Of a DNA stretch of 64,000 nt, positions 1 through 64,000 are shown piece by piece; position 1 is the first letter of the stretch; each line of letters opens with the position of its first letter. Below the pieces are notes generated by a model, which was given only the letters and a program-made list of their open reading frames with translations, made no database searches and was not told the origin of the DNA. Source of the DNA: a virus. The position numbers and the translations under genes are program-made. The stretch is from the IMG/VR virus record IMGVR_UViG_3300042691_037350, positions 58,475 to 122,474 of that record; one strand, 5' to 3'.

Positions 1-3000
1 AAAGCACTCAATGGGTCTGATAGATATGCTGTTGAGGAAGCTTTATCTACTAATAAAGTCTCAAAAAATAAATTAAATAAGTTTAGATCTTTACTAGGTA
101 TGGCAACAGGCGGGTCAATATCAGGGGAGGATACAGTACCTGCATTATTAACTCCTGGTGAGTTTGTTATAAATAAAAAAGCAGCTTCTAGAATAGGTTC
201 AGCTAAATTGCACCAGCTAAATAAAGCTGATAAACTTCAAGGATTTAATAAAGGGGGTCCTGTTGGTGGTTTCTATAGATTTGCTAGAGGAGGATCAGCA
301 CCAGGAGACTATACTGCTAATTTAGAAGGAGCAGTACAAAGAGCATTCCAAGACTTTGAAGGATTTATGAAAACATTTGGAGATATGGTTAATAGTCGTA
401 GAGATGCTTTGTACAAACTAAATCGTCAGTCCGGTATGTCAGCAGCAGACGCTAAGCAAAATGCTGATTTAAGAGCTAGAGGAGAAGGAGCACAATATTT
501 AGCCGATAGAGGAGTTATACGACAAGGCGTAGCAACAGGATTATCCAGAACTCTGAATCCGTCTGGACCAGAAGCTCAAGCTGGTGCTAGATTCATAGTT
601 CAAAGCATGCAGAAGGCTGCTCAGGCGTCTCAACAAGTAGCTCAAAATTCTAGTAGAACGGCAGGATTTTTTGATAAATTAAAGAATACAGCATCGTCTG
701 TTACTAGTTCTGTTGGTGGATTTTTAAATAAAATCAGAGGAGCAAATCTAACCCCGGAACAAAGACAAGACAGAAGAGACAGAAGACAATCTATTGCTAA
801 TTTGGGTATGGCAGCCACATTTGCAATACCAATGTTAGCAGATCAGATTGGTAATTCTATTGGTGGCACAAAAGGTGCTGGTGTAGCGGGTGCGGGTGCT
901 TCTTTTGGTACGGCAGTTGGTGTTGGCTCACAGTTTGGCCCATACGGAGCATTAGTAGGAGCTATTGCTGGAACAGTTATGGCCGTAGACGGATATAATC
1001 AGGGCATTGCAGAAAAAGAAAAAGAGCTTAGTCAACAGAAAATTGAATCGGAAACTAAGAGAATAGACTCCTCATTACAACAAGTAGAGAAAAATCCTCA
1101 GAATGCTGCCGCTACAACCGCGGTAGTAGCTAGTCTGCAAAAAATAGCAGGTGAAGAGGAAAAGGTTATGAGTGCCAATAGAAAGCTCAGGCAACCTACC
1201 ACATTACAAAAAATAGGTTCTTATTTTGGCTACGAAACAGGTAAAAGCACAGAAGATATTGCTCAAGAAAATACAGCAGCAAATAAGGCGGCGTCGGACG
1301 TTGCTATGCAGTTGCTAACATCCAAAGTTAATAGCGGTATGGGTTTCGATGCTGCACTAGCCTCAACAGGTAATGCCGCATTAGTGAAAGAACAAATCGC
1401 CCAAGGCGCTGGTGGAGAATTTGCTATTAAGGAAGCTAGATTAAGAGAAGTGAGAGCTAAATTTGAAGGTAAAACAGATTCTACTAGTAAAGAAATTGTT
1501 GCTAATCTTGATAAAGCACTACAAGAAAATACGGACGCGGCTTTTGCTTCTGCTACTGCTGGTTTAAAGGCAGCAGACGCGGATATACAACGGGCTAAAG
1601 CAGCTAAAGCAGTTGCTAAGGCTTTAAATTTAGCTAGTGTTAGTATAGATCGTACATTCTCTAATATGGAATCAGCCATTAGTAAAGCTAGTGCTCAATT
1701 GTCTATGGCTGGAGAAGATTTAGATGCTATAGCTAGCGGTAAAATTTCTACTAAGGCCAGATTTTCACAACAAAATGTTTTGGAAAATCCTAATGCATAT
1801 TCTAGTGCTGAAAGAAGCGCTGCTGTTCAACAAGCTGGTGGTCTTTTTGGCAGAGATTTAAGTTTTGTTACCAGACTTACTGAAGTTGGTGCTAATATTA
1901 AAAATACTATGACCAGGATGGGCGTTGATGCTCAACAATCTGGTAAGCCTAAAGAGATGGTCGCAGAAGAAATACAGCGAACTGTTGATAAACAACTTAG
2001 AGATGCTTTCGGAGACAATAATTTAAGTAGACAAATTAGTGAACAACTTAAACTAGCTTTACAAAATCAATTAGTTGATAAAGAATCTAAGGAAATAGAT
2101 CTTGATAAATTAATGTCGGAAACTACTGGCTTAACTAGCTTATTAGAGGCCGAAAAGAAAGCATACAAAGCTCTGGCCGATGCCGCAAAACTAGCCACAG
2201 ACTCTATCAATTTATATAGTGAACAAATTGATAAAGCAAATGCTATGCTTAATGAAGTTAACAGCATGAGAGGGGATAGTATTGCAACTAAAGCCTCTAA
2301 TGATTTTAGATTAACAGAAGTGTTAGGAGACAAGGTTGGTTTAAGAGATAGATTTGGGGCAAGACTAGAGGAGGGCGCTGCTAGAGCAGGAGTCAAACCC
2401 GGACAATTTAATCTTCCCGCTTTACAAGCTAGATTAGCTCAGTTATCTAATAATGCAACTGGTGTTCAACAAAACAGAGATCAGTTTCAACAGAATAATC
2501 AATTAACAGATCCTAAAACTATTCAGGGTATAGCTAATTTTAATAGATCTCTTAGTTCGTTAAATAACGACATAGAAAATACTAAAAAAGCAATTAAGGA
2601 TTTACCAAAAGATATTCAGGGTTTTATTGATGATACATTTAGTGAGTTACAAAAGAAAGTTAGTGAATTTGAAACTAAACAACAGGCAGGAGCTTCGTTT
2701 GGTGAGAAATTAGTAACTAGTACTCCACAAGAATTATTAGATTTAAATAATACATATAATTTAGTTAACAATACATTAAATGGTCAAGTTAGAACAATAC
2801 AACAATCCATAGCCGCACAACAAGCATATGCCAAGACGATTAATGATGGTGGTAATGCTATGGACGCTATGAATGCTGCTCAAAATGCATTTGCTAGTGA
2901 GAATAGAGCAGCTTTTAGTATGTTTAGTGAATTAATTAGTGTTGCTGGTATCGAAAAACCACAAGCTAATCAGATGAGAGCGGATTTTCTTGAGACTATG

Positions 3001-6000
3001 GCAAAATCTCAGGGGATGAATTTACAAAATAATCCACTATTAAATACTATTATTGCTAACTTGAGACAGGTTCCTCAAGATGATCCAGAGGTTGCTAGAT
3101 TAAAAACATTGTATCAAGAATTACAAAAGGCTCAACAACAAGCAGCAGAAGCAGCACGACAGATAGTAGTAGATGATGCTACTAAATTAATTACTGCTGC
3201 TGGAGATGCTGTTAAAAAGGCTATAGAAACTGCTAGAATTAGCTTTAACGAACAACAGCTTAATGATGTTGGTCTAGGTATTAGTAGACCAGTAGATGTA
3301 ATGACTAAATCAAAGGGTGGCGTGGTCTACGCTAGTAATGGTAAATTTATTCCACGAGGCACAGATACAGTTCCAGCCATGTTAACGCCGGGAGAGTTTG
3401 TTGTTAATGCTAAATCTGCGAGTAGTCACTTACCACTGTTAAATGCTATTAATAAATCCAAGGGTGGTATGGTTCAGTATTTAGAGGATGGCGGACCCGC
3501 TGTTGGTTCCCCTATGTGGAGATATAATAAAGCTCGTGAAATGTTTGGTCCTACACACAGAATTACTATGAGAGAAGGCGCTGCGGCCGGATTAAATCTT
3601 AACAGTCTTGGCAATCAAATTGATCCTTATTTAGCAAATAACCGTACCGGTAATGTATCATCTTCTCAAGCGCAGCAGATTGTTGATGATTATAGCACAA
3701 GCGCGGCACAATACAATACTACTAATGGTTTTAGAAATGGGTTGTCCACACCGGTGTCCGGTAAACCTAGTAGAGCTAGTGTTTTACCAAATAATGCTAA
3801 TTTCTCTACTAGATTATTTGCAAACGCTGCTGATTTTGGAGAAGGAGCATATGGTATAGTTAAGGATGTAGGAGGAGCCCTACGTACTGGTGCTGGTGCT
3901 GTTGGTAGAGGAATATATGGAGCGGCTTCTTCCGTTGGGGATTATTTTGGTAGGTTGAGAACATTCGCCAATGCTCCATATGCTGGTGACGATGTAGCTG
4001 GTGGATTATGGCGAACAGGTGTTAGAGCAGTACGCGGAGCATCGTATATTGGTTATACTGGAACCAGAGGATTAATAAGAGGATTGCAAGGATCCAACCT
4101 TGGTGGTGGTTTAGCTACCGCTGGTGCTGGTATGGCAGTAGATTATGCTCTTGGGTCTATGGGCGCTTCTGAAGGATTAAGAAGTACCGCTAGTGCAGCA
4201 ATTGATGCTGGTAGCACTCTACAACAAGGTACTCAAATAGGTATGGGGGCAGCAGCCTCCGCAAGAATTTTAGCAGAAATGGGTATACAATCAGCATATG
4301 AGGTTGGCAGCGCTGTTTATGATACTAAAGCTTATATAGATAAAAAACTAGAAGAAGGAGATGCTCAACAACAAGCTAGAAATGATTACGGTGTTGTTGG
4401 AGGTATCGGTAGTAATATTTTAGGAAATATTTTCGGAACTGACGCTAGTATATATAGACCAGGAACATGGATTCCGGGTCGTGGTATTCCAGCAGCGATT
4501 GGTAGAGTTAGTGTTAATACTGGAGATGCAATAAAAGCTAATCAACAAGCAGCAGATACCAAAAAATCAGTAGAAGCTAAACAAGCAGAAATGAATGCCC
4601 AGTTTCCTATGTTAATGGAGGATGGACAAACAAGAAATATAGGTGTTCTTGGAGAGCAATGGGTAAGACGCAGAGTTGAGCTAGAAAAAAATAAAAAGAA
4701 ATTAACAGAAACGGAATATCAGAGACAGTTAGCAATACTTAATCAGGATAGAGATGCTGTGGATGTTACTAAGGGTTGGTTTAGTAATACGACTACAAGA
4801 CGCATGAGTGCTAGTAATACAGACTTAGATCATGCTTACAAACAAGAAATGGGTCGTATGGAATCCGAACAAGCAGAAGCAAAACAAAAAGCAGAAACAC
4901 AACAAGCTCAACAAATGGCAAAAACAGCAGAGAGAATGTATGCCGCCGGAGCACAAGCCGCAGAAACTGTTGGCAATTTTGCTAGTAATATGTGGAATAG
5001 TGCTGTTAATACATATAATGGATGGGTAAAAGATTCTAAGGATAAAGCAGCGGCCAGGGCTGAAGCACAAAGAATCGAAAAAGATAATCAAACATCAGCA
5101 TCGGCTACTCGCTATATAAAACATCCGGCTGTACCTAGTTTAATAGAATCTAATAATCAATTAGCAGCAGAAAGATCAGCTAAACTAGCTAGACTTATGG
5201 AATTAAATGAGCCTGTGAATTTGGTGGATAAAGCTCAAGCAGAAGCAGAAAAAGAAAAGAGACAACAAGAAAAAGAAAGATTATTAAAAGAAATTAATAG
5301 TATTAATACTCAAATTGTTGATTCTAATATGGCAGTATATGCCAAAACCCCATCATCAGAAATTAATGCGGAATGGGACGCTTATAACAAAAATCAAGCT
5401 AAATTAGCTAAAAAAGCTGAAATGGAAAAAATTAGAGAGAACAAAATTGCTCAAAATAGAGCTATAGAAAAGGAGATGGGTTTAAGAAATTCTTTAGCTA
5501 AAGCAACCGGACTACCTATGCCCAGAGATCCAGAAAGAATGGCAGACTGGAGAGCTAAAGTTTTAAAGAAGATCGAAAGTAAATTCTATCTCAGCGGTGA
5601 TACAGCCAAGGATATTGAGTTGATGTCAAGTTATGGAATGAAGCCAGAATTGGCTAAAGAAATCTTACAGCCCATGACAGATGCTCAAAAAGATGCTATC
5701 TTTAGTGTTATGAGTAATCAGACAAGTGGAGGATTAGCTAAATATAGTGAAAATGATCTTAAACTATTAAAAATGAGTAAGGATGATATTATTAAACAAA
5801 GACTACTAGCAGAACAAAAATATGGAACTGATAGTATTGCTGCTGCGAATAATGAACAAAGAAGACAAGAATTAGAAAAAGCTAGACAAAAAGAGTTTGG
5901 AAAAGCCTCTAAACAAATAGGTAGATTTGATGCATTAGCTCAAAGAGGTGCTATGGGTTCGCCAGGACAGCAAAAAGCTATACAAAACAATCTATTCAAG

Positions 6001-7212
6001 AAAATGATTAAAGCAGGATACATAGACCCCTCTATGAGTGCAGAAGAAAATGCTCAAAGACTCTCCGCATTAAATATGAATGCTAATACGGTATCTTTCT
6101 TATATCCAAATCAAACTGGTGGTATGTTGGCTATGAAGAAAGCTCGTGGCGGCATAGTATATGCTGCTGAAGGACAATTAATTAATTTCCAACCACAAGG
6201 CACCGATACGGTTCCGGCTATGTTAACTCCTGGGGAATTTGTTGTTAATGCTAAATCTACCCAAAAGCATTTACCTTTATTAAAAGCTATTAATAAGCAA
6301 AAGGGTGGCAAAATAGGTTATTATGATGCTGGTGGCACTGTTGATTCATCGCTACTTAGAAATCAGCAAGCATCTACAAACGCTTCTAATATGCAAAATC
6401 AGGCTATTCGTTCTATTTATAATCAAACATCTGTCATCAATAAGCGAACATCTGTTATTGATAATACTAGTTCCTCTTTAGAACAAAGTGTTAAACAAAA
6501 TTATAATAATACTGATAAAGATTTAAATAGAATACAAAATATAGCTAACGAAACACTATCCTCATCCGAAGCGACTAGATCTGGTTTAACTAGAACCGGC
6601 TATTTTAATCAAGGTGGGGTTGTTTATGCGTCAAATGGTATGCTTATTCCATATAGGCCAAGAGGTACCGATACTGTGCCTGCTATGCTTACGCCGGGAG
6701 AATTTGTGGTTAATAAGCAGTCTACAGCTCAAAATCTACCATTATTAACAGCAATCAATAATGGTAATACATCTTTTATGTCCAAGGGCGGCAAAGTTAA
6801 TTATATGGCGGGTGGTGGGTTATTAGGTCAAATTCTTGGTCCCATGTCGAATTCATTTGTATTGTTAACAGAATCTATTAAATTAAGTGTAAAAGCTCTA
6901 CAAGACTATCAAAGACAATTAGCATCGACCCAACCAAATAGTGTATCTACTAATAGCGGTTCCGGACCATTGGCTGGCCTAGACGGATTAGGTCAATTTG
7001 TTGTAAAATTCGATCAGTTTATTGCAGCAGTAAATTCAATTAATTTACCACCGGTTATTAGTTTACAAGTAGCACCAATACAAGTTAATATCACAGGAGC
7101 AGAAGCGTTGACGCAAGCACTAGAAGGACCAATGGGAGAAATGCTGCATAAGCAAATTAGTTCCGCATTTGGAAGATTGTCTACTATAACCGAAGGCGCA
7201 TTACCAGGGTAA
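1..7212 (+). CDS. Tail tape-measure-like protein, 5'-truncated by the window edge (at least 2403 aa)
   Basis: Frame 1 is open from position 1 (KALNGSDRYAVEE...SLLG-MATGG), so the Met at 100 is internal. Long Ala/Gln/Lys-rich helical tracts and Gly/Ala hydrophobic segments (GAGVAGAGASFGTAVGVG). Four GG...DTVPAxLTPGEFV motifs of the type seen in tape-measure C-termini. Lies upstream of tail-tip-like genes. Confidence 0.8.
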   Translation, partial: KALNGSDRYAVEEALSTNKVSKNKLNKFRSLLGMATGGSISGEDTVPALLTPGEFVINKKAASRIGSAKLHQLNKADKLQGFNKGGPVGGFYRFARGGSAPGDYTANLEGAVQRAFQDFEGFMKTFGDMVNSRRDALYKLNRQSGMSAADAKQNADLRARGEGAQYLADRGVIRQGVATGLSRTLNPSGPEAQAGARFIVQSMQKAAQASQQVAQNSSRTAGFFDKLKNTASSVTSSVGGFLNKIRGANLTPEQRQDRRDRRQSIANLGMAATFAIPMLADQIGNSIGGTKGAGVAGAGASFGTAVGVGSQFGPYGALVGAIAGTVMAVDGYNQGIAEKEKELSQQKIESETKRIDSSLQQVEKNPQNAAATTAVVASLQKIAGEEEKVMSANRKLRQPTTLQKIGSYFGYETGKSTEDIAQENTAANKAASDVAMQLLTSKVNSGMGFDAALASTGNAALVKEQIAQGAGGEFAIKEARLREVRAKFEGKTDSTSKEIVANLDKALQENTDAAFASATAGLKAADADIQRAKAAKAVAKALNLASVSIDRTFSNMESAISKASAQLSMAGEDLDAIASGKISTKARFSQQNVLENPNAYSSAERSAAVQQAGGLFGRDLSFVTRLTEVGANIKNTMTRMGVDAQQSGKPKEMVAEEIQRTVDKQLRDAFGDNNLSRQISEQLKLALQNQLVDKESKEIDLDKLMSETTGLTSLLEAEKKAYKALADAAKLATDSINLYSEQIDKANAMLNEVNSMRGDSIATKASNDFRLTEVLGDKVGLRDRFGARLEEGAARAGVKPGQFNLPALQARLAQLSNNATGVQQNRDQFQQNNQLTDPKTIQGIANFNRSLSSLNNDIENTKKAIKDLPKDIQGFIDDTFSELQKKVSEFETKQQAGASFGEKLVTSTPQELLDLNNTYNLVNNTLNGQVRTIQQSIAAQQAYAKTINDGGNAMDAMNAAQNAFASENRAAFSMFSELISVAGIEKPQANQMRADFLETMAKSQGMNLQNNPLLNTIIANLRQVPQDDPEVARLKTLYQELQKAQQQAAEAARQIVVDDATKLITAAGDAVKKAIETARISFNEQQLNDVGLGISRPVDVMTKSKGGVVYASNGKFIPRGTDTVPAMLTPGEFVVNAKSASSHLPLLNAINKSKGGMVQYLEDGGPAVGSPMWRYNKAREMFGPTHRITMREGAAAGLNLNSLGNQIDPYLANNRTGNVSSSQAQQIVDDYSTSAAQYNTTNGFRNGLSTPVSGKPSRASVLPNNANFSTRLFANAADFGEGAYGIVKDVGGALRTGAGAVGRGIYGAASSVGDYFGRLRTFANAPYAGDDVAGGLWRTGVRAVRGASYIGYTGTRGLIRGLQGSNLGGGLATAGAGMAVDYALGSMGASEGLRSTASAAIDAGSTLQQGTQIGMGAAASARILAEMGIQSAYEVGSAVYDTKAYIDKKLEEGDAQQQARNDYGVVGGIGSNILGNIFGTDASIYRPGTWIPGRGIPAAIGRVSVNTGDAIKANQQAADTKKSVEAKQAEMNAQFPMLMEDGQTRNIGVLGEQWVRRRVELEKNKKKLTETEYQRQLAILNQDRDAVDVTKGWFSNTTTRRMSASNTDLDHAYKQEMGRMESEQAEAKQKAETQQAQQMAKTAERMYAAGAQAAETVGNFASNMWNSAVNTYNGWVKDSKDKAAARAEAQRIEKDNQTSASATRYIKHPAVPSLIESNNQLAAERSAKLARLMELNEPVNLVDKAQAEAEKEKRQQEKERLLKEINSINTQIVDSNMAVYAKTPSSEINAEWDAYNKNQAKLAKKAEMEKIRENKIAQNRAIEKEMGLRNSLAKATGLPMPRDPERMADWRAKVLKKIESKFYLSGDTAKDIELMSSYGMKPELAKEILQPMTDAQKDAIFSVMSNQTSGGLAKYSENDLKLLKMSKDDIIKQRLLAEQKYGTDSIAAANNEQRRQELEKARQKEFGKASKQIGRFDALAQRGAMGSPGQQKAIQNNLFKKMIKAGYIDPSMSAEENAQRLSALNMNANTVSFLYPNQTGGMLAMKKARGGIVYAAEGQLINFQPQGTDTVPAMLTPGEFVVNAKSTQKHLPLLKAINKQKGGKIGYYDAGGTVDSSLLRNQQASTNASNMQNQAIRSIYNQTSVINKRTSVIDNTSSSLEQSVKQNYNNTDKDLNRIQNIANETLSSSEATRSGLTRTGYFNQGGVVYASNGMLIPYRPRGTDTVPAMLTPGEFVVNKQSTAQNLPLLTAINNGNTSFMSKGGKVNYMAGGGLLGQILGPMSNSFVLLTESIKLSVKALQDYQRQLASTQPNSVSTNSGSGPLAGLDGLGQFVVKFDQFIAAVNSINLPPVISLQVAPIQVNITGAEALTQALEGPMGEMLHKQISSAFGRLSTITEGALPG
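100..6820 (+). repeat. Four dispersed copies of a ~60-aa motif (GGxV...DTVPAMLTPGEFVVN...LPLLxAIN...KGG) at about 100-270, 3313-3495, 6145-6335 and 6613-6820
   Basis: Visible in the translation. DNA copies differ mainly at third codon positions (gatacagtacct / gatacagttcca / gatacggttccg / gatactgtgcct). Confidence 0.9.
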
Positions 7213-7239
7213 TTTCCAATATAAAAGGGTTTATAGATT

Positions 7240-10200
7240 ATGAGTCATGATATTATCACAGATACATTGAGCATTGGTACTGGTATACCATATGACACTA
7301 TTATATCTACAGAATCTGGTGTCAATACTGTATTTAATCAGAATAAAAAAAATATAGATTTTGAAATTAGAGGCACAGGGAACTACGCTTCTTTATACTA
7401 TGATGCATCTGCCGGTAGATTAGGCATAGGCACAGGTTTACCAGACGCAGTATTGCATGTTATAGCGCCTTGTGCTAAAGATGGACTAATTTTAGAAAGT
7501 ATTACTAATTGTCCCACTGGTGTCACCCTCCTATTAGTGCATAATCCACAAACCCCACCACAAACTGGAAGTTATCCCGCCATTATCACCCTCGCTGGTA
7601 GAGACACTAATTATAATGAAATTGCCTATGGTCAAATTAAATCTAGGATATTAAATCCTGTTTCTTCTTCTACCAGTGGAGAAATTTTGTTTTTGGTTGA
7701 TCATACCGGTGTTGCTAAAGAAGTATTTGTTGCTGGGCTTACTAATTTAGTATTAGGGGCAAATAACAATGTATCTGGTTTTGCTTATGAAGTTATAGGG
7801 CATAATAATAAAGGATCCGGCAATTATTATCTCAATATAGGTTCCAATAACTCCGGATCATTATTAAATAATTCATTAAATATTGGCAATGCAAATATTA
7901 TACGCGGACCACACCTTTTCTCTATATCTAGCGATTCTTCTTTAAATGGTAGTGGTCTTTTCGCTTTAGGTTTTGATAATTTAGTATCGGGCAACAATTC
8001 TCTCGTATGCGGCTCTAATATTGTTAGTACTGGTATTAATAGTTTATTAATCGCCAATAATAGTAATATTAGTGGTGGTTATACCATAGCGCTCATACAA
8101 AATTCTACAATTTCTGGTGCTTCTGGTATAGTTTTAGGCACCAATACTAGTCTATCAGGCAATAATAATATTGGTATAGGTAATAATAATAATATCAATG
8201 GGCATTCAACAAACGTAATTGGTTCTACTGTAACCTCTTCTGGTAACAGAAATGTTATATTTGGAAATAATGTATTTTTGAGTGGTAATAATTTAATTGC
8301 GGTTGGATCCAATCAGATTGCATCAGGTATCAATGATGGTATTTTTATTGGTAACGATTTTGATTTAATTAATACTAGAAATGTTTTATATATAGGTTTT
8401 AATAATACTACCGAGTCTGGTTTGGCAAATAGTGTTATTCTTGGTGCTAATAATGATCTAGATAATGGTAGAATATCTCATATCCTATTATTGGGTCAAA
8501 ATAATACTACTAAAGATATAGAAAATTCTGTTATAATAGGAAACACAAATAACGCAAGCGGTACTCTCAAAAATAATATTTTAATAGGTAGTGGCAATGC
8601 GTTAATAGCAAATAATTATAATAATATTTTCTTGGGCGCTTTAAATAATCAAACGGGCGTATATATTAATTCACAGGGAGAAGTAAGCGGCAATCCATTA
8701 GCTATTAATGCGAATAACACTAATTCTATTTCCATTGGAACACAAAATCTTTCCACATTAAGTAATTCAAACGTATTAGTGGGAAATAAAAATATAGTAT
8801 CTGGTTTGAATGTTAGTGTTTTAGGATCTTTTAATAATCTAAGAAATACTAATAAAATATATGTATTAGGTAATTCTAATTATTTAGAAGGTGAAAATCT
8901 TATAGTATTAGGTAAAAATATTTTTGGTTTAGGTAAAGATATTATTGGTATTAATAATACTGACTTGCCAATGGATATATATGGTAGTGGTTCTGTTTCC
9001 ATAGGTAATAACACGGTAGTATGTAGTGGCATAGCGGTTGGTCACGGCAATAATATTAACGGTGTTTCTGGATTAATTTATGGTAGAAACAATGCTCTTG
9101 GTATTGCCAAGCACATGTTCACATACTCTATTGCAACACCATCGCAAATTAATATAAATGGTTTAGTTGGAGCCTTCTATAAAGAAAATGATGAAGTCTT
9201 AGTACAGGTAAAAAATCCTGGTGGTACTGATAACTTATATAAATTTCAATTAAATTCTGTTGTTGAAGATACGTTTAATACTAGAACCACATTAAATTTA
9301 GGCGGAGTTATTAATACCGCTGGATTATCTAATAGATACTATGTATTAAATAATAGTTTTGATGATAATAATGCTCCTAATACTGTGGGTAGTGGTATTG
9401 TTATAGCATTAAAAAACTACGAAGCCTCAAAATTTTATGGTTCTAATAATATAGTGCTTGGTAGTAATAATAATGCTTTATATAGCGACAGCATTCTTAT
9501 TGGTAATAGAAATAATTCGTCTGGTAATAATACTATTGTTATTGGTCATGGGATTAGCGGAGTAGGTGATGGTTCAGTTCACATTGGTACTTCTAATGCT
9601 AATAAACTAATTCTAGACAATACTCAGATAGTTATAAACACCGGTACCGTACAACAACAAATTGTGGTTAGAGGTTCTAACGGTAATATTGTAGAATATC
9701 ATGATTTAGTCAATTCTAGACTCGGATTAAATAATTCATCACCAAGATCATCATTAGATGTAAGCGGCGTTGTAACAGCCCAAGCTTTTAGAATGGGTTT
9801 ATCTACTACTAGTGGCTCGGTACTAACCGCGGATGCTAGTGGGGTTGGGTCATGGGTATTGCCGGTCAATTTATCTGGTACTAATCAAGGATTACTATTT
9901 AGAGTTAGTGATAAAGTAGCTAGCGGTATAGATAGTATACGTTATGTTAGTGCTAGTACTGGTATTAATTTTTATGATAATATTTATATTTTAAGAAATT
10001 CTGGCATTATTGTTAATGCTGATAAAGGTACTAATATACTACCAGCCACGTTTACCGTTTGGGGTTCTGGAGGTGCGTTTGCTCCCAAGTTAATGGAATT
10101 ATTACCAGCACAAAATGTAGCTAATTTTTATAGAATGACTGCTGAGTCTGGTACCTTAACAGGTTTAAGTGTAAATACAGCTATTAATATTCCAAGAAGT

Positions 10201-11514
10201 TTAACCGGCACTTTCTTATATGCTACTACAGGAGGAAATCTTTTAAGTCAAACAGTTTATCCTCATAATGTTTTATTTAGCACATCAAATTCATGGGCTA
10301 GTGGAAATACTAAATTTAGATGGGTTGATCATCAGTCCACATTAGTTTTGGGTCAAACATCTGGCATAGTTTCAACAACACTATCTACCAATCCACTAGA
10401 TACTACATATAATATAGTATTAAGTTCAGACTCTACTATTAATACATCATTTAATAATAGAGGACTAGCCAATGTCTTTTCTGTTTATAGATCAGGCGAT
10501 GCTGGTACGTCTACGAGACAAGGTTTTCATATACTGCCATCTAGTGGTCAAGTAGGTATTAACACCACCACTGGAACTATTTTAAGTAGCGATGCTTCTC
10601 TTTATGTTAATGGTAAGATTGCAGCAAATGCACTTAAACTTAATTCTAATTCCGCAACAGGGCTATATCTTAGAACAACAACAAATGGAGATATAGTGAC
10701 GGGTGGATTAGATATTTCTGTTGGTTTTAGTGGTACTTATCCTGTGAGAGCCACAACAAATACTGTTACAAATGTGGTAACTGTTGATTTAAACCCACTA
10801 AAGTCTAATAATTCTAGTTTTGAGTTAAATGAATATGGTAGAACTTTGGTTCATAATGGAACTAATTGGGTTGTTGGTTCTGGTTTACAGGTATGGCAAG
10901 ATACTAATGGTAATGGCATAAAGGGATTGTCGTTAGGTTATGGTGGTTCTTTAGGTGGTTCTGATGATGGTAATCCAAATTCATATAACGGTATAGTGTC
11001 TGCTGGTGGATCATTTAACTTGGGTAGTCCTATAAAAAGAGGTTCTTCTCAATTTAGTCAATTCTTCTTAAGAACACGCTCTTCAGATACTAATCAAACT
11101 CCATATTTTACTATGAATTGGCAGACAACGGATGTATCATCGCAATCTAGATCAACATCCAATACTATTAAATTTCCCACTAGTAAACACGGTGTTTGGA
11201 CATATACTGCATATGTTAATGTTTTATGGTCAGATAATCAGGGTAATAATAAAGGCGCAGGAGGTTATGTTTTACAGGGAACGGTAGCTAATATAGATAA
11301 TACAATAACACAAGTCGGTAGTGGCACTGTCATAAAGAATGTATCTAGTACTACTCCCGCTAATAATGTGTCCATTGAATTAAACACGTATGGTGGTTAT
11401 AATGTTATGGATTTAAGAGCATCTGGTGTTGGTGGATATGTAATGTTGTGGTCAGCCACCGTTGATATCAATCAATTACATTGGTCAACATCAGAATTGT
11501 ATACTGCTACTTAA
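7240..11514 (+). CDS. Tail fibre / receptor-binding-like protein with YadA-head-like Gly-Asn repeats
   Basis: Fibre-shaft motifs GRLGIGTGLPDAVLHV, RLGLNNSSPRSSLDVSG and GQVGINT. Many ~14-aa (I/V/L)GxxNxxxGxxxxx repeats over about 7750-9600. Follows the tape measure gene. Confidence 0.65.
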   Translation: MSHDIITDTLSIGTGIPYDTIISTESGVNTVFNQNKKNIDFEIRGTGNYASLYYDASAGRLGIGTGLPDAVLHVIAPCAKDGLILESITNCPTGVTLLLVHNPQTPPQTGSYPAIITLAGRDTNYNEIAYGQIKSRILNPVSSSTSGEILFLVDHTGVAKEVFVAGLTNLVLGANNNVSGFAYEVIGHNNKGSGNYYLNIGSNNSGSLLNNSLNIGNANIIRGPHLFSISSDSSLNGSGLFALGFDNLVSGNNSLVCGSNIVSTGINSLLIANNSNISGGYTIALIQNSTISGASGIVLGTNTSLSGNNNIGIGNNNNINGHSTNVIGSTVTSSGNRNVIFGNNVFLSGNNLIAVGSNQIASGINDGIFIGNDFDLINTRNVLYIGFNNTTESGLANSVILGANNDLDNGRISHILLLGQNNTTKDIENSVIIGNTNNASGTLKNNILIGSGNALIANNYNNIFLGALNNQTGVYINSQGEVSGNPLAINANNTNSISIGTQNLSTLSNSNVLVGNKNIVSGLNVSVLGSFNNLRNTNKIYVLGNSNYLEGENLIVLGKNIFGLGKDIIGINNTDLPMDIYGSGSVSIGNNTVVCSGIAVGHGNNINGVSGLIYGRNNALGIAKHMFTYSIATPSQININGLVGAFYKENDEVLVQVKNPGGTDNLYKFQLNSVVEDTFNTRTTLNLGGVINTAGLSNRYYVLNNSFDDNNAPNTVGSGIVIALKNYEASKFYGSNNIVLGSNNNALYSDSILIGNRNNSSGNNTIVIGHGISGVGDGSVHIGTSNANKLILDNTQIVINTGTVQQQIVVRGSNGNIVEYHDLVNSRLGLNNSSPRSSLDVSGVVTAQAFRMGLSTTSGSVLTADASGVGSWVLPVNLSGTNQGLLFRVSDKVASGIDSIRYVSASTGINFYDNIYILRNSGIIVNADKGTNILPATFTVWGSGGAFAPKLMELLPAQNVANFYRMTAESGTLTGLSVNTAINIPRSLTGTFLYATTGGNLLSQTVYPHNVLFSTSNSWASGNTKFRWVDHQSTLVLGQTSGIVSTTLSTNPLDTTYNIVLSSDSTINTSFNNRGLANVFSVYRSGDAGTSTRQGFHILPSSGQVGINTTTGTILSSDASLYVNGKIAANALKLNSNSATGLYLRTTTNGDIVTGGLDISVGFSGTYPVRATTNTVTNVVTVDLNPLKSNNSSFELNEYGRTLVHNGTNWVVGSGLQVWQDTNGNGIKGLSLGYGGSLGGSDDGNPNSYNGIVSAGGSFNLGSPIKRGSSQFSQFFLRTRSSDTNQTPYFTMNWQTTDVSSQSRSTSNTIKFPTSKHGVWTYTAYVNVLWSDNQGNNKGAGGYVLQGTVANIDNTITQVGSGTVIKNVSSTTPANNVSIELNTYGGYNVMDLRASGVGGYVMLWSATVDINQLHWSTSELYTAT

Positions 11515-11551
11515 TAAAATTAAGAGGACATGTTGATAGGAATAATAATAT

Positions 11552-13153
11552 ATGTCATATATTAAATATGGATCATTTAACTTTATCGCTGATAGCGGTT
11601 ATCCTGTACCTCAAATTTCTATATCGGTTGATCAGGATCGAGATGGTGCTGGTCGTGCCATTGGCTCAAAAACAGTAATAAGTTTAGAGGGGCTCGTATA
11701 TGCTGCTAGTGGTAGCAGAGGATTTGAAATATTAACTTCTAAAGAGAGTGGTTTAAGAGAAGCTTTTAGATACGATGGTCAGTTATTACAAATAGGTTGT
11801 ACGGGCGTGGGCGGTTTAAATTTGCCTCCGTATTTTTCTGGATATCCAAAAGTTAATAGGTATACAGCAGATAAAACAGATAACTATTGGGTAAATACGA
11901 TAGCCTATAGTATAGAACTACAAATAGAAAGTAGTGGTAATGGTAGTGGAATATTTGCTGTTTCTAGTACACAGGATGAATGGAATATAGAAACATTAGA
12001 TGATAACTCATTTGTTAATAATCCGGTCGGTGCAAATATCTTGAGACAAGCCCTGACCATCCCAGAGGGTTCGGGTTTTCCAACGTACAGAGTTAGTAGA
12101 ACACTAGGCGCGGTGGGTAAATTCATACCAACAGGCCCAGGCGGATCAGGAATAAGTCCGGTAGAAAATGCTAAAAAATGGGTAACATATCAAGCATCTA
12201 CTGGTATAAATATTAGCGGCATTATTAGTGGATTACAACTTTATAATTTTACTAGAGCTATTAGTCTTAGTGATATTGATGGTTCATATAGAATCACAGA
12301 CAACTGGATAGCCGTACCGTCTGGAGCATTAAATGGAAATTATATAGAGTCGTATACAGTAGAGAGTTCACTAGATAATTCTTATTTAAGAAGTGTTGTT
12401 TTGAACGGTACTATAAAAGGTTTAGAGCCATTTAACACTGGGGTTATTTATCAAAGCACAACTTTAGGTAGTGGTATAAGCGGCAGTTTATATGCCACCG
12501 CAGCCGGCCCAGTCAGAATAGGTAGCACTAGTAAATTTGATAAAGCAATATCTGGATATAGTGGCATTAAAAATAGACTCTATGATAGAGCACAATCGTT
12601 TTTGGCAAAATCTAATGATCCTAGCGGCATCTTTAGAAGATTTTTTGGAAAAGACGAAGCCGGACTCAACCCACTGCCACTTTCTATCACAGAAGGCTTT
12701 AATCCCACAGAAGGTACCGTAACATATAGCTGGACCTATAATAATAGACCATTAAATCTGGTTAGCGGTTCTATTAGTGAAGTATTAAGTGTAAACGATA
12801 ATTTCCCCACACAACAAGTTGCAGAAATTTTTGTTTTGGGTAGAAGATTGGGTCCGATTTTACAAGATCTTGGAACTTATACCACTGCTAGTAGAGACGT
12901 TACTTTTGAAGTCATAATGTTAAGACCTACTGGTTTAAGCGGACTAAACTTTCCCAAAACAGCCTATACAGCTATTACTGGTATAGTAGAAACATTTAAT
13001 CCTGCTTATTTATTTGGTGCTGGTAACCAATGTAAATCGTTTGTTAAAACTAATACAGAAAATTGGAATGTGTCCGAAGGTAGATTTGTTAAAACTAAAG
13101 GTTGGTCATGGACAAAATGCGACGATGTTCCTGGTGCAAATCCGAATTTATGA
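11552..13153 (+). CDS. Putative tail structural protein (distal-tail / tail-tip like)
   Basis: 533-aa beta-rich ORF in the tail block. Called from position and composition only. Confidence 0.4.
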   Translation: MSYIKYGSFNFIADSGYPVPQISISVDQDRDGAGRAIGSKTVISLEGLVYAASGSRGFEILTSKESGLREAFRYDGQLLQIGCTGVGGLNLPPYFSGYPKVNRYTADKTDNYWVNTIAYSIELQIESSGNGSGIFAVSSTQDEWNIETLDDNSFVNNPVGANILRQALTIPEGSGFPTYRVSRTLGAVGKFIPTGPGGSGISPVENAKKWVTYQASTGINISGIISGLQLYNFTRAISLSDIDGSYRITDNWIAVPSGALNGNYIESYTVESSLDNSYLRSVVLNGTIKGLEPFNTGVIYQSTTLGSGISGSLYATAAGPVRIGSTSKFDKAISGYSGIKNRLYDRAQSFLAKSNDPSGIFRRFFGKDEAGLNPLPLSITEGFNPTEGTVTYSWTYNNRPLNLVSGSISEVLSVNDNFPTQQVAEIFVLGRRLGPILQDLGTYTTASRDVTFEVIMLRPTGLSGLNFPKTAYTAITGIVETFNPAYLFGAGNQCKSFVKTNTENWNVSEGRFVKTKGWSWTKCDDVPGANPNL

Positions 13154-13167
13154 TATCAGGAGAGTAA

Positions 13168-16100
13168 ATGGCATATTGTAATTTACCAGAAAAAATAGTA
13201 GGACCATATAATCAAGTATTATTTTTAGGGTGCAGTGTTTCCAATTTTAACTGCAATCTAGGTTGGGGCGCAGAACAAAGCACATTAAGTGTTAGCCTTG
13301 TAGAAGATAAGTGTTATCATCCACAATCAAATGAATATGGTCAAGTAGATGCCAAGATAGATACGCTAGTACAACAAGACGATAATATTAAAGGAGGCAA
13401 CGCATTCTATAAAAAATCTGATGGGTCTTACGAAACCAATGATCCAACAAAAGCTTTACATAAAAATATGGCTTTTGAAATGAAAAGTTTAGAAGACGCT
13501 AGAGATACAGAAAATATTAATCTGTCTGCTGATTTTAAAGATTATGGTAAAATATGTTATGATATTAATGGTAATAGAGTATATTGGACAGATCCTGATC
13601 CGATGTTCGTTGGATTGTCTGGGAAATTTCATAATAGCGGTTTAGATATTTTGGGAACCCCTGTAAGATTCAAATTTAATAATTTTTCTTTTGGTGGTCT
13701 TGTTTCATCGTGGAAACAAAACGGATCTCAGGGCGGTAGCAGATCTTTTGAGGTAGAAATTAAAAGTTTCGCCAGTCTACTTAACGGTTGTCAATTAATA
13801 GTGAGCAAATATGCTGGTACGGTTTGTGGAATAGTTCCTAATACCAATATTCCACAGAATCCAATTAATAAAGATGTGGCTATGCCAATGCCATATTCTA
13901 TTGACAACTCAACAACGCCACCCACATTTTCATTCTTTAATCAGAATGCGTCGATAGAACAAGGTAATATACCAAATGTTTTTAATATATATGGTTATCT
14001 AGAATATTTAGGTTATAAAAATAAAATATATGGTAACGCTGGCGTAACGGATGAAGGCATTAGGGCGCAATATATTTATGATTCTTTAGTAACACTTTTG
14101 GGCCCAACCAATGAAAATCATCCTGATAACAAATCACCATTCTCTCCTTATGGTGCAATAATATCCAGATCGGTAAGGGTTAATGGAACAGCACAGGAGC
14201 AGAATCCTCTTCAAGTTAAAATTTTCTCAACCAGTATTGGTGGATCAAGAGAGCTTAATTTAACTCATATGGGTATTTGTCCTAATGGTGTTGCCATAGA
14301 TAACTATCGTAGATGTCGTATAAAACTAGACTTATCAGAAGTACCCAGGCCACCTAAATGGTTAAGAATGCAGGGACCAGTGATAAGTTTAACACAATTT
14401 ATAACAGAAGTCTGTGATGGTGCTGGGTTTGATTTTTTTATCGACTTTGTTTATCCTAATGAAGAACAGGTTGCTCAAAATATTTCTGGTATTATTAAAA
14501 TCAGAACTGTATCTAGACGTAAACAACCAAAAAAAGATCAAATCGATCAACTTATATCTTATTTAACCAATAATGGGGGTGTTACATCATATACTAAAGG
14601 TAAAGAATTTACAGACGTAAACACAAGAACAATGTATGTGGGAGGCAAACAAAAAAGACTTTTACAATTAAAATGTACACGATTAGCCTTTAAACAAAAT
14701 ACATTAGTTTATGACCCTTGGGCTAATAATGGTAATGGAGCAATGATTGATTATGACCAAACAACGTCTTTGTCATCAACACCTAATCAATTAAGGATGC
14801 CAAACACTTCTTCTACCAGAATATATTCTTTTAAGTACATGGGTGGAGCTGCTGTTGCTAGCCAATCATCAACATTTGATACTCCGGTCTATTTTACTAC
14901 CCCAGCCGACTCTAGATCACTTAATCAAGGAAACTATTTTCCGGCAGTAAATTTAGCTGAAGCACAAGGATTTATAGGAAGTATCGGATCAATAGGTAAA
15001 AATGTAGAATTATTTAAAGATACTATCTGTCCATATTTTGGTGTTGGTGCCAATGGATTGATACGTCCTGTATATTTTGATAAGTATATGGGACAAATGC
15101 AAATTATTTTCCAAACAGCAGACATACAAAATTTAACATCCCTTCCACTTTCTAATTTTAATCCTTATCCCGCAGCGGGTATTGCCACAGCAACAACATC
15201 TAGTAGTCCTATATTTTTGGTTTTAGAGCATGAATTGAGAGCGGCTGGTGGAGGATTTAAATCTTGGCTAGATTATTGTTTTGGTAGTTTGTTTACTACT
15301 GATATTGCCGAAATTTTGTATAAAGGATTTCGTGATAAATATGGTTTTGGTTTTATACCAGAAGGTTCTACTGCCATGTTTGCTGATTTGAAAAAAGAAT
15401 TTTTAACTGGTATAAGTTTGATACATGCTAAAGCTTCTCAAAAAACTATCATTAGGAACGGCAGACCAATGCAGGTCAACATATCCGATTTGGCGCCTCA
15501 CTTCCAAGTTCTTTATAATGATTTAGAAAATATACATAAGTTTTTTGAAAGCATAGCTAGTGAATATTACGGTAAACAATTTATGGTAAGAATACCAGAA
15601 ATAGCGTGGTATAGAGATTTATCTTATGTTTATGATGATAATGATCAAAAAATAATTTTGGGTTATGATGAAGACAACAACCCAATCTATGCTATAGAAG
15701 GTGCTGGAAAAGTATATACAAATTATTCCATATCAACAGATGGCGCCTGGGAAGAACCAGGTAACTATATAGATGATACTATGGTTGTGGGCAGTACGAG
15801 AGTATCTGCTATGTCTGACGAGTCCGGAAAAATTCCATGTATTCTAGGATTTAATTCGTCTTTAGAAAAAGATTATTCAAGACAGTGGAATAGACAACAA
15901 TTTCTAGCGTCTTTAGCAACTAGAAGATTCTCTGATATATCTCATCATTGTGTCACAGACTGGGAGCTAGTGCTACAAAAAATGTTAAGCGATCCAGATT
16001 TACAGGACGCAAATCATTATTTTATGTCATTAAAACACACTTTATCACCAGACGAATACGCGTTACTACCCTATATTGCACCAACGGTTACTATTAATAA

Positions 16101-17118
16101 CGCACATGGTATTAACCTGTTAGATATTCATAAATATAAATTATATGCAAAAGCTACACCTAGTTCTGATATTCAGTTTTTATCGCCAGATTATGCAGAC
16201 CCGAGAGCCGTAGTTTCTTTATCATCACCAGTTTTTATAGGTCAAGATAAACATGGCGTTGATTATAATGTCAATTCTATGTCTGTCCAAGACAGCTTAT
16301 TAAGAATTGTAAATGGTGCTAGTTTACCTTCTATTATGTCTAGTTTAGGTGTTAGTGCGATTAGTGTATTTACGGGGTCTACAACCATATTGGGTGGATT
16401 AGGACCAAATCCAATAGCAACATCTCTAATGGCTTCCAGTTTTACCGCCGCTGTTCGTAATCTACAACTTCAGCATGGCTTTGCTTGGGGTGAAAGGGCT
16501 AGAAGTCATGACGGGGTAGACTCTTTAGCATCTGATAGAATATTACCTAAAGCTGCTATTCCTATGTTTTGTGCTTTGCCTATTGAATTTAATGATTTTG
16601 TTTATGGTCCATGGATTAATCATCCTGGTTTAATTGCGTCCACTATTTTTCCCGATTCAACAGACCCCAATATTCATAGATTAGAAGTAGAAAATTTGGT
16701 TGGTGGAGTAAAAGTTAATGTTGATGAAAGTTTAGTGCCATGGAATTATGGTGGTATGACACCATTAGATGAGGCGGTTATGCTAAAAATCGCTGATGAG
16801 GTTAATTATCAACAAACTTTAGAAATGGGCACAGTACAAATTCCAGGATTTGACAATTTTAGTTTAGGAGATATGATAAAATATTATGGTACTTTATTTG
16901 ATGGTCCAATTATAAATAGTATTCAGGTACAAATAGGCGAGGGGGGAATTACTACTACCTACAACTTTAGAACATATGTGCGTAAATTAGGATTGTTTAA
17001 TAAAGAAAGCTCTGAAAGAATTAAGTCTATTAATCAAGAAGCAATTAAACGAAATAAAGAAATTAATACTCAATTAATGCAATTATCGTCTAAAATAAGA
17101 ACTTTTAGGATTTTATAA
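13168..17118 (+). CDS. Putative tail-tip / baseplate hub protein
   Basis: 1316 aa with AGGAG Shine-Dalgarno just upstream. N-terminal beta-strand pattern (LGCSVSNFNCNLGWG...STLSVSLVED). C-terminal INSIQVQIGEGGITTTYNF resembles hub-protein C-termini. Tail-operon position. Confidence 0.5.
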   Translation: MAYCNLPEKIVGPYNQVLFLGCSVSNFNCNLGWGAEQSTLSVSLVEDKCYHPQSNEYGQVDAKIDTLVQQDDNIKGGNAFYKKSDGSYETNDPTKALHKNMAFEMKSLEDARDTENINLSADFKDYGKICYDINGNRVYWTDPDPMFVGLSGKFHNSGLDILGTPVRFKFNNFSFGGLVSSWKQNGSQGGSRSFEVEIKSFASLLNGCQLIVSKYAGTVCGIVPNTNIPQNPINKDVAMPMPYSIDNSTTPPTFSFFNQNASIEQGNIPNVFNIYGYLEYLGYKNKIYGNAGVTDEGIRAQYIYDSLVTLLGPTNENHPDNKSPFSPYGAIISRSVRVNGTAQEQNPLQVKIFSTSIGGSRELNLTHMGICPNGVAIDNYRRCRIKLDLSEVPRPPKWLRMQGPVISLTQFITEVCDGAGFDFFIDFVYPNEEQVAQNISGIIKIRTVSRRKQPKKDQIDQLISYLTNNGGVTSYTKGKEFTDVNTRTMYVGGKQKRLLQLKCTRLAFKQNTLVYDPWANNGNGAMIDYDQTTSLSSTPNQLRMPNTSSTRIYSFKYMGGAAVASQSSTFDTPVYFTTPADSRSLNQGNYFPAVNLAEAQGFIGSIGSIGKNVELFKDTICPYFGVGANGLIRPVYFDKYMGQMQIIFQTADIQNLTSLPLSNFNPYPAAGIATATTSSSPIFLVLEHELRAAGGGFKSWLDYCFGSLFTTDIAEILYKGFRDKYGFGFIPEGSTAMFADLKKEFLTGISLIHAKASQKTIIRNGRPMQVNISDLAPHFQVLYNDLENIHKFFESIASEYYGKQFMVRIPEIAWYRDLSYVYDDNDQKIILGYDEDNNPIYAIEGAGKVYTNYSISTDGAWEEPGNYIDDTMVVGSTRVSAMSDESGKIPCILGFNSSLEKDYSRQWNRQQFLASLATRRFSDISHHCVTDWELVLQKMLSDPDLQDANHYFMSLKHTLSPDEYALLPYIAPTVTINNAHGINLLDIHKYKLYAKATPSSDIQFLSPDYADPRAVVSLSSPVFIGQDKHGVDYNVNSMSVQDSLLRIVNGASLPSIMSSLGVSAISVFTGSTTILGGLGPNPIATSLMASSFTAAVRNLQLQHGFAWGERARSHDGVDSLASDRILPKAAIPMFCALPIEFNDFVYGPWINHPGLIASTIFPDSTDPNIHRLEVENLVGGVKVNVDESLVPWNYGGMTPLDEAVMLKIADEVNYQQTLEMGTVQIPGFDNFSLGDMIKYYGTLFDGPIINSIQVQIGEGGITTTYNFRTYVRKLGLFNKESSERIKSINQEAIKRNKEINTQLMQLSSKIRTFRIL

Positions 17119-18749
17119 TGTACACCACCTTACCCAATGTATTAGTAGGGATGAATTTTTTTGCTGTTCATAGAAGCGGAGAAATATCCAAACAACGACA
17201 GTTAGAATTTTCTCCAGAATGGTTAGAGAGACCATATAATCCGACTAATGATTTAGCATATACTCCGAAAGATTACCCACGAGTACAAACAAATATCAAT
17301 TTAGAGTCTAATGAACAAGTCTCCTCAGAATTAATATCAGAATATTCTGCTAAATCTATGATGAGTTTAGACGGTTTATTCTCCCCCATATCATTTTATC
17401 CAACGCCATACAGCGCTACATTTAATATTACAAAATATCCCACCCCAAGTTGTCCATTTTGTTTTGGCACTAAATCTTATACTTATAAAGTTGAAAATGA
17501 TGATATGCGCCTTAATATGCGTGGTGTTAAAGAAATATCGGATCAAGAAATAGACAAAACTAGAAGATGTCCATTTTGTGAAGCTATTAGCACCAAATTA
17601 GATAAATTACATTTGGGTGTTTCTCCTAGAGAAACCATGCCTCCATTTATTATCGCTAGTGGAGATGATTTAACTATTATATCTAAACTACCCTCTACAG
17701 GATCAAGTGGTATTCCCATTATCAATTATGCAACACTAACTCCAGTTGTTCTTTCTGGTGGAGAATTCAGTAATTTTCAAAATAAACAAAGTGGAGATTT
17801 AACAGGTCATTGTATAGACCTGGTAGCTTTTGGTTTGACAGTTCCGAAAGATACAGACGGGTTGAGAGCGACTTTTTCTTCTAATATAAATAGATCATAT
17901 GCCGACTACGATTTAAATTTAGTTTCTTGGAGACAAGATATTATAGACAAAGGTGTTCCAGTACCTGAAATACCACCCATATCAAACAATATGAGATTTT
18001 TTGGATTACGTGGACCAATTATGGTACATGGCTGGGGGTATGATACCGAGGGATTCCCCGTGCCTAATTCTTCTGGCGAGCCATTAATTCAAAATGGACA
18101 ACCTGTTAGGGATGGAGACGGTAATATATTAGGCAAAAATCAAAAATGGATAAACACAGCTAATAGTGGATATTGGTCCAAGCCATACAAAGAGAATACC
18201 TTTTATAAGGGCTGGGCGCAACAACCCGGCTCTTGGCCCGTTGGACCAATCGATTTAAGATGGGACGATGTAGGAGGAGTTTGGACCGTTGGGGCTAGCT
18301 ACAAGCCTGTTTATGTGGTCATAGAAGAGGATTTATTGGGTACTAGACCAACTAGAGGCGCATTGATAGATAGTACTTATGATAATAGTCCTTTGCCAGA
18401 TGAATTAAGAAGACTAGTTTTTGTTAAAGATTCTTTGGGTATGTATCCAGCACCTCGCGGAGCAGCTCTTTATTGTAAGTACAATTCTAATAATGGTTTT
18501 TATGAGCCAATAGGACATAGGCCATTTGTAACATCTGGAACCATTTTATCTGCAAATACAGTAGAAATATACAAAATTTATACAAAGCCGAACAATCCTG
18601 ATATTAGATTATCTGATGATCCCGAACTAGAGAAATATGAAACCTTATATAAGAATCCTTTGGAGTATAATATTACTATAGGCGATACGGGACTATTTAC
18701 ATTCTTAGATGGATATTGGACTCTATATTCTTATAATCCAGATCGATAA
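17118..18749 (+). CDS. Putative tail protein with a paired CPFC zinc-finger insert
   Basis: TAATG-coupled to the upstream gene. Two CPFC motifs (about 17451 and 17568). Trp/Gly-rich GWGYD...WPVGPIDLRWD segment. Confidence 0.4.
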   Translation: MYTTLPNVLVGMNFFAVHRSGEISKQRQLEFSPEWLERPYNPTNDLAYTPKDYPRVQTNINLESNEQVSSELISEYSAKSMMSLDGLFSPISFYPTPYSATFNITKYPTPSCPFCFGTKSYTYKVENDDMRLNMRGVKEISDQEIDKTRRCPFCEAISTKLDKLHLGVSPRETMPPFIIASGDDLTIISKLPSTGSSGIPIINYATLTPVVLSGGEFSNFQNKQSGDLTGHCIDLVAFGLTVPKDTDGLRATFSSNINRSYADYDLNLVSWRQDIIDKGVPVPEIPPISNNMRFFGLRGPIMVHGWGYDTEGFPVPNSSGEPLIQNGQPVRDGDGNILGKNQKWINTANSGYWSKPYKENTFYKGWAQQPGSWPVGPIDLRWDDVGGVWTVGASYKPVYVVIEEDLLGTRPTRGALIDSTYDNSPLPDELRRLVFVKDSLGMYPAPRGAALYCKYNSNNGFYEPIGHRPFVTSGTILSANTVEIYKIYTKPNNPDIRLSDDPELEKYETLYKNPLEYNITIGDTGLFTFLDGYWTLYSYNPDR

Positions 18750-18751
18750 TT

Positions 18752-21700
18752 ATGAATAATAATTGTTCTATTTTTAAAAAAAGTTTATTTAAAGATGCTG
18801 ATATATCTAGCTTTAATTTAGAACTAGACTGGCTCAAGGGATTGATACCAGAATATAATCCTTCATATAGTGGCATATGGCTACCGATAGTTATTAAACC
18901 GGACCAATCTTCAGTATCGTTTGTGGATATTCTGTCTAGATCAGAATTAGAACAATCTCTTTTTGATCCCTGTAACTGTATCGCAGTCACCGGCGATTCT
19001 GGAGACGAAGAAGATCCAGAAAATGTTTCTTTAGACTGTTCTTATTGTTATAAGAATGGTATTAATTATACATTTTCTTGGCAATTAACTGATCAAAATT
19101 CTAATATAAGTAGTCCTCCTATATCTAGTAATTGTTGTAACGGTGCTTGTGACGCGAGAATGCTTAAAGATGATTATTTAGCTAAATTGCCAGTCTTAAA
19201 TGCGTCATATATAACTAAGTTTTATGACTGGAAAAATCAATTACAATTTCCAGCGTGTTCAAATAAAGGTTTGGGTTATGAGCATTTTGCTTTTACTAAA
19301 AAACTCGATTCATTTACTAATGATGTTCCTAAATTAATGATTGACTGGAAAATTAAAGAAAGAATATCAGAAATACCTCCTAATGATATTGATAGTTATC
19401 ATCAAGACATAGACACTCATGAAAAATCTTATACTAGGTCGTTGCTAAATAGTAAAACTTGTGGTAATTTTTTATTAACTAAATTACACCCATCATATGA
19501 TAAAAACCCTATATATCCAGCCTTAAGTGGACTAATAGGAGATATTGCTATGACGGGTAATTTTTCTAAATTATTACCATCGGTATCTAATTTTAGTAAA
19601 CCCTATGGTTTTAAAAACCAAGACCATTACAATATTTTTGCAAAAACCGAGAAACTGGGCTCTTATTGGAAATGGAATTATAGTTCTGGTATTTTATGTT
19701 GGTATAGATATTTTGATATAGATCTTGATCCTAATGAAGACGATAGACTAATTAAGGGTGTAGACTTATATATTTCTGATGGCGATGTATTTTATGCTAC
19801 AAATGACGGCCCAGAACCATTGCCAGTGGATCAAAATCAAACACCTCCAGATATTAAACTATGTCCCTCTGGTTTAAAATTAGTAAAAGACAATGCTGTT
19901 ACAGGCATTATTCCAAGTGGGTCTGAATTTATTTATATTTCTGAAAACCTATATAGTAAAGCTTATAGTATTATTGGAAGATTAGATGATTTAGAGGCAG
20001 CCCTAGATATACCGAATGCTGATAAAATATCTCCAATTAATAAGCTTCAATTATCTTGCTTATTAGCCACCGGACCCAACTATTCAGAAGTTACTGTAGA
20101 TCTATTGAAAACAGTACCTAATATTGATGATCTTACTAAAGATTATTCTAGAGATTTATATAAACAAATTAAAATTTTTAATAGCGGAATGCTATTAAAG
20201 CAACAACACTCAGCAAATAAGTTAAATATAGTAAAAACTAAAACAGACTTAATGAATACCTTGGCTAATAAATATGGATGTTATTTATGGTGTCCACCAC
20301 ATTCTACTATATCTTTAGACTTTAAGAAAGATTATGATCCACATTGTTATATAGATTTAGATTTTGAACCCGTTATTAAATATACCGATACTTTTTTTGG
20401 TCGCCAATGCACACCGCCTATTGATTGCTTAGATACAACCACAGAACGTAATTTTAGTTATGATCAAAAAGTTGTTGTTGGTGATTTAACCTTTAATACA
20501 AGCGTTGACAAACGATATAAAAGTCAAAACTGTGTTAGTGGCGACTTTACTATAGATAAAGCTGTTAATATTATTAGCGCCTATTTTAACGATCAACTGA
20601 TTAAAGAACAAATATATGGTAGTGGTTGTAGTGTATTTTATCAAAAATATTTAAGACCCGTATCTTATGAATTAGCTTTAGATACTTTTGGAGAATCAAT
20701 ATGTTCAGTACATCGTCTTTGTGATAAATTGTTAGCTTTTAAATATAACAATGATAATAATTGGTTTGGAACTACTAATGAGTTAAAAGAAGGAAAATTC
20801 CTAGATGGATCGCTCATATTGGATCGTAGATATCCAGCTAATGCTAGCAATATTAATGTTGATAGAATAGGATTTCATAGAGACGGAGGCTTATACTATG
20901 ATAGCAATAATTTAGGCTCAGGTAATGTAATCTTTATTAAAGATGCCGAGAACAGCACCCGTGGATCATTTTCTATATCTTTTAGTACCAAAGATGTTGG
21001 TATTAAATTATACAATATAGAAATATATCATCTAAGAGATGCAACGTTTACTAATTGTAAAACATTTCCCTTAGATCATGCATGTAAGTGTTTTCCATTA
21101 AGTTCTGTAACGGGATATAGATATAATTGTGACGGATCTTTAACTTTTAGTAACGAAAATGCTGTTTTATATACTCCCAATTTATCTACACAATCAAGTC
21201 CTATTTTAACAAGTTATGGTGGTTATTCAACGCTGGAACTGACTAAAATTATAGGAGAACAACTATTACCGAATCATCCAGATCCAGGCGAGTTGTTGTC
21301 TACAGTGAATAGAATTATTGATCCTCTTAATCCCTATGGTTGCACTAAAGAAATTGCAGCATCTTTTCCTAGTTATGTTTATACAAATTGGCATATTGGA
21401 TTGCCTAATTATAGTACCGATCATACTGATGTATGGATGAAAGTTATTGAAAATGTAAGTTTATTTAATCCTACTATTCCAAAATATGATTATGAAACTG
21501 GTGAATTTGAAATTATTAATAACCCATCTTATCGCAGATATACAACTAAAGCAGTAGTTAATGGCACAACAATATACAACTCTCAACAAAAAATATTATT
21601 TGATAAAGATACCAGTATTCCGGGTTCTTTTCAATTGGAGTTGACTAACCCCTTTTTATTTTCATTATTAAGTCAACTATCTGAAGATATGGAAAGGAAT

Positions 21701-24700
21701 AAGCTGCTATATACTAATTTACCATGTTCTTTAGATACCACTAATAGAGATTCCTACTTAAATAATATTAATATAATATTTAAACAAGTACCTAGAAAGC
21801 AATTATTAAATTATAAATTACGTCCTATTTCTTCAGCCGGAAATTTAGAAAAAATATTTTTTCATCCAAATAAAGGTATAGTTAAAAACACAGAATTATT
21901 TAATCTCACTTCTTTAATATATAATCCACAAGACTGTTCTTTTGATTTTGCTTATGAAAAAGAACTTTTTGAGAATGGTGCTAGAAACTATTCAGATAGT
22001 GGAGTAATGTTTTCTGGACACATATCAGATGATATACAACAAATTTTAGCCTTAAATGATAATTTATTAAATCATAAAAAATTAAGACTATATATTAAAT
22101 ATAATAATATTTGGTACGAGTATTTAAATCCACATATATTTGGTTTTCATAACAAATTTAATAATAATCTTTATCCTGGCCCACCCACCCTATTTGAATA
22201 TACAAAGCACGACAAATATAAAACACAGCTTAATATGGCTGAGTTTGTTGATGAACGATTGAATAGATCCCCCTTACCCAACATAACCTCTCCCTCACAA
22301 TTTATTCCGGCATCAGCAAAAGTAAATACAGAATTATTATATTTACATAATATTAAACCCACCGGAACGATTCATGGTTTATCAACGGAATTTTATCCAA
22401 TTCTAACTAGTAATTTTAGACTAGACAAAAACTCTAAGCGTAAAATTGTGCTTCAAGGATCTAGGCCATATTTTATGTTTGAAGAAAAAGATCCTGCAAT
22501 TTTTATACAAGATATAACAAGAATGAATAGTGATGAGCAAAACACTATTTTTAGAAATACATTTGTTGTGGATGCGAATGGTTATCGTTGGAGATATAAG
22601 GGAGAGGGAACAAAAACTAGCTTAGATTCTTATGAATTAGTTCCTCCGAGAAACTATTTAGATGCAAATTTTCATGAATTATGGATAGATTATCTAAATA
22701 ATAATGATGATGGCTATATAGCTAACACAGAATTACAAACAATTTCAACCGCAATCAAACTCATTGATAAAGATAATCCCAAAATTAATTATGAATACAA
22801 TGTTATTTCCAAATCTCTATATGCAAAAAGAGTCAATAGGTTCGGAAACGATTTAGATAAATTTGCTTATATTAAAGAAAGAGAGCATTTAGATGTTTAT
22901 ACTATATTAGAAATAGATATTTGTAAAGAGTGCTCTCTAAAATTATCAGAGGGAATTGTTCAATTAGTGCTACCACAAGCAAATGCAGAACAACTGAATA
23001 CAGACTCTTTTGTGGTTTTACAGAATTTTAAAGATTCTCTTAAGGCAGAATCAGACACACTGTTAAGAAACAAATATTATGAAACTAAATGGGGCGATTT
23101 AATTAATTTTGATAATAAAACTTTTAAGGATCTAAACAACTCCAAAATTTTAAATCAAAATTTATCCAGACTCTATCCTTCATCATTATATGACAATATT
23201 TTATATAGTATATCTGTTAATAACTTAGATACTGGTAATTTTAGATTTTTAATTACATCTAAAAATAATATAACTAATACTATAAGTAGTGGTGTGACCA
23301 ATTATGATGGACCCATATATTATAATATTCATCAAAAATATAACATTGGATTAGACAACTTATACCTATCGAGCACTATCAAGGATTATCAAAACTATTT
23401 ACCTATTATTGATATTAATTTTATTAAAGGTGATAAAATTAAAAATCAATCATGGTCTAATAATTTAATACAAAATTTTGTTAATAATAGTATTTCTACA
23501 GGACAGTTATATATTAGCGGTATCAGATCTTTTGTAGATAATACTTCTCTTGAGATAGACCCGCATAAGGTATCTACATTTTTTGTGTCTCTAGACAAAA
23601 ATACCAAACTTAGACCTGTTTTATTTAACAAAGATTTTTATTATAACACATTACGAGTTGATGATGTTTATTATAGATTAATTTCTCTAGAACAAGAACA
23701 AATATTTAATACTAGTGGTTGCTCCACAATATTTATGCCGAAAATAAACTTTTCTGCACAAACCTTTGCAGACTATTTTGATACAAACGGGTTCGATCTG
23801 TCTTCACCAATTATTAAAACTACTTTTGATACTCTACCGATATATTGCGACACGGATAAACCTGCTGAATTATGTGGAAATGAATCTTGTTCAATTAAAA
23901 CTGCTGGCTTTACCAAGCTCAAGGCTGGATATCAACACTATAAGTACACCCATATCACGCCTAAAGATTTAGAGTCTGTAAATACCTTAGAATTTGCACT
24001 TTCTGTTGATGAGGGACTATATAATACTGTTGGAGTTAATATGCTTCCTTATATTCAAAGATTTGAAATACCTCCAAATTCTAATTTATTTAATAATATT
24101 ACTTTAGATGGTACGGATGATTGTGTTATAGGTTCAGATAACCGCCCAGCAAGACCACAAAATTATATAGACACAGAGTATCAAAATAAATTAATAGAAT
24201 ATATATTGTCAGAAAATAATAAGGGTGATTTGGTTAAAAATACAGATATTTTAGCTAATGAAATGTTATTTAGATTAATTTATGGATCTAAAGAAACAAT
24301 ATCTTATGATACCATTAAAAAGAAAACAACGGCCGATCTAATTTTAGATAACACAAAAAAATCCATATCATACCTAGTACAATACTCTAGTCCAAGAACT
24401 ACGGCAGATCTTATATATGATTTAATACCATACGACTACTCTATATCTTCCGATTCTTCAAAAAGAAAAATTAATGGCTCTATTAATATAGAAGGAGTAT
24501 TATCTGTTGGTGCCAATGTTAGTGTTAATATTGGAGGATACTTAATATCTATTGCTATTCAAAATATTAATAATAAAATTTGTGCTGTTGCTTCTTGTAA
24601 CGGTAAAACATATACCAGTCCATTTTTTGATACGCTGCCCACCACAGTATCCACAACGGCTGTAACAGCCGGTACAATATTATACCCACCAGATGAAAAT

Positions 24701-26719
24701 AGTGATGTTGTAAAAATTACCACTTGTCGCGGGGGTGTGACTCCTTTGAGCTGGAGTCTGGGTAAATATTTTACAAGTATGGAAATAGGTAGCGAAGAAA
24801 ACAAAGTAGATCTGGCCGCAGAGTATAGGAAGTGTATAGCTGCAACTAATGGGTTGTGTTATAATGGACAGGTTCCAGTCAATCCTTCAGTATTATCTTT
24901 ATTTGCCTATGCTCCTGGTGGGCTATGTCCTTTGACCTGCTCGGTGTGTAATAGCAGGGGGTGGGCGAGTGAGGTATCTGTTCCTTATAATTGTACTATT
25001 TTGACTTCAAATAATAAGCCTGTTAAAATAGGAAGTTTGAGTAGAGGAGTATTTAATTGGGCTTCGTGTCAAGTAAAATATGCGAGTTTATCACTATCTC
25101 CTGGATTATATCTTGGAGACTTAGATGATCTAGTTGGTGGTACTGCAATCAGAAATCATGGTGCTGTGTCTAATTGCGTACCAAAACCAGCTCCATGCAA
25201 GGGTAATTGTTTACCTTTAGACGCAGAAGATAAATTTGGTAAAGTGTTTGATCCAATTAGATACGCTGGAACTACCAACGTTTTACCGTGTGAGTGTCAA
25301 AATTATTCATATGATTATTGTACAATTACTGAAAATTCTTGTAATTGTAAAGAATATGCTGGCGGCTTTCCTAAAATTTTTAATTATGAATTTGAAAATT
25401 GTAATTACACCTTTGATAATATGAAAGGGCATTTATTTAAATATAAAGATGGTGATCCCATAGAATCTAATGGGGTTAATGAAAACTATGGGTGTGATCT
25501 ATTAGAATCATTAACCATAGGAAGTAGAAACGGAGCGGCAGAAGAGGAGTGTTATTGGCTGGAGTGCAAAGGAGCCACACCACCAGATTGGGATATATAT
25601 AAAATTACATCTTCTACATCAAACCCATACGACCCATTATGCCCAACATTCTTGTGTTCAATAACATATGATAATAATACTGCTAATATTAACTTAGTAG
25701 GAGGTACTGGTGGATGTTTTGATATTCAATTAAGAAATGATTGTCCAGTAATATCTATTACATTACCCAATAATACTTTTACTTTTACAGATAATATTAA
25801 TAGCGAGTGTACAGAATGTGATGTGTCTAAAAATACTTTGTCTATGACGCCGGAGATACAGAATCCAGAATGGGATATTATTACAGAAACTAGAACGGCT
25901 ATTTTGGGCTATCTTCCTATTGAGGGAGATAAAAATGTAGATCTTGTCGGTGGAGGCGGCAAGATTTATGTTGATCGAGGTATTTGTGATGTACCGCCTC
26001 CTGGTTATTGTTGTTACGATGCTTGTTATACTAGTGATGGAGCTACTATGCAGTGTGGACAATCTGCTCCAGGCAGTTGGCCGTGGAGCTATGCGTTAGT
26101 ATGTAATTTAAATGGTTCTTATTCCCCAACATTTACTCCATGTGTCTCTAATCCGCTACCAAAGATAGGTACTAATGCAACATTGGTAGGTAATGTTCTA
26201 AGTAGTGTGGGTTTCGCTGTTGGTTCAGATAATACCACAGTGAAAAGAAGTCATATAGCTCATTGGAAAGAATTAATGCAAGCGGCTTATTTTGATATAT
26301 CTGCTTGTCATAATAATTACAATGTTGTTAATACCCAGGATTTAGTAGAGGGTGTTGTTCCTGGTTCTTGTACACAAATTAAATTTGAAGTATTAAATTA
26401 TCCTATGGTTGCATGGAGACAAACCTTAAGTGGTGGCGTTATGGAACACGGGTACTATGGGGTTCATGTGGCCTATTTTGAATATGAATATAGAAGACCT
26501 CGTACGATTCAGGATGTATTTCTTAAAGATAATACTAGTAAATGCTCCACAAGGATTGCTTACCCCGCTAGTTCTTCATATAATATTACAGAAAAATATA
26601 AAATACCAGATTGTCAAACTAGTCCAGCATGTTTTGACACTAAAGTATCTCCATGTAATGAAGGAAACACCTGTTGTGAACAACGTCAAAATAATAGTAA
26701 TATAACTTCGAGGCCATAA
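18752..26719 (+). CDS. Giant Cys-rich protein (2655 aa), probably virion-associated
   Basis: Uninterrupted ORF with dense Cys clusters (CNC, CCNGAC, CECQNYSYDYC, CCYDAC, TCCE), strongest in the C-terminal ~650 aa. No recognisable catalytic motif. Confidence 0.55.
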   Translation: MNNNCSIFKKSLFKDADISSFNLELDWLKGLIPEYNPSYSGIWLPIVIKPDQSSVSFVDILSRSELEQSLFDPCNCIAVTGDSGDEEDPENVSLDCSYCYKNGINYTFSWQLTDQNSNISSPPISSNCCNGACDARMLKDDYLAKLPVLNASYITKFYDWKNQLQFPACSNKGLGYEHFAFTKKLDSFTNDVPKLMIDWKIKERISEIPPNDIDSYHQDIDTHEKSYTRSLLNSKTCGNFLLTKLHPSYDKNPIYPALSGLIGDIAMTGNFSKLLPSVSNFSKPYGFKNQDHYNIFAKTEKLGSYWKWNYSSGILCWYRYFDIDLDPNEDDRLIKGVDLYISDGDVFYATNDGPEPLPVDQNQTPPDIKLCPSGLKLVKDNAVTGIIPSGSEFIYISENLYSKAYSIIGRLDDLEAALDIPNADKISPINKLQLSCLLATGPNYSEVTVDLLKTVPNIDDLTKDYSRDLYKQIKIFNSGMLLKQQHSANKLNIVKTKTDLMNTLANKYGCYLWCPPHSTISLDFKKDYDPHCYIDLDFEPVIKYTDTFFGRQCTPPIDCLDTTTERNFSYDQKVVVGDLTFNTSVDKRYKSQNCVSGDFTIDKAVNIISAYFNDQLIKEQIYGSGCSVFYQKYLRPVSYELALDTFGESICSVHRLCDKLLAFKYNNDNNWFGTTNELKEGKFLDGSLILDRRYPANASNINVDRIGFHRDGGLYYDSNNLGSGNVIFIKDAENSTRGSFSISFSTKDVGIKLYNIEIYHLRDATFTNCKTFPLDHACKCFPLSSVTGYRYNCDGSLTFSNENAVLYTPNLSTQSSPILTSYGGYSTLELTKIIGEQLLPNHPDPGELLSTVNRIIDPLNPYGCTKEIAASFPSYVYTNWHIGLPNYSTDHTDVWMKVIENVSLFNPTIPKYDYETGEFEIINNPSYRRYTTKAVVNGTTIYNSQQKILFDKDTSIPGSFQLELTNPFLFSLLSQLSEDMERNKLLYTNLPCSLDTTNRDSYLNNINIIFKQVPRKQLLNYKLRPISSAGNLEKIFFHPNKGIVKNTELFNLTSLIYNPQDCSFDFAYEKELFENGARNYSDSGVMFSGHISDDIQQILALNDNLLNHKKLRLYIKYNNIWYEYLNPHIFGFHNKFNNNLYPGPPTLFEYTKHDKYKTQLNMAEFVDERLNRSPLPNITSPSQFIPASAKVNTELLYLHNIKPTGTIHGLSTEFYPILTSNFRLDKNSKRKIVLQGSRPYFMFEEKDPAIFIQDITRMNSDEQNTIFRNTFVVDANGYRWRYKGEGTKTSLDSYELVPPRNYLDANFHELWIDYLNNNDDGYIANTELQTISTAIKLIDKDNPKINYEYNVISKSLYAKRVNRFGNDLDKFAYIKEREHLDVYTILEIDICKECSLKLSEGIVQLVLPQANAEQLNTDSFVVLQNFKDSLKAESDTLLRNKYYETKWGDLINFDNKTFKDLNNSKILNQNLSRLYPSSLYDNILYSISVNNLDTGNFRFLITSKNNITNTISSGVTNYDGPIYYNIHQKYNIGLDNLYLSSTIKDYQNYLPIIDINFIKGDKIKNQSWSNNLIQNFVNNSISTGQLYISGIRSFVDNTSLEIDPHKVSTFFVSLDKNTKLRPVLFNKDFYYNTLRVDDVYYRLISLEQEQIFNTSGCSTIFMPKINFSAQTFADYFDTNGFDLSSPIIKTTFDTLPIYCDTDKPAELCGNESCSIKTAGFTKLKAGYQHYKYTHITPKDLESVNTLEFALSVDEGLYNTVGVNMLPYIQRFEIPPNSNLFNNITLDGTDDCVIGSDNRPARPQNYIDTEYQNKLIEYILSENNKGDLVKNTDILANEMLFRLIYGSKETISYDTIKKKTTADLILDNTKKSISYLVQYSSPRTTADLIYDLIPYDYSISSDSSKRKINGSINIEGVLSVGANVSVNIGGYLISIAIQNINNKICAVASCNGKTYTSPFFDTLPTTVSTTAVTAGTILYPPDENSDVVKITTCRGGVTPLSWSLGKYFTSMEIGSEENKVDLAAEYRKCIAATNGLCYNGQVPVNPSVLSLFAYAPGGLCPLTCSVCNSRGWASEVSVPYNCTILTSNNKPVKIGSLSRGVFNWASCQVKYASLSLSPGLYLGDLDDLVGGTAIRNHGAVSNCVPKPAPCKGNCLPLDAEDKFGKVFDPIRYAGTTNVLPCECQNYSYDYCTITENSCNCKEYAGGFPKIFNYEFENCNYTFDNMKGHLFKYKDGDPIESNGVNENYGCDLLESLTIGSRNGAAEEECYWLECKGATPPDWDIYKITSSTSNPYDPLCPTFLCSITYDNNTANINLVGGTGGCFDIQLRNDCPVISITLPNNTFTFTDNINSECTECDVSKNTLSMTPEIQNPEWDIITETRTAILGYLPIEGDKNVDLVGGGGKIYVDRGICDVPPPGYCCYDACYTSDGATMQCGQSAPGSWPWSYALVCNLNGSYSPTFTPCVSNPLPKIGTNATLVGNVLSSVGFAVGSDNTTVKRSHIAHWKELMQAAYFDISACHNNYNVVNTQDLVEGVVPGSCTQIKFEVLNYPMVAWRQTLSGGVMEHGYYGVHVAYFEYEYRRPRTIQDVFLKDNTSKCSTRIAYPASSSYNITEKYKIPDCQTSPACFDTKVSPCNEGNTCCEQRQNNSNITSRP

Positions 26720-27213
26720 TGTCTGACACTAATCCATATTGTAATTTAATAGACACTAATACTGTTTTTAATAAGAAAAAGGTATATTCTTGTACTTATT
26801 GTGGTATTAAAATTGGTTTAGATAATCCTGATACAAAAATGTTTTGTTTTAAAAAGATTCAAGATTTTTCTATGTCTATTAAAAAAATAACCAATCCTTT
26901 GGGTTCTGTGGATCCTATACATATAGGAGAAAACGAATCCATGCAAGAAGTTATTTTAGATAAGGTTATTAAAGATAATGAAGCTGAAGCTCAAATTAAA
27001 GCAAACGAAGGTAACCCACAAAATCTTTGTAACGATGAGCAAATAGAATCTAGATTAGCTATATGTAGAGGTTGTGAATTTTATAAAGATAATTCTTGTA
27101 TACTTTGTGGATGTCAAATTGTAAGAGAGGCTAATCATATGAATAAACTAGCCCACAAAGATCAAAAGTGTCCTGCGGATAAGTGGGGTCCTATCGTTGA
27201 CGAACAAAGCTAG
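26719..27213 (+). CDS. Small multi-Cys protein with a DUF6171-like C-terminal domain
   Basis: N-terminal CTYC, then RLAICRGC-x7-CILCGC...KCPADKW. TAATG-coupled to the giant Cys-rich gene. Confidence 0.6.
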   Translation: MSDTNPYCNLIDTNTVFNKKKVYSCTYCGIKIGLDNPDTKMFCFKKIQDFSMSIKKITNPLGSVDPIHIGENESMQEVILDKVIKDNEAEAQIKANEGNPQNLCNDEQIESRLAICRGCEFYKDNSCILCGCQIVREANHMNKLAHKDQKCPADKWGPIVDEQS

Positions 27214-28159
27214 TAATTGGTCTTACAGGATCACCGTAGTGAACCAATAGTGGCAAAGTTTCTGTCTTACCGTCCACACGAATAATTAGAGTACCCTTTA
27301 CTTGTTGAGCCCTAGACCAATTCATAAAAAAGTGTACTCCAACCACATATTCTGCAAATGGTGCATTTCCTGGTGCCCAAAAAATATTTTCTATAGGTCT
27401 AGGACTTAATAATCTTGGATGTGCATTCATATCTATATCTAATGCACCCCCACAAAACCCTACTCTGTTTGTCCAGTTAATATTAGATCCTATTGGTTTA
27501 ACTAGAACATGAAGATCAAGATCATCTATGGTGTCCCAAGATAAAGATATTTGAACATCTCCGGTTTTAGCACCATATTCTTTTAATCTTTTTTGTATCT
27601 CCCCAACCTTCATCTGCTCCGCAATATTAGATACAGATTGTTGGTCAAGTTCTCCTCTCCTAGATAACAACACTTGTGTATTAGTTCGTCCTGTATAAAC
27701 AACTTTTGGATCTGGCATTGGACTAGCGGTTTTGATCTCTTCTGTTAAAACATCCGCAGCAATATTATCTATAAAATCGGATGGTTTATCAAATCCAGTA
27801 TCAGGTACGGGTATATTTTCTATTTTTAGAGTATCTTCCATTAAAGACACCGCACTAATTCCAGCATCTATAGATGCCGCCTCCAACGTATCCTTAGATT
27901 CTTCCAAAGATACTATTTTTATAGGTGGTTCTTCTAGAGGCTCAGTTAAAGGTTCAACATTTTCTTCTACTGAAGCAAAGTTTAACTCTATAACTATTCT
28001 TTGTTTATCAACCACAACAGGAAATAGCATAGCCATAATTAAAAATATTATGGTGTGTACTATTAGGCTATGCCAGACACCAGATAAATATAAATAACCA
28101 ACTGTCTGTTCTATATTGTTTAGGATGGATTGTCGTTGTTTTTTTGCCATTTGTGCCAA
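27191..28159 (-). CDS. Membrane-anchored protein with a C-terminal YfaP/DUF2135-like domain
   Basis: N-terminal TM helix (SLIVHTIIFLIMAMLF), acidic Pro/Glu linker, then GDVQISLSWDTIDDLDLHV...GGALDIDMN...ENIFW. The start may be the second Met at 28150. Confidence 0.65.
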   Translation of the reverse strand: MAQMAKKQRQSILNNIEQTVGYLYLSGVWHSLIVHTIIFLIMAMLFPVVVDKQRIVIELNFASVEENVEPLTEPLEEPPIKIVSLEESKDTLEAASIDAGISAVSLMEDTLKIENIPVPDTGFDKPSDFIDNIAADVLTEEIKTASPMPDPKVVYTGRTNTQVLLSRRGELDQQSVSNIAEQMKVGEIQKRLKEYGAKTGDVQISLSWDTIDDLDLHVLVKPIGSNINWTNRVGFCGGALDIDMNAHPRLLSPRPIENIFWAPGNAPFAEYVVGVHFFMNWSRAQQVKGTLIIRVDGKTETLPLLVHYGDPVRPITSFVRQR

Positions 28160-28452
28160 CCGTTATGCGGTAACCAATTGTTGTTGTCATCTTTTCTTTT
28201 GGGGAAAAGAGTACCGCCCTTCTTATGTTGTCCGAAAGCTAGAATTGCTCCACAATCACTGCATCGCAACTCATAATAGTCATTTCCGTCTACGTTCCTG
28301 ACGATATATCTAATGTTTGTTTTACTACACAAACCACACTTTTCTTCTCCAAAAATTTCTTGAATTAACGCCAGTTCTTTGAAGACTTCTTTTTGTCCAG
28401 AACCTTCTAATTCAAATTCTAGTTTTGAGTTTGGTTTGTATCGTAGTTTCAT
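28120..28452 (-). CDS. Zinc-ribbon hypothetical protein
   Basis: CGLC...CSDC motifs. 110 aa, directly downstream of the annealing protein. Confidence 0.55.
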   Translation of the reverse strand: MKLRYKPNSKLEFELEGSGQKEVFKELALIQEIFGEEKCGLCSKTNIRYIVRNVDGNDYYELRCSDCGAILAFGQHKKGGTLFPKRKDDNNNWLPHNGWHKWQKNNDNPS

Positions 28453-28455
28453 GGT

Positions 28456-29166
28456 TTACTTTCTTTGTTTCCAGTTTGGTTGATAATTCAACAAATCTGG
28501 AGATATATTATCCACATTTTGTTGAAGTTTTGTTAGTTCTTTGATGAGCAACACAGCATCATCATGAGATATATTATCTATATAATCAGATGATATTGCA
28601 AGCGTGTCCATTAAACCAATTACATTAATATTCAACCTCTTAGACATTACATCTATAAAATTAATTTGATTATTGCTAATTTTAGAGACAGAATTTTCGT
28701 CTGGATTATCTTCTATATCTTTAGCAATTTCTTCTGCGGCAACCACCTTGCGAAGTCTTAATGCTCTACGCAAAGCTCTTCCTTCGGCCCTGGTTTCTGC
28801 TACCGCTACGGGATGATTGCGATATATCTTGTCACAATTACCCCAATAAACGTCCGCAGCGCCGTCTACAGACACTTTATTTAAATGTGGCGAGTCAGAT
28901 GACTCGTCGTTTAAATAATAGGATATGGTGTGAACAACCGTGGCCCTCTTTTCGTTATTTGGTTCTGGAGATTGAGCCACTTTTGTAATAGATTCAAGCA
29001 CCCTACAGTTTAAAGCTTTTTCGAAAATGCGTCTCAAACCATCCGTAGTAGGATTACCGGCTATTTTCTCATCTTCTGACAATAGGCTTAATACATAGTC
29101 CGTCCACTCTATGTCATGAATAGAAGGAACCTTTTCCTTTTTGTCTGATGATTTTTCCTTGCTCAT
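28456..29166 (-). CDS. Single-strand annealing protein (Rad52/Sak/ERF-like)
   Basis: GAAD...HPVAVAETRAEGRALRRAL helix motif and an ISNNQINFI C-terminal subdomain typical of phage annealing recombinases. Confidence 0.6.
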   Translation of the reverse strand: MSKEKSSDKKEKVPSIHDIEWTDYVLSLLSEDEKIAGNPTTDGLRRIFEKALNCRVLESITKVAQSPEPNNEKRATVVHTISYYLNDESSDSPHLNKVSVDGAADVYWGNCDKIYRNHPVAVAETRAEGRALRRALRLRKVVAAEEIAKDIEDNPDENSVSKISNNQINFIDVMSKRLNINVIGLMDTLAISSDYIDNISHDDAVLLIKELTKLQQNVDNISPDLLNYQPNWKQRK

Positions 29167-29957
29167 AGTGAATCCTCTATTTCTATAGTCTTTCCTTGTG
29201 TGCTTTTCATTTCTTCTATAGCGCGAATTAATTTATCATAAACGATAGTTGCCCTAGACTGAGAATAATCATGTAGTTGCTTTATTCTAATCAAAGACAA
29301 ACCCTTACCTATAATCAAACCAGTCTTTTTCTTATCATATTTTTGGTTTCTAGCCAAAACGTCTTCTCCCCAAACAGGAAGAAAATGAGAAGGACCATCA
29401 ACCTCTATTGCTATGTTCATTGTAGGCAGAAAGAGATCAATTTGCAACTTGGTATTTGATAGGATTTGCTCTTTATGAAACTCTACCATGAATCCGTGTG
29501 CTAATAATTCTTGTAATAGAAACTTTTCTAGCTTAGAACCTGATTTACTGCTTTTTCTCACAGCTTGATTAGCCGAAGCTATAATGTTTTCTTTTTGGTC
29601 TTCATCCATAGCTTGCCAAGCTTGTTTGCTTTTTTGTTTTCTTGCTTCTAGGGATTGTGCATCCATATTGTCCCAGGATTTCATGACAGATAATCCTATT
29701 TTACTTTTGGTAGAAGCGTCTCTAACGGAACCTTTAGTGGGATGTTTGTGTTTACCTGTTTTAAGAGCATTGGCTTGTGCTTCGCTTTTGTCTCTAATTT
29801 GTATACCTAGTTTTAGAGCATCTCTTCTAATTTTATTAGCATATGTATTATATTCGAGAGCTATATCAGCAAAACTCTTTTTATTAATCAAATATTGTTT
29901 ATTGATTAAGTCTATTTTTTGTTGATCAGATAAAGAACTATATTTTGGTGATGACAC
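29163..29957 (-). CDS. Putative endonuclease: HTH, NUMOD3-like segment and DUF559/Vsr-like PD-(D/E)XK domain
   Basis: SFADIALEYNTYANKIRR (HTH-like), STKSKIGLSVMKSW (NUMOD3-like), SKLE...IDLFLPTMNIAIEVDGPSH (nuclease core). Confidence 0.65.
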   Translation of the reverse strand: MSSPKYSSLSDQQKIDLINKQYLINKKSFADIALEYNTYANKIRRDALKLGIQIRDKSEAQANALKTGKHKHPTKGSVRDASTKSKIGLSVMKSWDNMDAQSLEARKQKSKQAWQAMDEDQKENIIASANQAVRKSSKSGSKLEKFLLQELLAHGFMVEFHKEQILSNTKLQIDLFLPTMNIAIEVDGPSHFLPVWGEDVLARNQKYDKKKTGLIIGKGLSLIRIKQLHDYSQSRATIVYDKLIRAIEEMKSTQGKTIEIEDSL

Positions 29958-30414
29958 TATGAAGCTCCTTTGCGTTGATATTATCTATTGTGGCAATTGG
30001 CCTAGACCAACATATATCGAGTAGGTCTGCTATAGATTCATCTTTAGCTATTAAATGTATATTATTGTTATCATAAATGCTTTTCCAAAACATAACCGGA
30101 ATAGAATGATCATTAGTCCAACTAAGGTCATCTATATACAAAATTTGGTTTTTTGGCGATGGGAAGGTTTTGGTGATCATTGCGCTTTTAATATCGAAAC
30201 AAATCAAGGTGCCACGAAAATATTTTGCTTGATTGATGTGTATAATAGGAAATTTTTTATTATTATCTGTTCTATCATATTGACTATTAAAAAGTATGAT
30301 GTTATCATATGGATTTTGATCCACCATATCATTTAATACGGTAATTATATTATTACATTTTTCAGAATGGTCGGCTCGAATTAAATAAAATGCTAGATCC
30401 ACTTTATGCCTCAA
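29938..30414 (-). CDS. Hypothetical protein, possible glycosyltransferase N-terminal Rossmann-like fragment
   Basis: Alpha/beta pattern, last gene of the GT cluster, no catalytic motif. Confidence 0.35.
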   Translation of the reverse strand: MRHKVDLAFYLIRADHSEKCNNIITVLNDMVDQNPYDNIILFNSQYDRTDNNKKFPIIHINQAKYFRGTLICFDIKSAMITKTFPSPKNQILYIDDLSWTNDHSIPVMFWKSIYDNNNIHLIAKDESIADLLDICWSRPIATIDNINAKELHSVITKI

Positions 30415-31150
30415 TAAATTTTAGTAGGTTATTATTAATGAAATTTTGGATGGAGTATTGTTCTATATTCTCTTTTGGTTCTATTAGTGTGTTGTTTTCT
30501 ATGTTTTTATGTATGTCTGGTTGCAGAGCTAGATTAGATATACCGCAAGCTTGAGCTTCTATCAGGTACGAGCCGGTTATATCCAATAGTTTATTGTATT
30601 GATTAAATAATAGGCTAATATCTGAACTATTGGCCACACCTATATTTTGAACATGTTTAAATTCTGGATTATTAATAGTTACTATTTTTAGTTTTGTATT
30701 AGGATACAAGATATTGTTTAATAACTTATGATTTATAGCGTTATCACTATGCAATATCGTTAAAATTTTATCATTTCTTTCGACATTAAGGTTATGAAAT
30801 ACTGTGGAATCGTATATATATTCGTATCCTAGGTTTATGTGACTGTTGATACTATTTTGTTTAATGGTTTTTATATTAAAATTGTTACAGTATTGAGCGA
30901 GATCCTTGTGTACGATGTCGCCCATAAAAATAATAATATTTACTTTATCTTTAAATGTATCTACAAATTGATGAAACTCTTGAGTATACTCATAGATTGG
31001 AAATATAATCGTGGAAGGGGTATGCTTATGATATATATCGAAAATATTTTCATGAAAAGAACCACTAATAAGATTAACGTGACTATTTAACTGTTGCAAT
31101 AATGGCAAATAAATTCTATGATTACAAATATGTGCTAATATTTTATTCAT
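30404..31150 (-). CDS. Degenerate GT-B-like protein
   Basis: LLFNQYNKLLD...SYLIEAQACGI resembles the GT4 donor-binding helix, but the first Glu of E-x7-E is missing. Confidence 0.45.
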   Translation of the reverse strand: MNKILAHICNHRIYLPLLQQLNSHVNLISGSFHENIFDIYHKHTPSTIIFPIYEYTQEFHQFVDTFKDKVNIIIFMGDIVHKDLAQYCNNFNIKTIKQNSINSHINLGYEYIYDSTVFHNLNVERNDKILTILHSDNAINHKLLNNILYPNTKLKIVTINNPEFKHVQNIGVANSSDISLLFNQYNKLLDITGSYLIEAQACGISNLALQPDIHKNIENNTLIEPKENIEQYSIQNFINNNLLKFIEA

Positions 31151-31836
31151 ACTGTTTCTTTAATTTGGTTAGAGTCTTTGATACTAGATATTTTAATAAC
31201 GCTGTTATTTTTAGTTTTTACTGGCTCATACAAAACACCAGATTCTATAGACTTATTGATTAGTTCAAACAAAAACATATTTCTCATAGAGTTATTGTAT
31301 ATAGTCTTATACTTAGTTAACGATGTGTTGTCAATATAAATTATTTCATTCCAGACATTGTCCGTGAGATTAAAAAACATGTGCTGCACTTTGGAATTAA
31401 CAATTGTAAAACCTATGGGGAAGTTAATGGTGTTGGTATTATTAAAATAATATAATTTTGGTGTGGATCTATTAGAAGTTAATAAATTATTTTTAATATC
31501 GTTGTTGAACAAGATTCCATTATTAATAATAATACATCCATCATATTTTTGCTCGTTATAGTTCTTTAAAATAAGCTCAAAAGCATATCCATGATTGGTT
31601 GATTCATATAAATCATTTTTTATGATATTAATGTTTGGATATTCTATTCTTTTTTTAATTTTATCTAAACCAAATCCCAAAATGACATATGTGTCTATAT
31701 TTTTATCTTTAATATTGGCTATTTGGCAATTAATTAACTCCTTAGATTTTTTGGATTTCAATAAACCTTTTGGGCCTATAGATTTCATACCCCGAGTAAT
31801 TTCGTACGATAGAATAAAACAAGCTAATTTTTTCAT
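31147..31836 (-). CDS. Divergent NTP-transferase (GlmU/LicC-like fold)
   Basis: ITRGMKSIGPKGLL, VILGFG, IIKNDLYESTN. The canonical LAAGxGxR loop is eroded (ILSYEITRGMK). Confidence 0.55.
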   Translation of the reverse strand: MKKLACFILSYEITRGMKSIGPKGLLKSKKSKELINCQIANIKDKNIDTYVILGFGLDKIKKRIEYPNINIIKNDLYESTNHGYAFELILKNYNEQKYDGCIIINNGILFNNDIKNNLLTSNRSTPKLYYFNNTNTINFPIGFTIVNSKVQHMFFNLTDNVWNEIIYIDNTSLTKYKTIYNNSMRNMFLFELINKSIESGVLYEPVKTKNNSVIKISSIKDSNQIKETV

Positions 31837-32243
31837 AATTTCTTTTGAAGCACAACTATAACATGAGTATTATCATTGTATGTTTTATGAATTTTAATAC
31901 CCTCCATCTGAGAAACCAGTTCAATCATATCAGAGTCTAAAAATAATGACTGGCACTGAGAAACTATACTGGATAAAAATTGACTGCCAGCGTTACCTTT
32001 AGCTACATCTTTACAGATCTTGGTAGCATTCAAAAATTTTAAGGTTAAAAATCCAGAATTAGATAATTTTTTACATAAATTAACTATATTAGTAATTCTA
32101 TCTTTGTATACATAATTATCTAGTGCTGTACAGATAATCTCAGAACAAGTACCGTTTATGACTTTATTTAGATCATCAATAGTCAGATTGTGATATCCAT
32201 CAAGATTATCTGATTCTGCTACAATAATATTTATTTTGTTCAT
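31833..32243 (-). CDS. Truncated or degenerate class I methyltransferase-like protein
   Basis: GTCSEIICTALD...LCKKLSNSGFLTL resembles the post-motif II region of class I methyltransferases. No GxG motif I. Confidence 0.35.
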   Translation of the reverse strand: MNKINIIVAESDNLDGYHNLTIDDLNKVINGTCSEIICTALDNYVYKDRITNIVNLCKKLSNSGFLTLKFLNATKICKDVAKGNAGSQFLSSIVSQCQSLFLDSDMIELVSQMEGIKIHKTYNDNTHVIVVLQKKL

Positions 32244-33154
32244 ATAATATATGCCTCATTATTAGCTTTATTTATTAGATTGATAGTATTTTGTTTGAAT
32301 GTTTCAAAAGGAAAATGTGATTCAAAATAATTTTTGTATTCCACCAAAGAGGATTCTAATGCTTGTTTTATACTAGTTATTAAATCCTGAACGGTTCTAG
32401 CCGTATATATATTGGGTACGCTAGCATAGTTATTCATAATCATTGGGGTGGCATATGTGACTCCTTTGCATCCACAAGCAATAGCAGTCAATAAATTAAC
32501 AATATTATGATCTCCCAGGTCAACACACACAGCATATTTGTTAAATAGTTCCCTAAGTATATCTACATCAAAATGCAGTTCTGTTAAAATATCTACTTGT
32601 ATATTATGACTATGTAAAAATTGTGCTAAAGGTTCTATATTAGGAGATTGCTCTAGATTAAGTAGTAGCACTCTATTGTCTCTTACGTTTTGTTCTTGAT
32701 AAAATTTATCTAGCGGTATACCATAATTATATACAAGCCTATTGTTTAATCGCCAAGATTCTGCTACATCATTAGCAAAAAATACTTTCATCTCTCTTGC
32801 TAAATTTTGATCTAGCAAGACCATATCTTCTTTTTTGATTTGTTGAGGCTTATATGAATGAGTAAAAATTATACTATTAAGATGCATTGCTGCAAATTTT
32901 TTCTGTGTAGAATACCCAATAATATTATTAGTCATACCAACATTATAATTGAATAAATCAGACTGTGACCCTTCTAAGAGTGTGAGATGAGAGTTTTTAA
33001 GGCCCAAAAAGTTATATCCTTTGGAGCTAAATAAATTTATCTCACATTCTGACAAAAGCACATCAAATAAATTTCTTTGTGGCTCATATAAAATATTAAT
33101 GGGCTGATTATTAAATTTGTTTAAGATATTTCCAGTGATGGTGCTTAGATACAT
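32240..33154 (-). CDS. Degenerate GT-B (GT4-like) protein
   Basis: YNYGIPLDKF and LFNKYAVCVD...NLLTAIACGCKGV. Both Glu residues of E-x7-E are absent. Confidence 0.5.
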   Translation of the reverse strand: MYLSTITGNILNKFNNQPINILYEPQRNLFDVLLSECEINLFSSKGYNFLGLKNSHLTLLEGSQSDLFNYNVGMTNNIIGYSTQKKFAAMHLNSIIFTHSYKPQQIKKEDMVLLDQNLAREMKVFFANDVAESWRLNNRLVYNYGIPLDKFYQEQNVRDNRVLLLNLEQSPNIEPLAQFLHSHNIQVDILTELHFDVDILRELFNKYAVCVDLGDHNIVNLLTAIACGCKGVTYATPMIMNNYASVPNIYTARTVQDLITSIKQALESSLVEYKNYFESHFPFETFKQNTINLINKANNEAYII

Positions 33155-34269
33155 AGTTTAGAACCTATACTTTCATAAGAAAAATTATTTAAACAAGAAA
33201 TACCGTTCTCTTGTTTAGCTATGAGTTGAGGGTCTTTTTTACAATGCATATTATATACTGATCTCATTTTATCTATCAGATCATACATATCTATTTTATA
33301 CCAATATTCATCAGCGTTATACAGATCAAAATCTTTTGAAAGAGTTCTATGCTCAAGAATAACTGGAGTTTTATGACTTTTCACTAAGAAGCCATTGTGC
33401 TCATTAATATAGTCTTTCATTCCTGTATTTTGGTTGACTATGGGAGTTTTACCTAGCACTAATGCTTCTGCGGCTGGTCTACAAAAGGCTTCACCATATG
33501 AAGGAGCCACAAAACAATCACAAGAATTATGTAGTCCGATAATATCTTGATATGACAATTGATTGGTTATAATAATTTCTTTTTTATATTTTTTAGAAAT
33601 ATTTAATTTATTTTTTAATGCTTCTATTTCTTCTTCTAATTTTTTAGATGTTTCATTTGGATGAACACCATTTTTGCTGGTTTTGATTATAAGACACACT
33701 GGTTCGGAGTAATCAAAAGCTAAATTAAAAGCCGTGACCAGATCTAGAATATTTTTTCTAAAGTTATGCTCTCCTATAAAATAGAATTTGAACATATTAT
33801 CTAATATAGGATTTAATTGTAGTTTATAGTTTCTATTTTGCTCGATAAAAACTGTATCTAGAGGTTGTGATATTGTTTTTACTGTAGTGGTGACACCTGA
33901 TTTTTTTAAACACTGTTCTTCTATTTTAGAAGGGACCCAAATCTCGTCCATTCTATTAATATTGGCTATACAATACGACTCTTTAATATGATTTGTTTCT
34001 AATACAAACAACCCAATATTTTTGGCATAAGATCTATTGAGAAATAAACAGTGCGGTAGTGTTTTTTGTATTACTACATCATAATTATCATATCTTGTAT
34101 TTTCATAGCCTAAAATATCTGGTTCATTAAAATATGGATCCGGCGTTGCAAGATAGACGGGTCTTGTTGTGATATTTTTGTGTTGAGAAGCCAGTGCTCT
34201 TATATAAGATCTGGTGGCTAATCCCCAACCATCATTTTGACGATATGGACCTACAAAGAGGGTATTCAT
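33145..34269 (-). CDS. Glycosyltransferase family 4
   Basis: GWGLATRSY, DEIWVPS, FIGEHNFRKNI, CDCFVAPSYGEAFCRPAAEALVLGKTPI (E-x7-E intact). Confidence 0.85.
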   Translation of the reverse strand: MNTLFVGPYRQNDGWGLATRSYIRALASQHKNITTRPVYLATPDPYFNEPDILGYENTRYDNYDVVIQKTLPHCLFLNRSYAKNIGLFVLETNHIKESYCIANINRMDEIWVPSKIEEQCLKKSGVTTTVKTISQPLDTVFIEQNRNYKLQLNPILDNMFKFYFIGEHNFRKNILDLVTAFNLAFDYSEPVCLIIKTSKNGVHPNETSKKLEEEIEALKNKLNISKKYKKEIIITNQLSYQDIIGLHNSCDCFVAPSYGEAFCRPAAEALVLGKTPIVNQNTGMKDYINEHNGFLVKSHKTPVILEHRTLSKDFDLYNADEYWYKIDMYDLIDKMRSVYNMHCKKDPQLIAKQENGISCLNNFSYESIGSKLCI

Positions 34270-35936
34270 TTAATACTATCCTTCATGTGAGCATAATTAA
34301 TATAATCTTCTGGATTTAATTTATCTAAATTATTTTTAGCCGTTTGGGCAAGATTGTGATTTCTAATAATCGTATTAAGTATATCCAGAGCTTTTTGTGT
34401 GTTGTATCCTTCTGTTGATAGTCCTTGGTTGATAAATCCATAATCTATATCCCTAATCATATTTAACATAATCATAGAAGATCCTACCTGATGATTTGGA
34501 AGATGTTTCGATACCAAGAATGTGATTAAGTCATATGGTGTGCTAATATTCTCAGGCACATCAGATATTTCTTGCATCAGCGGGAGTATCTGATCCCATT
34601 GTCCTTGTAATCCAGTTAATTGAATACTATCAAAATATTTTTCCCATTTTTTGGCTATATCATCCCAATTATAGTGTTTTTCTGTTAGTTTCCTGGTTTC
34701 GAATCTTTTTTGTTCCTTGAGAGGTTCTGGCATCTTATAAAAAGACTCTAGAATATGTATTAAATTTTCATTATCTGGAAATACTCTAATCGCTCTAGTC
34801 TCTAATTCTTTAAAATATTGACCAACTTTAATTGGATACCCATTAACCTTTCTAACAACGTCACTCATAGCGCTATAATCGATAGAAGATATTGGTACAC
34901 CACACGCAGATGCTTCTACTTGTGGCATACCGAATCCTTCACATATTGCATACTGAACATAGATATCAAAAAGATTCATTACCGCCGCAAGATTTTGTGA
35001 GGATATCCCATTACTAACATTAGGCATACTACATGATTTCTGACCACATCTAGTACAAACAGCGACTGGATGCTGAAACAGAGAAGGGTAAAAATGTCCA
35101 CAGCTTTTACATGAGTATGTGAATAGTACTCTGTTTCCTATTTTGTATTCCTTTAAGAGTTGTGGAATATCCCACCCAGCATCTGGATAACTAGTGTGTA
35201 AATACAGATAAAGGTTTTTGCCTAATTCATGATTGTTTGTGCGTTCGCATTTTTCTAATAGCTTTTTAATAGCATAGAATAAATCTGGAATTAATTTACG
35301 TTTTTGATTGCGCATAACAGAACCGACAATAAATAAATCTTCGCTAAGACCAAAAGCCTTGCGAAGTCCTTTGCGATCAGTTGCCGGTACAAATGTTTGT
35401 AAATCTACGCCTGGAGATGTTGTGTCTATGTAATTTATTTTATTATTGCTTTGTTTAGCAATGGTGTCTCTGCCGAAATCGGAGTATGTAAATACAGCGT
35501 CAGCATGCAAAAATGTATCTATCCATTCTTCTTGTTGTGGTTCAGAATCGACAGTGGGCATCAAAACCCAGTGGAAAAATGGTCGTAAAGGAGAGAACTG
35601 TTGGTACGAATTCATCCAGTAATCTCTAACATCGAATACCACATCCGGCTTAAAGTCCAGCAAAACCCTTTCAAATCTCCATCTACCGAACTGATTTTCT
35701 GATGATGATTGATATTCAGGATATCTTGGATCTTTTTCATCTACGGCATTCGCATAATATTTCCAGTCAATACTAACATCTTTTGGATCATTAGTTTTAC
35801 CATAACACGCTAATTCAGCGATATCATATTTACCTGTAGCATGTAATCTTTTTAAGATCTCTTTGGCATAAGTTCCAAAGCCTGAACTTAAGAAACTAGC
35901 TTCTGACACCATCAAAATTTTAAGTTTTTTATTCAT
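34266..35936 (-). CDS. Glycosyltransferase family 4 with a zinc-ribbon insert
   Basis: KILMVSEASFLSSGFG, PGVDLQTF, VMRNQKRK, EGFGMPQVEASACGVP. CKSC...CTRC insert at about 35043-35111. Confidence 0.88.
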   Translation of the reverse strand: MNKKLKILMVSEASFLSSGFGTYAKEILKRLHATGKYDIAELACYGKTNDPKDVSIDWKYYANAVDEKDPRYPEYQSSSENQFGRWRFERVLLDFKPDVVFDVRDYWMNSYQQFSPLRPFFHWVLMPTVDSEPQQEEWIDTFLHADAVFTYSDFGRDTIAKQSNNKINYIDTTSPGVDLQTFVPATDRKGLRKAFGLSEDLFIVGSVMRNQKRKLIPDLFYAIKKLLEKCERTNNHELGKNLYLYLHTSYPDAGWDIPQLLKEYKIGNRVLFTYSCKSCGHFYPSLFQHPVAVCTRCGQKSCSMPNVSNGISSQNLAAVMNLFDIYVQYAICEGFGMPQVEASACGVPISSIDYSAMSDVVRKVNGYPIKVGQYFKELETRAIRVFPDNENLIHILESFYKMPEPLKEQKRFETRKLTEKHYNWDDIAKKWEKYFDSIQLTGLQGQWDQILPLMQEISDVPENISTPYDLITFLVSKHLPNHQVGSSMIMLNMIRDIDYGFINQGLSTEGYNTQKALDILNTIIRNHNLAQTAKNNLDKLNPEDYINYAHMKDSIK

Positions 35937-35959
35937 ATGAAAATAGTTTTAAAGAAAAG

Positions 35960-35991
35960 AAAATAAAAATAGGGGGTTATGCACCCCCTAT
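35960..35991 (-). terminator. Rho-independent terminator downstream of ssb
   Basis: 9-bp stem ATAGGGGGT / ACCCCCTAT (35969-35991) with a 5-nt loop, followed on the - strand by TTTTATTTTCTTTTC. Confidence 0.8.
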
Positions 35992-36006
35992 CTTTAGATT
36001 AACCTA

Positions 36007-36384
36007 TCAGAATGCTACGGTCTCATTTTCTTCTGTCTTATTCTTCTTAGATAGCTTTGTGATCTTAGAAAAATTATTAACACGAACCTTTAGAGTACTA
36101 TGCTTAACGCCATCCTTCTCCCACGAGTCATTTCGCAAGGAACCTTCAACTAACACGAGATCACCCTTCTTAAAAGAATCAGCTATAATCTCAGCGCCAG
36201 TATCCCACGCTTCGCAAGAGACAAATGTAGTTACCTTATCCTTGTCTCCATTAGACTTAGTATACTCGCGTGACACAGCCACCGTAAAATTAACTACAGT
36301 GGTTTGTCTGCCGCCAGTATTAACTACCCTGACTTCTGGATCACGAGCTAAGTTACCTCTTAAGATGTTAATATTCATATTCAA
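36007..36384 (-). CDS. ssb: Single-stranded DNA-binding protein
   Basis: GNLARDPEVR, FTVAV, CEAW, KKGDLVLVEGSL (bacterial SSB OB fold). AAGGAG Shine-Dalgarno upstream. Confidence 0.95.
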   Translation of the reverse strand: MNMNINILRGNLARDPEVRVVNTGGRQTTVVNFTVAVSREYTKSNGDKDKVTTFVSCEAWDTGAEIIADSFKKGDLVLVEGSLRNDSWEKDGVKHSTLKVRVNNFSKITKLSKKNKTEENETVAF

Positions 36385-36416
36385 ACTCCTTGATGTGAAA
36401 AACCAAATTACAAAGT

Positions 36417-36444
36417 ATTATAAAAACCGTGGGTGTGGTGTCAA
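36417..36444 (-). promoter_or_regulatory. Sigma70-type promoter for ssb
   Basis: TTGACA-N16-TATAAT on the - strand. The -35 box contains the TGA stop of the dnaE C-half. Confidence 0.8.
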
Positions 36445-38066
36445 GATTTTGCGATGTAAGCCTTTTCTACTATCAATGAATCACCGGCTTTCGATCTGTT
36501 GCCCTTGACTATAATAACATTGCTACCAAACAATAGGTTTCTATAACTTCTGTATTGATCTGGAAAGAAGACCACAGAATCCAAAACACCCGACCCGTCA
36601 GTTAATGTAACAAATGCCATTTCAAGTCCAGGATTTTTCCCAGTTTTAGTTTTTGTAACGCTAATATTATCAACTTCACCACATAAAATAATATTGTCTT
36701 TAGATAGACTATTTTTAAATTCTTTGCATGTCATATTAGTCATACTAATATCATACATATCCACTTTAGAACATGTAATGCTACACCCTAGGGTTTCTTC
36801 TTCTGTATCAGCAATCCACTCTGGATTGTCTTCTAGAGCATATGGCGGTTTATGTAATGTATTCAACAAGTTTTGTACTACTAGTAACCTATTTTTATTT
36901 AGCTTACCAACCCTTATTAAACCAGTAAGAGCGTCATTAAGATTATTATAATTATATATATTAGTTAAGATATGAGATATTTCTTTTTTGGTCAGTTCAT
37001 TAATAAGACTTAACTCAAATAACATAGCGTTTCTGGTTTTCTTTAAAAAAGACAACGCTCCGCTTTGTATAAGAGATTTGGCTGCTGTAGAATTAATATC
37101 TGTTAGGATCATAAAGGCCAACTGTATCCAGTTCACGGCATCAAGATTGATTTGCTTATTTTGTATAAGACTAACTAATTTATCATAAACAGCATTGCCA
37201 AAACCTTTAATATCGGTCAGTCCAAAATAAATTTGATTATTTTTGAGTATAAATAATTTATTTAGATGCCTAATATCTGGTGTGCTTACTGTAATATCCA
37301 TTTCACTAGCATTTTGAACCAATTCTTTGATTTCTGATTTAGGATCAATTTTATCTTTAGCAAATCTTAGGTATGATGCAAAAAATATTTTTGGGAAGTG
37401 AGCTTTTGTATATGCAGATAAGTATGCATTAATAGCATAGCTGACAGCATGAGATTTATTAAAAGAATATCTTTGAGATTTCTCGATCCAGCTAAAAATT
37501 TGATCTGCCTCGTCTTCCGTGACCAAATTAAGGTTTTTAGCTCCAAATAAAAATTTGGATTTGACTTTTGCCATTTCTTCTGGTTTTTTCTTACCAATAG
37601 CTTTTCTTAACATGTCTGCTTCTTGCAAATTAAAACCAGCAATTACTTTAGCAATTTCCATTGCCTGTTCTTGATAAATCATTTCTCCATAGGTAGTCTT
37701 TAAAATTGGTTCTAGAGACGGGTGGAAGTGATCAATAGTTTCTTGTCCATTTTTTTTATCTATATAATGATTAGTAACACTTTTACCATCTCTAATAGCC
37801 TCTAAGCATCCGGGTCTAAGAATACTAATCAATGCAGATAGTTCTTCTATATTAGATGGTTTGAGTTTTTTGGCTATAGATCTGCCAAGTCTTGATTCTA
37901 ATTGAAAACACCCTTTGGTATTGCCATCAGAGATCAAGTCCCAAGTTTTATAGCATTCCAAATTGATCTTTTCGATTTTAGGATCAAAAGATAGTTTCAT
38001 ATCATCTCCGTCTCCAGAGATAATATCAAATGAACAGCCACAAGGATACTGAAATTTCCTAGACAT
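36441..38066 (-). CDS. dnaE: DNA polymerase III alpha, C-terminal half (fingers, HhH, OB fold)
   Basis: GCFQLES, ILRPG, YQEQAM, ADMLRKAIGKKK, YSFNKSHAVSYA, FGLTDIKGFG, MAFVTLTD. Confidence 0.93.
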   Translation of the reverse strand: MSRKFQYPCGCSFDIISGDGDDMKLSFDPKIEKINLECYKTWDLISDGNTKGCFQLESRLGRSIAKKLKPSNIEELSALISILRPGCLEAIRDGKSVTNHYIDKKNGQETIDHFHPSLEPILKTTYGEMIYQEQAMEIAKVIAGFNLQEADMLRKAIGKKKPEEMAKVKSKFLFGAKNLNLVTEDEADQIFSWIEKSQRYSFNKSHAVSYAINAYLSAYTKAHFPKIFFASYLRFAKDKIDPKSEIKELVQNASEMDITVSTPDIRHLNKLFILKNNQIYFGLTDIKGFGNAVYDKLVSLIQNKQINLDAVNWIQLAFMILTDINSTAAKSLIQSGALSFLKKTRNAMLFELSLINELTKKEISHILTNIYNYNNLNDALTGLIRVGKLNKNRLLVVQNLLNTLHKPPYALEDNPEWIADTEEETLGCSITCSKVDMYDISMTNMTCKEFKNSLSKDNIILCGEVDNISVTKTKTGKNPGLEMAFVTLTDGSGVLDSVVFFPDQYRSYRNLLFGSNVIIVKGNRSKAGDSLIVEKAYIAKS

Positions 38067-38754
38067 TAGTAGTAAAAGAATCCTTAAACTTAATTTTTTG
38101 AGCCAGATTTCTATGTAATTTTAAAAATCTAATCAATATTTCTGCACAATCCTTTACGTCTTTTAGGGCGTCGTGCGCGCCTTCTTTTGATAGGCCAACA
38201 TAATCCCTAACAGAGTCCAGAGTATAGCTTTTAAGGTCATTATTGTATTCGAACCAATAAAAAATCAAATTCATTATATCTACAACATCTCTAGGGAAAA
38301 ATACGCCTGATGTACCTTCTTTATTTGTGTTGCCATACTTTACGCTTAGCCTGTCTATAATTTTAAGGTCAAACCTATTAATATTATATCCTGCTGCTAT
38401 TGGTGCGGTAAATTGACTTTTTTTAGATGATCTAGTATGATACATATCTAAATAATTAACAAATAATTTCCACGAGTGTTCTTGAGATGGATAGTTTTTC
38501 CACTGTGATAAAACCTCATCCTTAGAACAACTTTTTACTCTAGCGTGAAAATCTAGAATATCTGTTGTATAAACATAATTATCATCACTTGCCAATACTT
38601 CTGGTTTAAAAAATATATTAAATTCAGATTTGGGTATAATTTCTAACTTTATAGGATCTATCATAAGAGCAGCGATTTGTACAGGACTACACTGCTTTGG
38701 GTCAGATCCATCTGTTTCAAAATCAAAAACACAAATTTTGTTATAATTAATCAT
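38059..38754 (-). CDS. DEDDh 3'-5' exonuclease (DnaQ/epsilon-like)
   Basis: ExoI FDFETDG, ExoII GYNINRFD, ExoIII HDALKD. Confidence 0.88.
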   Translation of the reverse strand: MINYNKICVFDFETDGSDPKQCSPVQIAALMIDPIKLEIIPKSEFNIFFKPEVLASDDNYVYTTDILDFHARVKSCSKDEVLSQWKNYPSQEHSWKLFVNYLDMYHTRSSKKSQFTAPIAAGYNINRFDLKIIDRLSVKYGNTNKEGTSGVFFPRDVVDIMNLIFYWFEYNNDLKSYTLDSVRDYVGLSKEGAHDALKDVKDCAEILIRFLKLHRNLAQKIKFKDSFTTNV

Positions 38755-38929
38755 TAATTTCTACTTCTGTAATAGGTATAACTTGGATCTTAGTATTGGT
38801 GTCATTTACTTGTGAAGCATTATTCACATGACAGCAACTTACTCTTTCATCTGGAATTTTAACATACTCGATTCCATTAAGTGTAAATTGTTGACCTATT
38901 TGTACATCAATAAACTTTTTTAAAGACAT
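38747..38929 (-). CDS. Small beta-rich hypothetical protein (60 aa)
   Basis: Fills the gap between dnaE-N and the exonuclease. AGGAG lies upstream in the end of dnaE-N. Contains a CCH motif. Confidence 0.6.
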   Translation of the reverse strand: MSLKKFIDVQIGQQFTLNGIEYVKIPDERVSCCHVNNASQVNDTNTKIQVIPITEVEIND

Positions 38930-38933
38930 AGTA

Positions 38934-40805
38934 TTATTTATCTCCTAAAATATCTTGAATAGTCATAATTTTGTCTAACATTGCAACACCAAGTATATCA
39001 AACTTAATTATACCAATAGATTCTAAATCTTGCATCTCCATACCAGCGATTAATTGCTTATTTTTGGAATCATAAACCATTGGACATGCTTCGTTCAAAG
39101 GCAATGCGCTGATTGCGATACCCGCTGCGTGTTTTGACTGATTGGATTTCGTACCCTCTAATCTAATAGCCTGCTCAAAGCGTTTGGCAAGTGGTCCTTG
39201 TAGTTCATTTTTTTCATCGATAAAGCACCATTCTTTTAGCTTATCGGGATTATTCTCTAGGGCCCATCTAATAATAGAAGCTTCTCCTGTTTCTTCTTTC
39301 ATTTCTTGAAGATCATCTGCTATTTTAGCTTCGTCTGGAATATTTTTTGTAATCTTATTCATTTCATCGAAAGAAATATTTCCATAAACTCTTAATACAT
39401 CCTTTAAAGCACCTCGGCCTTTAATAGTATTGAAAGTAATCATTTGCGACACTTTATCGTGACCATATTTAGTCTTGATATAGTCGATAATAATCTCTCT
39501 TTTATTAATTGGTACGTCAACATCTATATCTGGCATGGAAATATGATCTTTAGAATTACGTCCAGCATTATAAAATCTATCAAACATTAGATTATATTTC
39601 ATCGGATCGATACTGGTAATTCCAATCAAATAAGACACTAGGCATCCGGCAGCACTACCTCTACCTGGACCGGGAAGCCAACTGTTCTGTCTAACATAAT
39701 TGACAATATCTTGTACGATCAAGAAATAACTAGAAAGACCAGCACCCTGCAAAACTTCTAATTCATATTTAATTCTATTTACGTATTGCTGTTGATCATC
39801 CTTATTAATACTATTAGCTATTTTGTCTCTCCATCCTTCTCTACATAATTGTCTAAGATATTCGTCTGGATTATAGCCGGTAGGGCATGTAAAAGGAGGA
39901 AGTCTTGGTTTACTTAAAACATTATATTCTTCACAAAGATCAGCTACCAAATTAGTATTTTCTATTTCTGCTTCTGTATGCAAGCTATTCATTTCCTCTT
40001 GAGAAAGTAAATGAAAATTATCAGAAGTAAAAAAGCATGAGAGAGGAACTTCTTCATCATGACTTATTTTTCTACTAATTTCAGGAAAAGTAGTTTTTAA
40101 ATTATTACATAATAGGATTCTTTGATCATTAGCGTCTTCTTTTCGACAATAATGAGCATCTGGGGTACAAACAACTTTTGTGTTACTAAGTTTACCCAAT
40201 TCTCTAATAATATCAGTTAAATCTTTTTGAATAGGAGTATTATTCATATCCATTAATTGTGCTTCCAAAAAGAAATTATCTTTACCAAATATATCTTTTA
40301 AAGAACCAATTTCTTTCAGACCTACTTTTTGCCAATCCTTAATTATAGCATTATTTTGTATTAGTTTATCAGCAAGCAGTGACCCAAGATGGCCGCATAT
40401 ACCTATGATATTACCATCACAAAACTTGGAAAGACTCTTGAGATCAAGTCTGGGTTTATGATAATAAAAGTCTGGCCTATTAGACTCGGAAACCAATTGA
40501 ATAAGCTTATTCCACCCATTCAAATTTTTTGCTAATACCAAAAAGTGAGTAAGATCCTTATTGGTTTTATCTTGTATAACTGGATCTTTATCACACAAAT
40601 AAATCTCACAACCAAGAATGGGCTTAATTCCCTTGGACTTCATTTCTGAATAAAATTTAACAGCCCCGGCTATATTGCCGTGATCTGTTAAGGCGCAAGC
40701 AGTAGCGCCTATTTCTTGACATCGTTCAGAAATTTGAGACGGTTTAGATAATCCATCCAACAAACTAAACATCGAGTGACAATGGAGAGGTATATATTTT
40801 TTCAT
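38934..40805 (-). CDS. dnaE: DNA polymerase III alpha, N-terminal half (PHP, palm, thumb)
   Basis: HCHSMFSLLDG, TDHGN, GCE, DAHY, GPGRGSAAG, PDIDVD, HAAG, KFDILG. Confidence 0.95.
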   Translation of the reverse strand: MKKYIPLHCHSMFSLLDGLSKPSQISERCQEIGATACALTDHGNIAGAVKFYSEMKSKGIKPILGCEIYLCDKDPVIQDKTNKDLTHFLVLAKNLNGWNKLIQLVSESNRPDFYYHKPRLDLKSLSKFCDGNIIGICGHLGSLLADKLIQNNAIIKDWQKVGLKEIGSLKDIFGKDNFFLEAQLMDMNNTPIQKDLTDIIRELGKLSNTKVVCTPDAHYCRKEDANDQRILLCNNLKTTFPEISRKISHDEEVPLSCFFTSDNFHLLSQEEMNSLHTEAEIENTNLVADLCEEYNVLSKPRLPPFTCPTGYNPDEYLRQLCREGWRDKIANSINKDDQQQYVNRIKYELEVLQGAGLSSYFLIVQDIVNYVRQNSWLPGPGRGSAAGCLVSYLIGITSIDPMKYNLMFDRFYNAGRNSKDHISMPDIDVDVPINKREIIIDYIKTKYGHDKVSQMITFNTIKGRGALKDVLRVYGNISFDEMNKITKNIPDEAKIADDLQEMKEETGEASIIRWALENNPDKLKEWCFIDEKNELQGPLAKRFEQAIRLEGTKSNQSKHAAGIAISALPLNEACPMVYDSKNKQLIAGMEMQDLESIGIIKFDILGVAMLDKIMTIQDILGDK

Positions 40806-41845
40806 TCAACGCTTCCTGGTGCTTTGTACTTACCTACAGTATAGCCCGGAGACGTGTATTCGTCAATAATATGATTTATACCTTTTAGCCCTATGTCATG
40901 TTTAATCTGTTCACACTTGGTCATGCACTTGTCTCTTGCTGTTACCTGGCCGTCTCTATATTCTATAATCGGTAACGTATTCGAATTCTCAAACGTGGTT
41001 TTACCAAAATGACATAATTTAGTACATTTCCATGTTTTACTTAATTTCGGAATTTGTGTATTTTTAATAGCTTCAAATTTTTTACGTAGCATTTCCTCTG
41101 TTGATAATAAATCATTTTTATCATAACATATGGTAAAAGGCCCACCGTCATTAATAAAATTGATAGAGACCATCACATGATCAATATCAGGATATAGTTG
41201 ACTTACGGCATAATGATAAATTTTTAATTGAGGATCATTTTGTAACTTATCGTGGGTTTTTTCCTCTCCTGTGGCCCAATCTAATCTTTTACCGGTTTTC
41301 CAGTCTATAATCTCTATAGTATTATCATCAGCCTTTGTAATAAGATCTATAGTACCTTTAATAGCTAAATTACCCTCAATGATTTCTCCTTGATGATTGT
41401 ATTTAAACTTAGCCCATTCTCTCTTTATTTCTATATCAAAATGTTGTTCTGGCTGTAAAATAATCCTGTTTCTTGGATCAAACATCCCATTATTGCTGGT
41501 CAATGCTTTATTAACCCAAGAATGGCAATCTTTATAGTCCTTTAATTCCCACTCATGATGAGTAAATTTACCAATATAATAGTTATATACTTTTTCTACA
41601 ATAGTATTTAAGCTATATTTAGACACACTTACTTTACCGATCACATCGTCAATAATTTCGCTTTCTTTATTTTGTTCAGCTAATTTAATACAGGCTAGGA
41701 TTTCTAATACCTTGTGTACAATGGTGCCTTTGTCTGCTTTTTTATTAGAAGGAGACCTCATACCCAAGACATACTCTAGAAAATATTGCATTTCACAAAA
41801 GGAGTGTGTTCCGTAGCTAGAGCTTCTAAGATATGTGATAATCAT
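40802..41845 (-). CDS. PD-(D/E)XK exonuclease (RecB/AddB/Cas4-like) with possible Fe-S cysteines
   Basis: FCEMQY, GTIVHKVLE, EQHF, GTIDLI, IIDWKTG, QLKIY, C-terminal CTKLC...C. Confidence 0.82.
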   Translation of the reverse strand: MIITYLRSSSYGTHSFCEMQYFLEYVLGMRSPSNKKADKGTIVHKVLEILACIKLAEQNKESEIIDDVIGKVSVSKYSLNTIVEKVYNYYIGKFTHHEWELKDYKDCHSWVNKALTSNNGMFDPRNRIILQPEQHFDIEIKREWAKFKYNHQGEIIEGNLAIKGTIDLITKADDNTIEIIDWKTGKRLDWATGEEKTHDKLQNDPQLKIYHYAVSQLYPDIDHVMVSINFINDGGPFTICYDKNDLLSTEEMLRKKFEAIKNTQIPKLSKTWKCTKLCHFGKTTFENSNTLPIIEYRDGQVTARDKCMTKCEQIKHDIGLKGINHIIDEYTSPGYTVGKYKAPGSVE

Positions 41846-41994
41846 TTATTGTACCTCGCTACTTTTTGACATATTTGTATAAACTCTTTATCGGTCATGT
41901 GCATTTTCATGGTATTGATTTTTTTATGTACCCACTGTACATTTCCTTTCGTATATCCACCAGAGCTATCTATTCTATCTAAAGATGCCGTCAT
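41842..41994 (-). pseudogene. 50-aa C-terminal remnant of an HNH-type (His-Me finger) homing endonuclease, absent from the ORF track
   Basis: Hand translation gives MTASLDRIDSSGGYTKGNVQWVHKKINTMKMHMTDKEFIQICQKVARYNK*, with the SLDRID..GY..GNVQWV...N.MK signature. Its stop overlaps the nuclease start (ATGA). Confidence 0.75.
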
Positions 41995-42017
41995 ATTTGA
42001 ATTTCTGAAATATGTAA

Positions 42018-42659
42018 TTATAATGGTAATATTCCTTTATCTTGTAAAAAATTAAAAATCTGTTGATTTCTCTCTGAAAGCGTTAAATTATGATTTTGTA
42101 TAACTAGACTAAATTTTGACCAATCATAGCTGTTTTGGTCTAAAGCTTTTTCTGCTTCGGTTTGAGCGGAGAATGGATCTCTGGCTAAACGAACAACAAA
42201 ACCGCCCGCGTCCAGTACGCTATTTACTTCGTTAGGAAAGCGATTGTCTAATATAATAGCCAAATCCATTGCTTCTTTTTGAATTTTAATCATTGTGGCG
42301 TCTACCCAAACGTTATTTTTTAGCTTACGAAAAATGCCGGTGCCGACAACCTCCATTACTTGTCTAGCTGTCATATATTCATTTTTAGCTACTTCTTCTA
42401 GGTGTTGTTCAAAAATATCTTTTGGCAAATCTTTCCATCTAATAGATGTTAAAGTATTCTTATCATCATCGCTACCATAACACTGTTCATATGAGAGTCC
42501 TAGTAGATTCATACATATGTCTTGTTTCAAAGGATCAGCAAAACTATATAGCTTATATCTTATGCCAAGATCATATTTTTTAATCAAATCTTGAACATAT
42601 TCTCCGGAAGTACTTTTGCCAGATTGTTTGCGTCCAGAGAAAGCTAAAATTCTTGTCAT
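42018..42659 (-). CDS. Deoxynucleoside monophosphate kinase
   Basis: SGRKQSGKST P-loop, SFADPLK, TARQVMEVVGT, DNRFPNE. Confidence 0.88.
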   Translation of the reverse strand: MTRILAFSGRKQSGKSTSGEYVQDLIKKYDLGIRYKLYSFADPLKQDICMNLLGLSYEQCYGSDDDKNTLTSIRWKDLPKDIFEQHLEEVAKNEYMTARQVMEVVGTGIFRKLKNNVWVDATMIKIQKEAMDLAIILDNRFPNEVNSVLDAGGFVVRLARDPFSAQTEAEKALDQNSYDWSKFSLVIQNHNLTLSERNQQIFNFLQDKGILPL

Positions 42660-43816
42660 ATAATTTTTCCTATGTAGTCAATAATTTCTGTCTTAATTTC
42701 TTCTTTTGTCATTTCTGCTATGTCAGGTTTTGATATTTGTGGTATAAATATACGATATGTATTTTGACATTTATTTTTTATTTGTTCTGCTGCTTTTTTG
42801 CCTGCTTCATCATTATCTGTTAATACTACTATATTCATTGCGCCCGAAGAGTCTAGTATAATTTTTTGTCTATCGCTTAAAGATGATCCAAACATAGCTA
42901 CGCTATTATGGATATTATTTTCTTCTAATTTCCAAACATTTCCGGGACTTTCGACAATAATCACTACGCTTGAATCTAATATATGTTTTTTTGCAAACCA
43001 GAAATTATATAAATGATTTTGACTCTTGAATTCGTGGTTATGTTTCCACTTAGAATATTTCCACTTTTCTGCGTCTGAAGGACAAGTATCGTTTGGGCTG
43101 TGGTGTGATTTACATTGATCACATTTCTCAAATATGCTTCGACCAGAGCAACCTACTAAATATTTGTGTTCGTGATCATATATTGGTGCAACAGCCCTAT
43201 TATACATTTCCTTACCAGCCTTACTACATATACCAACATCATACTTATCTAAAATTTCGGGAGAAAATCCACGATCAACAAAGTATTGGGCTGGGATATC
43301 TAATGATTTTCGTACAGACTCTCTGGAGACAAGTGCTGATACCAGTTGGTTATGATCGGATTTCATGTGTCCAACAAGGCTTGTGAACAATCTTTTATCT
43401 CTATCTGCTTTTGATATCTTGATAGATTTTAAGTCTTTATTCAAAAACGCTAAACAATAGTCTAGTGCTTCGTCAAAAGTACATGTAGAATCACCTTCTT
43501 TTTGCCAGCCGTATTTTTTATTAGATAAAACACCCCTCACAAAACCAATAATTGAACCCTTAAATGTTGTTTCACATCCGTGGGTTCTGCATTTCCAATT
43601 ACCTCTATAGTTATCACCTTCATAATAGATGTTAAGTGCGGAACTATTATCTCCATCATGGATTGGACATGACATTGATAGCATTTTTGGTCTTAGATTA
43701 TAGTCTAATTCCAAATTGTCCATCAATGACTCAATGTTATCACACAAATCGTCGCAAATGATCTTTAACTTAGCCTGATCAATTGAACGGGATTTCTTCT
43801 TCATGGGGGTTTTCAT
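42656..43816 (-). CDS. DNA primase (Zn finger plus TOPRIM)
   Basis: CPIHDGDN...WKCRTHGC, GCSGR, IVESPGNVW, TDNDEAG. The true start may be a downstream Met. Confidence 0.88.
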   Translation of the reverse strand: MKTPMKKKSRSIDQAKLKIICDDLCDNIESLMDNLELDYNLRPKMLSMSCPIHDGDNSSALNIYYEGDNYRGNWKCRTHGCETTFKGSIIGFVRGVLSNKKYGWQKEGDSTCTFDEALDYCLAFLNKDLKSIKISKADRDKRLFTSLVGHMKSDHNQLVSALVSRESVRKSLDIPAQYFVDRGFSPEILDKYDVGICSKAGKEMYNRAVAPIYDHEHKYLVGCSGRSIFEKCDQCKSHHSPNDTCPSDAEKWKYSKWKHNHEFKSQNHLYNFWFAKKHILDSSVVIIVESPGNVWKLEENNIHNSVAMFGSSLSDRQKIILDSSGAMNIVVLTDNDEAGKKAAEQIKNKCQNTYRIFIPQISKPDIAEMTKEEIKTEIIDYIGKII

Positions 43817-45239
43817 CGTCTACTATAAATCCTTGATCTGATGTTGACTTATTGTTTACAATTTCTAGTCTAGTTTTACCTTCAGTAATTTTAGCACACC
43901 ATCCTTTCATATGACAATTAATATAATCATTGTCATCTAATCCTCCTCCGTGTCTGCTAATTAAAGGCAACAGTTTCCTATTTCCGTTGGTTGGTCCATC
44001 TTCTGCAATTTCCTCATCGCTTTTTCTCTTAAAAATAGTAAAATTGCTACATAGCCATATAATACGATCAGACCCGCTCGCAGAGTCTGTGCTTTCTTTT
44101 GTAATACCGTCTCTGTTTAATTGAATAAATGCTACGATAGGAACCTTATATCTTACAGCAAAATTATGTAAACTTGTCATCATAAACCCAAGCACCTGAT
44201 ATTCTTTCATATCTTGTGATATTCCAGCACTATCCATAAGCTTAAGGTAATCATAAAAAATAACACAATCTTTTGCTGTTCCATCATCATTCAAACCAAC
44301 CTCTTTTACTAACCATCTCCTCATTATAGCTAATTGATCTTCAAACGGTTTTCCGGCAATACTTTTGTGGTACAGATTCATCTGCTTGAGTTCAGCAACA
44401 GCTTGAGATATTTTAGTCTTAGAATCGGGAGATTCTGCAAATTTACCGGTTTCTATTTTGTTTATCTCTATTTCTGTCATCATAGCTAAAATTCTATGAA
44501 TATGGTCTTCTTTATTCATTTCGGTATCCATATTTAAAACAGGAATACCTAATTTTGCAATATTTTTACCCATATTATCTGATAAGAGCGTTTTTCCAGT
44601 TTTGGGTCTGGCTCCTATAACATTAATAGTACCTTTTCTTAAACCACCGCCTATAGCTTGATCATATATGGGGAATCCTGTTGGTATGCCTACTTGATCG
44701 ATCTTATTTTCTTCTAAAGCCTTAATATATTCATCAATATTCGATCCAATCACCTCTGGACTACCATCAGCATCATTAAGTAATGATGTGAAATTAAAGA
44801 TACTATCTTCAGCAAGTCCTATGATGGAGGATATGGGTTCACTTCCAGTAACATCTAAGATCTTTTCTTGAGCTAGTTCTAATTGCTGTCTTAATAATCT
44901 TGCTATTTCTAGTTTTCTAATTTTTGCCGCAAATCGCCTAACGTTTTCTAGACTTACAGGGAAGTCCATAACGGCTCTTAGATGTTGAGCCTCTTCTTTT
45001 TTTGCCAACACATGACTTAGATTTAATTCTTGTGCCACAGAATAAATAGAAGGAATATCTATTTTAGTTTTGGTGTCAGATTCACATAGTCTTTTTAGAC
45101 ACTTGAATATCAAGCCATTACTATCAATAGTGAAAGAAGATTCCTGAACTATATCCGCAACATCCAAGAAGGCATCTTCTCCATAATTGCAAATACCAGC
45201 CAAAACGGCTCTTTCAGCCGATGGGTCACTCAAAATCAT
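43779..45239 (-). CDS. dnaB: Replicative DNA helicase, DnaB family
   Basis: AERAVLAGI, GIPTGF, GARPKTGKT (Walker A), DTEM, DYLKL, QLNR, SRHG. Confidence 0.92.
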   Translation of the reverse strand: MILSDPSAERAVLAGICNYGEDAFLDVADIVQESSFTIDSNGLIFKCLKRLCESDTKTKIDIPSIYSVAQELNLSHVLAKKEEAQHLRAVMDFPVSLENVRRFAAKIRKLEIARLLRQQLELAQEKILDVTGSEPISSIIGLAEDSIFNFTSLLNDADGSPEVIGSNIDEYIKALEENKIDQVGIPTGFPIYDQAIGGGLRKGTINVIGARPKTGKTLLSDNMGKNIAKLGIPVLNMDTEMNKEDHIHRILAMMTEIEINKIETGKFAESPDSKTKISQAVAELKQMNLYHKSIAGKPFEDQLAIMRRWLVKEVGLNDDGTAKDCVIFYDYLKLMDSAGISQDMKEYQVLGFMMTSLHNFAVRYKVPIVAFIQLNRDGITKESTDSASGSDRIIWLCSNFTIFKRKSDEEIAEDGPTNGNRKLLPLISRHGGGLDDNDYINCHMKGWCAKITEGKTRLEIVNNKSTSDQGFIVDDENPHEEEIPFN

Positions 45240-45248
45240 AGCTTTATT

Positions 45249-45662
45249 TTATCCTGATGAGGCTGCACACTTGTTACACTTATATCTATCAAGAGATTCT
45301 GGCACAAGTCCAGGGCTGACTTTTTCTCTTTTCCCACAAACTCTACACACAACATTTAGCAACTTAAACGGCCTAGCCCTAGGCACTGGTGGTTGAACAT
45401 TTAATTTTTTATCTACAATCACATCCTCTTTATGCATATTCTTTTCTGGCATATCAGTAAATTTATTATAATGCTCATCTCTACTGCCTCTGGTTTTTGA
45501 TAGCTTATTTTTAGTTCTAGAACTACCAGTAGATTTGTTAGATTTTTTCTTTTTTACAGAAAAATCCTCACCTTCAGGTTCATCACTATCTTCATTTTTA
45601 GGCAACATATTTTGTAACATAGCTATCATTGCCTGAATTTGTTCTGATGAAAAATTATCCAT
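45249..45662 (-). CDS. Hypothetical protein with a C-terminal zinc ribbon
   Basis: CRVC...CNKC at the C-terminus, Lys/Ser-rich disordered centre. Confidence 0.6.
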   Translation of the reverse strand: MDNFSSEQIQAMIAMLQNMLPKNEDSDEPEGEDFSVKKKKSNKSTGSSRTKNKLSKTRGSRDEHYNKFTDMPEKNMHKEDVIVDKKLNVQPPVPRARPFKLLNVVCRVCGKREKVSPGLVPESLDRYKCNKCAASSG

Positions 45663-46146
45663 GTTTTAAAGCCTTTATTTTTTGTATAGAAATTAATATG
45701 TCAGAAAGATTTTTGACGCCGTTAGCTAAATACGATAGTCTATCGCTTCTTTGTTTAGCGTATTTTTTTATTTTATTCAGAGATTGGGCTCTGTCGTTGT
45801 GTTTAATAGCTTGGTATGCTTTTTCAACGTAGCCGTAGCCTTTATAATTATTAATTTCATCAGCTATCACTTCTTTGATCGTCTCTTCTGCCCAATTATA
45901 TCTGGCTAGTTCTCTATTTATAGTTCTTTGTATATGAAAAGAAAATTGACCCAATCTATACGATATTTGAGCACAGTCTTCTGGAGTTAATTTTTCCAAT
46001 TCATCTCTGTTCATAGTTAAGTAATTATTTAATTCTGTTTCCGAAAGAGTTGTAGGATTATAGTTCGGTAAACCTATGCCATTTTCGTATTGGTCTAATA
46101 AAGAATCCCAGTCGTTCAGTTCTTCTTTTGTATTTTTAGTTGTCAT
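45655..46146 (-). CDS. Helical hypothetical protein (possible UvsY-like recombination mediator)
   Basis: Predicted all-alpha coiled coil of UvsY-like size, two genes downstream of recA. Function is inference only. Confidence 0.35.
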   Translation of the reverse strand: MTTKNTKEELNDWDSLLDQYENGIGLPNYNPTTLSETELNNYLTMNRDELEKLTPEDCAQISYRLGQFSFHIQRTINRELARYNWAEETIKEVIADEINNYKGYGYVEKAYQAIKHNDRAQSLNKIKKYAKQRSDRLSYLANGVKNLSDILISIQKIKALKHG

Positions 46147-46546
46147 AAGTTATTCTATTTTTCCATTGTTCAATATTTTCATCAAATGGTAGTTCTATTA
46201 AATTGATATTATTAAGTTCACACCACTCTTTTTTTTCTTTGTCTCTTTTTTGATGTTTAATAAATCCCAATAATGTATGATGATAAAATCTATTGAATGC
46301 ATAGTGTTGTTCACCATGTACCTCTATACATTTTTTATTTAGGGGCAAATAAAAGTCTAAATATAAAACTTCTCCACGCCTGACATAGATCGGAATTTCT
46401 TCTAAAACTTGTAGTGTTGGAAAACACTCATGTATTAAGTCTCTGGCTTTAAGATGTAGACTAGATTTTTTAGTACATGAACCGTGTGCTATGTTTCCAA
46501 TAAGCTGCCAATTATATAGATTACCATCCAAATCTTTTACTTGCAT
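46136..46546 (-). CDS. DUF559/Vsr-like PD-(D/E)XK endonuclease
   Basis: LYLDFYLP...CIEVHGEQHY...RDKEKKEWCELNNINLI. Confidence 0.75.
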   Translation of the reverse strand: MQVKDLDGNLYNWQLIGNIAHGSCTKKSSLHLKARDLIHECFPTLQVLEEIPIYVRRGEVLYLDFYLPLNKKCIEVHGEQHYAFNRFYHHTLLGFIKHQKRDKEKKEWCELNNINLIELPFDENIEQWKNRITYDN

Positions 46547-47556
46547 TTGATACCCATAGTATCCTTAACTTTTTGCCATAAATCCAAATATACTTCAGGA
46601 TGATCAACCAGATATTGTCTGGTTTTTTCTAGACCCTGGAATTTTGGCTTATCTTCTAAACTAGTTAGAGTATACCAAGCACCACCCTTGTTAATTAAGC
46701 CCAGATCCACAGCGAGTGTTAATAATTCCATTTGCTTATCGATACCCTGTCCATATCTTAGATAACTAGTGATACTACCTCCAGGCGGTCCTAATGCCGA
46801 ACATAAAACTTCCCACTCTACCTCTTGACCTATTTGTGGACTATCATCGCTCAAATTCCATTTCTTAAAAAACTTGGCTTTAAGCTTAATATCTGTTTGA
46901 TATGCTATGGCTTGACCACTCTTTTCTTTCCACTCTACTGTGCCGTAACCGGGATTGCCCATAAGATGGGTAATACCTATAACTATATTTTTATTTACGG
47001 GAATAACATTAGCAACTTTACGACAAAATTTAGCTAATAATTTTGCGCCATCTGCTCTTTGCATCTTATTCATATCGGAAGTTATTTCTGCTTCTGTACA
47101 TAATGCAGAGTATGAGTCTATGATCAGGACGGATCCAGGAATTTCATTAATAATACGTTCAGCAATTTGCAAATATTCCTCTGCATGTAAAATCTTACCT
47201 TCTTGAGAACCTATAATATTGAATTTTTCTAGATTTAACCCTGGTATGCCTTCTAAGTCTCGTTTTTTCAATCTACCTTCTATGTTTAGATAGAACACTT
47301 CTCGACCAGATTTGAAAGAGCCGTAGGCATACTCTGGTTTCTGTGCCGTGGCGCAGAAGTCGAGGGATGTTGTGGTTTTACCACATTTTGGTTGTCCAGT
47401 TAGAATAACAAAAGATCCTTCTGGGATACCACCGTTCAATACGATATCTAATGCTGGACTAACCGGAATTGTAAGAAGATTCTTGTCAATAATAGCATTA
47501 GCTGTTAGAAGTATATTATCTCCAAAATTCTTTTTTACGTCTTCTTTAAGACTCAT
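46537..47556 (-). CDS. recA: RecA/UvsX-like recombinase
   Basis: ALDIVLNGGIPEG, GQPKCGKTT (Walker A), LIIDS (Walker B), SGQAIAY, GAWY...KFQG. Confidence 0.88.
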   Translation of the reverse strand: MSLKEDVKKNFGDNILLTANAIIDKNLLTIPVSPALDIVLNGGIPEGSFVILTGQPKCGKTTTSLDFCATAQKPEYAYGSFKSGREVFYLNIEGRLKKRDLEGIPGLNLEKFNIIGSQEGKILHAEEYLQIAERIINEIPGSVLIIDSYSALCTEAEITSDMNKMQRADGAKLLAKFCRKVANVIPVNKNIVIGITHLMGNPGYGTVEWKEKSGQAIAYQTDIKLKAKFFKKWNLSDDSPQIGQEVEWEVLCSALGPPGGSITSYLRYGQGIDKQMELLTLAVDLGLINKGGAWYTLTSLEDKPKFQGLEKTRQYLVDHPEVYLDLWQKVKDTMGIKCK

Positions 47557-47971
47557 TGTCTAAATCCCTCAATTTTGAAATTATGTTTTTAGTATCAGAT
47601 GTTTTTTGAAAAACTACGTCGTTCTTGCGTTCTGTATTTATTTTGGTGATGACTGTGTTTTCTGTTTCCAGAATAGACATTTGCTGCTCTATCATAGCGG
47701 GAAAGTGGGGCGCTCGCAATGAATAGATTTTTTTACCCTTGTCGCTCTGTAGCGCTCTTATTATGGCTTTAGCTGGATATTGTTTTAATAATTTGTGAGC
47801 AGACCCTATTTGATTTCTATAAAAAGCTGCCCATTTTTTTTGTACCCAAAATCTATAATGTAAATCGGATTTTTCATTACCAGCTTTTCTTTCACATATT
47901 ATTTCAGTAATATATTGTGCTGGGGAGACTTCTTTGCCGTTAGAGTATTTAGAGGGATATTTATCAGTCAT
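47546..47971 (-). CDS. Hypothetical protein
   Basis: 141-aa ORF overlapping both neighbours on the coding strand. Confidence 0.6.
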   Translation of the reverse strand: MTDKYPSKYSNGKEVSPAQYITEIICERKAGNEKSDLHYRFWVQKKWAAFYRNQIGSAHKLLKQYPAKAIIRALQSDKGKKIYSLRAPHFPAMIEQQMSILETENTVITKINTERKNDVVFQKTSDTKNIISKLRDLDNES

Positions 47972-48371
47972 TTTGTTTAGGATTAATCATTTCTTGACAA
48001 GTAGAAGTTAATTTTTTTTCAAATGTTTCGAAAAACTTATCGGCATATTTTGTATAGTCTTGACCAGTAATTACTGGAATATGATAATTTTTTCTAAAAA
48101 CTTCTTTAACATCTTTCAAGTATCCTCTATCATCTATAGAACTAATTTCTGAGATGACAGTAATTTTTATTTCATGAGGACAATCAGTAATGTGTGTCGG
48201 AGAAACAATATCTGGATGTTTATGTGTTAAGTCTAGAGGATCATCATTATTTAAATGATCATATTTATTTTTTTCTATCTCTTTTATCTTATTAGATATT
48301 TTTTTCTCTATCTCTGATAACAGAAGTTTTTCTTCTGGCGTTAGCAAATCCTCAAGAATATCAGTTTCCAT
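47964..48371 (-). CDS. Hypothetical protein
   Basis: 135-aa ORF tightly overlapping both neighbours. Confidence 0.55.
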   Translation of the reverse strand: METDILEDLLTPEEKLLLSEIEKKISNKIKEIEKNKYDHLNNDDPLDLTHKHPDIVSPTHITDCPHEIKITVISEISSIDDRGYLKDVKEVFRKNYHIPVITGQDYTKYADKFFETFEKKLTSTCQEMINPKQND

Positions 48372-48702
48372 TAGGTCTATATATACCAGTATTATTTCTT
48401 ACGGGTGGAGTAGACTTCTTTTTTAGATCATCATTTAGCATAGAAGATTCTTTAGTCATAATAGCGACATGTGTTTTCTTATTTGCTGTTTCTCTAATCA
48501 TTAAGTTTTTTGATGGAGACGTAGCCACCGGAGAAGAAACTGTTTTAATTGGGTTTTCGGTACCAATTTTTTGAGATTTCTCTATAGTATTTTGTATTTG
48601 TTTTTCTGTTAGAGATAATTCATTAGCTATTTTAGTAATACCCCAACCCTGCGAATGTAACCATAAGGCAGCGTACGTTTGTGTTTTATTAATTCTTGAC
48701 AT
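48361..48702 (-). CDS. HTH-containing hypothetical protein
   Basis: QGWGITKIANELSLTEKQI helix-turn-helix pattern. Confidence 0.55.
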   Translation of the reverse strand: MSRINKTQTYAALWLHSQGWGITKIANELSLTEKQIQNTIEKSQKIGTENPIKTVSSPVATSPSKNLMIRETANKKTHVAIMTKESSMLNDDLKKKSTPPVRNNTGIYRPNGN

Positions 48703-48708
48703 AGTAAA

Positions 48709-49125
48709 TTACTCCATCTCTCTTTCAGCATTATTTAGCCATGCTATATTTTTAGTGTTTAAAAACTTAAGATACCAACTAAATGTTTTTTGATTAACTT
48801 CTCTAAACTTTTTATTAGATCTACACACACGATTTAAAAAAGAGTTGTCTTGTTCTATACCATAGATAGATAATGGGTTAAATAATTTACCATTACTAGC
48901 TAATCTAACCATAAATTTAGTAGAACCGTCTTTCCTAGATATTTGTTTAGCGAATGCTTTATCGTTATTGGGATCACTCACTTGTGCTAAACCTACAGAA
49001 TCTATAAAATCTTCGTGTCCTACTAGGGTAAAAAATTGTTCGTCTACATTAGAGTCTTCTGTTTTTTTATTGACAAATAGACTAGTTGGATTATATATGA
49101 AATCACTCATAGAGTTTACGTCCAT
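48709..49125 (-). CDS. Hypothetical protein
   Basis: 138-aa ORF in the operon, no recognised motif. Confidence 0.6.
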   Translation of the reverse strand: MDVNSMSDFIYNPTSLFVNKKTEDSNVDEQFFTLVGHEDFIDSVGLAQVSDPNNDKAFAKQISRKDGSTKFMVRLASNGKLFNPLSIYGIEQDNSFLNRVCRSNKKFREVNQKTFSWYLKFLNTKNIAWLNNAEREME

Positions 49126-49460
49126 TTCGTTTTGGTTTTAGGTTTGGGTAGTCTAGACATTCCACGAGGTAATTCTTTTGTGGATTGCTGTTCTTTATAA
49201 TCATTATGTTTTTTCTGAAGCGCAAGTTTTTGGTCTTCAGATAGTCTATCTCTATTTCTATTGGCTAAATCACCAACCGTTTTCAGTTCGCTATCGGACT
49301 TTCTTACAGAGCCGATAATACTACTAAAGTCTTGTACATAATTTCTTTCAGTATGGTTACTGCCACAATCACAAACAGGATTGCTAATGTAATCTTGCAT
49401 ATGAAAAAATAATTCAAAACATGAATTACAGCTTGTACAACGATAAGAATATGTTGGCAT
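49116..49460 (-). CDS. FmdB-family zinc-ribbon protein
   Basis: MPTYSYRCTSC...FE...CDCGS. Confidence 0.8.
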   Translation of the reverse strand: MPTYSYRCTSCNSCFELFFHMQDYISNPVCDCGSNHTERNYVQDFSSIIGSVRKSDSELKTVGDLANRNRDRLSEDQKLALQKKHNDYKEQQSTKELPRGMSRLPKPKTKTKWT

Positions 49461-50050
49461 TATAAATATGAACTAGGTAAATAAATAGACCATTCTTCGG
49501 GGATCTCTGTTCTTATCTTAAGTAGATATGTGGTCAGAGGCAAGTATTTGATACTCTTACAGGGTTCTTTTGGAAAATTTTTCAGCGGCATGTTTGCTTG
49601 TTTTGGTGTTCTACTACCCTTTTTTCTGTTGCACTCCACACAAGCTGTTACTATATTTGTCCATGTTGTTGGGGACTTATTAAAGTCTTTCCATAATGAC
49701 TTTGGGATAACGTGATCGTATGTTAAGTTATTTAATTCTTTTTTGACCCCACAATATTGACAAGTATAATCATCTCGTACAAAAATATTTCTACGAGAAA
49801 AATTAACTCTTTGATTATGTAACCTAAAATATTTAGCTGTTTTTGCAACCGCAGGTATGGGGAATTTTTTGCCATTTACTCCCGCTATATAATCATTCTT
49901 ATAAAAGTCTATAATTTCTATTCCAATGCTATGATCCTCTTCATGCTTAATAGACCAAACCAAGGCTCTTTTCCAGCCAATGATAGTTAAGGGTGAAAAA
50001 TCAGCATTTAATACTAAACATCTACTATTTTGATATCTCATTTTGTTCAA
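49460..50050 (-). CDS. HNH endonuclease (McrA-like)
   Basis: LVLNAD, RRNIFVRDDYTCQYCG, DHVIPKS, WTNIVTACVECNRKKG. Confidence 0.9.
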   Translation of the reverse strand: MNKMRYQNSRCLVLNADFSPLTIIGWKRALVWSIKHEEDHSIGIEIIDFYKNDYIAGVNGKKFPIPAVAKTAKYFRLHNQRVNFSRRNIFVRDDYTCQYCGVKKELNNLTYDHVIPKSLWKDFNKSPTTWTNIVTACVECNRKKGSRTPKQANMPLKNFPKEPCKSIKYLPLTTYLLKIRTEIPEEWSIYLPSSYL

Positions 50051-50756
50051 AATTATCTAGTTGAGCTAGAATTTTACCGATTATCGGATTTCTTACGATA
50101 TCAGAAAAATCTAATCTAGATATTCCTATTCCTTCTACATTGTTTAAAACATTAGTCATTGTATAAAAACCGCCCTGCATTTGTCTGTGCAGATCGGACT
50201 GACTAACATCTCCAGTTAATACCATTTTACTATCTGTACCAAGTCTGGTTAATAACATTTTAATTTGATCATAAGAAGCGTTCTGACACTCATCTGCAAC
50301 AATAAAAGCATTGTGAAAGTTACGACCTCTCATTAAACCAAGAGGCACTATTTCTATTTTATTATTAAGTTTAAGACTAGCGAATTGAGCAGAAGAGATA
50401 AAGTAGTTTACCTCATCCAGTAAAGGAAGTAGATATGGATGTAGTTTTTCCTCTGCTGTTCCTGGTAAGTATCCAATTTTTTCTCCTGACTCAACAACTG
50501 GTCTGGTGATAATAATTTTTTTAACCTTTTCGTCCAACAGATATTCTAAAGCCATACCTATCGCTATGTGTGTTTTACCGCTACCAGCAACACCATGACA
50601 AAACGTAATACAGTTTTCAGCTATGGTTCTAATATAATCTTTTTGATTTTCACTCCTTGGTTTTAATCTATTTCGGTATGTTGAAGCAACTTGAATTGGT
50701 TCATTTGTTAAATCTATAACTTTAGACCTTTTCTTAGAATTTTTATTTTTTCTCAA
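50025..50756 (-). CDS. phoH: PhoH-family ATPase
   Basis: GVAGSGKT, TRPVVESGEKIGYLPG, MRGR, DECQN, TGDVSQSD, DIVR. Confidence 0.95.
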   Translation of the reverse strand: MRKNKNSKKRSKVIDLTNEPIQVASTYRNRLKPRSENQKDYIRTIAENCITFCHGVAGSGKTHIAIGMALEYLLDEKVKKIIITRPVVESGEKIGYLPGTAEEKLHPYLLPLLDEVNYFISSAQFASLKLNNKIEIVPLGLMRGRNFHNAFIVADECQNASYDQIKMLLTRLGTDSKMVLTGDVSQSDLHRQMQGGFYTMTNVLNNVEGIGISRLDFSDIVRNPIIGKILAQLDNFEQNEISK

Positions 50757-50778
50757 GTTTTACCCTTTTATGAATAAG

Positions 50779-52971
50779 TTAAATTAGACAAGCGCCACCA
50801 GCGCAACTAATTTCTTCTATTCCCGTCGTATTATCTTCTGTTTCCGATAGTTGCGTATAATCAACCTTGGAAAAACTATTGAACAAATCGCAATAGAGTT
50901 TCCAATTATAGACATCTTTCATACAATATGTTAGTCTCCTAACATCACCGTCAAAATATTTGCCAGCAAAATTTTTCATTTTTGTAACAAACTTGAGTTT
51001 TGCTTCATCGTGATCTTTATGTGCTTGGTTAAGAATAACATAGTCACAAGCCGCCCATAGATTATTCTCAAATGCATTTAGTGCTAGTTCAATTAATCCT
51101 GAGCACCATAGTGCCGCATCTCCGTATTCTTTAACTATTTCACGACTTGTATATACTGTAGTAAATGGAGCTTGAGGATAGTCTTTATCTCCACTTTGAG
51201 GTATCAGAGATATCCCAGCAAAATATTTACGATTATCATAAATATACTTAGTAACATCGTCCCACTCATCTGATTTGACTGTGACGGTATTACTAACATT
51301 ATGACTTAAATAGTCTTGTGTACATAATGATCTATTTTTGCCAGAATGAACCCAATTTTTTTGAGTTTCTTTTACAATAGCTAACATTTCTACTGCTGGT
51401 AATTGATTTTTTAATTTAGCACCATCCTGTACTTCTATCGGGAACTTTATTACTTCGTCAGTATCATTGGCAGACCAAGATGACTTCTCGCAAGCCTGCG
51501 GGTTTGATTTCTTGAAGTGTTGGTAAGGTGCTTCTAAAACATTGGCCTGTACATGCCTTATATATCGTTTAGCGTGATGTGGGTGGATACCTGAGCTGGT
51601 TCCTAACATACTACTACTAGTGCCTTCCGGCTTTAAACAGGTGACTCTTGCCGCTTGATTAATTTTGATTTTTTCGGCTATTTTCTTATTGGTTTCGACT
51701 GCAATTTTAGCACCTCTGGTTAAAACCTTTTCTGTAAGAACTAAATCATGTTTTTCCATGGTTCCTGTAAGAGACACACCCAATAAGGCTTCCCTTTCAA
51801 AAATCTTTTCACTGATTGGTCCTAAATATTCTAGTTTGGTAAAACCAGCCTGTAGTGTGCCAATAATTGCTGCTGCTTTGCATCTTTCATAGAAATCATC
51901 CTCATCAACAACGCTTGAACAATTAATAGTAGATAGGTTGCATCCCTGCCATCCGCTTTTGCCACTTTCTTCATCAACGGGCCACATACCTATTTCTACA
52001 CATGGATTGAAAATCATTTCTGTAGATTCACTCCAAATGAATCCTGGTTCACCAAATTCTTTAACTGATTGCATAAGAACCTGAAACTGCTCGAATGTTG
52101 TTTCATTTTTTAATAGAAGTGCAGAATTATTGCTTCTTGCTCTTTGTGGATTTTCTACATACCAATTACCAGTCTTAGCTTTAGCCATATCTTCATCATC
52201 TGGACTAAACAATGCTAGACTAGCAGAACGCCTAACGCCGCCACTTAAAACGGCATCGCTACTATGCATCACAATATCGTATGCGTCTATTGGTCTTAAT
52301 TTTTTTTGTCCATTCGCAATACAACGATCCAGTAATGCTCTGATCTTTTCCAATCCTTTTTGTAAAGGCTCAAAACCTGGAGCTTTTCCAACGCCAGAAC
52401 TTAATGAGGATCCTTTGTGACGAATGTTCGAATAATCAAAAATTACATGACAATTTTTGTAGTTTTTGAATTCCTCGATTGGTTTACTAAAGTAAGAACT
52501 AAGTAGTACTCCAAGAGCATTTGCCCAGCCCTCGATACTGTCATCTACTACGTATTTGACACCAACACCTTCTTCTACATTGTGTTCAAAAGTTGGCAAC
52601 TTAGCAACATGTTGTTTTTGAACGCTGAATCCAGTACCACTACCGCATAATAATAGCCAAAAACACTCTTGAAAAAACCTAAGCCTATCGCAGTATGAAC
52701 TGGTGCAATTATATATTTTTGCGTGTCTTTTAAGAATTGGATCTCCACCAAACTGCAATGCTCTTTGACTACCGAGCACTTTTTTCTTGTACATCATATC
52801 ATATGCCCAATCTATATCCTGGGCTATGCCATAGTCAGCGTATTTTGTATGCATCATTTGCTTCACTCTTTCAACCGCTTCTTTCCAAGTCTCTCGTCTG
52901 TTTTTGTCTTCCATCCAGCGAGCATATTTACTAACGAAGGTATAATTTTGAAGCTCTTGCAATGCTGACAT
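50779..52971 (-). CDS. nrdJ: Class II (adenosylcobalamin-dependent) ribonucleotide reductase, monomeric RTPR type
   Basis: SKYARW...RRETW, YNCTS, GGVRRSA, NPCVE, GCNL, KPEGTSS, C-terminal CAGGAC. AGGAG Shine-Dalgarno. No NrdB nearby. Confidence 0.9.
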   Translation of the reverse strand: MSALQELQNYTFVSKYARWMEDKNRRETWKEAVERVKQMMHTKYADYGIAQDIDWAYDMMYKKKVLGSQRALQFGGDPILKRHAKIYNCTSSYCDRLRFFQECFWLLLCGSGTGFSVQKQHVAKLPTFEHNVEEGVGVKYVVDDSIEGWANALGVLLSSYFSKPIEEFKNYKNCHVIFDYSNIRHKGSSLSSGVGKAPGFEPLQKGLEKIRALLDRCIANGQKKLRPIDAYDIVMHSSDAVLSGGVRRSASLALFSPDDEDMAKAKTGNWYVENPQRARSNNSALLLKNETTFEQFQVLMQSVKEFGEPGFIWSESTEMIFNPCVEIGMWPVDEESGKSGWQGCNLSTINCSSVVDEDDFYERCKAAAIIGTLQAGFTKLEYLGPISEKIFEREALLGVSLTGTMEKHDLVLTEKVLTRGAKIAVETNKKIAEKIKINQAARVTCLKPEGTSSSMLGTSSGIHPHHAKRYIRHVQANVLEAPYQHFKKSNPQACEKSSWSANDTDEVIKFPIEVQDGAKLKNQLPAVEMLAIVKETQKNWVHSGKNRSLCTQDYLSHNVSNTVTVKSDEWDDVTKYIYDNRKYFAGISLIPQSGDKDYPQAPFTTVYTSREIVKEYGDAALWCSGLIELALNAFENNLWAACDYVILNQAHKDHDEAKLKFVTKMKNFAGKYFDGDVRRLTYCMKDVYNWKLYCDLFNSFSKVDYTQLSETEDNTTGIEEISCAGGACLI

Positions 52972-53009
52972 AATAAATTTTATCTCCTAGATGTTGTAAA
53001 TATACACTA

Positions 53010-53708
53010 TTATAGTTGGTTAATATCAAAATTTAAATTAGGAAAATCTGACCTAAGAGAACGATTGACTACATTATCAAGTTCAACCGAAATAATTTTT
53101 GTAGGCCGATTTAAAAAATTTCTTATAATATTTGCTAAGTCATATTTGGAATATGTGGTGTTACCAAACAAATAATATAATCCATTACTATTGTTTTGAA
53201 TAAGTTTTTTTGTTTCATGAGCGACTTGTTTCGCTGTGAGTCCATTCCAGTAATAGTTACTATAACCTGTAAATTCTTCTACGCAAGAAAGTTTTTGTAC
53301 AAGCTGACTTCTTATATCTAAAAATGATGTTCGTATAACTAGAATATTTGATTCTCTTAATAAGTATTTGGAGGCTATGCTTTTACTTAGTCCATACTCA
53401 TCTGTGGGATCATGAGGATCTTTTTTTGTATATTGTAGACCAATGGTTTTATCCCCAGAAAAGACAGCATCTGTGCAAAAATGTATTAATTGTTTGGTGT
53501 TTTCTTTCAAAAAACAAGGCAAGTCAATATTAATTGTTTTATTTCCTTGTTTGTCTACTATACAATTAATGATTGTACGATACTGTTTATTGATAATAAG
53601 ATTGACAAATTCTTCTGATGGAAATCTGAATAATGTTGTATCGCAATCAATGATAGACTGTATTCTTTTACCCAAAATACCATTATGGCCTAATAGTAAT
53701 GGTTTCAT
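53010..53708 (-). CDS. NDP-4-keto-6-deoxyhexose reductase (RmlD-like SDR)
   Basis: LLGHNGILG, HFCTDAVFSG, YGLSK, IRTS. Confidence 0.75.
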   Translation of the reverse strand: MKPLLLGHNGILGKRIQSIIDCDTTLFRFPSEEFVNLIINKQYRTIINCIVDKQGNKTINIDLPCFLKENTKQLIHFCTDAVFSGDKTIGLQYTKKDPHDPTDEYGLSKSIASKYLLRESNILVIRTSFLDIRSQLVQKLSCVEEFTGYSNYYWNGLTAKQVAHETKKLIQNNSNGLYYLFGNTTYSKYDLANIIRNFLNRPTKIISVELDNVVNRSLRSDFPNLNFDINQL

Positions 53709-54625
53709 ATCAGGTATAATTTTTTTAAGTATTTAAATAGTTCGTCTTTGGATATAACGTGGTCTTTACTGGAGTACGTTTTAAAAACTGCTGGCTTATC
53801 TGATATCTTATTAGGACTAATCAATATATAGTTATCCTTAATAGTTGTTCTTGGCGACTCTTCGCTACCTATCATAAGTTCATGAATTTTTTCGCCCACT
53901 CTTGGATGAGAAGTAATATATTCTAAGCCATGATGTTCTTTATATATATCAAATAAATCTTTAACCAAAAAAGATTTTAATTGTGGAACCACAACAGCAT
54001 TAGAAGCATTAAGTAAACTATATTGAACTAAATCAACTGCTTCCGATTCCGTAATCATAAACCTAGTCATAGTATCAGAATAAAGAGTGAGTACGTTTTT
54101 ATTAGCTATGCTATGTTTTATTAGTGGAATAATAGACCCTGTCGAGTTAGTTACATTGCCATATCTACAAGCAGACAACATAACGTCCGAAGTATTAACT
54201 ATAAAAGATTGTTCAGCCGTGTATTTGCATGATCCGTATATCGTTGTGGCCTCGCAGGCTTTGTCTGTAGATATAAAGCATGCAGATTCAAAATTATTAT
54301 CTTCTGCCGCAATCCTAGAATTGATAGATCCAATACATATAGTATTAATGGCTTCTATAGGATTTTCATCACAAGCAGAAATTTGTTTAAGACTTGCTGT
54401 AAAAATTCCCATATTGTGATTTTTGGTAGATCTTATTAGTCTATCTTTATCTGTGATAGTTCCTACTATGCAATTAATATTTGGATACTCTTTTTTAAGA
54501 AAGTAGTGTTTAGCTTCGTCTCTACTATAAATTGTGATATCATTATAGTTATATAAATTTTTAATTAGAGCTTTTCCTAAAAAACCAGCCCCACCAGTGA
54601 TAAATATTTTTTTATTTATGATCAT
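53705..54625 (-). CDS. UDP-GlcNAc 4,6-dehydratase family (PseB/FlaA1/CapD-like)
   Basis: TGGAGFLG, YSRDEAK, STDKA, YGSCK, RYGNV...GSIIP, MTRF, GEKIHE. Confidence 0.88.
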   Translation of the reverse strand: MIINKKIFITGGAGFLGKALIKNLYNYNDITIYSRDEAKHYFLKKEYPNINCIVGTITDKDRLIRSTKNHNMGIFTASLKQISACDENPIEAINTICIGSINSRIAAEDNNFESACFISTDKACEATTIYGSCKYTAEQSFIVNTSDVMLSACRYGNVTNSTGSIIPLIKHSIANKNVLTLYSDTMTRFMITESEAVDLVQYSLLNASNAVVVPQLKSFLVKDLFDIYKEHHGLEYITSHPRVGEKIHELMIGSEESPRTTIKDNYILISPNKISDKPAVFKTYSSKDHVISKDELFKYLKKLYLI

Positions 54626-55839
54626 ATAATTTTAATTTCTGGCAATGGTATTATCCATTTACAATTTAGAGAGGAGTGTTTATTGTAGATTTCATTAAAA
54701 AAAGTATAAGCTAAACACAAAATATAGTCTGGTTGAGATTCATATAAAAAGCTTGAGGGCTTAATAGGAATCAACCCGCTGGATGTATATTTACCTATTT
54801 TAAGAGGAGAGTCGTCTACTATATATGAAATTTTGTCATTATCTAGTTCATATAGAGACAAAAAAGTTTGCGCTTGACCAGATGCTCCGTAAGCAACTAT
54901 GGTTTGATTATTAGATAAAATATTTTTTATAGTAAGATTAATAGTTTCTTTCATACTATATATTGTTTTAGTAAAATTAATAAAAGTTTCAAAATTATAT
55001 AATTCTAAATTTTCTTCTGCGTATCTTAATAAGAGCACAGATTTGTCTATTGATCTGGCTCCTTTTTTACAACAATAGTATCGTATACTACCTCCATGAG
55101 TAGATATGTGTTCTACTTTAAAAATTTCTATATTATATAATTCTAATAAATAAGATAAACTTTTATAGGAATAATAAAATACATGTTCATGATAAATGAA
55201 TGGAAATTGTAGGTCTTTAATTAGGGTGCCTAGCCAATGTACCTCAGTAATAAAAATAGATTCCTTAGATGTTAATAAAAAAGAAATACCTTCTACAATA
55301 TCTTTTATTGTGGGGATGTGAGCGAAACAATTGCTTGCATAAATAATTTCAATATTTTTATATTTTTCAACAATTTGTTTAGCTAAATTTGCACTAAAAA
55401 AAGTATTATAGAGTTCTATATTGGAATGTTCTTTGGTTGCTTTCAGGGCTACATCGCTTGGGTCTACACCAATTGTATTTTTGTTAGCGAAATTTTTTAG
55501 AAACGTACCATCATTACAACCAATCTCTAAAATTGTATTGAAAGTATAGTGTTGTTGTAAATTTTGTGAGAAGTTTTCAAAGTGGTTTTTAAGAGTACTA
55601 ATAGTTCCTGTTTTATACATGTAATTATCAAATAATACATGGGGGTCTATTTCTTCTTCGACTTGAACAAGAGTACATCGGTCACAGAAACATAAAGATA
55701 AAGGATATGATATAGCATTGTCCTTTTTTTCTGCTAAGAACAATCCAGCTAATGGCATGTGAAAACGTAAGAATGGTTTTATTGTATTGTTACAACTTTT
55801 ACACGAAGCCATTATTGTTTTATCTCCATTCATATACAT
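54622..55839 (-). CDS. NDP-sugar C-methyltransferase (TylC3/NovU/TcaB9-like)
   Basis: N-terminal Zn site CKSC...CDRC, EIGCNDG, NCFAH, YHEH, HGGSIR, YGASG, DDSPLKIGKY. Confidence 0.88.
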   Translation of the reverse strand: MYMNGDKTIMASCKSCNNTIKPFLRFHMPLAGLFLAEKKDNAISYPLSLCFCDRCTLVQVEEEIDPHVLFDNYMYKTGTISTLKNHFENFSQNLQQHYTFNTILEIGCNDGTFLKNFANKNTIGVDPSDVALKATKEHSNIELYNTFFSANLAKQIVEKYKNIEIIYASNCFAHIPTIKDIVEGISFLLTSKESIFITEVHWLGTLIKDLQFPFIYHEHVFYYSYKSLSYLLELYNIEIFKVEHISTHGGSIRYYCCKKGARSIDKSVLLLRYAEENLELYNFETFINFTKTIYSMKETINLTIKNILSNNQTIVAYGASGQAQTFLSLYELDNDKISYIVDDSPLKIGKYTSSGLIPIKPSSFLYESQPDYILCLAYTFFNEIYNKHSSLNCKWIIPLPEIKII

Positions 55840-55873
55840 ATAATCATTAACAACTAATATAATGATTAGCTAG

Positions 55874-56572
55874 TTAGTTTTTAATAATAAAACAACCAGG
55901 AGGTAGCCCCGTCTCGTCGTGTGTATACCTCTCCCCTATTTGTAAAATACTATTTGTCACAGGATGATAAACAGACAAGGGTAAATTGCGCTCTGTAAAA
56001 AATGTTTTTATAGCATCAACGGTTTCTCTGAGTCCAGAATCGTCAAATACAATATATCCACCAGATACTACTTTGTCATATAAATTATTTAATACTTCTA
56101 ATACTGCCGAATAAGAGTCAACATCGATCCTGAGTAAAGATATTGTATTTATATTAATATTGGGTGTTGAATCCCTAACAAAACCTTTAATGATAGAAAT
56201 TCTTCCTGATTGTATATCAGATTCTAGTCCGTATCTATGAAAGTTGTGTACAACAATATCATATGGCACAGCTATTTGACCAACCATATTGTGAGTGAAG
56301 CTTGGAACATGTCTCTCTAGTCCACCATATTCGTAATGAGCGTCTTTGATATCTTGAAACCCTTCAAAAGAATCCAAAACCCATATTTTTTTATGCGGAA
56401 AAAGTTTTGATAGAAAAATAGAGAAGCCCCCTCGCCAGCATCCGCACTCTATAACATCCCCCTCTATCTTGTCTAAAGTGTCTTTATGTGTTAATATAGT
56501 GGTAAAGTTGTCTTTATGCACCATAGAGACTGTGTTTGATATAATATCTTCTACTAAATCATTAATATTCAT
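55874..56572 (-). CDS. TylF/MycF/NovP-family sugar O-methyltransferase
   Basis: EGDVIECGCWRGG, DSFEG, KGF, LLRIDVDSY, GGYIVFDD. Confidence 0.88.
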   Translation of the reverse strand: MNINDLVEDIISNTVSMVHKDNFTTILTHKDTLDKIEGDVIECGCWRGGFSIFLSKLFPHKKIWVLDSFEGFQDIKDAHYEYGGLERHVPSFTHNMVGQIAVPYDIVVHNFHRYGLESDIQSGRISIIKGFVRDSTPNININTISLLRIDVDSYSAVLEVLNNLYDKVVSGGYIVFDDSGLRETVDAIKTFFTERNLPLSVYHPVTNSILQIGERYTHDETGLPPGCFIIKN

Positions 56573-58047
56573 GATACGACATCTCCTATTTTTATTATTT
56601 TTTGTCTAAATTCAGCTAGAGACACGCCATATAACCGAGCAAAGTTATCCTGATTATGATTAGTTTGTCTATATTCTATTGGTAATTTATTATTAGTATA
56701 ACTAGATAAATGTAGCACAACGGACTTTGCAGACATTATGAATTTATATTGTTTACAAGAATTTTTCCATAGCTCATAGGGAAATGCGTCATCTCTGCCG
56801 TATCCGCTCAAAAAATTCATATTCCAATTTCCAGCATATCCGCCAACAGAAAGCACATCCTTAGACTTACATAATATTGGATGATTATATCCATATGTTA
56901 AAGATTGACGAGCATATTTTTGTTCGTTGTATCTTGTTAGGAAAAGATCAATAGTTTCATTATTAAAGGTGTTTAGATCAGCGTCAACAATGACAGAAGG
57001 ATTATTGGAATTGAAATACTCTACTAAGCCACAAGAAGCTGTGGCAGGATAGTGGGATTCTATAATAGATATTAGATCATCCAAAAAACCTGGATGAAAA
57101 ATCATATCATCATTAGTATTCATAAAATAATCACTACGCTCAATATATCCTTTTAGAAAATCTATAGCCAACGGTCCAGAATTTTCAGGATTATATATAA
57201 AAGGAATATTAAGTTTATGTAAATAATCTATAGATTCTCTGTCTCCTTCATTCAAAACAACAGCAATTCTATCTTTAGTAGTGTCAATTGATTTGATAAG
57301 AGAAGAAACACACCATTTTAATAATTGTGGATTATTCCAAGAACATAGGCCAATAAGGGTTCTACAGTAAGATATGGATATTGGGTGTTTTTTAGGCTTA
57401 GGTTTTTCAGTCTGTTTATTTGTAAATGTCTCATAATATTGGTTTTGAGCGCGCTGCCTTTCAATATCCTTATGATGTATAATAGCCAATAATTCATCTT
57501 CAACTATCGTACCATAATTAATATTCCCTTCTATTCTCTCGTGAACATCTCCAGCCCATTTTATTTTATCATTATTTTTATACAATCTAGGTTGAAAATC
57601 GGGCCAATTTACCCATCCCTTGTCGTTGATTTTCCAAGACCATCTCTGAATATCTTCGTCTGTTAATCCACTGACGGTATTAACTCTAGGAAATAAATAT
57701 AGATCTAAATTAGATTCATTAATAATTTGTCTAATAAGAGGAAAAGCTTCTTTTCTCATATTCTCATCAGCATCAAGATTGAAAATATATGTTTTTGTTG
57801 CTAACGAGTTCATGTGGTTTTTCAGATTACTGAAATTACCATCAAAATGATATAGGTGTTCAGGTATGTTTTTAGATCTTAGATAATCATTAATATCTTT
57901 GTACCATTGCTGTTCTTTTTCTATAGGGTCTTTATAAGTTTGTATAACCACAATTTCTTCATCATCTGTTTTTACTGAAACTAGATTATCTATTAAGTTT
58001 TTAATATAATCAATCTCATTATATACGGTTATACAATATGAAATCAT
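56569..58047 (-). CDS. Two-domain GT2 (GT-A fold) glycosyltransferase
   Basis: Domain 1: ISYCITVYNE, LDADE, WPDFQPRL, VHE. Domain 2: CSWNNPQLL, NDDM, VGGY...GRDD, HLSS. Confidence 0.85.
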   Translation of the reverse strand: MISYCITVYNEIDYIKNLIDNLVSVKTDDEEIVVIQTYKDPIEKEQQWYKDINDYLRSKNIPEHLYHFDGNFSNLKNHMNSLATKTYIFNLDADENMRKEAFPLIRQIINESNLDLYLFPRVNTVSGLTDEDIQRWSWKINDKGWVNWPDFQPRLYKNNDKIKWAGDVHERIEGNINYGTIVEDELLAIIHHKDIERQRAQNQYYETFTNKQTEKPKPKKHPISISYCRTLIGLCSWNNPQLLKWCVSSLIKSIDTTKDRIAVVLNEGDRESIDYLHKLNIPFIYNPENSGPLAIDFLKGYIERSDYFMNTNDDMIFHPGFLDDLISIIESHYPATASCGLVEYFNSNNPSVIVDADLNTFNNETIDLFLTRYNEQKYARQSLTYGYNHPILCKSKDVLSVGGYAGNWNMNFLSGYGRDDAFPYELWKNSCKQYKFIMSAKSVVLHLSSYTNNKLPIEYRQTNHNQDNFARLYGVSLAEFRQKIIKIGDVVS

Positions 58048-58505
58048 AAAGCTCTTTCTATCCAGGATAGGTCTGGTTGTAGGTAAGTAATCTGCATACC
58101 GCTCATTTTGATAAAAACATTAAATCTTTCTTGGTTTTCTGTGTCAAATAGATGTGTTCCGTGTCCTTCGGTCATATATACTTTTGTCACGCCTTCTTGC
58201 CACAGAGCCATTATGCAATCATTACAGCACTGTCCGGTTACATAAGCTATTCCATTGTCTGGTCTAATAACACAATTTGATAAAGCATTTCTTTCTGCAT
58301 GAATCATCCAAGGATACTTTTCTGGCCGAGTATTTGGTAATAATTTATCATCTAGTCCTTTGGGGAATCCATTATATCCAACACCAAGAATTCTGTGTTG
58401 AGTATCTGTGATAATACATCCGTGCTGAGTTTGTATATCATGGCTACGCAAAGATACTATGCGAGCTAACCCCAGAAAATATTCATGCCAAGATGGTCTA
58501 TTCAT
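58044..58505 (-). CDS. dCMP deaminase
   Basis: RPSWHEYF, GYNGFP, HAERNAL, CCNDC. Confidence 0.9.
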   Translation of the reverse strand: MNRPSWHEYFLGLARIVSLRSHDIQTQHGCIITDTQHRILGVGYNGFPKGLDDKLLPNTRPEKYPWMIHAERNALSNCVIRPDNGIAYVTGQCCNDCIMALWQEGVTKVYMTEGHGTHLFDTENQERFNVFIKMSGMQITYLQPDLSWIERAL

Positions 58506-58510
58506 GGCTT

Positions 58511-58538
58511 ATTATATAAATAAACAGAGACTTGGCAA
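58511..58538 (-). promoter_or_regulatory. Sigma70-type promoter, probably giving a leaderless transcript for dCMP deaminase and the sugar genes
   Basis: TTGCCA-N16-TATAAT, then only 5 nt (AAGCC) before the ATG. No Shine-Dalgarno. Confidence 0.65.
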
Positions 58539-58547
58539 GGTTCTTTT

Positions 58548-61520
58548 TTAACAACCGCAGCCACTACATGAGCCAGTTACTATTCCATAGTTACATGATG
58601 ATTCATCGAACACCGCATCTCCATTCACGGTTCCATAGTTGTAAGAACCGTTTGTAAATAAAGCATTGCCATTAACAGTGCCATAATAATTATATGACGA
58701 GTCAAATGATGCTCCGTTACTTACTGTACCATAATTAATAGACCCATTAGCAAAAGAACCACTATTAAGCACAGAAGCGTAATTGGATGCTCCGTCATTA
58801 AAAAATGCACTCTCTGATACAGTTCCGTTATTTACGGAGTAATAGCCAACAAACGTTCCTGTGCCGCCAATATTTCCTTGATTGTCACTATCGTTAAAGT
58901 GTCCATTAGCACTAATATTGCCATTATTAGTAGATGATACAAAAGAAGCATTTCCATTAACGTTACCATAGTTTGTGGCGTATGTAAAAAAGGCTGCTCC
59001 AGTTATAGATCCAGAATTAGTAGAGCCGTATTCAAATGTATTACTATCGCCATTCAACTCTCCAAAATTAATACTATCACCATTAAATGATGTTGATCCA
59101 TATATGGTGCCTCTATTAGAAGCGGGTAGTATTACTATATATGCCCAAGTATCATAGTTATATTCGTAGCTATAATAGCCATTAAAAGACGCATCACCTG
59201 ATATAATTCCATTATTGATCGATTGATCCCAGAAAAACATAGATATGCCGGTGAAGGGTATGGTAGAATTATTAATAGATTTATTGTAAAAATTACCTCC
59301 AGATATTTTAGAATTATTTATACTATTTTCATAAAATGAAGCTGAAGCTAGAAGTCCAGTACCATTATTAATGCCCGAATTTCTAAATGTTGCGGAGGAG
59401 TAGGTTCCATAATTAATGGTATTATCAAAAAAAGTTCCTTGATTAATTTTGCCATAATTAATGCTTTGATTATAAAAAGTTACATTTTGTGCTATGCCAG
59501 AAAAATTATTTCGACTAGCATCATAAAATACTGAATTTTTTATGGATCCGTTATTTTGTGAAATATCATAAAAATTAGTCGAACCCAAACATACTCCACC
59601 ATAATCATTAGTAGATGATCCTTTAAAATTGGCAGTAGTAGCTGACAATCCAGAAGATCGATTCATTGCATTGCCCGAGAAATCTACAAAAGAAGTAATA
59701 TTACCTATATTTATGGAATTATCTAGGAATAAACCAAAAGTGCCGGTACCATAATTTTTTGCGTTCCCATAAAATTTGCCATTATTATATGGTCCATAAT
59801 TTAATGTTGAATGATACCAATATCCATTAATTACATTGCCAAAATTTTTTGATAAATTGTAAAAATAGCCACTATTAGTAATATTACCAGAATTAATAGA
59901 CGAATTGTTAAATTCACCATTTGCTGCTATAGTATAATTAATTGTTGAGTTTTGAAAATAACCAGTCATAGATATATTGCCAGAATTAATAGCATTGTTT
60001 TGAAAAATTCCTTTGGTTATTTGTCCACTATTAGTACTATTATTTTTAAAAAGCAAATATCCACTAGATGAAACATTAATATTAGATCGATTCGATGCGT
60101 TTTGTTGAAAACTAATATCTTCTATAGAAATTGAACTATTATTTGAAGATATATCTGAAAACGTGGCTTTGCCTGTTAATGGTCCATTGTTAATACCCGA
60201 ACCATTAAAAGATATAACTCCAACAATACTACCATTATTACTACCATTATTGAATAAGTGTGTGCCGGACGTAATACTTCCATTATTAATAGAATTAATA
60301 AAATTAGTACTATTATTAATACTAGCATTATTTACCGCACCATTCGAAAAATTTGCTACACCATTGATATTGCCATTATTAATTCCACTATTAAATATAG
60401 CTTGACCACTAATACTAGCGCTATTAGTTGAAGCCACAAATTGTACGGACCCGGCTATGGTACCGATACTTTGTCCACTGATCATATAGATGTCACCAAT
60501 CAACCTACCGTTATTATCACTACTATAGAACTTGACTGCTCCAGATATAGACCCATTGTTTACAGAACCACTGATAAACATACTGTTTCCATAAATAATT
60601 TTGTTATTTACAGCATTAGTATTAAATATAGATAATGCTCCAGAAATTATACCATTATTGATGCTAGAATTTAAAAATGTAGTATTACTGATAATATTAC
60701 CATAATTTATAGCTGATCCGCTAAATATAGAATTACCATATAATTGACCATTAGATTGATTAGTGGAACCAAGAATAAATAATGACTCAGAAAAACAATA
60801 TCCATTATTAGAAGAATTATTTTCAAAGCGAGCTTTATTTGTGATGGTTCCATAATTTATCGAATCTTGTAAAGTACTTTCAGCAGATATTATTCCATAA
60901 TTATCGGTGTTTGATAATAATGCCGAAGGTGCTGTTAGAGACGACCCTGAATGGATAATAGAATCGAAAACATATGCTCCAGGAGGTATGTCTTTTAAAA
61001 AATCCGGATCCGAACTACTGCCATTTTGAGGAGAACCTTGATAATTACCCGCACTTTGTGTGGAACCGCCAACGGTAATATTAACTAATATTCCAGAATT
61101 TTTTAAAATTTGATTATATGTATTAATAGCAGTATTACTAATATAAAATCTTTTATTACAATTAATATTTAATGTTGGTGCTGTTAATCCTTGGGCTTCA
61201 ATTATACTATTAAAAGATAATAAATTATTAGTAATAATATTACCGACATTAAATAAAACTCGCTCATTTTGGTTTTGCCCACCACCAGTAATAATAGTAG
61301 TATTTTTAACTCTTAAAGATTTTAAACCTAATAATAAATCTAAAGAGGATTTAATAAAACAGGAATTAATAGCAGTAATAGTTGCAGGATCTATTGATAC
61401 CACACTAGGTGTACTGACTACAATATCTGTTTTATTACTAGGTAAAAATTTACTACTAATCTCTAGAGAATTGTCTTCGAACCACTTCTCTATTTGACAC
61501 CAAAGATGATTAGCAGACAT
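58548..61520 (-). CDS. Asn/Gly/Ser-rich beta-helix repeat protein (990 aa), adhesin or fibre-like
   Basis: Dozens of ~15-17-aa repeats of the form F-x-x-x-S-x-N-x-G-x-I-x-G-x-A. Ends in GSCSGCGC. Confidence 0.7.
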   Translation of the reverse strand: MSANHLWCQIEKWFEDNSLEISSKFLPSNKTDIVVSTPSVVSIDPATITAINSCFIKSSLDLLLGLKSLRVKNTTIITGGGQNQNERVLFNVGNIITNNLLSFNSIIEAQGLTAPTLNINCNKRFYISNTAINTYNQILKNSGILVNITVGGSTQSAGNYQGSPQNGSSSDPDFLKDIPPGAYVFDSIIHSGSSLTAPSALLSNTDNYGIISAESTLQDSINYGTITNKARFENNSSNNGYCFSESLFILGSTNQSNGQLYGNSIFSGSAINYGNIISNTTFLNSSINNGIISGALSIFNTNAVNNKIIYGNSMFISGSVNNGSISGAVKFYSSDNNGRLIGDIYMISGQSIGTIAGSVQFVASTNSASISGQAIFNSGINNGNINGVANFSNGAVNNASINNSTNFINSINNGSITSGTHLFNNGSNNGSIVGVISFNGSGINNGPLTGKATFSDISSNNSSISIEDISFQQNASNRSNINVSSSGYLLFKNNSTNSGQITKGIFQNNAINSGNISMTGYFQNSTINYTIAANGEFNNSSINSGNITNSGYFYNLSKNFGNVINGYWYHSTLNYGPYNNGKFYGNAKNYGTGTFGLFLDNSINIGNITSFVDFSGNAMNRSSGLSATTANFKGSSTNDYGGVCLGSTNFYDISQNNGSIKNSVFYDASRNNFSGIAQNVTFYNQSINYGKINQGTFFDNTINYGTYSSATFRNSGINNGTGLLASASFYENSINNSKISGGNFYNKSINNSTIPFTGISMFFWDQSINNGIISGDASFNGYYSYEYNYDTWAYIVILPASNRGTIYGSTSFNGDSINFGELNGDSNTFEYGSTNSGSITGAAFFTYATNYGNVNGNASFVSSTNNGNISANGHFNDSDNQGNIGGTGTFVGYYSVNNGTVSESAFFNDGASNYASVLNSGSFANGSINYGTVSNGASFDSSYNYYGTVNGNALFTNGSYNYGTVNGDAVFDESSCNYGIVTGSCSGCGC

Positions 61521-61521
61521 C

Positions 61522-63132
61522 TTAATTAGTTCCGTCTAGATAAAGTTTGAGTTTAGGTTCGTATGTATTTTCTCTTACTTTATAAAATTGAGAATAATCT
61601 AAACGTTGTCGAGGAAATCCTTCTGACATCGATAACGCAAATGCTATTCCTGTGGCCCGTTGTTTACTAGCACAACCCCAAGGCACACATGAAGAATCAT
61701 CTACACAGGCTTCATTTTCTGGATTATTCGGCTCTGTGACAGAATTTTTTTTGCGACAATTAATTTGATCTGTTCTATATAAAGTTAATAGGCAACTAAG
61801 ATGCGTTTCTGTTATTAAAAAGGAACCGTCTGGAATTGGACCCCAAGAAGGATGTCCGCCAGAGTTCCACTTACCCCAGCTATTAGCTAATAAATAAACA
61901 CACTCTGTATAATCTACTTTTCTATCGTCATATCCTATAATTGCATAAGAATGATACCAAATTCTATCTGGATAAGATAGACCGCCAGAATCTCTGGTAT
62001 TAGGAAAGCCAACATTAGTCATTAAGACCACGCCATAACCATTATATAATAAATCTTTTATCGACTGTAACATATCTGCTTTAGAATTGGATTGTATAAT
62101 AGATATAGTGCGTACACGATCTATGGTTTCTACTGGATTATCGAGATAATCTTTTTCTGTAGATTTTTTATAGACATTATTTACATAGTCGTAATTATTA
62201 ATGGTTTGAAAATATTTTAATAATAAATCACCAGGACACGCATAAAAATGCGATCCACTATTATTTAGTAAATTAGCATATCCTCCATAAGATTTACGTT
62301 TTAAAATACCTAGATGTTTTAATGGAAAATCTGATGAAACGGCATTTATGATATCTGCGGTTAAAGTAGTATATTCCCAATATCCATATCTAGTACCAGT
62401 TATATCTCCACAGCACCAATTCATTTTTTCTTCACAAGAACCACTAGTACAACAATCTTTGTCCCCTTGTGCTATTTCTTCTTCTGTTTTGGTACAAGAG
62501 CCGCATGGGGTGCATTCTCTTTGCCCTGTCTCTTTATTAGATTTACAACTAAAAGTAGCTCCAAGAGCGGATCCTTGTTTTTTAGAATCAAATCTGGGTA
62601 AGCAATCTAAATCTTTACATCCAGTCCCTCTAGTCATAGACTCTCCTTCTGGAACCAGATCAGGACCAAGCATCATTAAACAATCAGTAATATAGTTTTG
62701 TCCAAAAAATTGTAAATGTTCGGTGGCCCCTCGATGATCCCAAGATTCTCTTGTGCCAGACGCTTCTATCATACATGCTCTAGTAACATCACAAGCATTT
62801 CGAATAGCATGAGAAGTTCCGCTTTTTATATCTGGTTGAATTTCAGAAAAAGCTTCTACATCTAATCTTTCAAGAAATCTAAAAGGTAGCGATAATTGCC
62901 TAGATCCAGTATTAAGTATACCAAACGGATTTTCTGAACTTGGTTCTATTTTGGTATATGGAGCTTTATTGAAGCAGGGGTACTTTAGCTGTTTTAAAAA
63001 ATTTGCTAATCTGGGAAGGTCATAGGGGGTGCCTCTTCCAACGTCTTGGTCAGGACGCCCAACAAAATCAATAGTCCCCATCTCGCAGGGGTTTGTGGTA
63101 TATTGATAGTAAAGCTCTTTTGGCGTTAACAT
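61522..63132 (-). CDS. Papain-fold (C1-like) peptidase homologue lacking the catalytic Cys
   Basis: Catalytic His and Asn motifs HSYAIIGYDD and LANSWG are present. The Q...C site reads QPDIKSGTSHA. Large Cys-rich insert. Confidence 0.7.
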   Translation of the reverse strand: MLTPKELYYQYTTNPCEMGTIDFVGRPDQDVGRGTPYDLPRLANFLKQLKYPCFNKAPYTKIEPSSENPFGILNTGSRQLSLPFRFLERLDVEAFSEIQPDIKSGTSHAIRNACDVTRACMIEASGTRESWDHRGATEHLQFFGQNYITDCLMMLGPDLVPEGESMTRGTGCKDLDCLPRFDSKKQGSALGATFSCKSNKETGQRECTPCGSCTKTEEEIAQGDKDCCTSGSCEEKMNWCCGDITGTRYGYWEYTTLTADIINAVSSDFPLKHLGILKRKSYGGYANLLNNSGSHFYACPGDLLLKYFQTINNYDYVNNVYKKSTEKDYLDNPVETIDRVRTISIIQSNSKADMLQSIKDLLYNGYGVVLMTNVGFPNTRDSGGLSYPDRIWYHSYAIIGYDDRKVDYTECVYLLANSWGKWNSGGHPSWGPIPDGSFLITETHLSCLLTLYRTDQINCRKKNSVTEPNNPENEACVDDSSCVPWGCASKQRATGIAFALSMSEGFPRQRLDYSQFYKVRENTYEPKLKLYLDGTN

Positions 63133-63135
63133 TAT

Positions 63136-63384
63136 TCATTTTTGAATGAGTTTATTATAAATAGCTAGTGTTAGAACAGAACCAGCAACTCCCATAATCA
63201 CGCCTGCTGGTGAAATACTATCATATGTACCTAATAGATACAGAGCCGCTCCTCCCACATATGAGCCAGCAACGCCAAGAGCTACAGTTTTGACAAAACC
63301 AAAATTTTCTTCTCCTGGTACTATGCTTTTTGCTATTGCTCCTACAAATATACCATATACACACCATACTAAAATATTAAACAT
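63136..63384 (-). CDS. GlsB/YeaQ/YmgE (transglycosylase-associated) membrane protein
   Basis: WCVYGIFVGAIAKSIVPG...LGVAGSYVGG...GVAGS, three hydrophobic helices. Confidence 0.85.
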   Translation of the reverse strand: MFNILVWCVYGIFVGAIAKSIVPGEENFGFVKTVALGVAGSYVGGAALYLLGTYDSISPAGVIMGVAGSVLTLAIYNKLIQK

Positions 63385-63769
63385 TAGCTGCCTCCACTAA
63401 ACATAAAACTTCTTGATTATTTAAATTTTCACCGGTTTCTAATAAAGCATTTAAAAGAGCTAAACTGTATTTTTCGTATTGTTCTTGGTTTAGTTTTTGA
63501 CGCAAAACCTTTTTAATTCTCATTTTAGTAAACCATCCTCTACGCAGACTATATTCTTTGATTTCTTGTCCATATAATTCATACTTGTCTGCTGCTGAAC
63601 AATTTTTAGATAATTTATTTTTATTACACTCCTGTAAAACTCTAATCACTGTTAAAATAATACTTACGATCATTAAGATCGCTATAACACTACCAAACTT
63701 TTCTTGTTCTGATATACCAGCTTTAGATAATACTTTAGAAGCTATAGCATTTAATTGAGAATCGTTCAT
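63377..63769 (-). CDS. Hypothetical single-pass membrane protein
   Basis: Hydrophobic FGSVIAILMIVSIILTVI segment. Confidence 0.6.
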   Translation of the reverse strand: MNDSQLNAIASKVLSKAGISEQEKFGSVIAILMIVSIILTVIRVLQECNKNKLSKNCSAADKYELYGQEIKEYSLRRGWFTKMRIKKVLRQKLNQEQYEKYSLALLNALLETGENLNNQEVLCLVEAANV

Positions 63770-64000
63770 CTTAAAAACCTTCTTTTATATGTTGGTGATG
63801 AAGGATAACTAGGTTTAATTTGGCACTCTGGGCCAGTACAATAAGGAGCTTGATGAAGTATTATTGGGGGGTGAATAACTTCTTTAGTTTCTATTTGTGG
63901 TGGGGTGGATTGCTTTTTGGGTTTTTCCTCTTCACAATAACCACAATCTACCATTTTGATACCATCTCCACTCAAATATTTGCCGGTACCTTTGCATACT
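63766..64000 (-). CDS. Partial CDS (5' end outside the window) with a DnaJ-type Zn-finger-like motif
   Basis: The frame stays open to the window edge and reads VCKGTGKYLSGDGIKMVDCGYC. Confidence 0.6.
   Translation of the reverse strand, partial: VCKGTGKYLSGDGIKMVDCGYCEEEKPKKQSTPPQIETKEVIHPPIILHQAPYCTGPECQIKPSYPSSPTYKRRFLR

Follow-up and report, generated by a model that had tools for sequence, protein, structure and literature searches.

Closest described systems

Serine-rich-repeat (SRR) adhesins are modified by GtfA/GtfB, an O-GlcNAc transferase whose acceptor is a cytoplasmic protein and in which an active GT4 has a GT-B-fold partner that is itself inactive but serves in assembly and acceptor handling. 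In Alg13/Alg14 and in bacterial split GT-Bs, a separate small GT-B N-domain protein needs another polypeptide. Phage DNA is hypermodified with sugars by the T4 alpha/beta-GT clusters and by the arabosyl-5hoC "Afh" type clusters of RB69, DLP3 and HY126. Two sources (PMC13326640; 10.1101/2023.12.21.572611) describe such clusters as containing several GT-Bs (BshA/SPS/PimA-like) and a LicC/MurU-like nucleotidyltransferase, situated amid the replication and nucleotide-metabolism genes of lytic phages with a dNMP kinase nearby. A GT and methyltransferase precedent for virion glycosylation comes from mycobacteriophages (Freeman et al. 2023, cited in PMC12619734). In the mycobacteriophage and chlorovirus systems, the virus's own GT and methyltransferase-type genes are found away from the structural module. 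Our literature search found no pseudo-enzyme subunits described in these virion systems. Finally, orf9-orf14 of Tetrasphaera phage TJE1, a small siphovirus, are annotated in GenBank as nucleotidyl transferase, methyltransferase, epimerase and GT.

The locus considered here lies in a 64,000-nucleotide stretch of a virus record ("the window"), whose source is an uncultured, widespread lineage of freshwater phages. The family of this seven-gene module is unstudied. An ORF check gave seven abutting or overlapping minus-strand ORFs at 29938-35936 (successive overlaps from g1 to g7 of 4, 10, 4, 4, 4 and 11 nt):

34266-35936, minus strand: g1, 556-aa GT4 glycosyltransferase; invariant, putatively catalytic subunit
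33145-34269, minus strand: g2, 374-aa GT4; E260-x7-E268 intact in the window's clade
32240-33154, minus strand: g3, 304-aa GT-B-like protein of the Glyco_trans_1_2 type, shortened
31833-32243, minus strand: g4, 136-aa class-I methyltransferase fold without SAM-binding motif I
31147-31836, minus strand: g5, 229-aa LicC/GlmU-type nucleotidyltransferase fold, glycine loop gone
30404-31150, minus strand: g6, 248-aa compact two-domain GT-B with D190-x7-E198, shortened
29938-30414, minus strand: g7, 158-aa ORF; free-standing GT-B N-terminal Rossmann domain

GC content is lower across 30001-34000 (27.7-28.9%).

In gene content and genomic position, g1-g7 is like the DNA sugar clusters as described above. 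It differs from them in having decayed subunits and a half GT-B, and there is no sugar-activating kinase, phosphatase or isomerase. The GtfA/GtfB analogy is apt as a mode of working only. The likeness involves no demonstrated sequence relationship, the phage has neither an SRR adhesin nor an accessory Sec system, there are seven components instead of two, and the predicted partner, g7, is a half GT-B whose docking site would be g6, not the main GT4. As in Alg13/Alg14, a GT-B N-domain is encoded separately, but g7 lacks a membrane anchor. Both GT-B domains are already present in g6, its predicted partner, so g7 would be an extra N-domain, not a missing half. The mycobacteriophage and chlorovirus systems share with g1-g7 the placement of their genes, and this phage likewise has methylated deoxy-sugar chemistry available; however, its lineage has no known glycosylated virion protein, and there is no sequence relationship. 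The TJE1 GT belongs, like g1, to phrog_2170 and is 22.7% identical to g1 across 78% of its length. Unlike g1-g7, the TJE1 cluster holds one GT, and its function is putative. TJE1 also lacks a ThyA homologue.

Intact and degenerate subunits

The initial annotation recognized two GT4s with intact E-x7-E motifs, and both stand. Against a cut-off of 26.4 bits for Pfam PF00534, g1 scores 35.3 (E 1.1e-8) and g2 54.4 (E 1.4e-14), and the translations carry the glutamate pairs E333/E341 and E260/E268, respectively. g1 also matches phrog_2170 (E 7.9e-25), which PHROGs places in the category "moron, auxiliary metabolic gene and host takeover". The motif E[GA]F[GC]x4E is present in 64/64 g1 sequences (the window and 63 loci, some sharing a contig). 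A Cys4 insert (CxxC...CxxC) occupies residues 276-297, with C276, C279, C294 and C297 invariant in 48 unique sequences, and a C-terminal extension of about 115 aa is less conserved. The identity of g1 to its counterparts in the related loci L001 and L002 is 77-91%, compared with 77-93% for the DNA polymerase. The g2 glutamate pair is retained in 17 of 44 unique orthologues, every one from the window's clade, and is absent from the remaining 27, among which L032 carries E-x7-D.

Two GT-B-like proteins had been described as missing one or both glutamates, which is true of g3, where Thr223 occupies the EA..G glutamate position, and of g6 with its D190-x7-E198. The g3 family profile gives weak matches to GT-B C-domains in the PDB (9v0l, E 0.0015), and a distant orthologue (L034:10756-11742) passes Pfam PF13524 with 36.9 bits (cut-off 25). 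The g3 glutamate is found in 0/22 near-clade versus 10/20 distant-clade unique sequences; that of g6, in 22/22 near-clade sequences versus no more than 1 of 22 from the distant clade. To judge from sequence, g3 is probably a pseudo-enzyme in the window's clade. Loss of signature residues is not in itself proof of lost activity, because GT-B chemistry varies.

The Rossmann-like fragment g7 is, more precisely, a GT-B N-domain that bears its own closing helix. Its true start is likely the GTG at 30402, yielding 154 aa, since this start fits the orthologue alignment, the Atlas record and the sequence. The g7 family comprises 851 representative clusters at E <= 1e-10, and the GtfA structure 4pqg is among the fold matches of g7. 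Top structural neighbours of the module's GT-Bs include WaaG, PimA, BshA, MshA and SenB.

The other two degenerate proteins also proved to be as first described. The ESM Atlas model of g4 (pTM 0.81) matches Methyltransf_11/23 clusters with TM 0.82-0.87, and a GxGxG-like motif is missing from the first 60 residues of all 45 unique orthologues; the gene is present in 58 loci. In g5, S10-Y-E-I-T-R-G16 stands where relatives have the canonical AAGxG(K/R)R, although K23 of the P-K pair is retained. Its profile matches the CTP:phosphocholine cytidylyltransferase 1jyk over the full length (E 1.6e-12), as well as GlmU N-domains. Canonical loops occur in 27 loci and degenerate ones in 31 sequences (the window and 30 loci), with another form in 1.

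Conservation and complementary loss of signatures

All seven frames were initially reported as open, and they are both open and syntenic in about 30 related viral contigs (the near-clade loci). g1, g5, g6 and g7 occur in 58/58 loci of sufficient length, including the minimal five-gene forms L046 and L052, from which g2, g3 and g4 are absent. Compared with L002, dN/dS ranges from 0.016 (g1) to 0.12; these figures are rough because dS is saturated, but dN is far below dS in 7/7 genes. Given the synteny, the open frames and the low dN/dS, the gene string is not a product of chance. Identity to L001 is 42-62% for g3-g7 versus 77% for g1. The decayed genes remain open and syntenic even in contigs where g1 identity is down to 38-47%.

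A new observation at the level of signature residues is that their loss is complementary between clades while every subunit is kept. The window's clade has lost the signatures of g3 and g5, and its sister clade those of g2 and g6; in the sister clade, g5 is canonical and g3 often so.

Predicted binding of g7 to g6

Complex prediction of g7 with g5 and g6 gave an ipSAE of 0.80 (runs 0.80, 0.81 and 0.77), as against 0.00 for the best of 3 controls, and the score was abolished when g6 was replaced. A mark of 0.80 is reached by 58/80 solved complexes and 2/110 mismatched pairs in a calibration that, unlike this job, did not use three chains and custom alignments. At least 55% of contacts recur between runs, with partner pLDDT of at least 81. 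The interface includes the invariant W99 of g7 and the near-invariant N160, N169 and G171 of g6. g7 is thus predicted to dock on g6. The score could also reflect recall of the intramolecular packing of GT-B N- and C-domains in solved enzymes.

Neighbouring genes

The module was initially placed between ssb and an annealing protein. The ssb gene is indeed upstream of g1, but an annealing protein could not be confirmed downstream, where an HTH/Vsr-like protein is followed by three proteins without a family:

35964-35996, minus strand: GC-rich terminator-like hairpin and T-run, between ssb and g1
27191-29957, minus strand: four more genes in the same gap-free string, as follows
29163-29957, minus strand: hnh264, HTH and Vsr-like nuclease domain
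28456-29166, minus strand: p236, no family
28120-28452, minus strand: p110, no family
27191-28159, minus strand: p322, no family; one strongly hydrophobic N-terminal segment
53010-58047, minus strand: sugar-tailoring cluster, five Pfam-matched genes

The terminator-like hairpin (14-bp stem, 5 G-C pairs) separates the string from ssb, suggesting read-through or a separate transcription unit. A stable hairpin of differing sequence was found here in the window and in 7 of 8 relatives folded, with none in L023. hnh264 overlaps g7 by 20 nt, matches phrog_559 (E 7.5e-14) and weakly matches the AbaSI nuclease domain (E 0.041), with which it has a D..IEVDG..H motif in common. hnh264 is held by 57 loci, p236 and p110 by 54 each and p322 by 24; the KD19 maximum of p322 is 2.73. 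A dNMP kinase and a dCMP deaminase are encoded on the same strand as g1-g7.

The sugar-tailoring cluster encodes an RmlD-like reductase (Pfam E 2.7e-12), a Polysacc_synt_2 4,6-dehydratase (2.3e-46), a sugar C-methyltransferase (1.5e-34), a TylF-type O-methyltransferase (1.8e-33) and a GT2 (6.4e-13). The products would be C- and O-methylated deoxy sugars, characteristic constituents of protein and surface glycans, and the cluster is possibly an accessory sugar feeder. Since the dehydratase occurs in only 1/5 complete relatives (G001, 81% identity), the cluster is lineage-specific and outside the core.

A proposed glycosylating machine and its acceptor

We propose that g1-g7 constitute one soluble, cytoplasmic glycosylating machine with a protein acceptor. 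We give this statement as a whole a probability of roughly 0.4; the part that does not depend on the acceptor is very probable. The products would form a single joint complex, with g1 and its zinc-ribbon-like insert as the fixed catalytic heart. Around it would sit the paralogue-like GT-Bs g2, g3 and g6, with g7 docked on g6, while g5 and g4, the latter without the usual SAM binding, would complete the machine. The GT-B signature residues survive in g1, g2 and g6 of the window's clade, where g3, g5 and g4 may be non-catalytic scaffold or acceptor-handling subunits; these roles would be partly swapped in the sister clade. The machine would use nucleotide sugars to build a short glycan on a macromolecule made by the phage in the cytoplasm, most likely a protein of the virion or another phage protein. 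Host UDP-sugars would serve as donors, perhaps joined, in this phage and the relative closest to it, by methylated 6-deoxy sugars from 53010-58047. No KD19 window in g1-g7 exceeds 1.35, that is, there is no membrane segment. The one attractive candidate, a Ser/Thr-rich collagen-repeat fibre, was rejected as the core acceptor because the repeats occur in only 3/5 complete relatives and are absent from both distant ones.

The initial annotation preferred DNA as the target, but we slightly favour a phage protein, to which the methylated deoxy sugars of the accessory genes and the mycobacteriophage precedent also point. Glycosylation of phage DNA after replication, blocking host nucleases and relying on an as yet unrecognised acceptor-group enzyme, strikes us as rather unlikely. 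The module's place in a replication and nucleotide-metabolism strand block, straight after ssb and in one string with a nuclease-domain gene, speaks against a protein acceptor, and known DNA-glycosylating genes occupy such blocks (PMC13326640; Pyle et al. 10.1101/2023.12.21.572611). The dNMP kinase and dCMP deaminase, the make-up resembling the RB69/DLP3/HY126 clusters, the invariant Cys4 insert of g1 and the many ORFs without a family (one of 990 aa) also fit DNA, and a core module with variable sugar-tailoring genes would suit a restriction arms race. However, the phage DNA sugar modifications surveyed in the consulted portions of the literature begin at 5hmC, 5hmU or 5hoC, and the window's record and its complete near relatives, unlike the DNA sugar clusters, yielded no thymidylate-synthase-like hydroxylase or hydroxymethylase, TET-type oxygenase, C5 methylase or MazG-type dCTPase. 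Specifically, PF00303 has no match in the window's record (82% complete) or in any of the 3 complete near relatives. Its sole match comes from a distant relative and resembles an ordinary thymidylate synthase, with thymidylate synthases alone among the best 60 PDB matches listed. Tet_JBP was found in 0/5 records (the window's record and four relatives) by a search whose positive control was silent, and C5 DNA methylase, TGT/DpdA, 2OG-FeII_Oxy_3 and MazG were each found in 0/5 of these records.

We regard as still less likely that the enzymes make a small glycoside or remodel host glycoconjugates (lipid-linked LPS, capsule or teichoic-acid intermediates at the inner membrane face), for example to block superinfection. 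GT4/Glyco_trans_1_2 relatives mostly use lipid-linked or small acceptors, in line with the structural neighbours named above; the PHROGs category of g1 would also fit; the activation of phosphocholine or sugar phosphates by LicC-type enzymes serves surface decoration; and p322, membrane-anchored by hydropathy, ends the string. Yet p322 is in few loci, g1-g7 has no membrane segment, and Pfam and PHROGs show no initiating polyprenyl-phosphate transferase, flippase, polymerase or ligase among the 11 string genes. Host-surface morons are usually variable, but this module is a family-wide core with g1 conserved like DNA polymerase. Least likely of all, and improbable in our view, is that there is no joint machine, just independent enzymes beside decaying duplicates on their way to being lost. 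The lost signatures of g3, g4 and g5, the faster evolution of g3-g7, the lower GC content and the minimal clusters of L046 and L052 would agree with this. Against it, the decayed genes stay open and syntenic at great divergence with dN/dS of 0.07-0.12, the g7 family is itself large, the clades show complementary, not progressive, decay, and g6-g7 binding is predicted.

The proposed machine, a glycosylation complex of several subunits that include pseudo-enzymes, as first suggested, is thus favoured by purifying selection, by clade-swapped signature loss and by the predicted g6-g7 binding. The signature-less subunits are faithfully kept, and they are apparently parts of one sugar-attaching machine.

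Two intact glycosyltransferases and five further enzyme folds

The interval 29938-35936 consists of exactly seven consecutive minus-strand ORFs, in which neighbors overlap by 4-11 nt. Their numbering, g1 to g7, follows the direction of transcription. The initial annotation had described them as two GT4s followed by degenerate sugar-enzyme folds, and every element of this description is borne out by the coordinates, Pfam and PHROG assignments, family profiles, an Atlas fold match and motif counts.

The g1 and g2 proteins are both assigned to phrog_2170, and both pass the gathering cut-off of PF00534 (Glycos_transf_1; 35.3 and 54.4 bits, respectively, cut-off 26.4). The E-x7-E signature lies in the C-terminal domain of each (E333/E341 in g1, E260/E268 in g2). 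As single sequences, g3 to g7 had no significant Pfam or PHROG match, and relatives were gathered for this reason. The resulting g3 family profile has weak matches to GT-B C-domains in PDB (E 0.0015). PF13524 (Glyco_trans_1_2) has no match in the window's g3, and it scores 36.9 bits against the positional ortholog in the related locus L034 (cut-off 25). The glutamate of the EA..G donor-binding helix is missing from g3, where the window has Thr223.

The g4 protein has a Rossmann-like methyltransferase fold, with Methyltransf_11/23 clusters matching at TM 0.82-0.87; this is a lead-grade result that uses ESM Atlas's own model (pTM 0.81). Its profile gives one weak methyltransferase match (3hnr, E 0.46). 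We rejected the leucine-rich-repeat matches of the same profile as spurious, given that no single stretch was significant, and preferred the Atlas fold match. Motif I (GxGxG) for SAM binding is absent from the first 60 residues of all 45 unique orthologs. The g5 family profile matches pneumococcal CTP:phosphocholine cytidylyltransferase LicC (1jyk) over its full length (profile positions 1-226, E 1.6e-12), as well as GlmU N-domains (E 7.2e-8). The G-x-G-(T/K)-R loop, which grips the NTP and is visible in the 1jyk alignment, is missing in g5; the window has S-Y-E-I-T-R-G-M.

The g6 protein has a GT-B fold, i.e., two Rossmann-like domains and a closing C-terminal helix. The g7 protein does not have both Rossmann domains of a full GT-B fold. 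Searches of PDB sequences with the g6 and g7 profiles gave nothing usable, and hhalign detected no relation of g7 to g6 or to g3. Foldseek alone found no match for g7 at E ≤ 0.001, and the g7 matches come from a wider VIA-align search.

Conservation and distribution

Two scans of viral contigs yielded 67 related loci with g1 proteins 38-91% identical to that of the window, a number that includes redundancy (L001/L004 and L002/L019 each lie on the same contig, and there are several further identical pairs). In the near clade, to which the window belongs (about 30 loci, g1 at least 55% identical), synteny is kept throughout and all seven frames are open; the initial annotation had noted the open frames in the window. 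Measured against the closest relative, g1 has a dN/dS of 0.016, and g2 to g7 have values of 0.07-0.12; these are rough because dS is saturated. The g4, g5, g6 and g7 families each occur in 58 loci, i.e., in all those whose sequence extends far enough downstream.

In the distant clade, a sister clade whose g1 is 38-47% identical, g4 and g5 are separated by two additional genes. Family E, an extra gene family of the related clusters (L034:12143-12991 and relatives; alignment A8), encodes proteins of 261-298 aa, in which four Cys residues toward the N-terminus are invariant. It occurs in 31 loci, mostly of the distant clade, the exceptions being L028 and L064. The 23 members that were scanned have no consistent Pfam family, and a profile search of PDB sequences gave nothing usable. 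The companion family A9 (L034:12967-13473) has about 130-170 aa, occurs in 16 loci and matches no known family. A minimal set, found in two contigs (L046 and L052), comprises g1, family E, g5, g6 and g7.

The g7 family is represented by 1177 clusters at E ≤ 0.001, and by 851 at E ≤ 1e-10. The best 150 of the clusters listed have 90-171 aa, with no fused form among them. A separate search for longer or fused g7 proteins was also negative, which is weak evidence. Of the 24 sequencing runs listed, 20 contain near-identical DNA; they come from 16 studies, mostly labeled as freshwater metagenomes. All 24 are assembled contigs, one is possibly the source sample, and none is an RNA run. The cluster has no blastn match in 50,697 phage records, and there is no cultured member. 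A large uncultured lineage carries the module as a core gene set.

Complementary loss of catalytic signatures

Our main new result is that the two clades have lost catalytic signatures in a complementary way: each clade retains all subunits and, judging by their motifs, has a different subset silenced.

Catalytic signatures in the two clades. Counts are of unique sequences, except for g1 (sequences) and g5 (loci/sequences).
g1, E[GA]F[GC]x4E: kept in both clades, 64/64 sequences
g2, both Glu of E-x7-E: kept in 17/44 overall, all near clade; lost in the distant clade
g3, Glu of the EA..G helix: near clade 0/22; distant clade 10/20
g5, P-A-A-G-x-G-K/R-R-M-K-S-Y-G-P-K loop: canonical in the distant clade, 27 loci; degenerate in the near clade, 31 sequences (30 loci and the window)
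g6, Glu of the EA..CG helix: near clade 22/22; distant clade at most 1/22 (alignment less certain)

The degenerate g5 loop of the near clade reads S/P-Y/P-E-I-T-K-G-M-K-S. Both glycines are gone, a Gly occupies the arginine position, and the downstream lysine is kept in only 12 of the 31 sequences. The g5 protein of L052 has neither the canonical nor the degenerate pattern.

Given that different subsets are silenced while all subunits are retained, the silenced proteins are probably needed for a non-catalytic role, as the pattern is otherwise hard to explain. The catalytically dead enzyme relatives seem to be obligatory parts of one machine.

Predicted binding of g7 to g6

One complex prediction was run with three chains (g5, g6 and g7), and g7 was scored as the partner. 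In the calibration reported for the tool, 58 of 80 solved complexes attained the ipSAE mark obtained here, as did 2 of 110 mismatched pairs; unlike the calibration, this job used three chains and custom alignments. The ipSAE of g7 was 0.80 (runs of 0.80, 0.81 and 0.77), compared to 0.00 for the best of three controls. Contacts agreed between runs to at least 55%, and the partner pLDDT was at least 81. Since replacing g6 abolished the score, the predicted partner of g7 is g6, not g5.

The predicted interface comprises residues 128, 149, 153-157, 159, 161-174, 177 and 180-181 of g6, and residues 97, 99-100, 102-108, 110-111, 130-131 and 133-136 of g7. It includes W99, the sole invariant residue of g7, and the near-invariant N160, N169 and G171 of g6. 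The multi-subunit complex proposed in the initial annotation is supported by this predicted binding, together with the retention of the pseudo-enzyme subunits. The docking might instead reflect recall by the predictor of how N- and C-domains pack in solved GT-B enzymes. That the seven proteins form no joint machine whatever is quite improbable in our judgment.

Genomic setting

The window forms the right-hand end (64 kb) of one viral contig of 122,474 bp (82% complete according to CheckV). The genome has two blocks, namely a plus-strand block with terminase, fibers and giant ORFs, and a minus-strand replication and nucleotide block.

Features of the minus-strand block (window coordinates)
27191 to the window end, minus: replication and nucleotide block, which also encodes DnaB helicase, primase, RecA, a PD-(D/E)XK nuclease, a dNMP kinase, a class II-like ribonucleotide reductase, PhoH and an HNH protein
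27191-28159, minus: p322, last gene of the string that begins with g1
29163-29957, minus: protein with an N-terminal HTH fused to a Vsr-like nuclease domain
29938-30414, minus: g7
34266-35936, minus: g1
35996-35964, minus: strong terminator-like hairpin, between ssb and g1
36444-36417, minus: sigma-70-like promoter upstream of ssb (SSB), 12/12 consensus
36441-40805, minus: split DnaE-type polymerase (Pol III alpha), ORFs of 623 and 541 aa
38059-38754, minus: RNase T-like exonuclease, between the DnaE halves together with a 60-aa ORF
46136-46546: second protein with the nuclease domain
53010-58047, minus: second sugar cluster, encoding an RmlD-like reductase, a Polysacc_synt_2 4,6-dehydratase, a sugar C-methyltransferase (Methyltransf_13/14), a TylF-type O-methyltransferase and a 492-aa GT2
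58044-58505, minus: dCMP deaminase, directly after the second sugar cluster
58548-61520: 990-aa ORF with zero Pfam or PHROG matches

The hairpin keeps its position, with differing sequence, in the window and in seven of the eight relatives that were folded. With its own promoter, ssb looks like a small transcription unit of its own. A gap-free string of eleven genes starts at g1 and continues after g7 with the HTH and nuclease-domain protein, p236, p110 and p322. The DnaE halves and the genes between them are arranged alike in related loci. GC content is 27.7-28.9% across g3 to g7 (window 30001-34000) and 33-35% in the flanking replication genes.

None of g1 to g7 has a membrane-like segment, and p322 has one. 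This segment is a strongly hydrophobic stretch around residue 32 (KD19 2.73). The p322 protein, which is present in only 24 loci, may be a membrane anchor. A profile of p236 found nothing usable among PDB sequences.

The HTH and nuclease-domain protein is a core gene that overlaps g7 by 20 nt. Its nuclease domain (phrog_559, with a D..IEVDG..H motif) is shared with the protein at 46136-46546, and has a weak likeness to the Vsr-like cleavage domain of AbaSI (E 0.041). Among ten unassigned ORFs of the replication block compared to PHROGs, the single match was to a nuclease domain.

Candidate acceptors

Known examples of phage-encoded glycosylation concern DNA, in T-even phages and their relatives, or virions, in mycobacteriophages and chloroviruses. 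We rank a phage protein first as the acceptor of the module, with a probability of roughly 0.4, then DNA, then a host glycoconjugate or small molecule. The second sugar cluster in the window counts for a protein or another glycan, as glycans of proteins and surfaces typically contain methylated deoxy sugars of this kind. Its 4,6-dehydratase is present in only one of the five complete relatives, which makes this cluster look like a lineage-specific add-on. A host glycoconjugate or a small molecule is an unlikely acceptor. One candidate protein is a 318-aa fiber encoded outside the window (genome coordinates C1:26370-27326; L073:6370-7326). It has a phage tail-tip domain and about 80 collagen-like G-X-Y triplets, and is Ser/Thr-rich (GITGSTGSTGSQGVQ...). 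We rejected it as a universal acceptor: collagen repeats occur in three of the five complete relatives and in neither distant relative, which excludes the fiber as acceptor of the core module. Weaker collagen repeats are also encoded by a second ORF, at C1:42853-43995. The presumed structural block on the plus strand has giant ORFs of 3363, 3436, 1424, 1316 and 2655 aa (window 1-26719 and C1:32759-65686).

DNA, the target favored by the initial annotation, is a possible acceptor, if a less likely one than a phage protein. The position of the module within the genome and its nuclease-domain neighbor count for it. However, profiles for thymidylate synthase (PF00303) have no match in the window's record or in any of the three complete near relatives, and the single match, in a distant relative, resembles only thymidylate synthases among the best 60 PDB matches listed. 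C5 DNA methylase (PF00145), TGT/DpdA, 2OG-FeII_Oxy_3 (PF13640) and MazG each have no match in five records. In the literature consulted, which includes PMC13326640 and Pyle et al. (bioRxiv 10.1101/2023.12.21.572611), all sugar modifications of phage DNA start from 5hmC, 5hmU or 5hoC, which are made by a thymidylate-synthase homolog or by a methylase together with a TET-type oxygenase. The silence of the ThyA, C5 methylase and 2OG oxygenase profiles in the window's record and its near relatives somewhat disfavors a DNA target. The initial annotation had seen no base-hydroxylating enzyme in the window; for ThyA this extends to the whole record and three near relatives, while Tet_JBP (PF12851) had no match in any of the five records in a search whose control was also silent.

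A more specific version of the DNA reading, which we consider improbable, would be a hetero-oligomeric DNA glycosyltransferase that works without any known base-hydroxylating enzyme. Sugars would reach the DNA by way of a novel acceptor chemistry or of a new, unrecognized base-activating enzyme, and binding of the DNA would fall to the pseudo-enzymes and to the zinc-ribbon insert in g1.

Comparison with known systems and implications

In the known systems for glycosylating phage DNA or virions, the enzymes act as separate catalysts. The module may work in a way similar to GtfA/GtfB, where an inactive GT-B protein is the required partner of an active GT4. No serine-rich-repeat adhesin or accessory Sec gene, as would accompany GtfA/GtfB, is present in the annotated parts of the genome. 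By the same kind of analogy, the module resembles Alg13/Alg14-type split GT-B enzymes. The parts list is similar to that of phage DNA-glycosylation clusters, but the base-hydroxylating enzyme that defines these was not found in the window's record or its complete near relatives. We also considered the moraphage lineage, whose core genes include four GT groups and which uses PolB and structural genes of the T4 type. We rejected this identity, since the present phage has a split DnaE-type polymerase. Our literature search found no description of the module or of pseudo-enzyme GT subunits in phages, although the supplementary tables of PMC13326640 and Pyle et al. may list related contigs.

We conclude that this strongly conserved feature is real and so far unstudied, and that what sets it apart is a phage-encoded glycosylation system assembled from active and decayed enzyme paralogs. 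The clade-specific silencing amounts to a natural experiment that separates the parts needed for chemistry from those needed for assembly. The module also raises the question of what a phage glycosylates from within its replication block without a known base-hydroxylating route. If the acceptor is a protein, the module would represent a widespread virion-glycosylation system of aquatic phages. If it is DNA, the phage would arrive at sugar-modified DNA by a new route, and a hetero-oligomeric DNA glycosyltransferase of the kind outlined would constitute a new class of DNA hypermodification, in a lineage spread across many freshwater metagenomes.

Follow-up and report, generated by a model that had tools for sequence, protein, structure and literature searches.

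The window, the whole stretch of viral DNA that was analysed (64,000 nucleotides), encodes a DnaE polymerase in two proteins. All family C DnaE domains are present, but they lie on two ORFs with two genes between them, and not on one polypeptide. We consider it quite probable that the replicative polymerase of this phage is built from separate polypeptides.

Organization and domains of the split polymerase

From 36441 to 40805 the ORF list gave four tightly coupled minus-strand genes in the order dnaE-N, orf60, DEDDh exonuclease and dnaE-C. This order had been described in the initial annotation, and the ORFs, the Pfam matches and independent contigs agree with it. The features are as follows.

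40802..41845, minus strand: PD-(D/E)XK nuclease gene, conserved left flank (PDDEXK_1, E 2.5e-20)
38934..40805, minus strand: dnaE-N, 623 aa; PHP, palm and thumb, with the PDIDVD and KFDILG aspartates (ORF, Pfam, PHROGs, PDB phmmer)
38747..38929, minus strand: orf60, 60 aa (...RVSCCHV...); predicted SH3-like beta barrel with invariant CC, C32 and C33 (ORF, alignment, AF2)
38059..38754, minus strand: exonuclease gene, 231 aa; DEDDh (DnaQ-like) 3'-5' exonuclease, putative proofreading subunit (Pfam, PHROGs, alignment)
36441..38066, minus strand: dnaE-C, 541 aa; fingers (YSFNKSH), HhH and OB (ORF, Pfam, PHROGs, PDB alignment, AF2)
37953..38066, minus strand: N-terminal extension of dnaE-C, residues 1-38, with the Cys triad C9, C11 and C38 (alignment, AF2)
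36417..36444, minus strand: perfect sigma-70-like consensus, TTGACA, 16 nt, TATAAT (consensus match only)
36007..36384, minus strand: SSB gene, conserved right flank (SSB, E 2.4e-24; synteny)
35964..35996, minus strand: terminator-like hairpin of 14 pairs followed by a T run, 3' of the SSB gene

The module comes from an uncultured freshwater phage.

The PD-(D/E)XK nuclease gene is directly upstream of dnaE-N in a 4-nt overlap (ATGA, stop on start), and it holds this place in both split and fused relatives. There are 4 nt between dnaE-N and orf60, and overlaps of 8 nt between orf60 and the exonuclease gene and between the exonuclease gene and dnaE-C. The sigma-70-like consensus is situated at the 3' end of dnaE-C, before the SSB gene; promoter-like sites in total numbered 46 against 43.4 in shuffles, which is no excess. 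No terminator-like site comparable to the hairpin after SSB was present on the coding (minus) strand within dnaE-N to dnaE-C. Contigs from 4 other public DNA runs (4 studies) span 36300-40900 with no differences listed, and a joined dnaE form was absent among them. They bridge the dnaE-N/orf60, orf60/exonuclease and exonuclease/dnaE-C junctions, therefore the split is not an assembly artefact.

In Pfam, dnaE-N matched PHP (E 8.8e-36, 124.1 bits, cut-off 26.4) and the full DNA_pol3_alpha profile, positions 1-260 of 260 (E 2.5e-72, 244.1 bits, cut-off 23.9). The protein dnaE-C matched DNA_pol3_finger at profile positions 21-164 of 166 (E 1.7e-46, 158.1 bits) and HHH_6 (41.2 bits), and its OB fold match of 24.3 bits was under the cut-off of 27. 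Its AF2 monomer model had a mean pLDDT of 83.7. In PHROGs both halves match the same full-length phage DnaE profile, phrog_405, and lie next to each other on it (positions 41-615 and 622-1066 of 1190). As in the family, we take the PDIDVD and KFDILG aspartates of dnaE-N to be catalytic, and nine positions presumed from PHP motifs to be metal ligands look intact.

The C-terminal end of dnaE-N is ...IIKFDILGVAMLDKIMTIQDILGDK, directly before the stop codon, and dnaE-C begins MSRKFQYPCGCSF...INLECYKTWDLISDGNTKGCFQLES, with QRYSFNKSH intact. Residues 3-611 of dnaE-N align with E. coli alpha 5-563 (5fku), and also with Taq alpha, in PDB phmmer, and the protein stops 12 residues beyond the last residue alignable to a solved DnaE; residues 31-523 of dnaE-C align with E. 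coli alpha 586-1053. On E. coli alpha the break falls at residues 564-585, in the loop from palm to fingers, about 225 residues ahead of FNKSH. YSFNKSH is whole at dnaE-C residues 200-206, and Y200, F202, N203, S205 and H206 are invariant in the alignment of 42 sequences. This alignment confirms the earlier statement that the break comes far before an intact YSFNKSH.

The single PF07733 match in the 122-kb record is the only DNA polymerase detected, and PolA and PolB gave no match in this record (~82% complete). Since the only detectable polymerase lies in two proteins and no splicing device was detected, the enzyme is most likely a complex of separate proteins. Clamp (PF00712) and clamp-loader genes were also not found in the record at ~82% completeness, therefore the term "multi-subunit replicase" of the initial annotation reaches no further than the core; a host clamp could serve the phage polymerase. 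Around the module the genes for helicase, primase, SSB and nucleotide metabolism form a full set.

In the reading that we prefer, dnaE-N would provide the PHP domain and a palm bearing the catalytic aspartates, and dnaE-C would provide the fingers with the dNTP-binding FNKSH region, the HhH and the OB. Because palm and fingers are on separate chains, the active site would form only upon non-covalent docking of both proteins, and the break would be placed in a surface loop of variable length among DnaE proteins. The four genes would form one transcription unit with coupled translation, so that their products would be made in matched amounts. The dnaE-C extension with C9, C11 and C38 would be an adaptation to the split, most likely a metal-stabilised hairpin on its own fingers domain, and the 60-aa SH3-like protein would be a later, lineage-specific accessory or adaptor subunit.

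The exonuclease, orf60 and the Cys triad

The exonuclease matched RNase_T in Pfam (E 1.4e-10, 42.4 bits against a cut-off of 24) and phrog_192, "DNA polymerase exonuclease subunit", in PHROGs (E 5e-22). The DEDDh residues D11, E13, D129, H194 and D199 were invariant in 49/49 sequences; we presume that they belong to Exo I (DxE), Exo II (D) and Exo III (Hx4D). It is in line with the earlier suggestion of a dedicated proofreading subunit, and the most probable role for the product of this gap gene is that of an epsilon-like proofreader. Proofreading by the PHP domain rather than by the DEDDh protein may also occur.

The protein orf60 had no family assignment. Among 50 sequences of orf60, F15, K24, C32 and C33 were invariant and the His of "CCH" was variable. 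The AF2 model of orf60 had a pLDDT of 95.2, and its structure matches were generic SH3/Tudor/KOW-like only (best Foldseek E 0.03, best VIA Z 5.4). The family comprises 171 clusters at E <= 1e-3; among the best 150 listed, 139 representatives are of 110 aa or less, and CC is found in 138 of these 139.

In dnaE-C, residues C9, G10, C11, F13 and C38 were invariant in 42 sequences. Across 71 distinct heads of the C-half, C9, C11 and C38 occur together in all of those with the N-terminal extension (60/60) and in none of those without it (0/11). The extension is missing in fused relatives and in some split relatives. Seven distinct split forms are without both the extension and orf60, therefore neither is required for assembly in general. 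Position 87 is Cys in 55/60 triad heads and also in 5/11 heads without the triad, and no Cys/His column of the N-half tracks the triad. Residues 1-30 of dnaE-C are ordered in the AF2 monomer model (pLDDT 83-86) as a hairpin (E4-6/E12-17) with CGC at the turn. It is more likely that the triad pins the new N-terminus of dnaE-C onto its own fingers domain.

A more elaborate arrangement is conceivable but doubtful, namely a metal-dependent Pol III core of all four proteins. Here the triad, with C87 or one Cys of orf60 as the fourth ligand, would bind Zn or Fe-S and form the docking surface for the palm half, and orf60 would be an assembly or processivity adaptor replacing both the covalent link and the clamp. 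It also supposes that a sister clade was re-fused, although the fused form could also be ancestral: 4 contigs of that clade carry dnaE as a single 1141-1142-aa ORF, the exonuclease gene lies upstream of it, and the halves are linked by a short stretch (...LDKLMDIIPHLPEGCDIENLEDKATW...). These fused alleles mean that the split is not needed for function. If such an arrangement were true, it would be novel on two counts: a metal site within family C polymerase fingers, and a replicase whose splitting can be reversed.

The initial annotation had proposed a metal clasp, in which the CGC of dnaE-C (in YPCGC) and the CC of orf60 (in CCH) would bind a common metal ion; the complex would be held together by this site between the two proteins. 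The invariant CC, in 50/50 orf60 sequences and nearly all short family representatives among the best 150 of 171 clusters, is consistent with it, as are the position of orf60 directly after dnaE-N in coupling with the exonuclease gene and its confinement to loci with the triad (54/54). But 6 of the 60 triad heads (L070, L092, L094, L260, L262 and L265) have no orf60-family ORF in the locus, the extension is ordered already in the monomer, the His of CCH is not conserved, and the seven split forms do without either element. The clasp as it was stated is not supported, and we regard it as improbable. Since orf60 occurs only where the triad occurs, it may provide an additional contact.

Conservation, selection and the search for splicing

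The order N-half, exonuclease, C-half was kept in 72/79 related viral loci, and fused dnaE was found in 0/79. Six of the remaining seven loci stop at or just past the exonuclease gene, and one has a methylase gene after the N-half. Identity of the N-half among the relatives goes from 93% down to 45%. The dN/dS values between the window and relative L001 were 0.032 (N-half), 0.020 (orf60), 0.022 (exonuclease) and 0.028 (C-half); purifying selection is therefore strong on each of the four genes. The initial annotation had named as contrary evidence relatives with an intact dnaE and relaxed selection on the halves. Intact (fused) relatives do exist, but relaxed selection was not seen and the halves are strongly constrained.

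The split gene might also be a decaying or non-essential polymerase, with the host replicase in use or with the halves in separate functions. The lack of a detected clamp or clamp loader in the record fits with this, and PHP motif I is cut off by 9-10-nt insertions in some relatives. However, this reading is very unlikely given dN/dS of about 0.03 for both halves, catalytic and FNKSH motifs with no variation in the alignments of relatives, an arrangement that persists down to the lowest identities in the survey, and no other polymerase in a record whose replication gene set is nearby.

With the Hint/intein HMMs, neither the halves nor the N tail, C head or orf60 gave a match at a limit as loose as E <= 10, and Rfam gave no family, including introns, at E <= 1 across 35900-42100. 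As a positive control, relatives L068-L071 have extra breaks, and there the same HMM library did find Intein_splicing/Hint pieces. The split-intein sites of relatives are at N-half 383/384 (L068, L069, L071 and L072) and C-half 205 (L070 and L071), and the pieces are separated by LAGLIDADG or other nuclease-like ORFs. The split is thus intein-free, as had been proposed. Although inteins and split inteins are abundant at other dnaE sites of this lineage, we see next to no probability that the halves are rejoined, whether in RNA or through an intein that is cryptic or made of three pieces (N tail, orf60 and C head). Beside the negative searches, orf60 aligned with split-intein N pieces at an hhalign probability of 0.4%. 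The N tail has 12 aa, orf60 has 60 aa and the C head has 30 aa, ~100 residues in all, and they lack the Cys1, TxxH and terminal HN motifs of the relatives' inteins; ~870 nt with two conserved, selected genes separate the halves. Non-covalent assembly of the halves is left standing as the most likely reading.

Comparison with known systems

To our knowledge, family C polymerases are regarded as catalytic subunits of one chain, and among split forms the only one widely known is made whole again by an intein. The order PHP, palm/thumb, fingers, HhH and OB is the same here as in single-chain DnaE of E. coli (5FKU, 2HNH) and T. aquaticus (2HPI). The fused phage DnaE of Bacillus phages PK-1, vB_BpsS-36 and 056SW001B is one chain, in contrast to two genes with two more between them; the best identity of this DnaE to a cultured phage is ~34%. 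We found no description of this two-piece polymerase arrangement in the literature.

In cyanobacteria dnaE likewise consists of two genes, and a split intein joins their products by trans-splicing (Wu 1998; Caspi 2003; both as cited in PMC2677866). Those halves carry intein pieces and are at distant loci, whereas the halves here are adjacent, have no intein and are broken much earlier than FNKSH. The same paper describes "fractured genes" in aquatic metagenomes, in which a DnaE split intein is found with a free-standing homing endonuclease (Dassa et al. 2009, PMC2677866). This layout is present at other dnaE sites in relatives L068-L072, but the gap of the conserved break holds a DEDDh exonuclease and a 60-aa protein instead of a homing endonuclease, with no intein.

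Split family B polymerases (T4-like gp43, RM378, M. thermautotrophicus PolB and engineered split Pfu) are active in two unspliced pieces according to PMC3061061, and they too are encoded in two cistrons, with the break at the fingers or close to them. They are unrelated (B versus C), and here the gap holds a proofreading-type nuclease gene and a large clade has the split as a fixed trait. The split NrdA of phage Aeh1, as presented by Crona et al. (2011, PMC3045599), is a fragmented essential enzyme assembled via new terminal tails at the break, to which the putative Cys-triad extension might be the counterpart; in contrast to that system, no mobile endonuclease is at the dnaE break here. The E. 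coli Pol III core alpha-epsilon-theta (PMC3664792) also combines a polymerase with a DEDDh exonuclease on its own chain and with a third, very small protein. Here alpha is in two chains and orf60 is predicted as an all-beta barrel. Theta is, we assume, helical and hence unrelated to orf60.

A very widespread aquatic phage group keeps a two-chain enzyme under strong selection, with the active site apparently shared between chains and the proofreader gene located at the cut. If the pieces reconstitute, they would be a natural system for palm/fingers docking in family C and a ready-made split polymerase for engineering. Together with the fused clade and the split-intein variants, they would then form a series in which an essential gene is broken, stabilised and perhaps mended by mobile-element traffic.

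In Rossellomorea phage phiT1 (PV767480) dnaE is cut in the same loop, as gp20/gp19/gp18. Its gp20 ends ...KFDLLGLKTLKVIQNSVDQINQGVAV, gp18 begins MFDILDIPLDD..., and gp19 between them has 49 aa and is outside the orf60 family. Unlike the module here, it lacks the Cys triad, and its gap holds no exonuclease gene. phiT1 branches with the Bacillus-phage outgroup, therefore its split is probably independent.

Gene module and position of the cut

DnaE is encoded in the window by two genes, with the active site divided between them and no detectable splicing device, and these belong to a set of four tightly coupled genes. The four minus-strand ORFs have exactly the coordinates and lengths described in the initial annotation:

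38934-40805, minus strand: dnaE-N (N-half), 623 aa; Pfam matches to PHP and the whole Pol III alpha core
38747-38929, minus strand: orf60, 60 aa; no Pfam match
38059-38754, minus strand: exonuclease, 231 aa; RNase_T type in Pfam, and phrog_192 'DNA polymerase exonuclease subunit' in PHROGs
36441-38066, minus strand: dnaE-C (C-half), 541 aa; Pfam matches to fingers, HhH and OB fold

On phrog_405, a full-length phage DnaE profile of 1190 positions, the N-half matched positions 41-615 and the C-half 622-1066, the two matches abutting. The genes lie head to tail: the start of dnaE-N overlaps the stop of the upstream PD-(D/E)XK nuclease gene (ATGA), 4 nt lie between dnaE-N and orf60, and after orf60 there are two 8-nt overlaps (orf60/exonuclease and exonuclease/dnaE-C). 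No terminator-like site was found on the coding strand inside the module, and a strong one is present 3' of the SSB gene.

The whole viral record (122,474 bases, of which the window is the last 64 kb) is estimated to be 82% complete, and at that completeness it contained one Pol III alpha match and no match to PolA, PolB or beta clamp. The Pfam scan took in 85 of the 102 listed ORFs; DnaB, DnaG, SSB, a RecA-like protein, class II RNR, dNMP kinase and dCMP deaminase were identified around the module, and no clamp loader was found among the 85. Megablast gave no close relatives among deposited phages.

When aligned with solved structures of E. coli alpha, the N-half (residues 3-611) covers alpha 5-563 and the C-half (residues 31-523) covers 586-1053, so the cut falls within the stretch matching alpha 564-585. 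This stretch lies upstream of the first conserved fingers block and downstream of the helix that follows KFDILG, whose aspartate we take to be the third catalytic Asp. In the fused sister allele the link across the same position is short (...LDKLMDIIPHLPEGCDIENLEDKATW...). YSFNKSH, the motif at which cyanobacterial DnaE carries its intein, is unbroken in the C-half (residues 200-206), and the cut is not at that site, as the initial annotation had held.

Search for a rejoining device, conservation and distribution

The split had been called intein-free, and the intein HMM check agrees with this: Hint and intein families gave no match at E <= 10 to orf60, to either half, or to the 60-residue ends on each side of the break (C-terminus of the N-half and N-terminus of the C-half). 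The blank is informative because the same library detects Intein_splicing and Hint pieces at other breaks in relatives. Among related loci, split inteins with a free-standing nuclease gene were found at N-half 383/384 in L068, L069, L071 and L072 and at C-half 205 in L070 and L071, and a contiguous intein lies at about C-half 90 in L068; the intein N pieces of the relatives start with CF(I/L)P.T and carry CT..H.F. These extra breaks are matched by the 'fractured' DnaE genes of aquatic metagenomes, with split inteins and homing endonucleases (PMC2677866). We also considered orf60 as an intein remnant and rejected it, none being detectable (hhalign probability 0.4%).

Both strands of 35900-42100 were blank for Rfam families at E <= 1. 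In four further DNA runs (four studies) the contigs show no difference from the window in this region and span its junctions, with no joined form of the halves among them.

Besides those fractured DnaE genes, the closest kinds are the intein-less split family-B polymerases (T4-like gp43, RM378, M. thermautotrophicus PolB and engineered Pfu; PMC3061061) and the split NrdA of Aeh1, whose pieces are joined through new tails (PMC3045599). Full-text searches of the literature gave no account of a phage DnaE that is split without an intein and has an exonuclease gene between its halves; supplementary tables may list such genes. The excerpts of Kazlauskas 2016 (PMC4889955), Timinskas 2014 (PMC3919608), the 2026 bacterial polymerase survey (PMC12926913) and the Bacillus V4 phage paper (PMC10674732) contain no such gene.

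An N-half scan of IMG/VR yielded 79 distinct loci (45-93% identity), none of them with a fused dnaE. The gene order N-half, exonuclease, C-half recurs in 72 of the 79; six others stop at or just past the exonuclease gene, and in one (L076) the N-half is followed by a C5-methylase gene, after which the contig ends. orf60 was present in 77/79. Against L001, the closest relative, both halves gave dN/dS near 0.03 (N-half 0.032, C-half 0.028) and the two genes between them about 0.02 (orf60 0.020, exonuclease 0.022); values for distant pairs are overestimates because dS is saturated there. All four genes are strongly constrained. Exonuclease residues D11, E13, D129, H194 and D199, unchanged in 49/49 sequences, can be read as the DEDDh set.

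The phage type is widespread. For 36300-40900, at least half of the sampled words occur in 18 public DNA runs, and some part of the stretch in 20 rows from 16 studies; two of these rows may be the source sample. No RNA run was found to contain the sequence. Most of the sources are freshwater, and some carry the label aquaculture, food production or 'fungus metagenome'. MAG bins also contain copies of dnaE-C (L170-L173 and L225; 60-78% identity), and these copies are probably phage contigs binned with bacteria. Since the bin labels disagree (Chitinophagia, Flavobacteriales, Cyclobacterium, Alphaproteobacteria, 'bacterium'), no host was assigned from these copies.

N-terminal cysteines of the C-half, orf60 and proposed working

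The C-half begins with an extension (residues 1-38) in which C9, G10, C11, F13 and C38 were unchanged in 42/42 sequences. We compared the N-terminal ends (heads) of C-halves in all viral loci fetched. The 178 loci with a match gave 71 distinct heads, which were counted in place of loci because many loci are the same contigs fetched twice.

Residues at dnaE-C positions 9, 11, 38 and 87, with the presence of orf60 in the locus
split; C C C C; orf60 yes; 50 distinct heads
split; C C C C; orf60 no; 5 distinct heads
split; C C C S; orf60 yes; 4 distinct heads
split; C C C T; orf60 no; 1 distinct head
split, no extension; – – D T or – – D C; orf60 no; 7 distinct heads
fused; L V D V or L V D C; orf60 no; 4 distinct heads

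C9, C11 and C38 are all-or-none, occurring together in 60/60 heads and in 0/11 of the rest. C87 is a cysteine in 55/60 heads with this triad vs 5/11 without it; a set of four co-occurring cysteines was considered and dropped, as C87 is only loosely linked. orf60 is confined to triad loci (54/54), and its absence from L070, L092 and L094, three divergent triad loci, was checked by unfiltered HMM search in all six frames. No Cys or His column of the N-half tracks the triad clades. AF2 modelling of the C-half as a monomer gives an ordered hairpin for residues 1-30 (pLDDT 83-86), with CGC lying at the turn, whereas residues 86-113 have pLDDT <50. A search for longer proteins with C-half region 1-60 found a fused form with a CGC junction in 0/8 candidates, which is weak evidence.

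The co-occurrence of the triad, its presence in loci lacking orf60, the absence of a partner column in the N-half and the ordered model lead us to read the triad as a putative intramolecular staple of the new C-half N-terminus. It probably binds metal, and we read it as an adaptation to the split state. The initial annotation had proposed that CGC of the C-half and CC of orf60 share a metal as a clasp. An obligate clasp of this kind is unlikely, because 6/60 triad heads come from loci without orf60 and the extension is already ordered in the monomer model; an added contact between triad and orf60 is possible.

The AF2 model of orf60 (50 sequences) is a confident five-stranded barrel (pLDDT 95.2). 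Its fold matched only generic SH3/Tudor/KOW-like structures (Foldseek vs pdb, best E 0.03; VIA, best Z 5.4), and the ESM Atlas search returned viral hypothetical clusters only. A profile search covering 1.84 billion representatives gave 171 clusters at E <= 1e-3. Among the best 150 of these 171, 139 were <= 110 aa and most of those 56-70 aa, none was fused to DnaE or exonuclease, and the few long matches were repeat proteins. The CC is unchanged in 50/50 aligned sequences and in 138/139 of the short representatives among those best 150; the His after CC in the window orf60 is not conserved.

We infer that the halves would dock non-covalently and rebuild the DnaE fold, with the Cys-triad hairpin stabilising the new end of the fingers half and orf60 serving as an accessory adaptor. 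The DEDDh protein, with its invariant putative catalytic residues, would proofread as epsilon does. The window retains all nine positions that we take to be PHP metal ligands, so proofreading by the PHP domain rather than by the DEDDh protein is possible on residue content.

Divergent relatives, history of the split and other features of the window

Gene arrangements in divergent relatives of the module
L095: N-half, exonuclease, C-half; without extension and without orf60
L070: N-half, exonuclease, an unrelated 65-aa ORF, C-half with triad
L100: N-half, a 193-aa ORF (orf60-like module, E 2.9e-08, plus acidic tail), exonuclease, C-half with triad
L092 and L094: N-half, several ORFs, exonuclease, several ORFs, C-half with triad and inteins
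L093: DEDDh exonuclease gene directly upstream of a fused dnaE
L228 (=L093), L229, L231 and L232: one unbroken dnaE ORF of 1141-1142 aa; sister clade

PD-(D/E)XK nuclease and glycosyltransferase flanks are common to all six divergent arrangements, and an SSB gene is also downstream in L093 and L100. In another relative, L026, about 3.6 kb with several ORFs (8740-12386; one ORF has a prepilin-like N-terminus) lies between the exonuclease gene and dnaE-C, so this junction can accept extra genes.

Trees were made from representatives only, rooted with four Bacillus-type phage proteins (N-half, 29 rows and 627 columns, with 18 of 54 distinct crown-group sequences; C-half, 27 rows and 539 columns). 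Fused L093 pairs with split L095 in both, with ultrafast bootstrap/SH-aLRT of 96/94 for the N-half and 99/95 for the C-half, and both rows are long-branched. On these two trees a single split with later re-fusion would be more parsimonious than repeated independent splitting. The AU test (p 0.0925) did not reject a topology that unites all 24 aquatic split rows in one clade.

The dnaE of the cultured soil phage Rossellomorea phage phiT1 (L081, PV767480, 3986-7268) is cut in the same loop as the window gene. Its two parts, of 573 and 469 aa, are both annotated 'DNA polymerase III subunit alpha' and flank a hypothetical gene of 49 aa. Unlike the window, phiT1 lacks the triad, any relative of orf60 and, between the halves, an exonuclease gene. 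As this cut lies outside the aquatic group, the loop seems to tolerate cutting more than once. The dnaE of Bacillus phage Jayan is cut at another place, and those of Bacillus phages PK-1, vB_BpsS-36 and 056SW001B are fused.

In seven related loci (L037, L039, L040, L047, L049, L050 and L051) PHP motif I of dnaE-N is interrupted at about codon 16, between HVHS and HYSLLDG, by a 9-nt insertion that includes an in-frame TAA (TAAGTGACT); in L052 a 10-nt insertion at this point shifts the frame. At least two clades thus have the HxH of PHP severed from the remainder of the protein. PHP motif I of the window is intact (PLHCHSMFSLLDG).

A 50-aa ORF (41842-41994, minus strand) lies between the PD-(D/E)XK nuclease and dNMP kinase genes. 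Its only matches are to the C-terminal end of phage HNH/Endo VII endonuclease families (phrog_3322, profile positions 104-150 of 162, E 8e-16). At this place the related locus L069 has an ORF of 180 aa that ends in the same way. By these matches the 50-aa ORF looks like a truncated homing-endonuclease remnant.

ARAGORN called a 94-nt tRNA-Ile (anticodon aat; 8919-9012, plus strand) within the 1424-aa ORF at 7240-11514; the call is doubtful because of its length and place. A run of very large ORFs (3363, 3436, 1424, 1316 and 2655 aa) occupies window 1-26719 (plus strand) and G000:C1:32759-65686, and the 3' part of the 3436-aa ORF is the 2403-aa open-ended ORF at window 1-7212. Almost none of them has a Pfam match; the 3436-aa ORF has a PhageMin_Tail (tape-measure-like) domain, and several neighbours have Mtd_N and collagen repeats.
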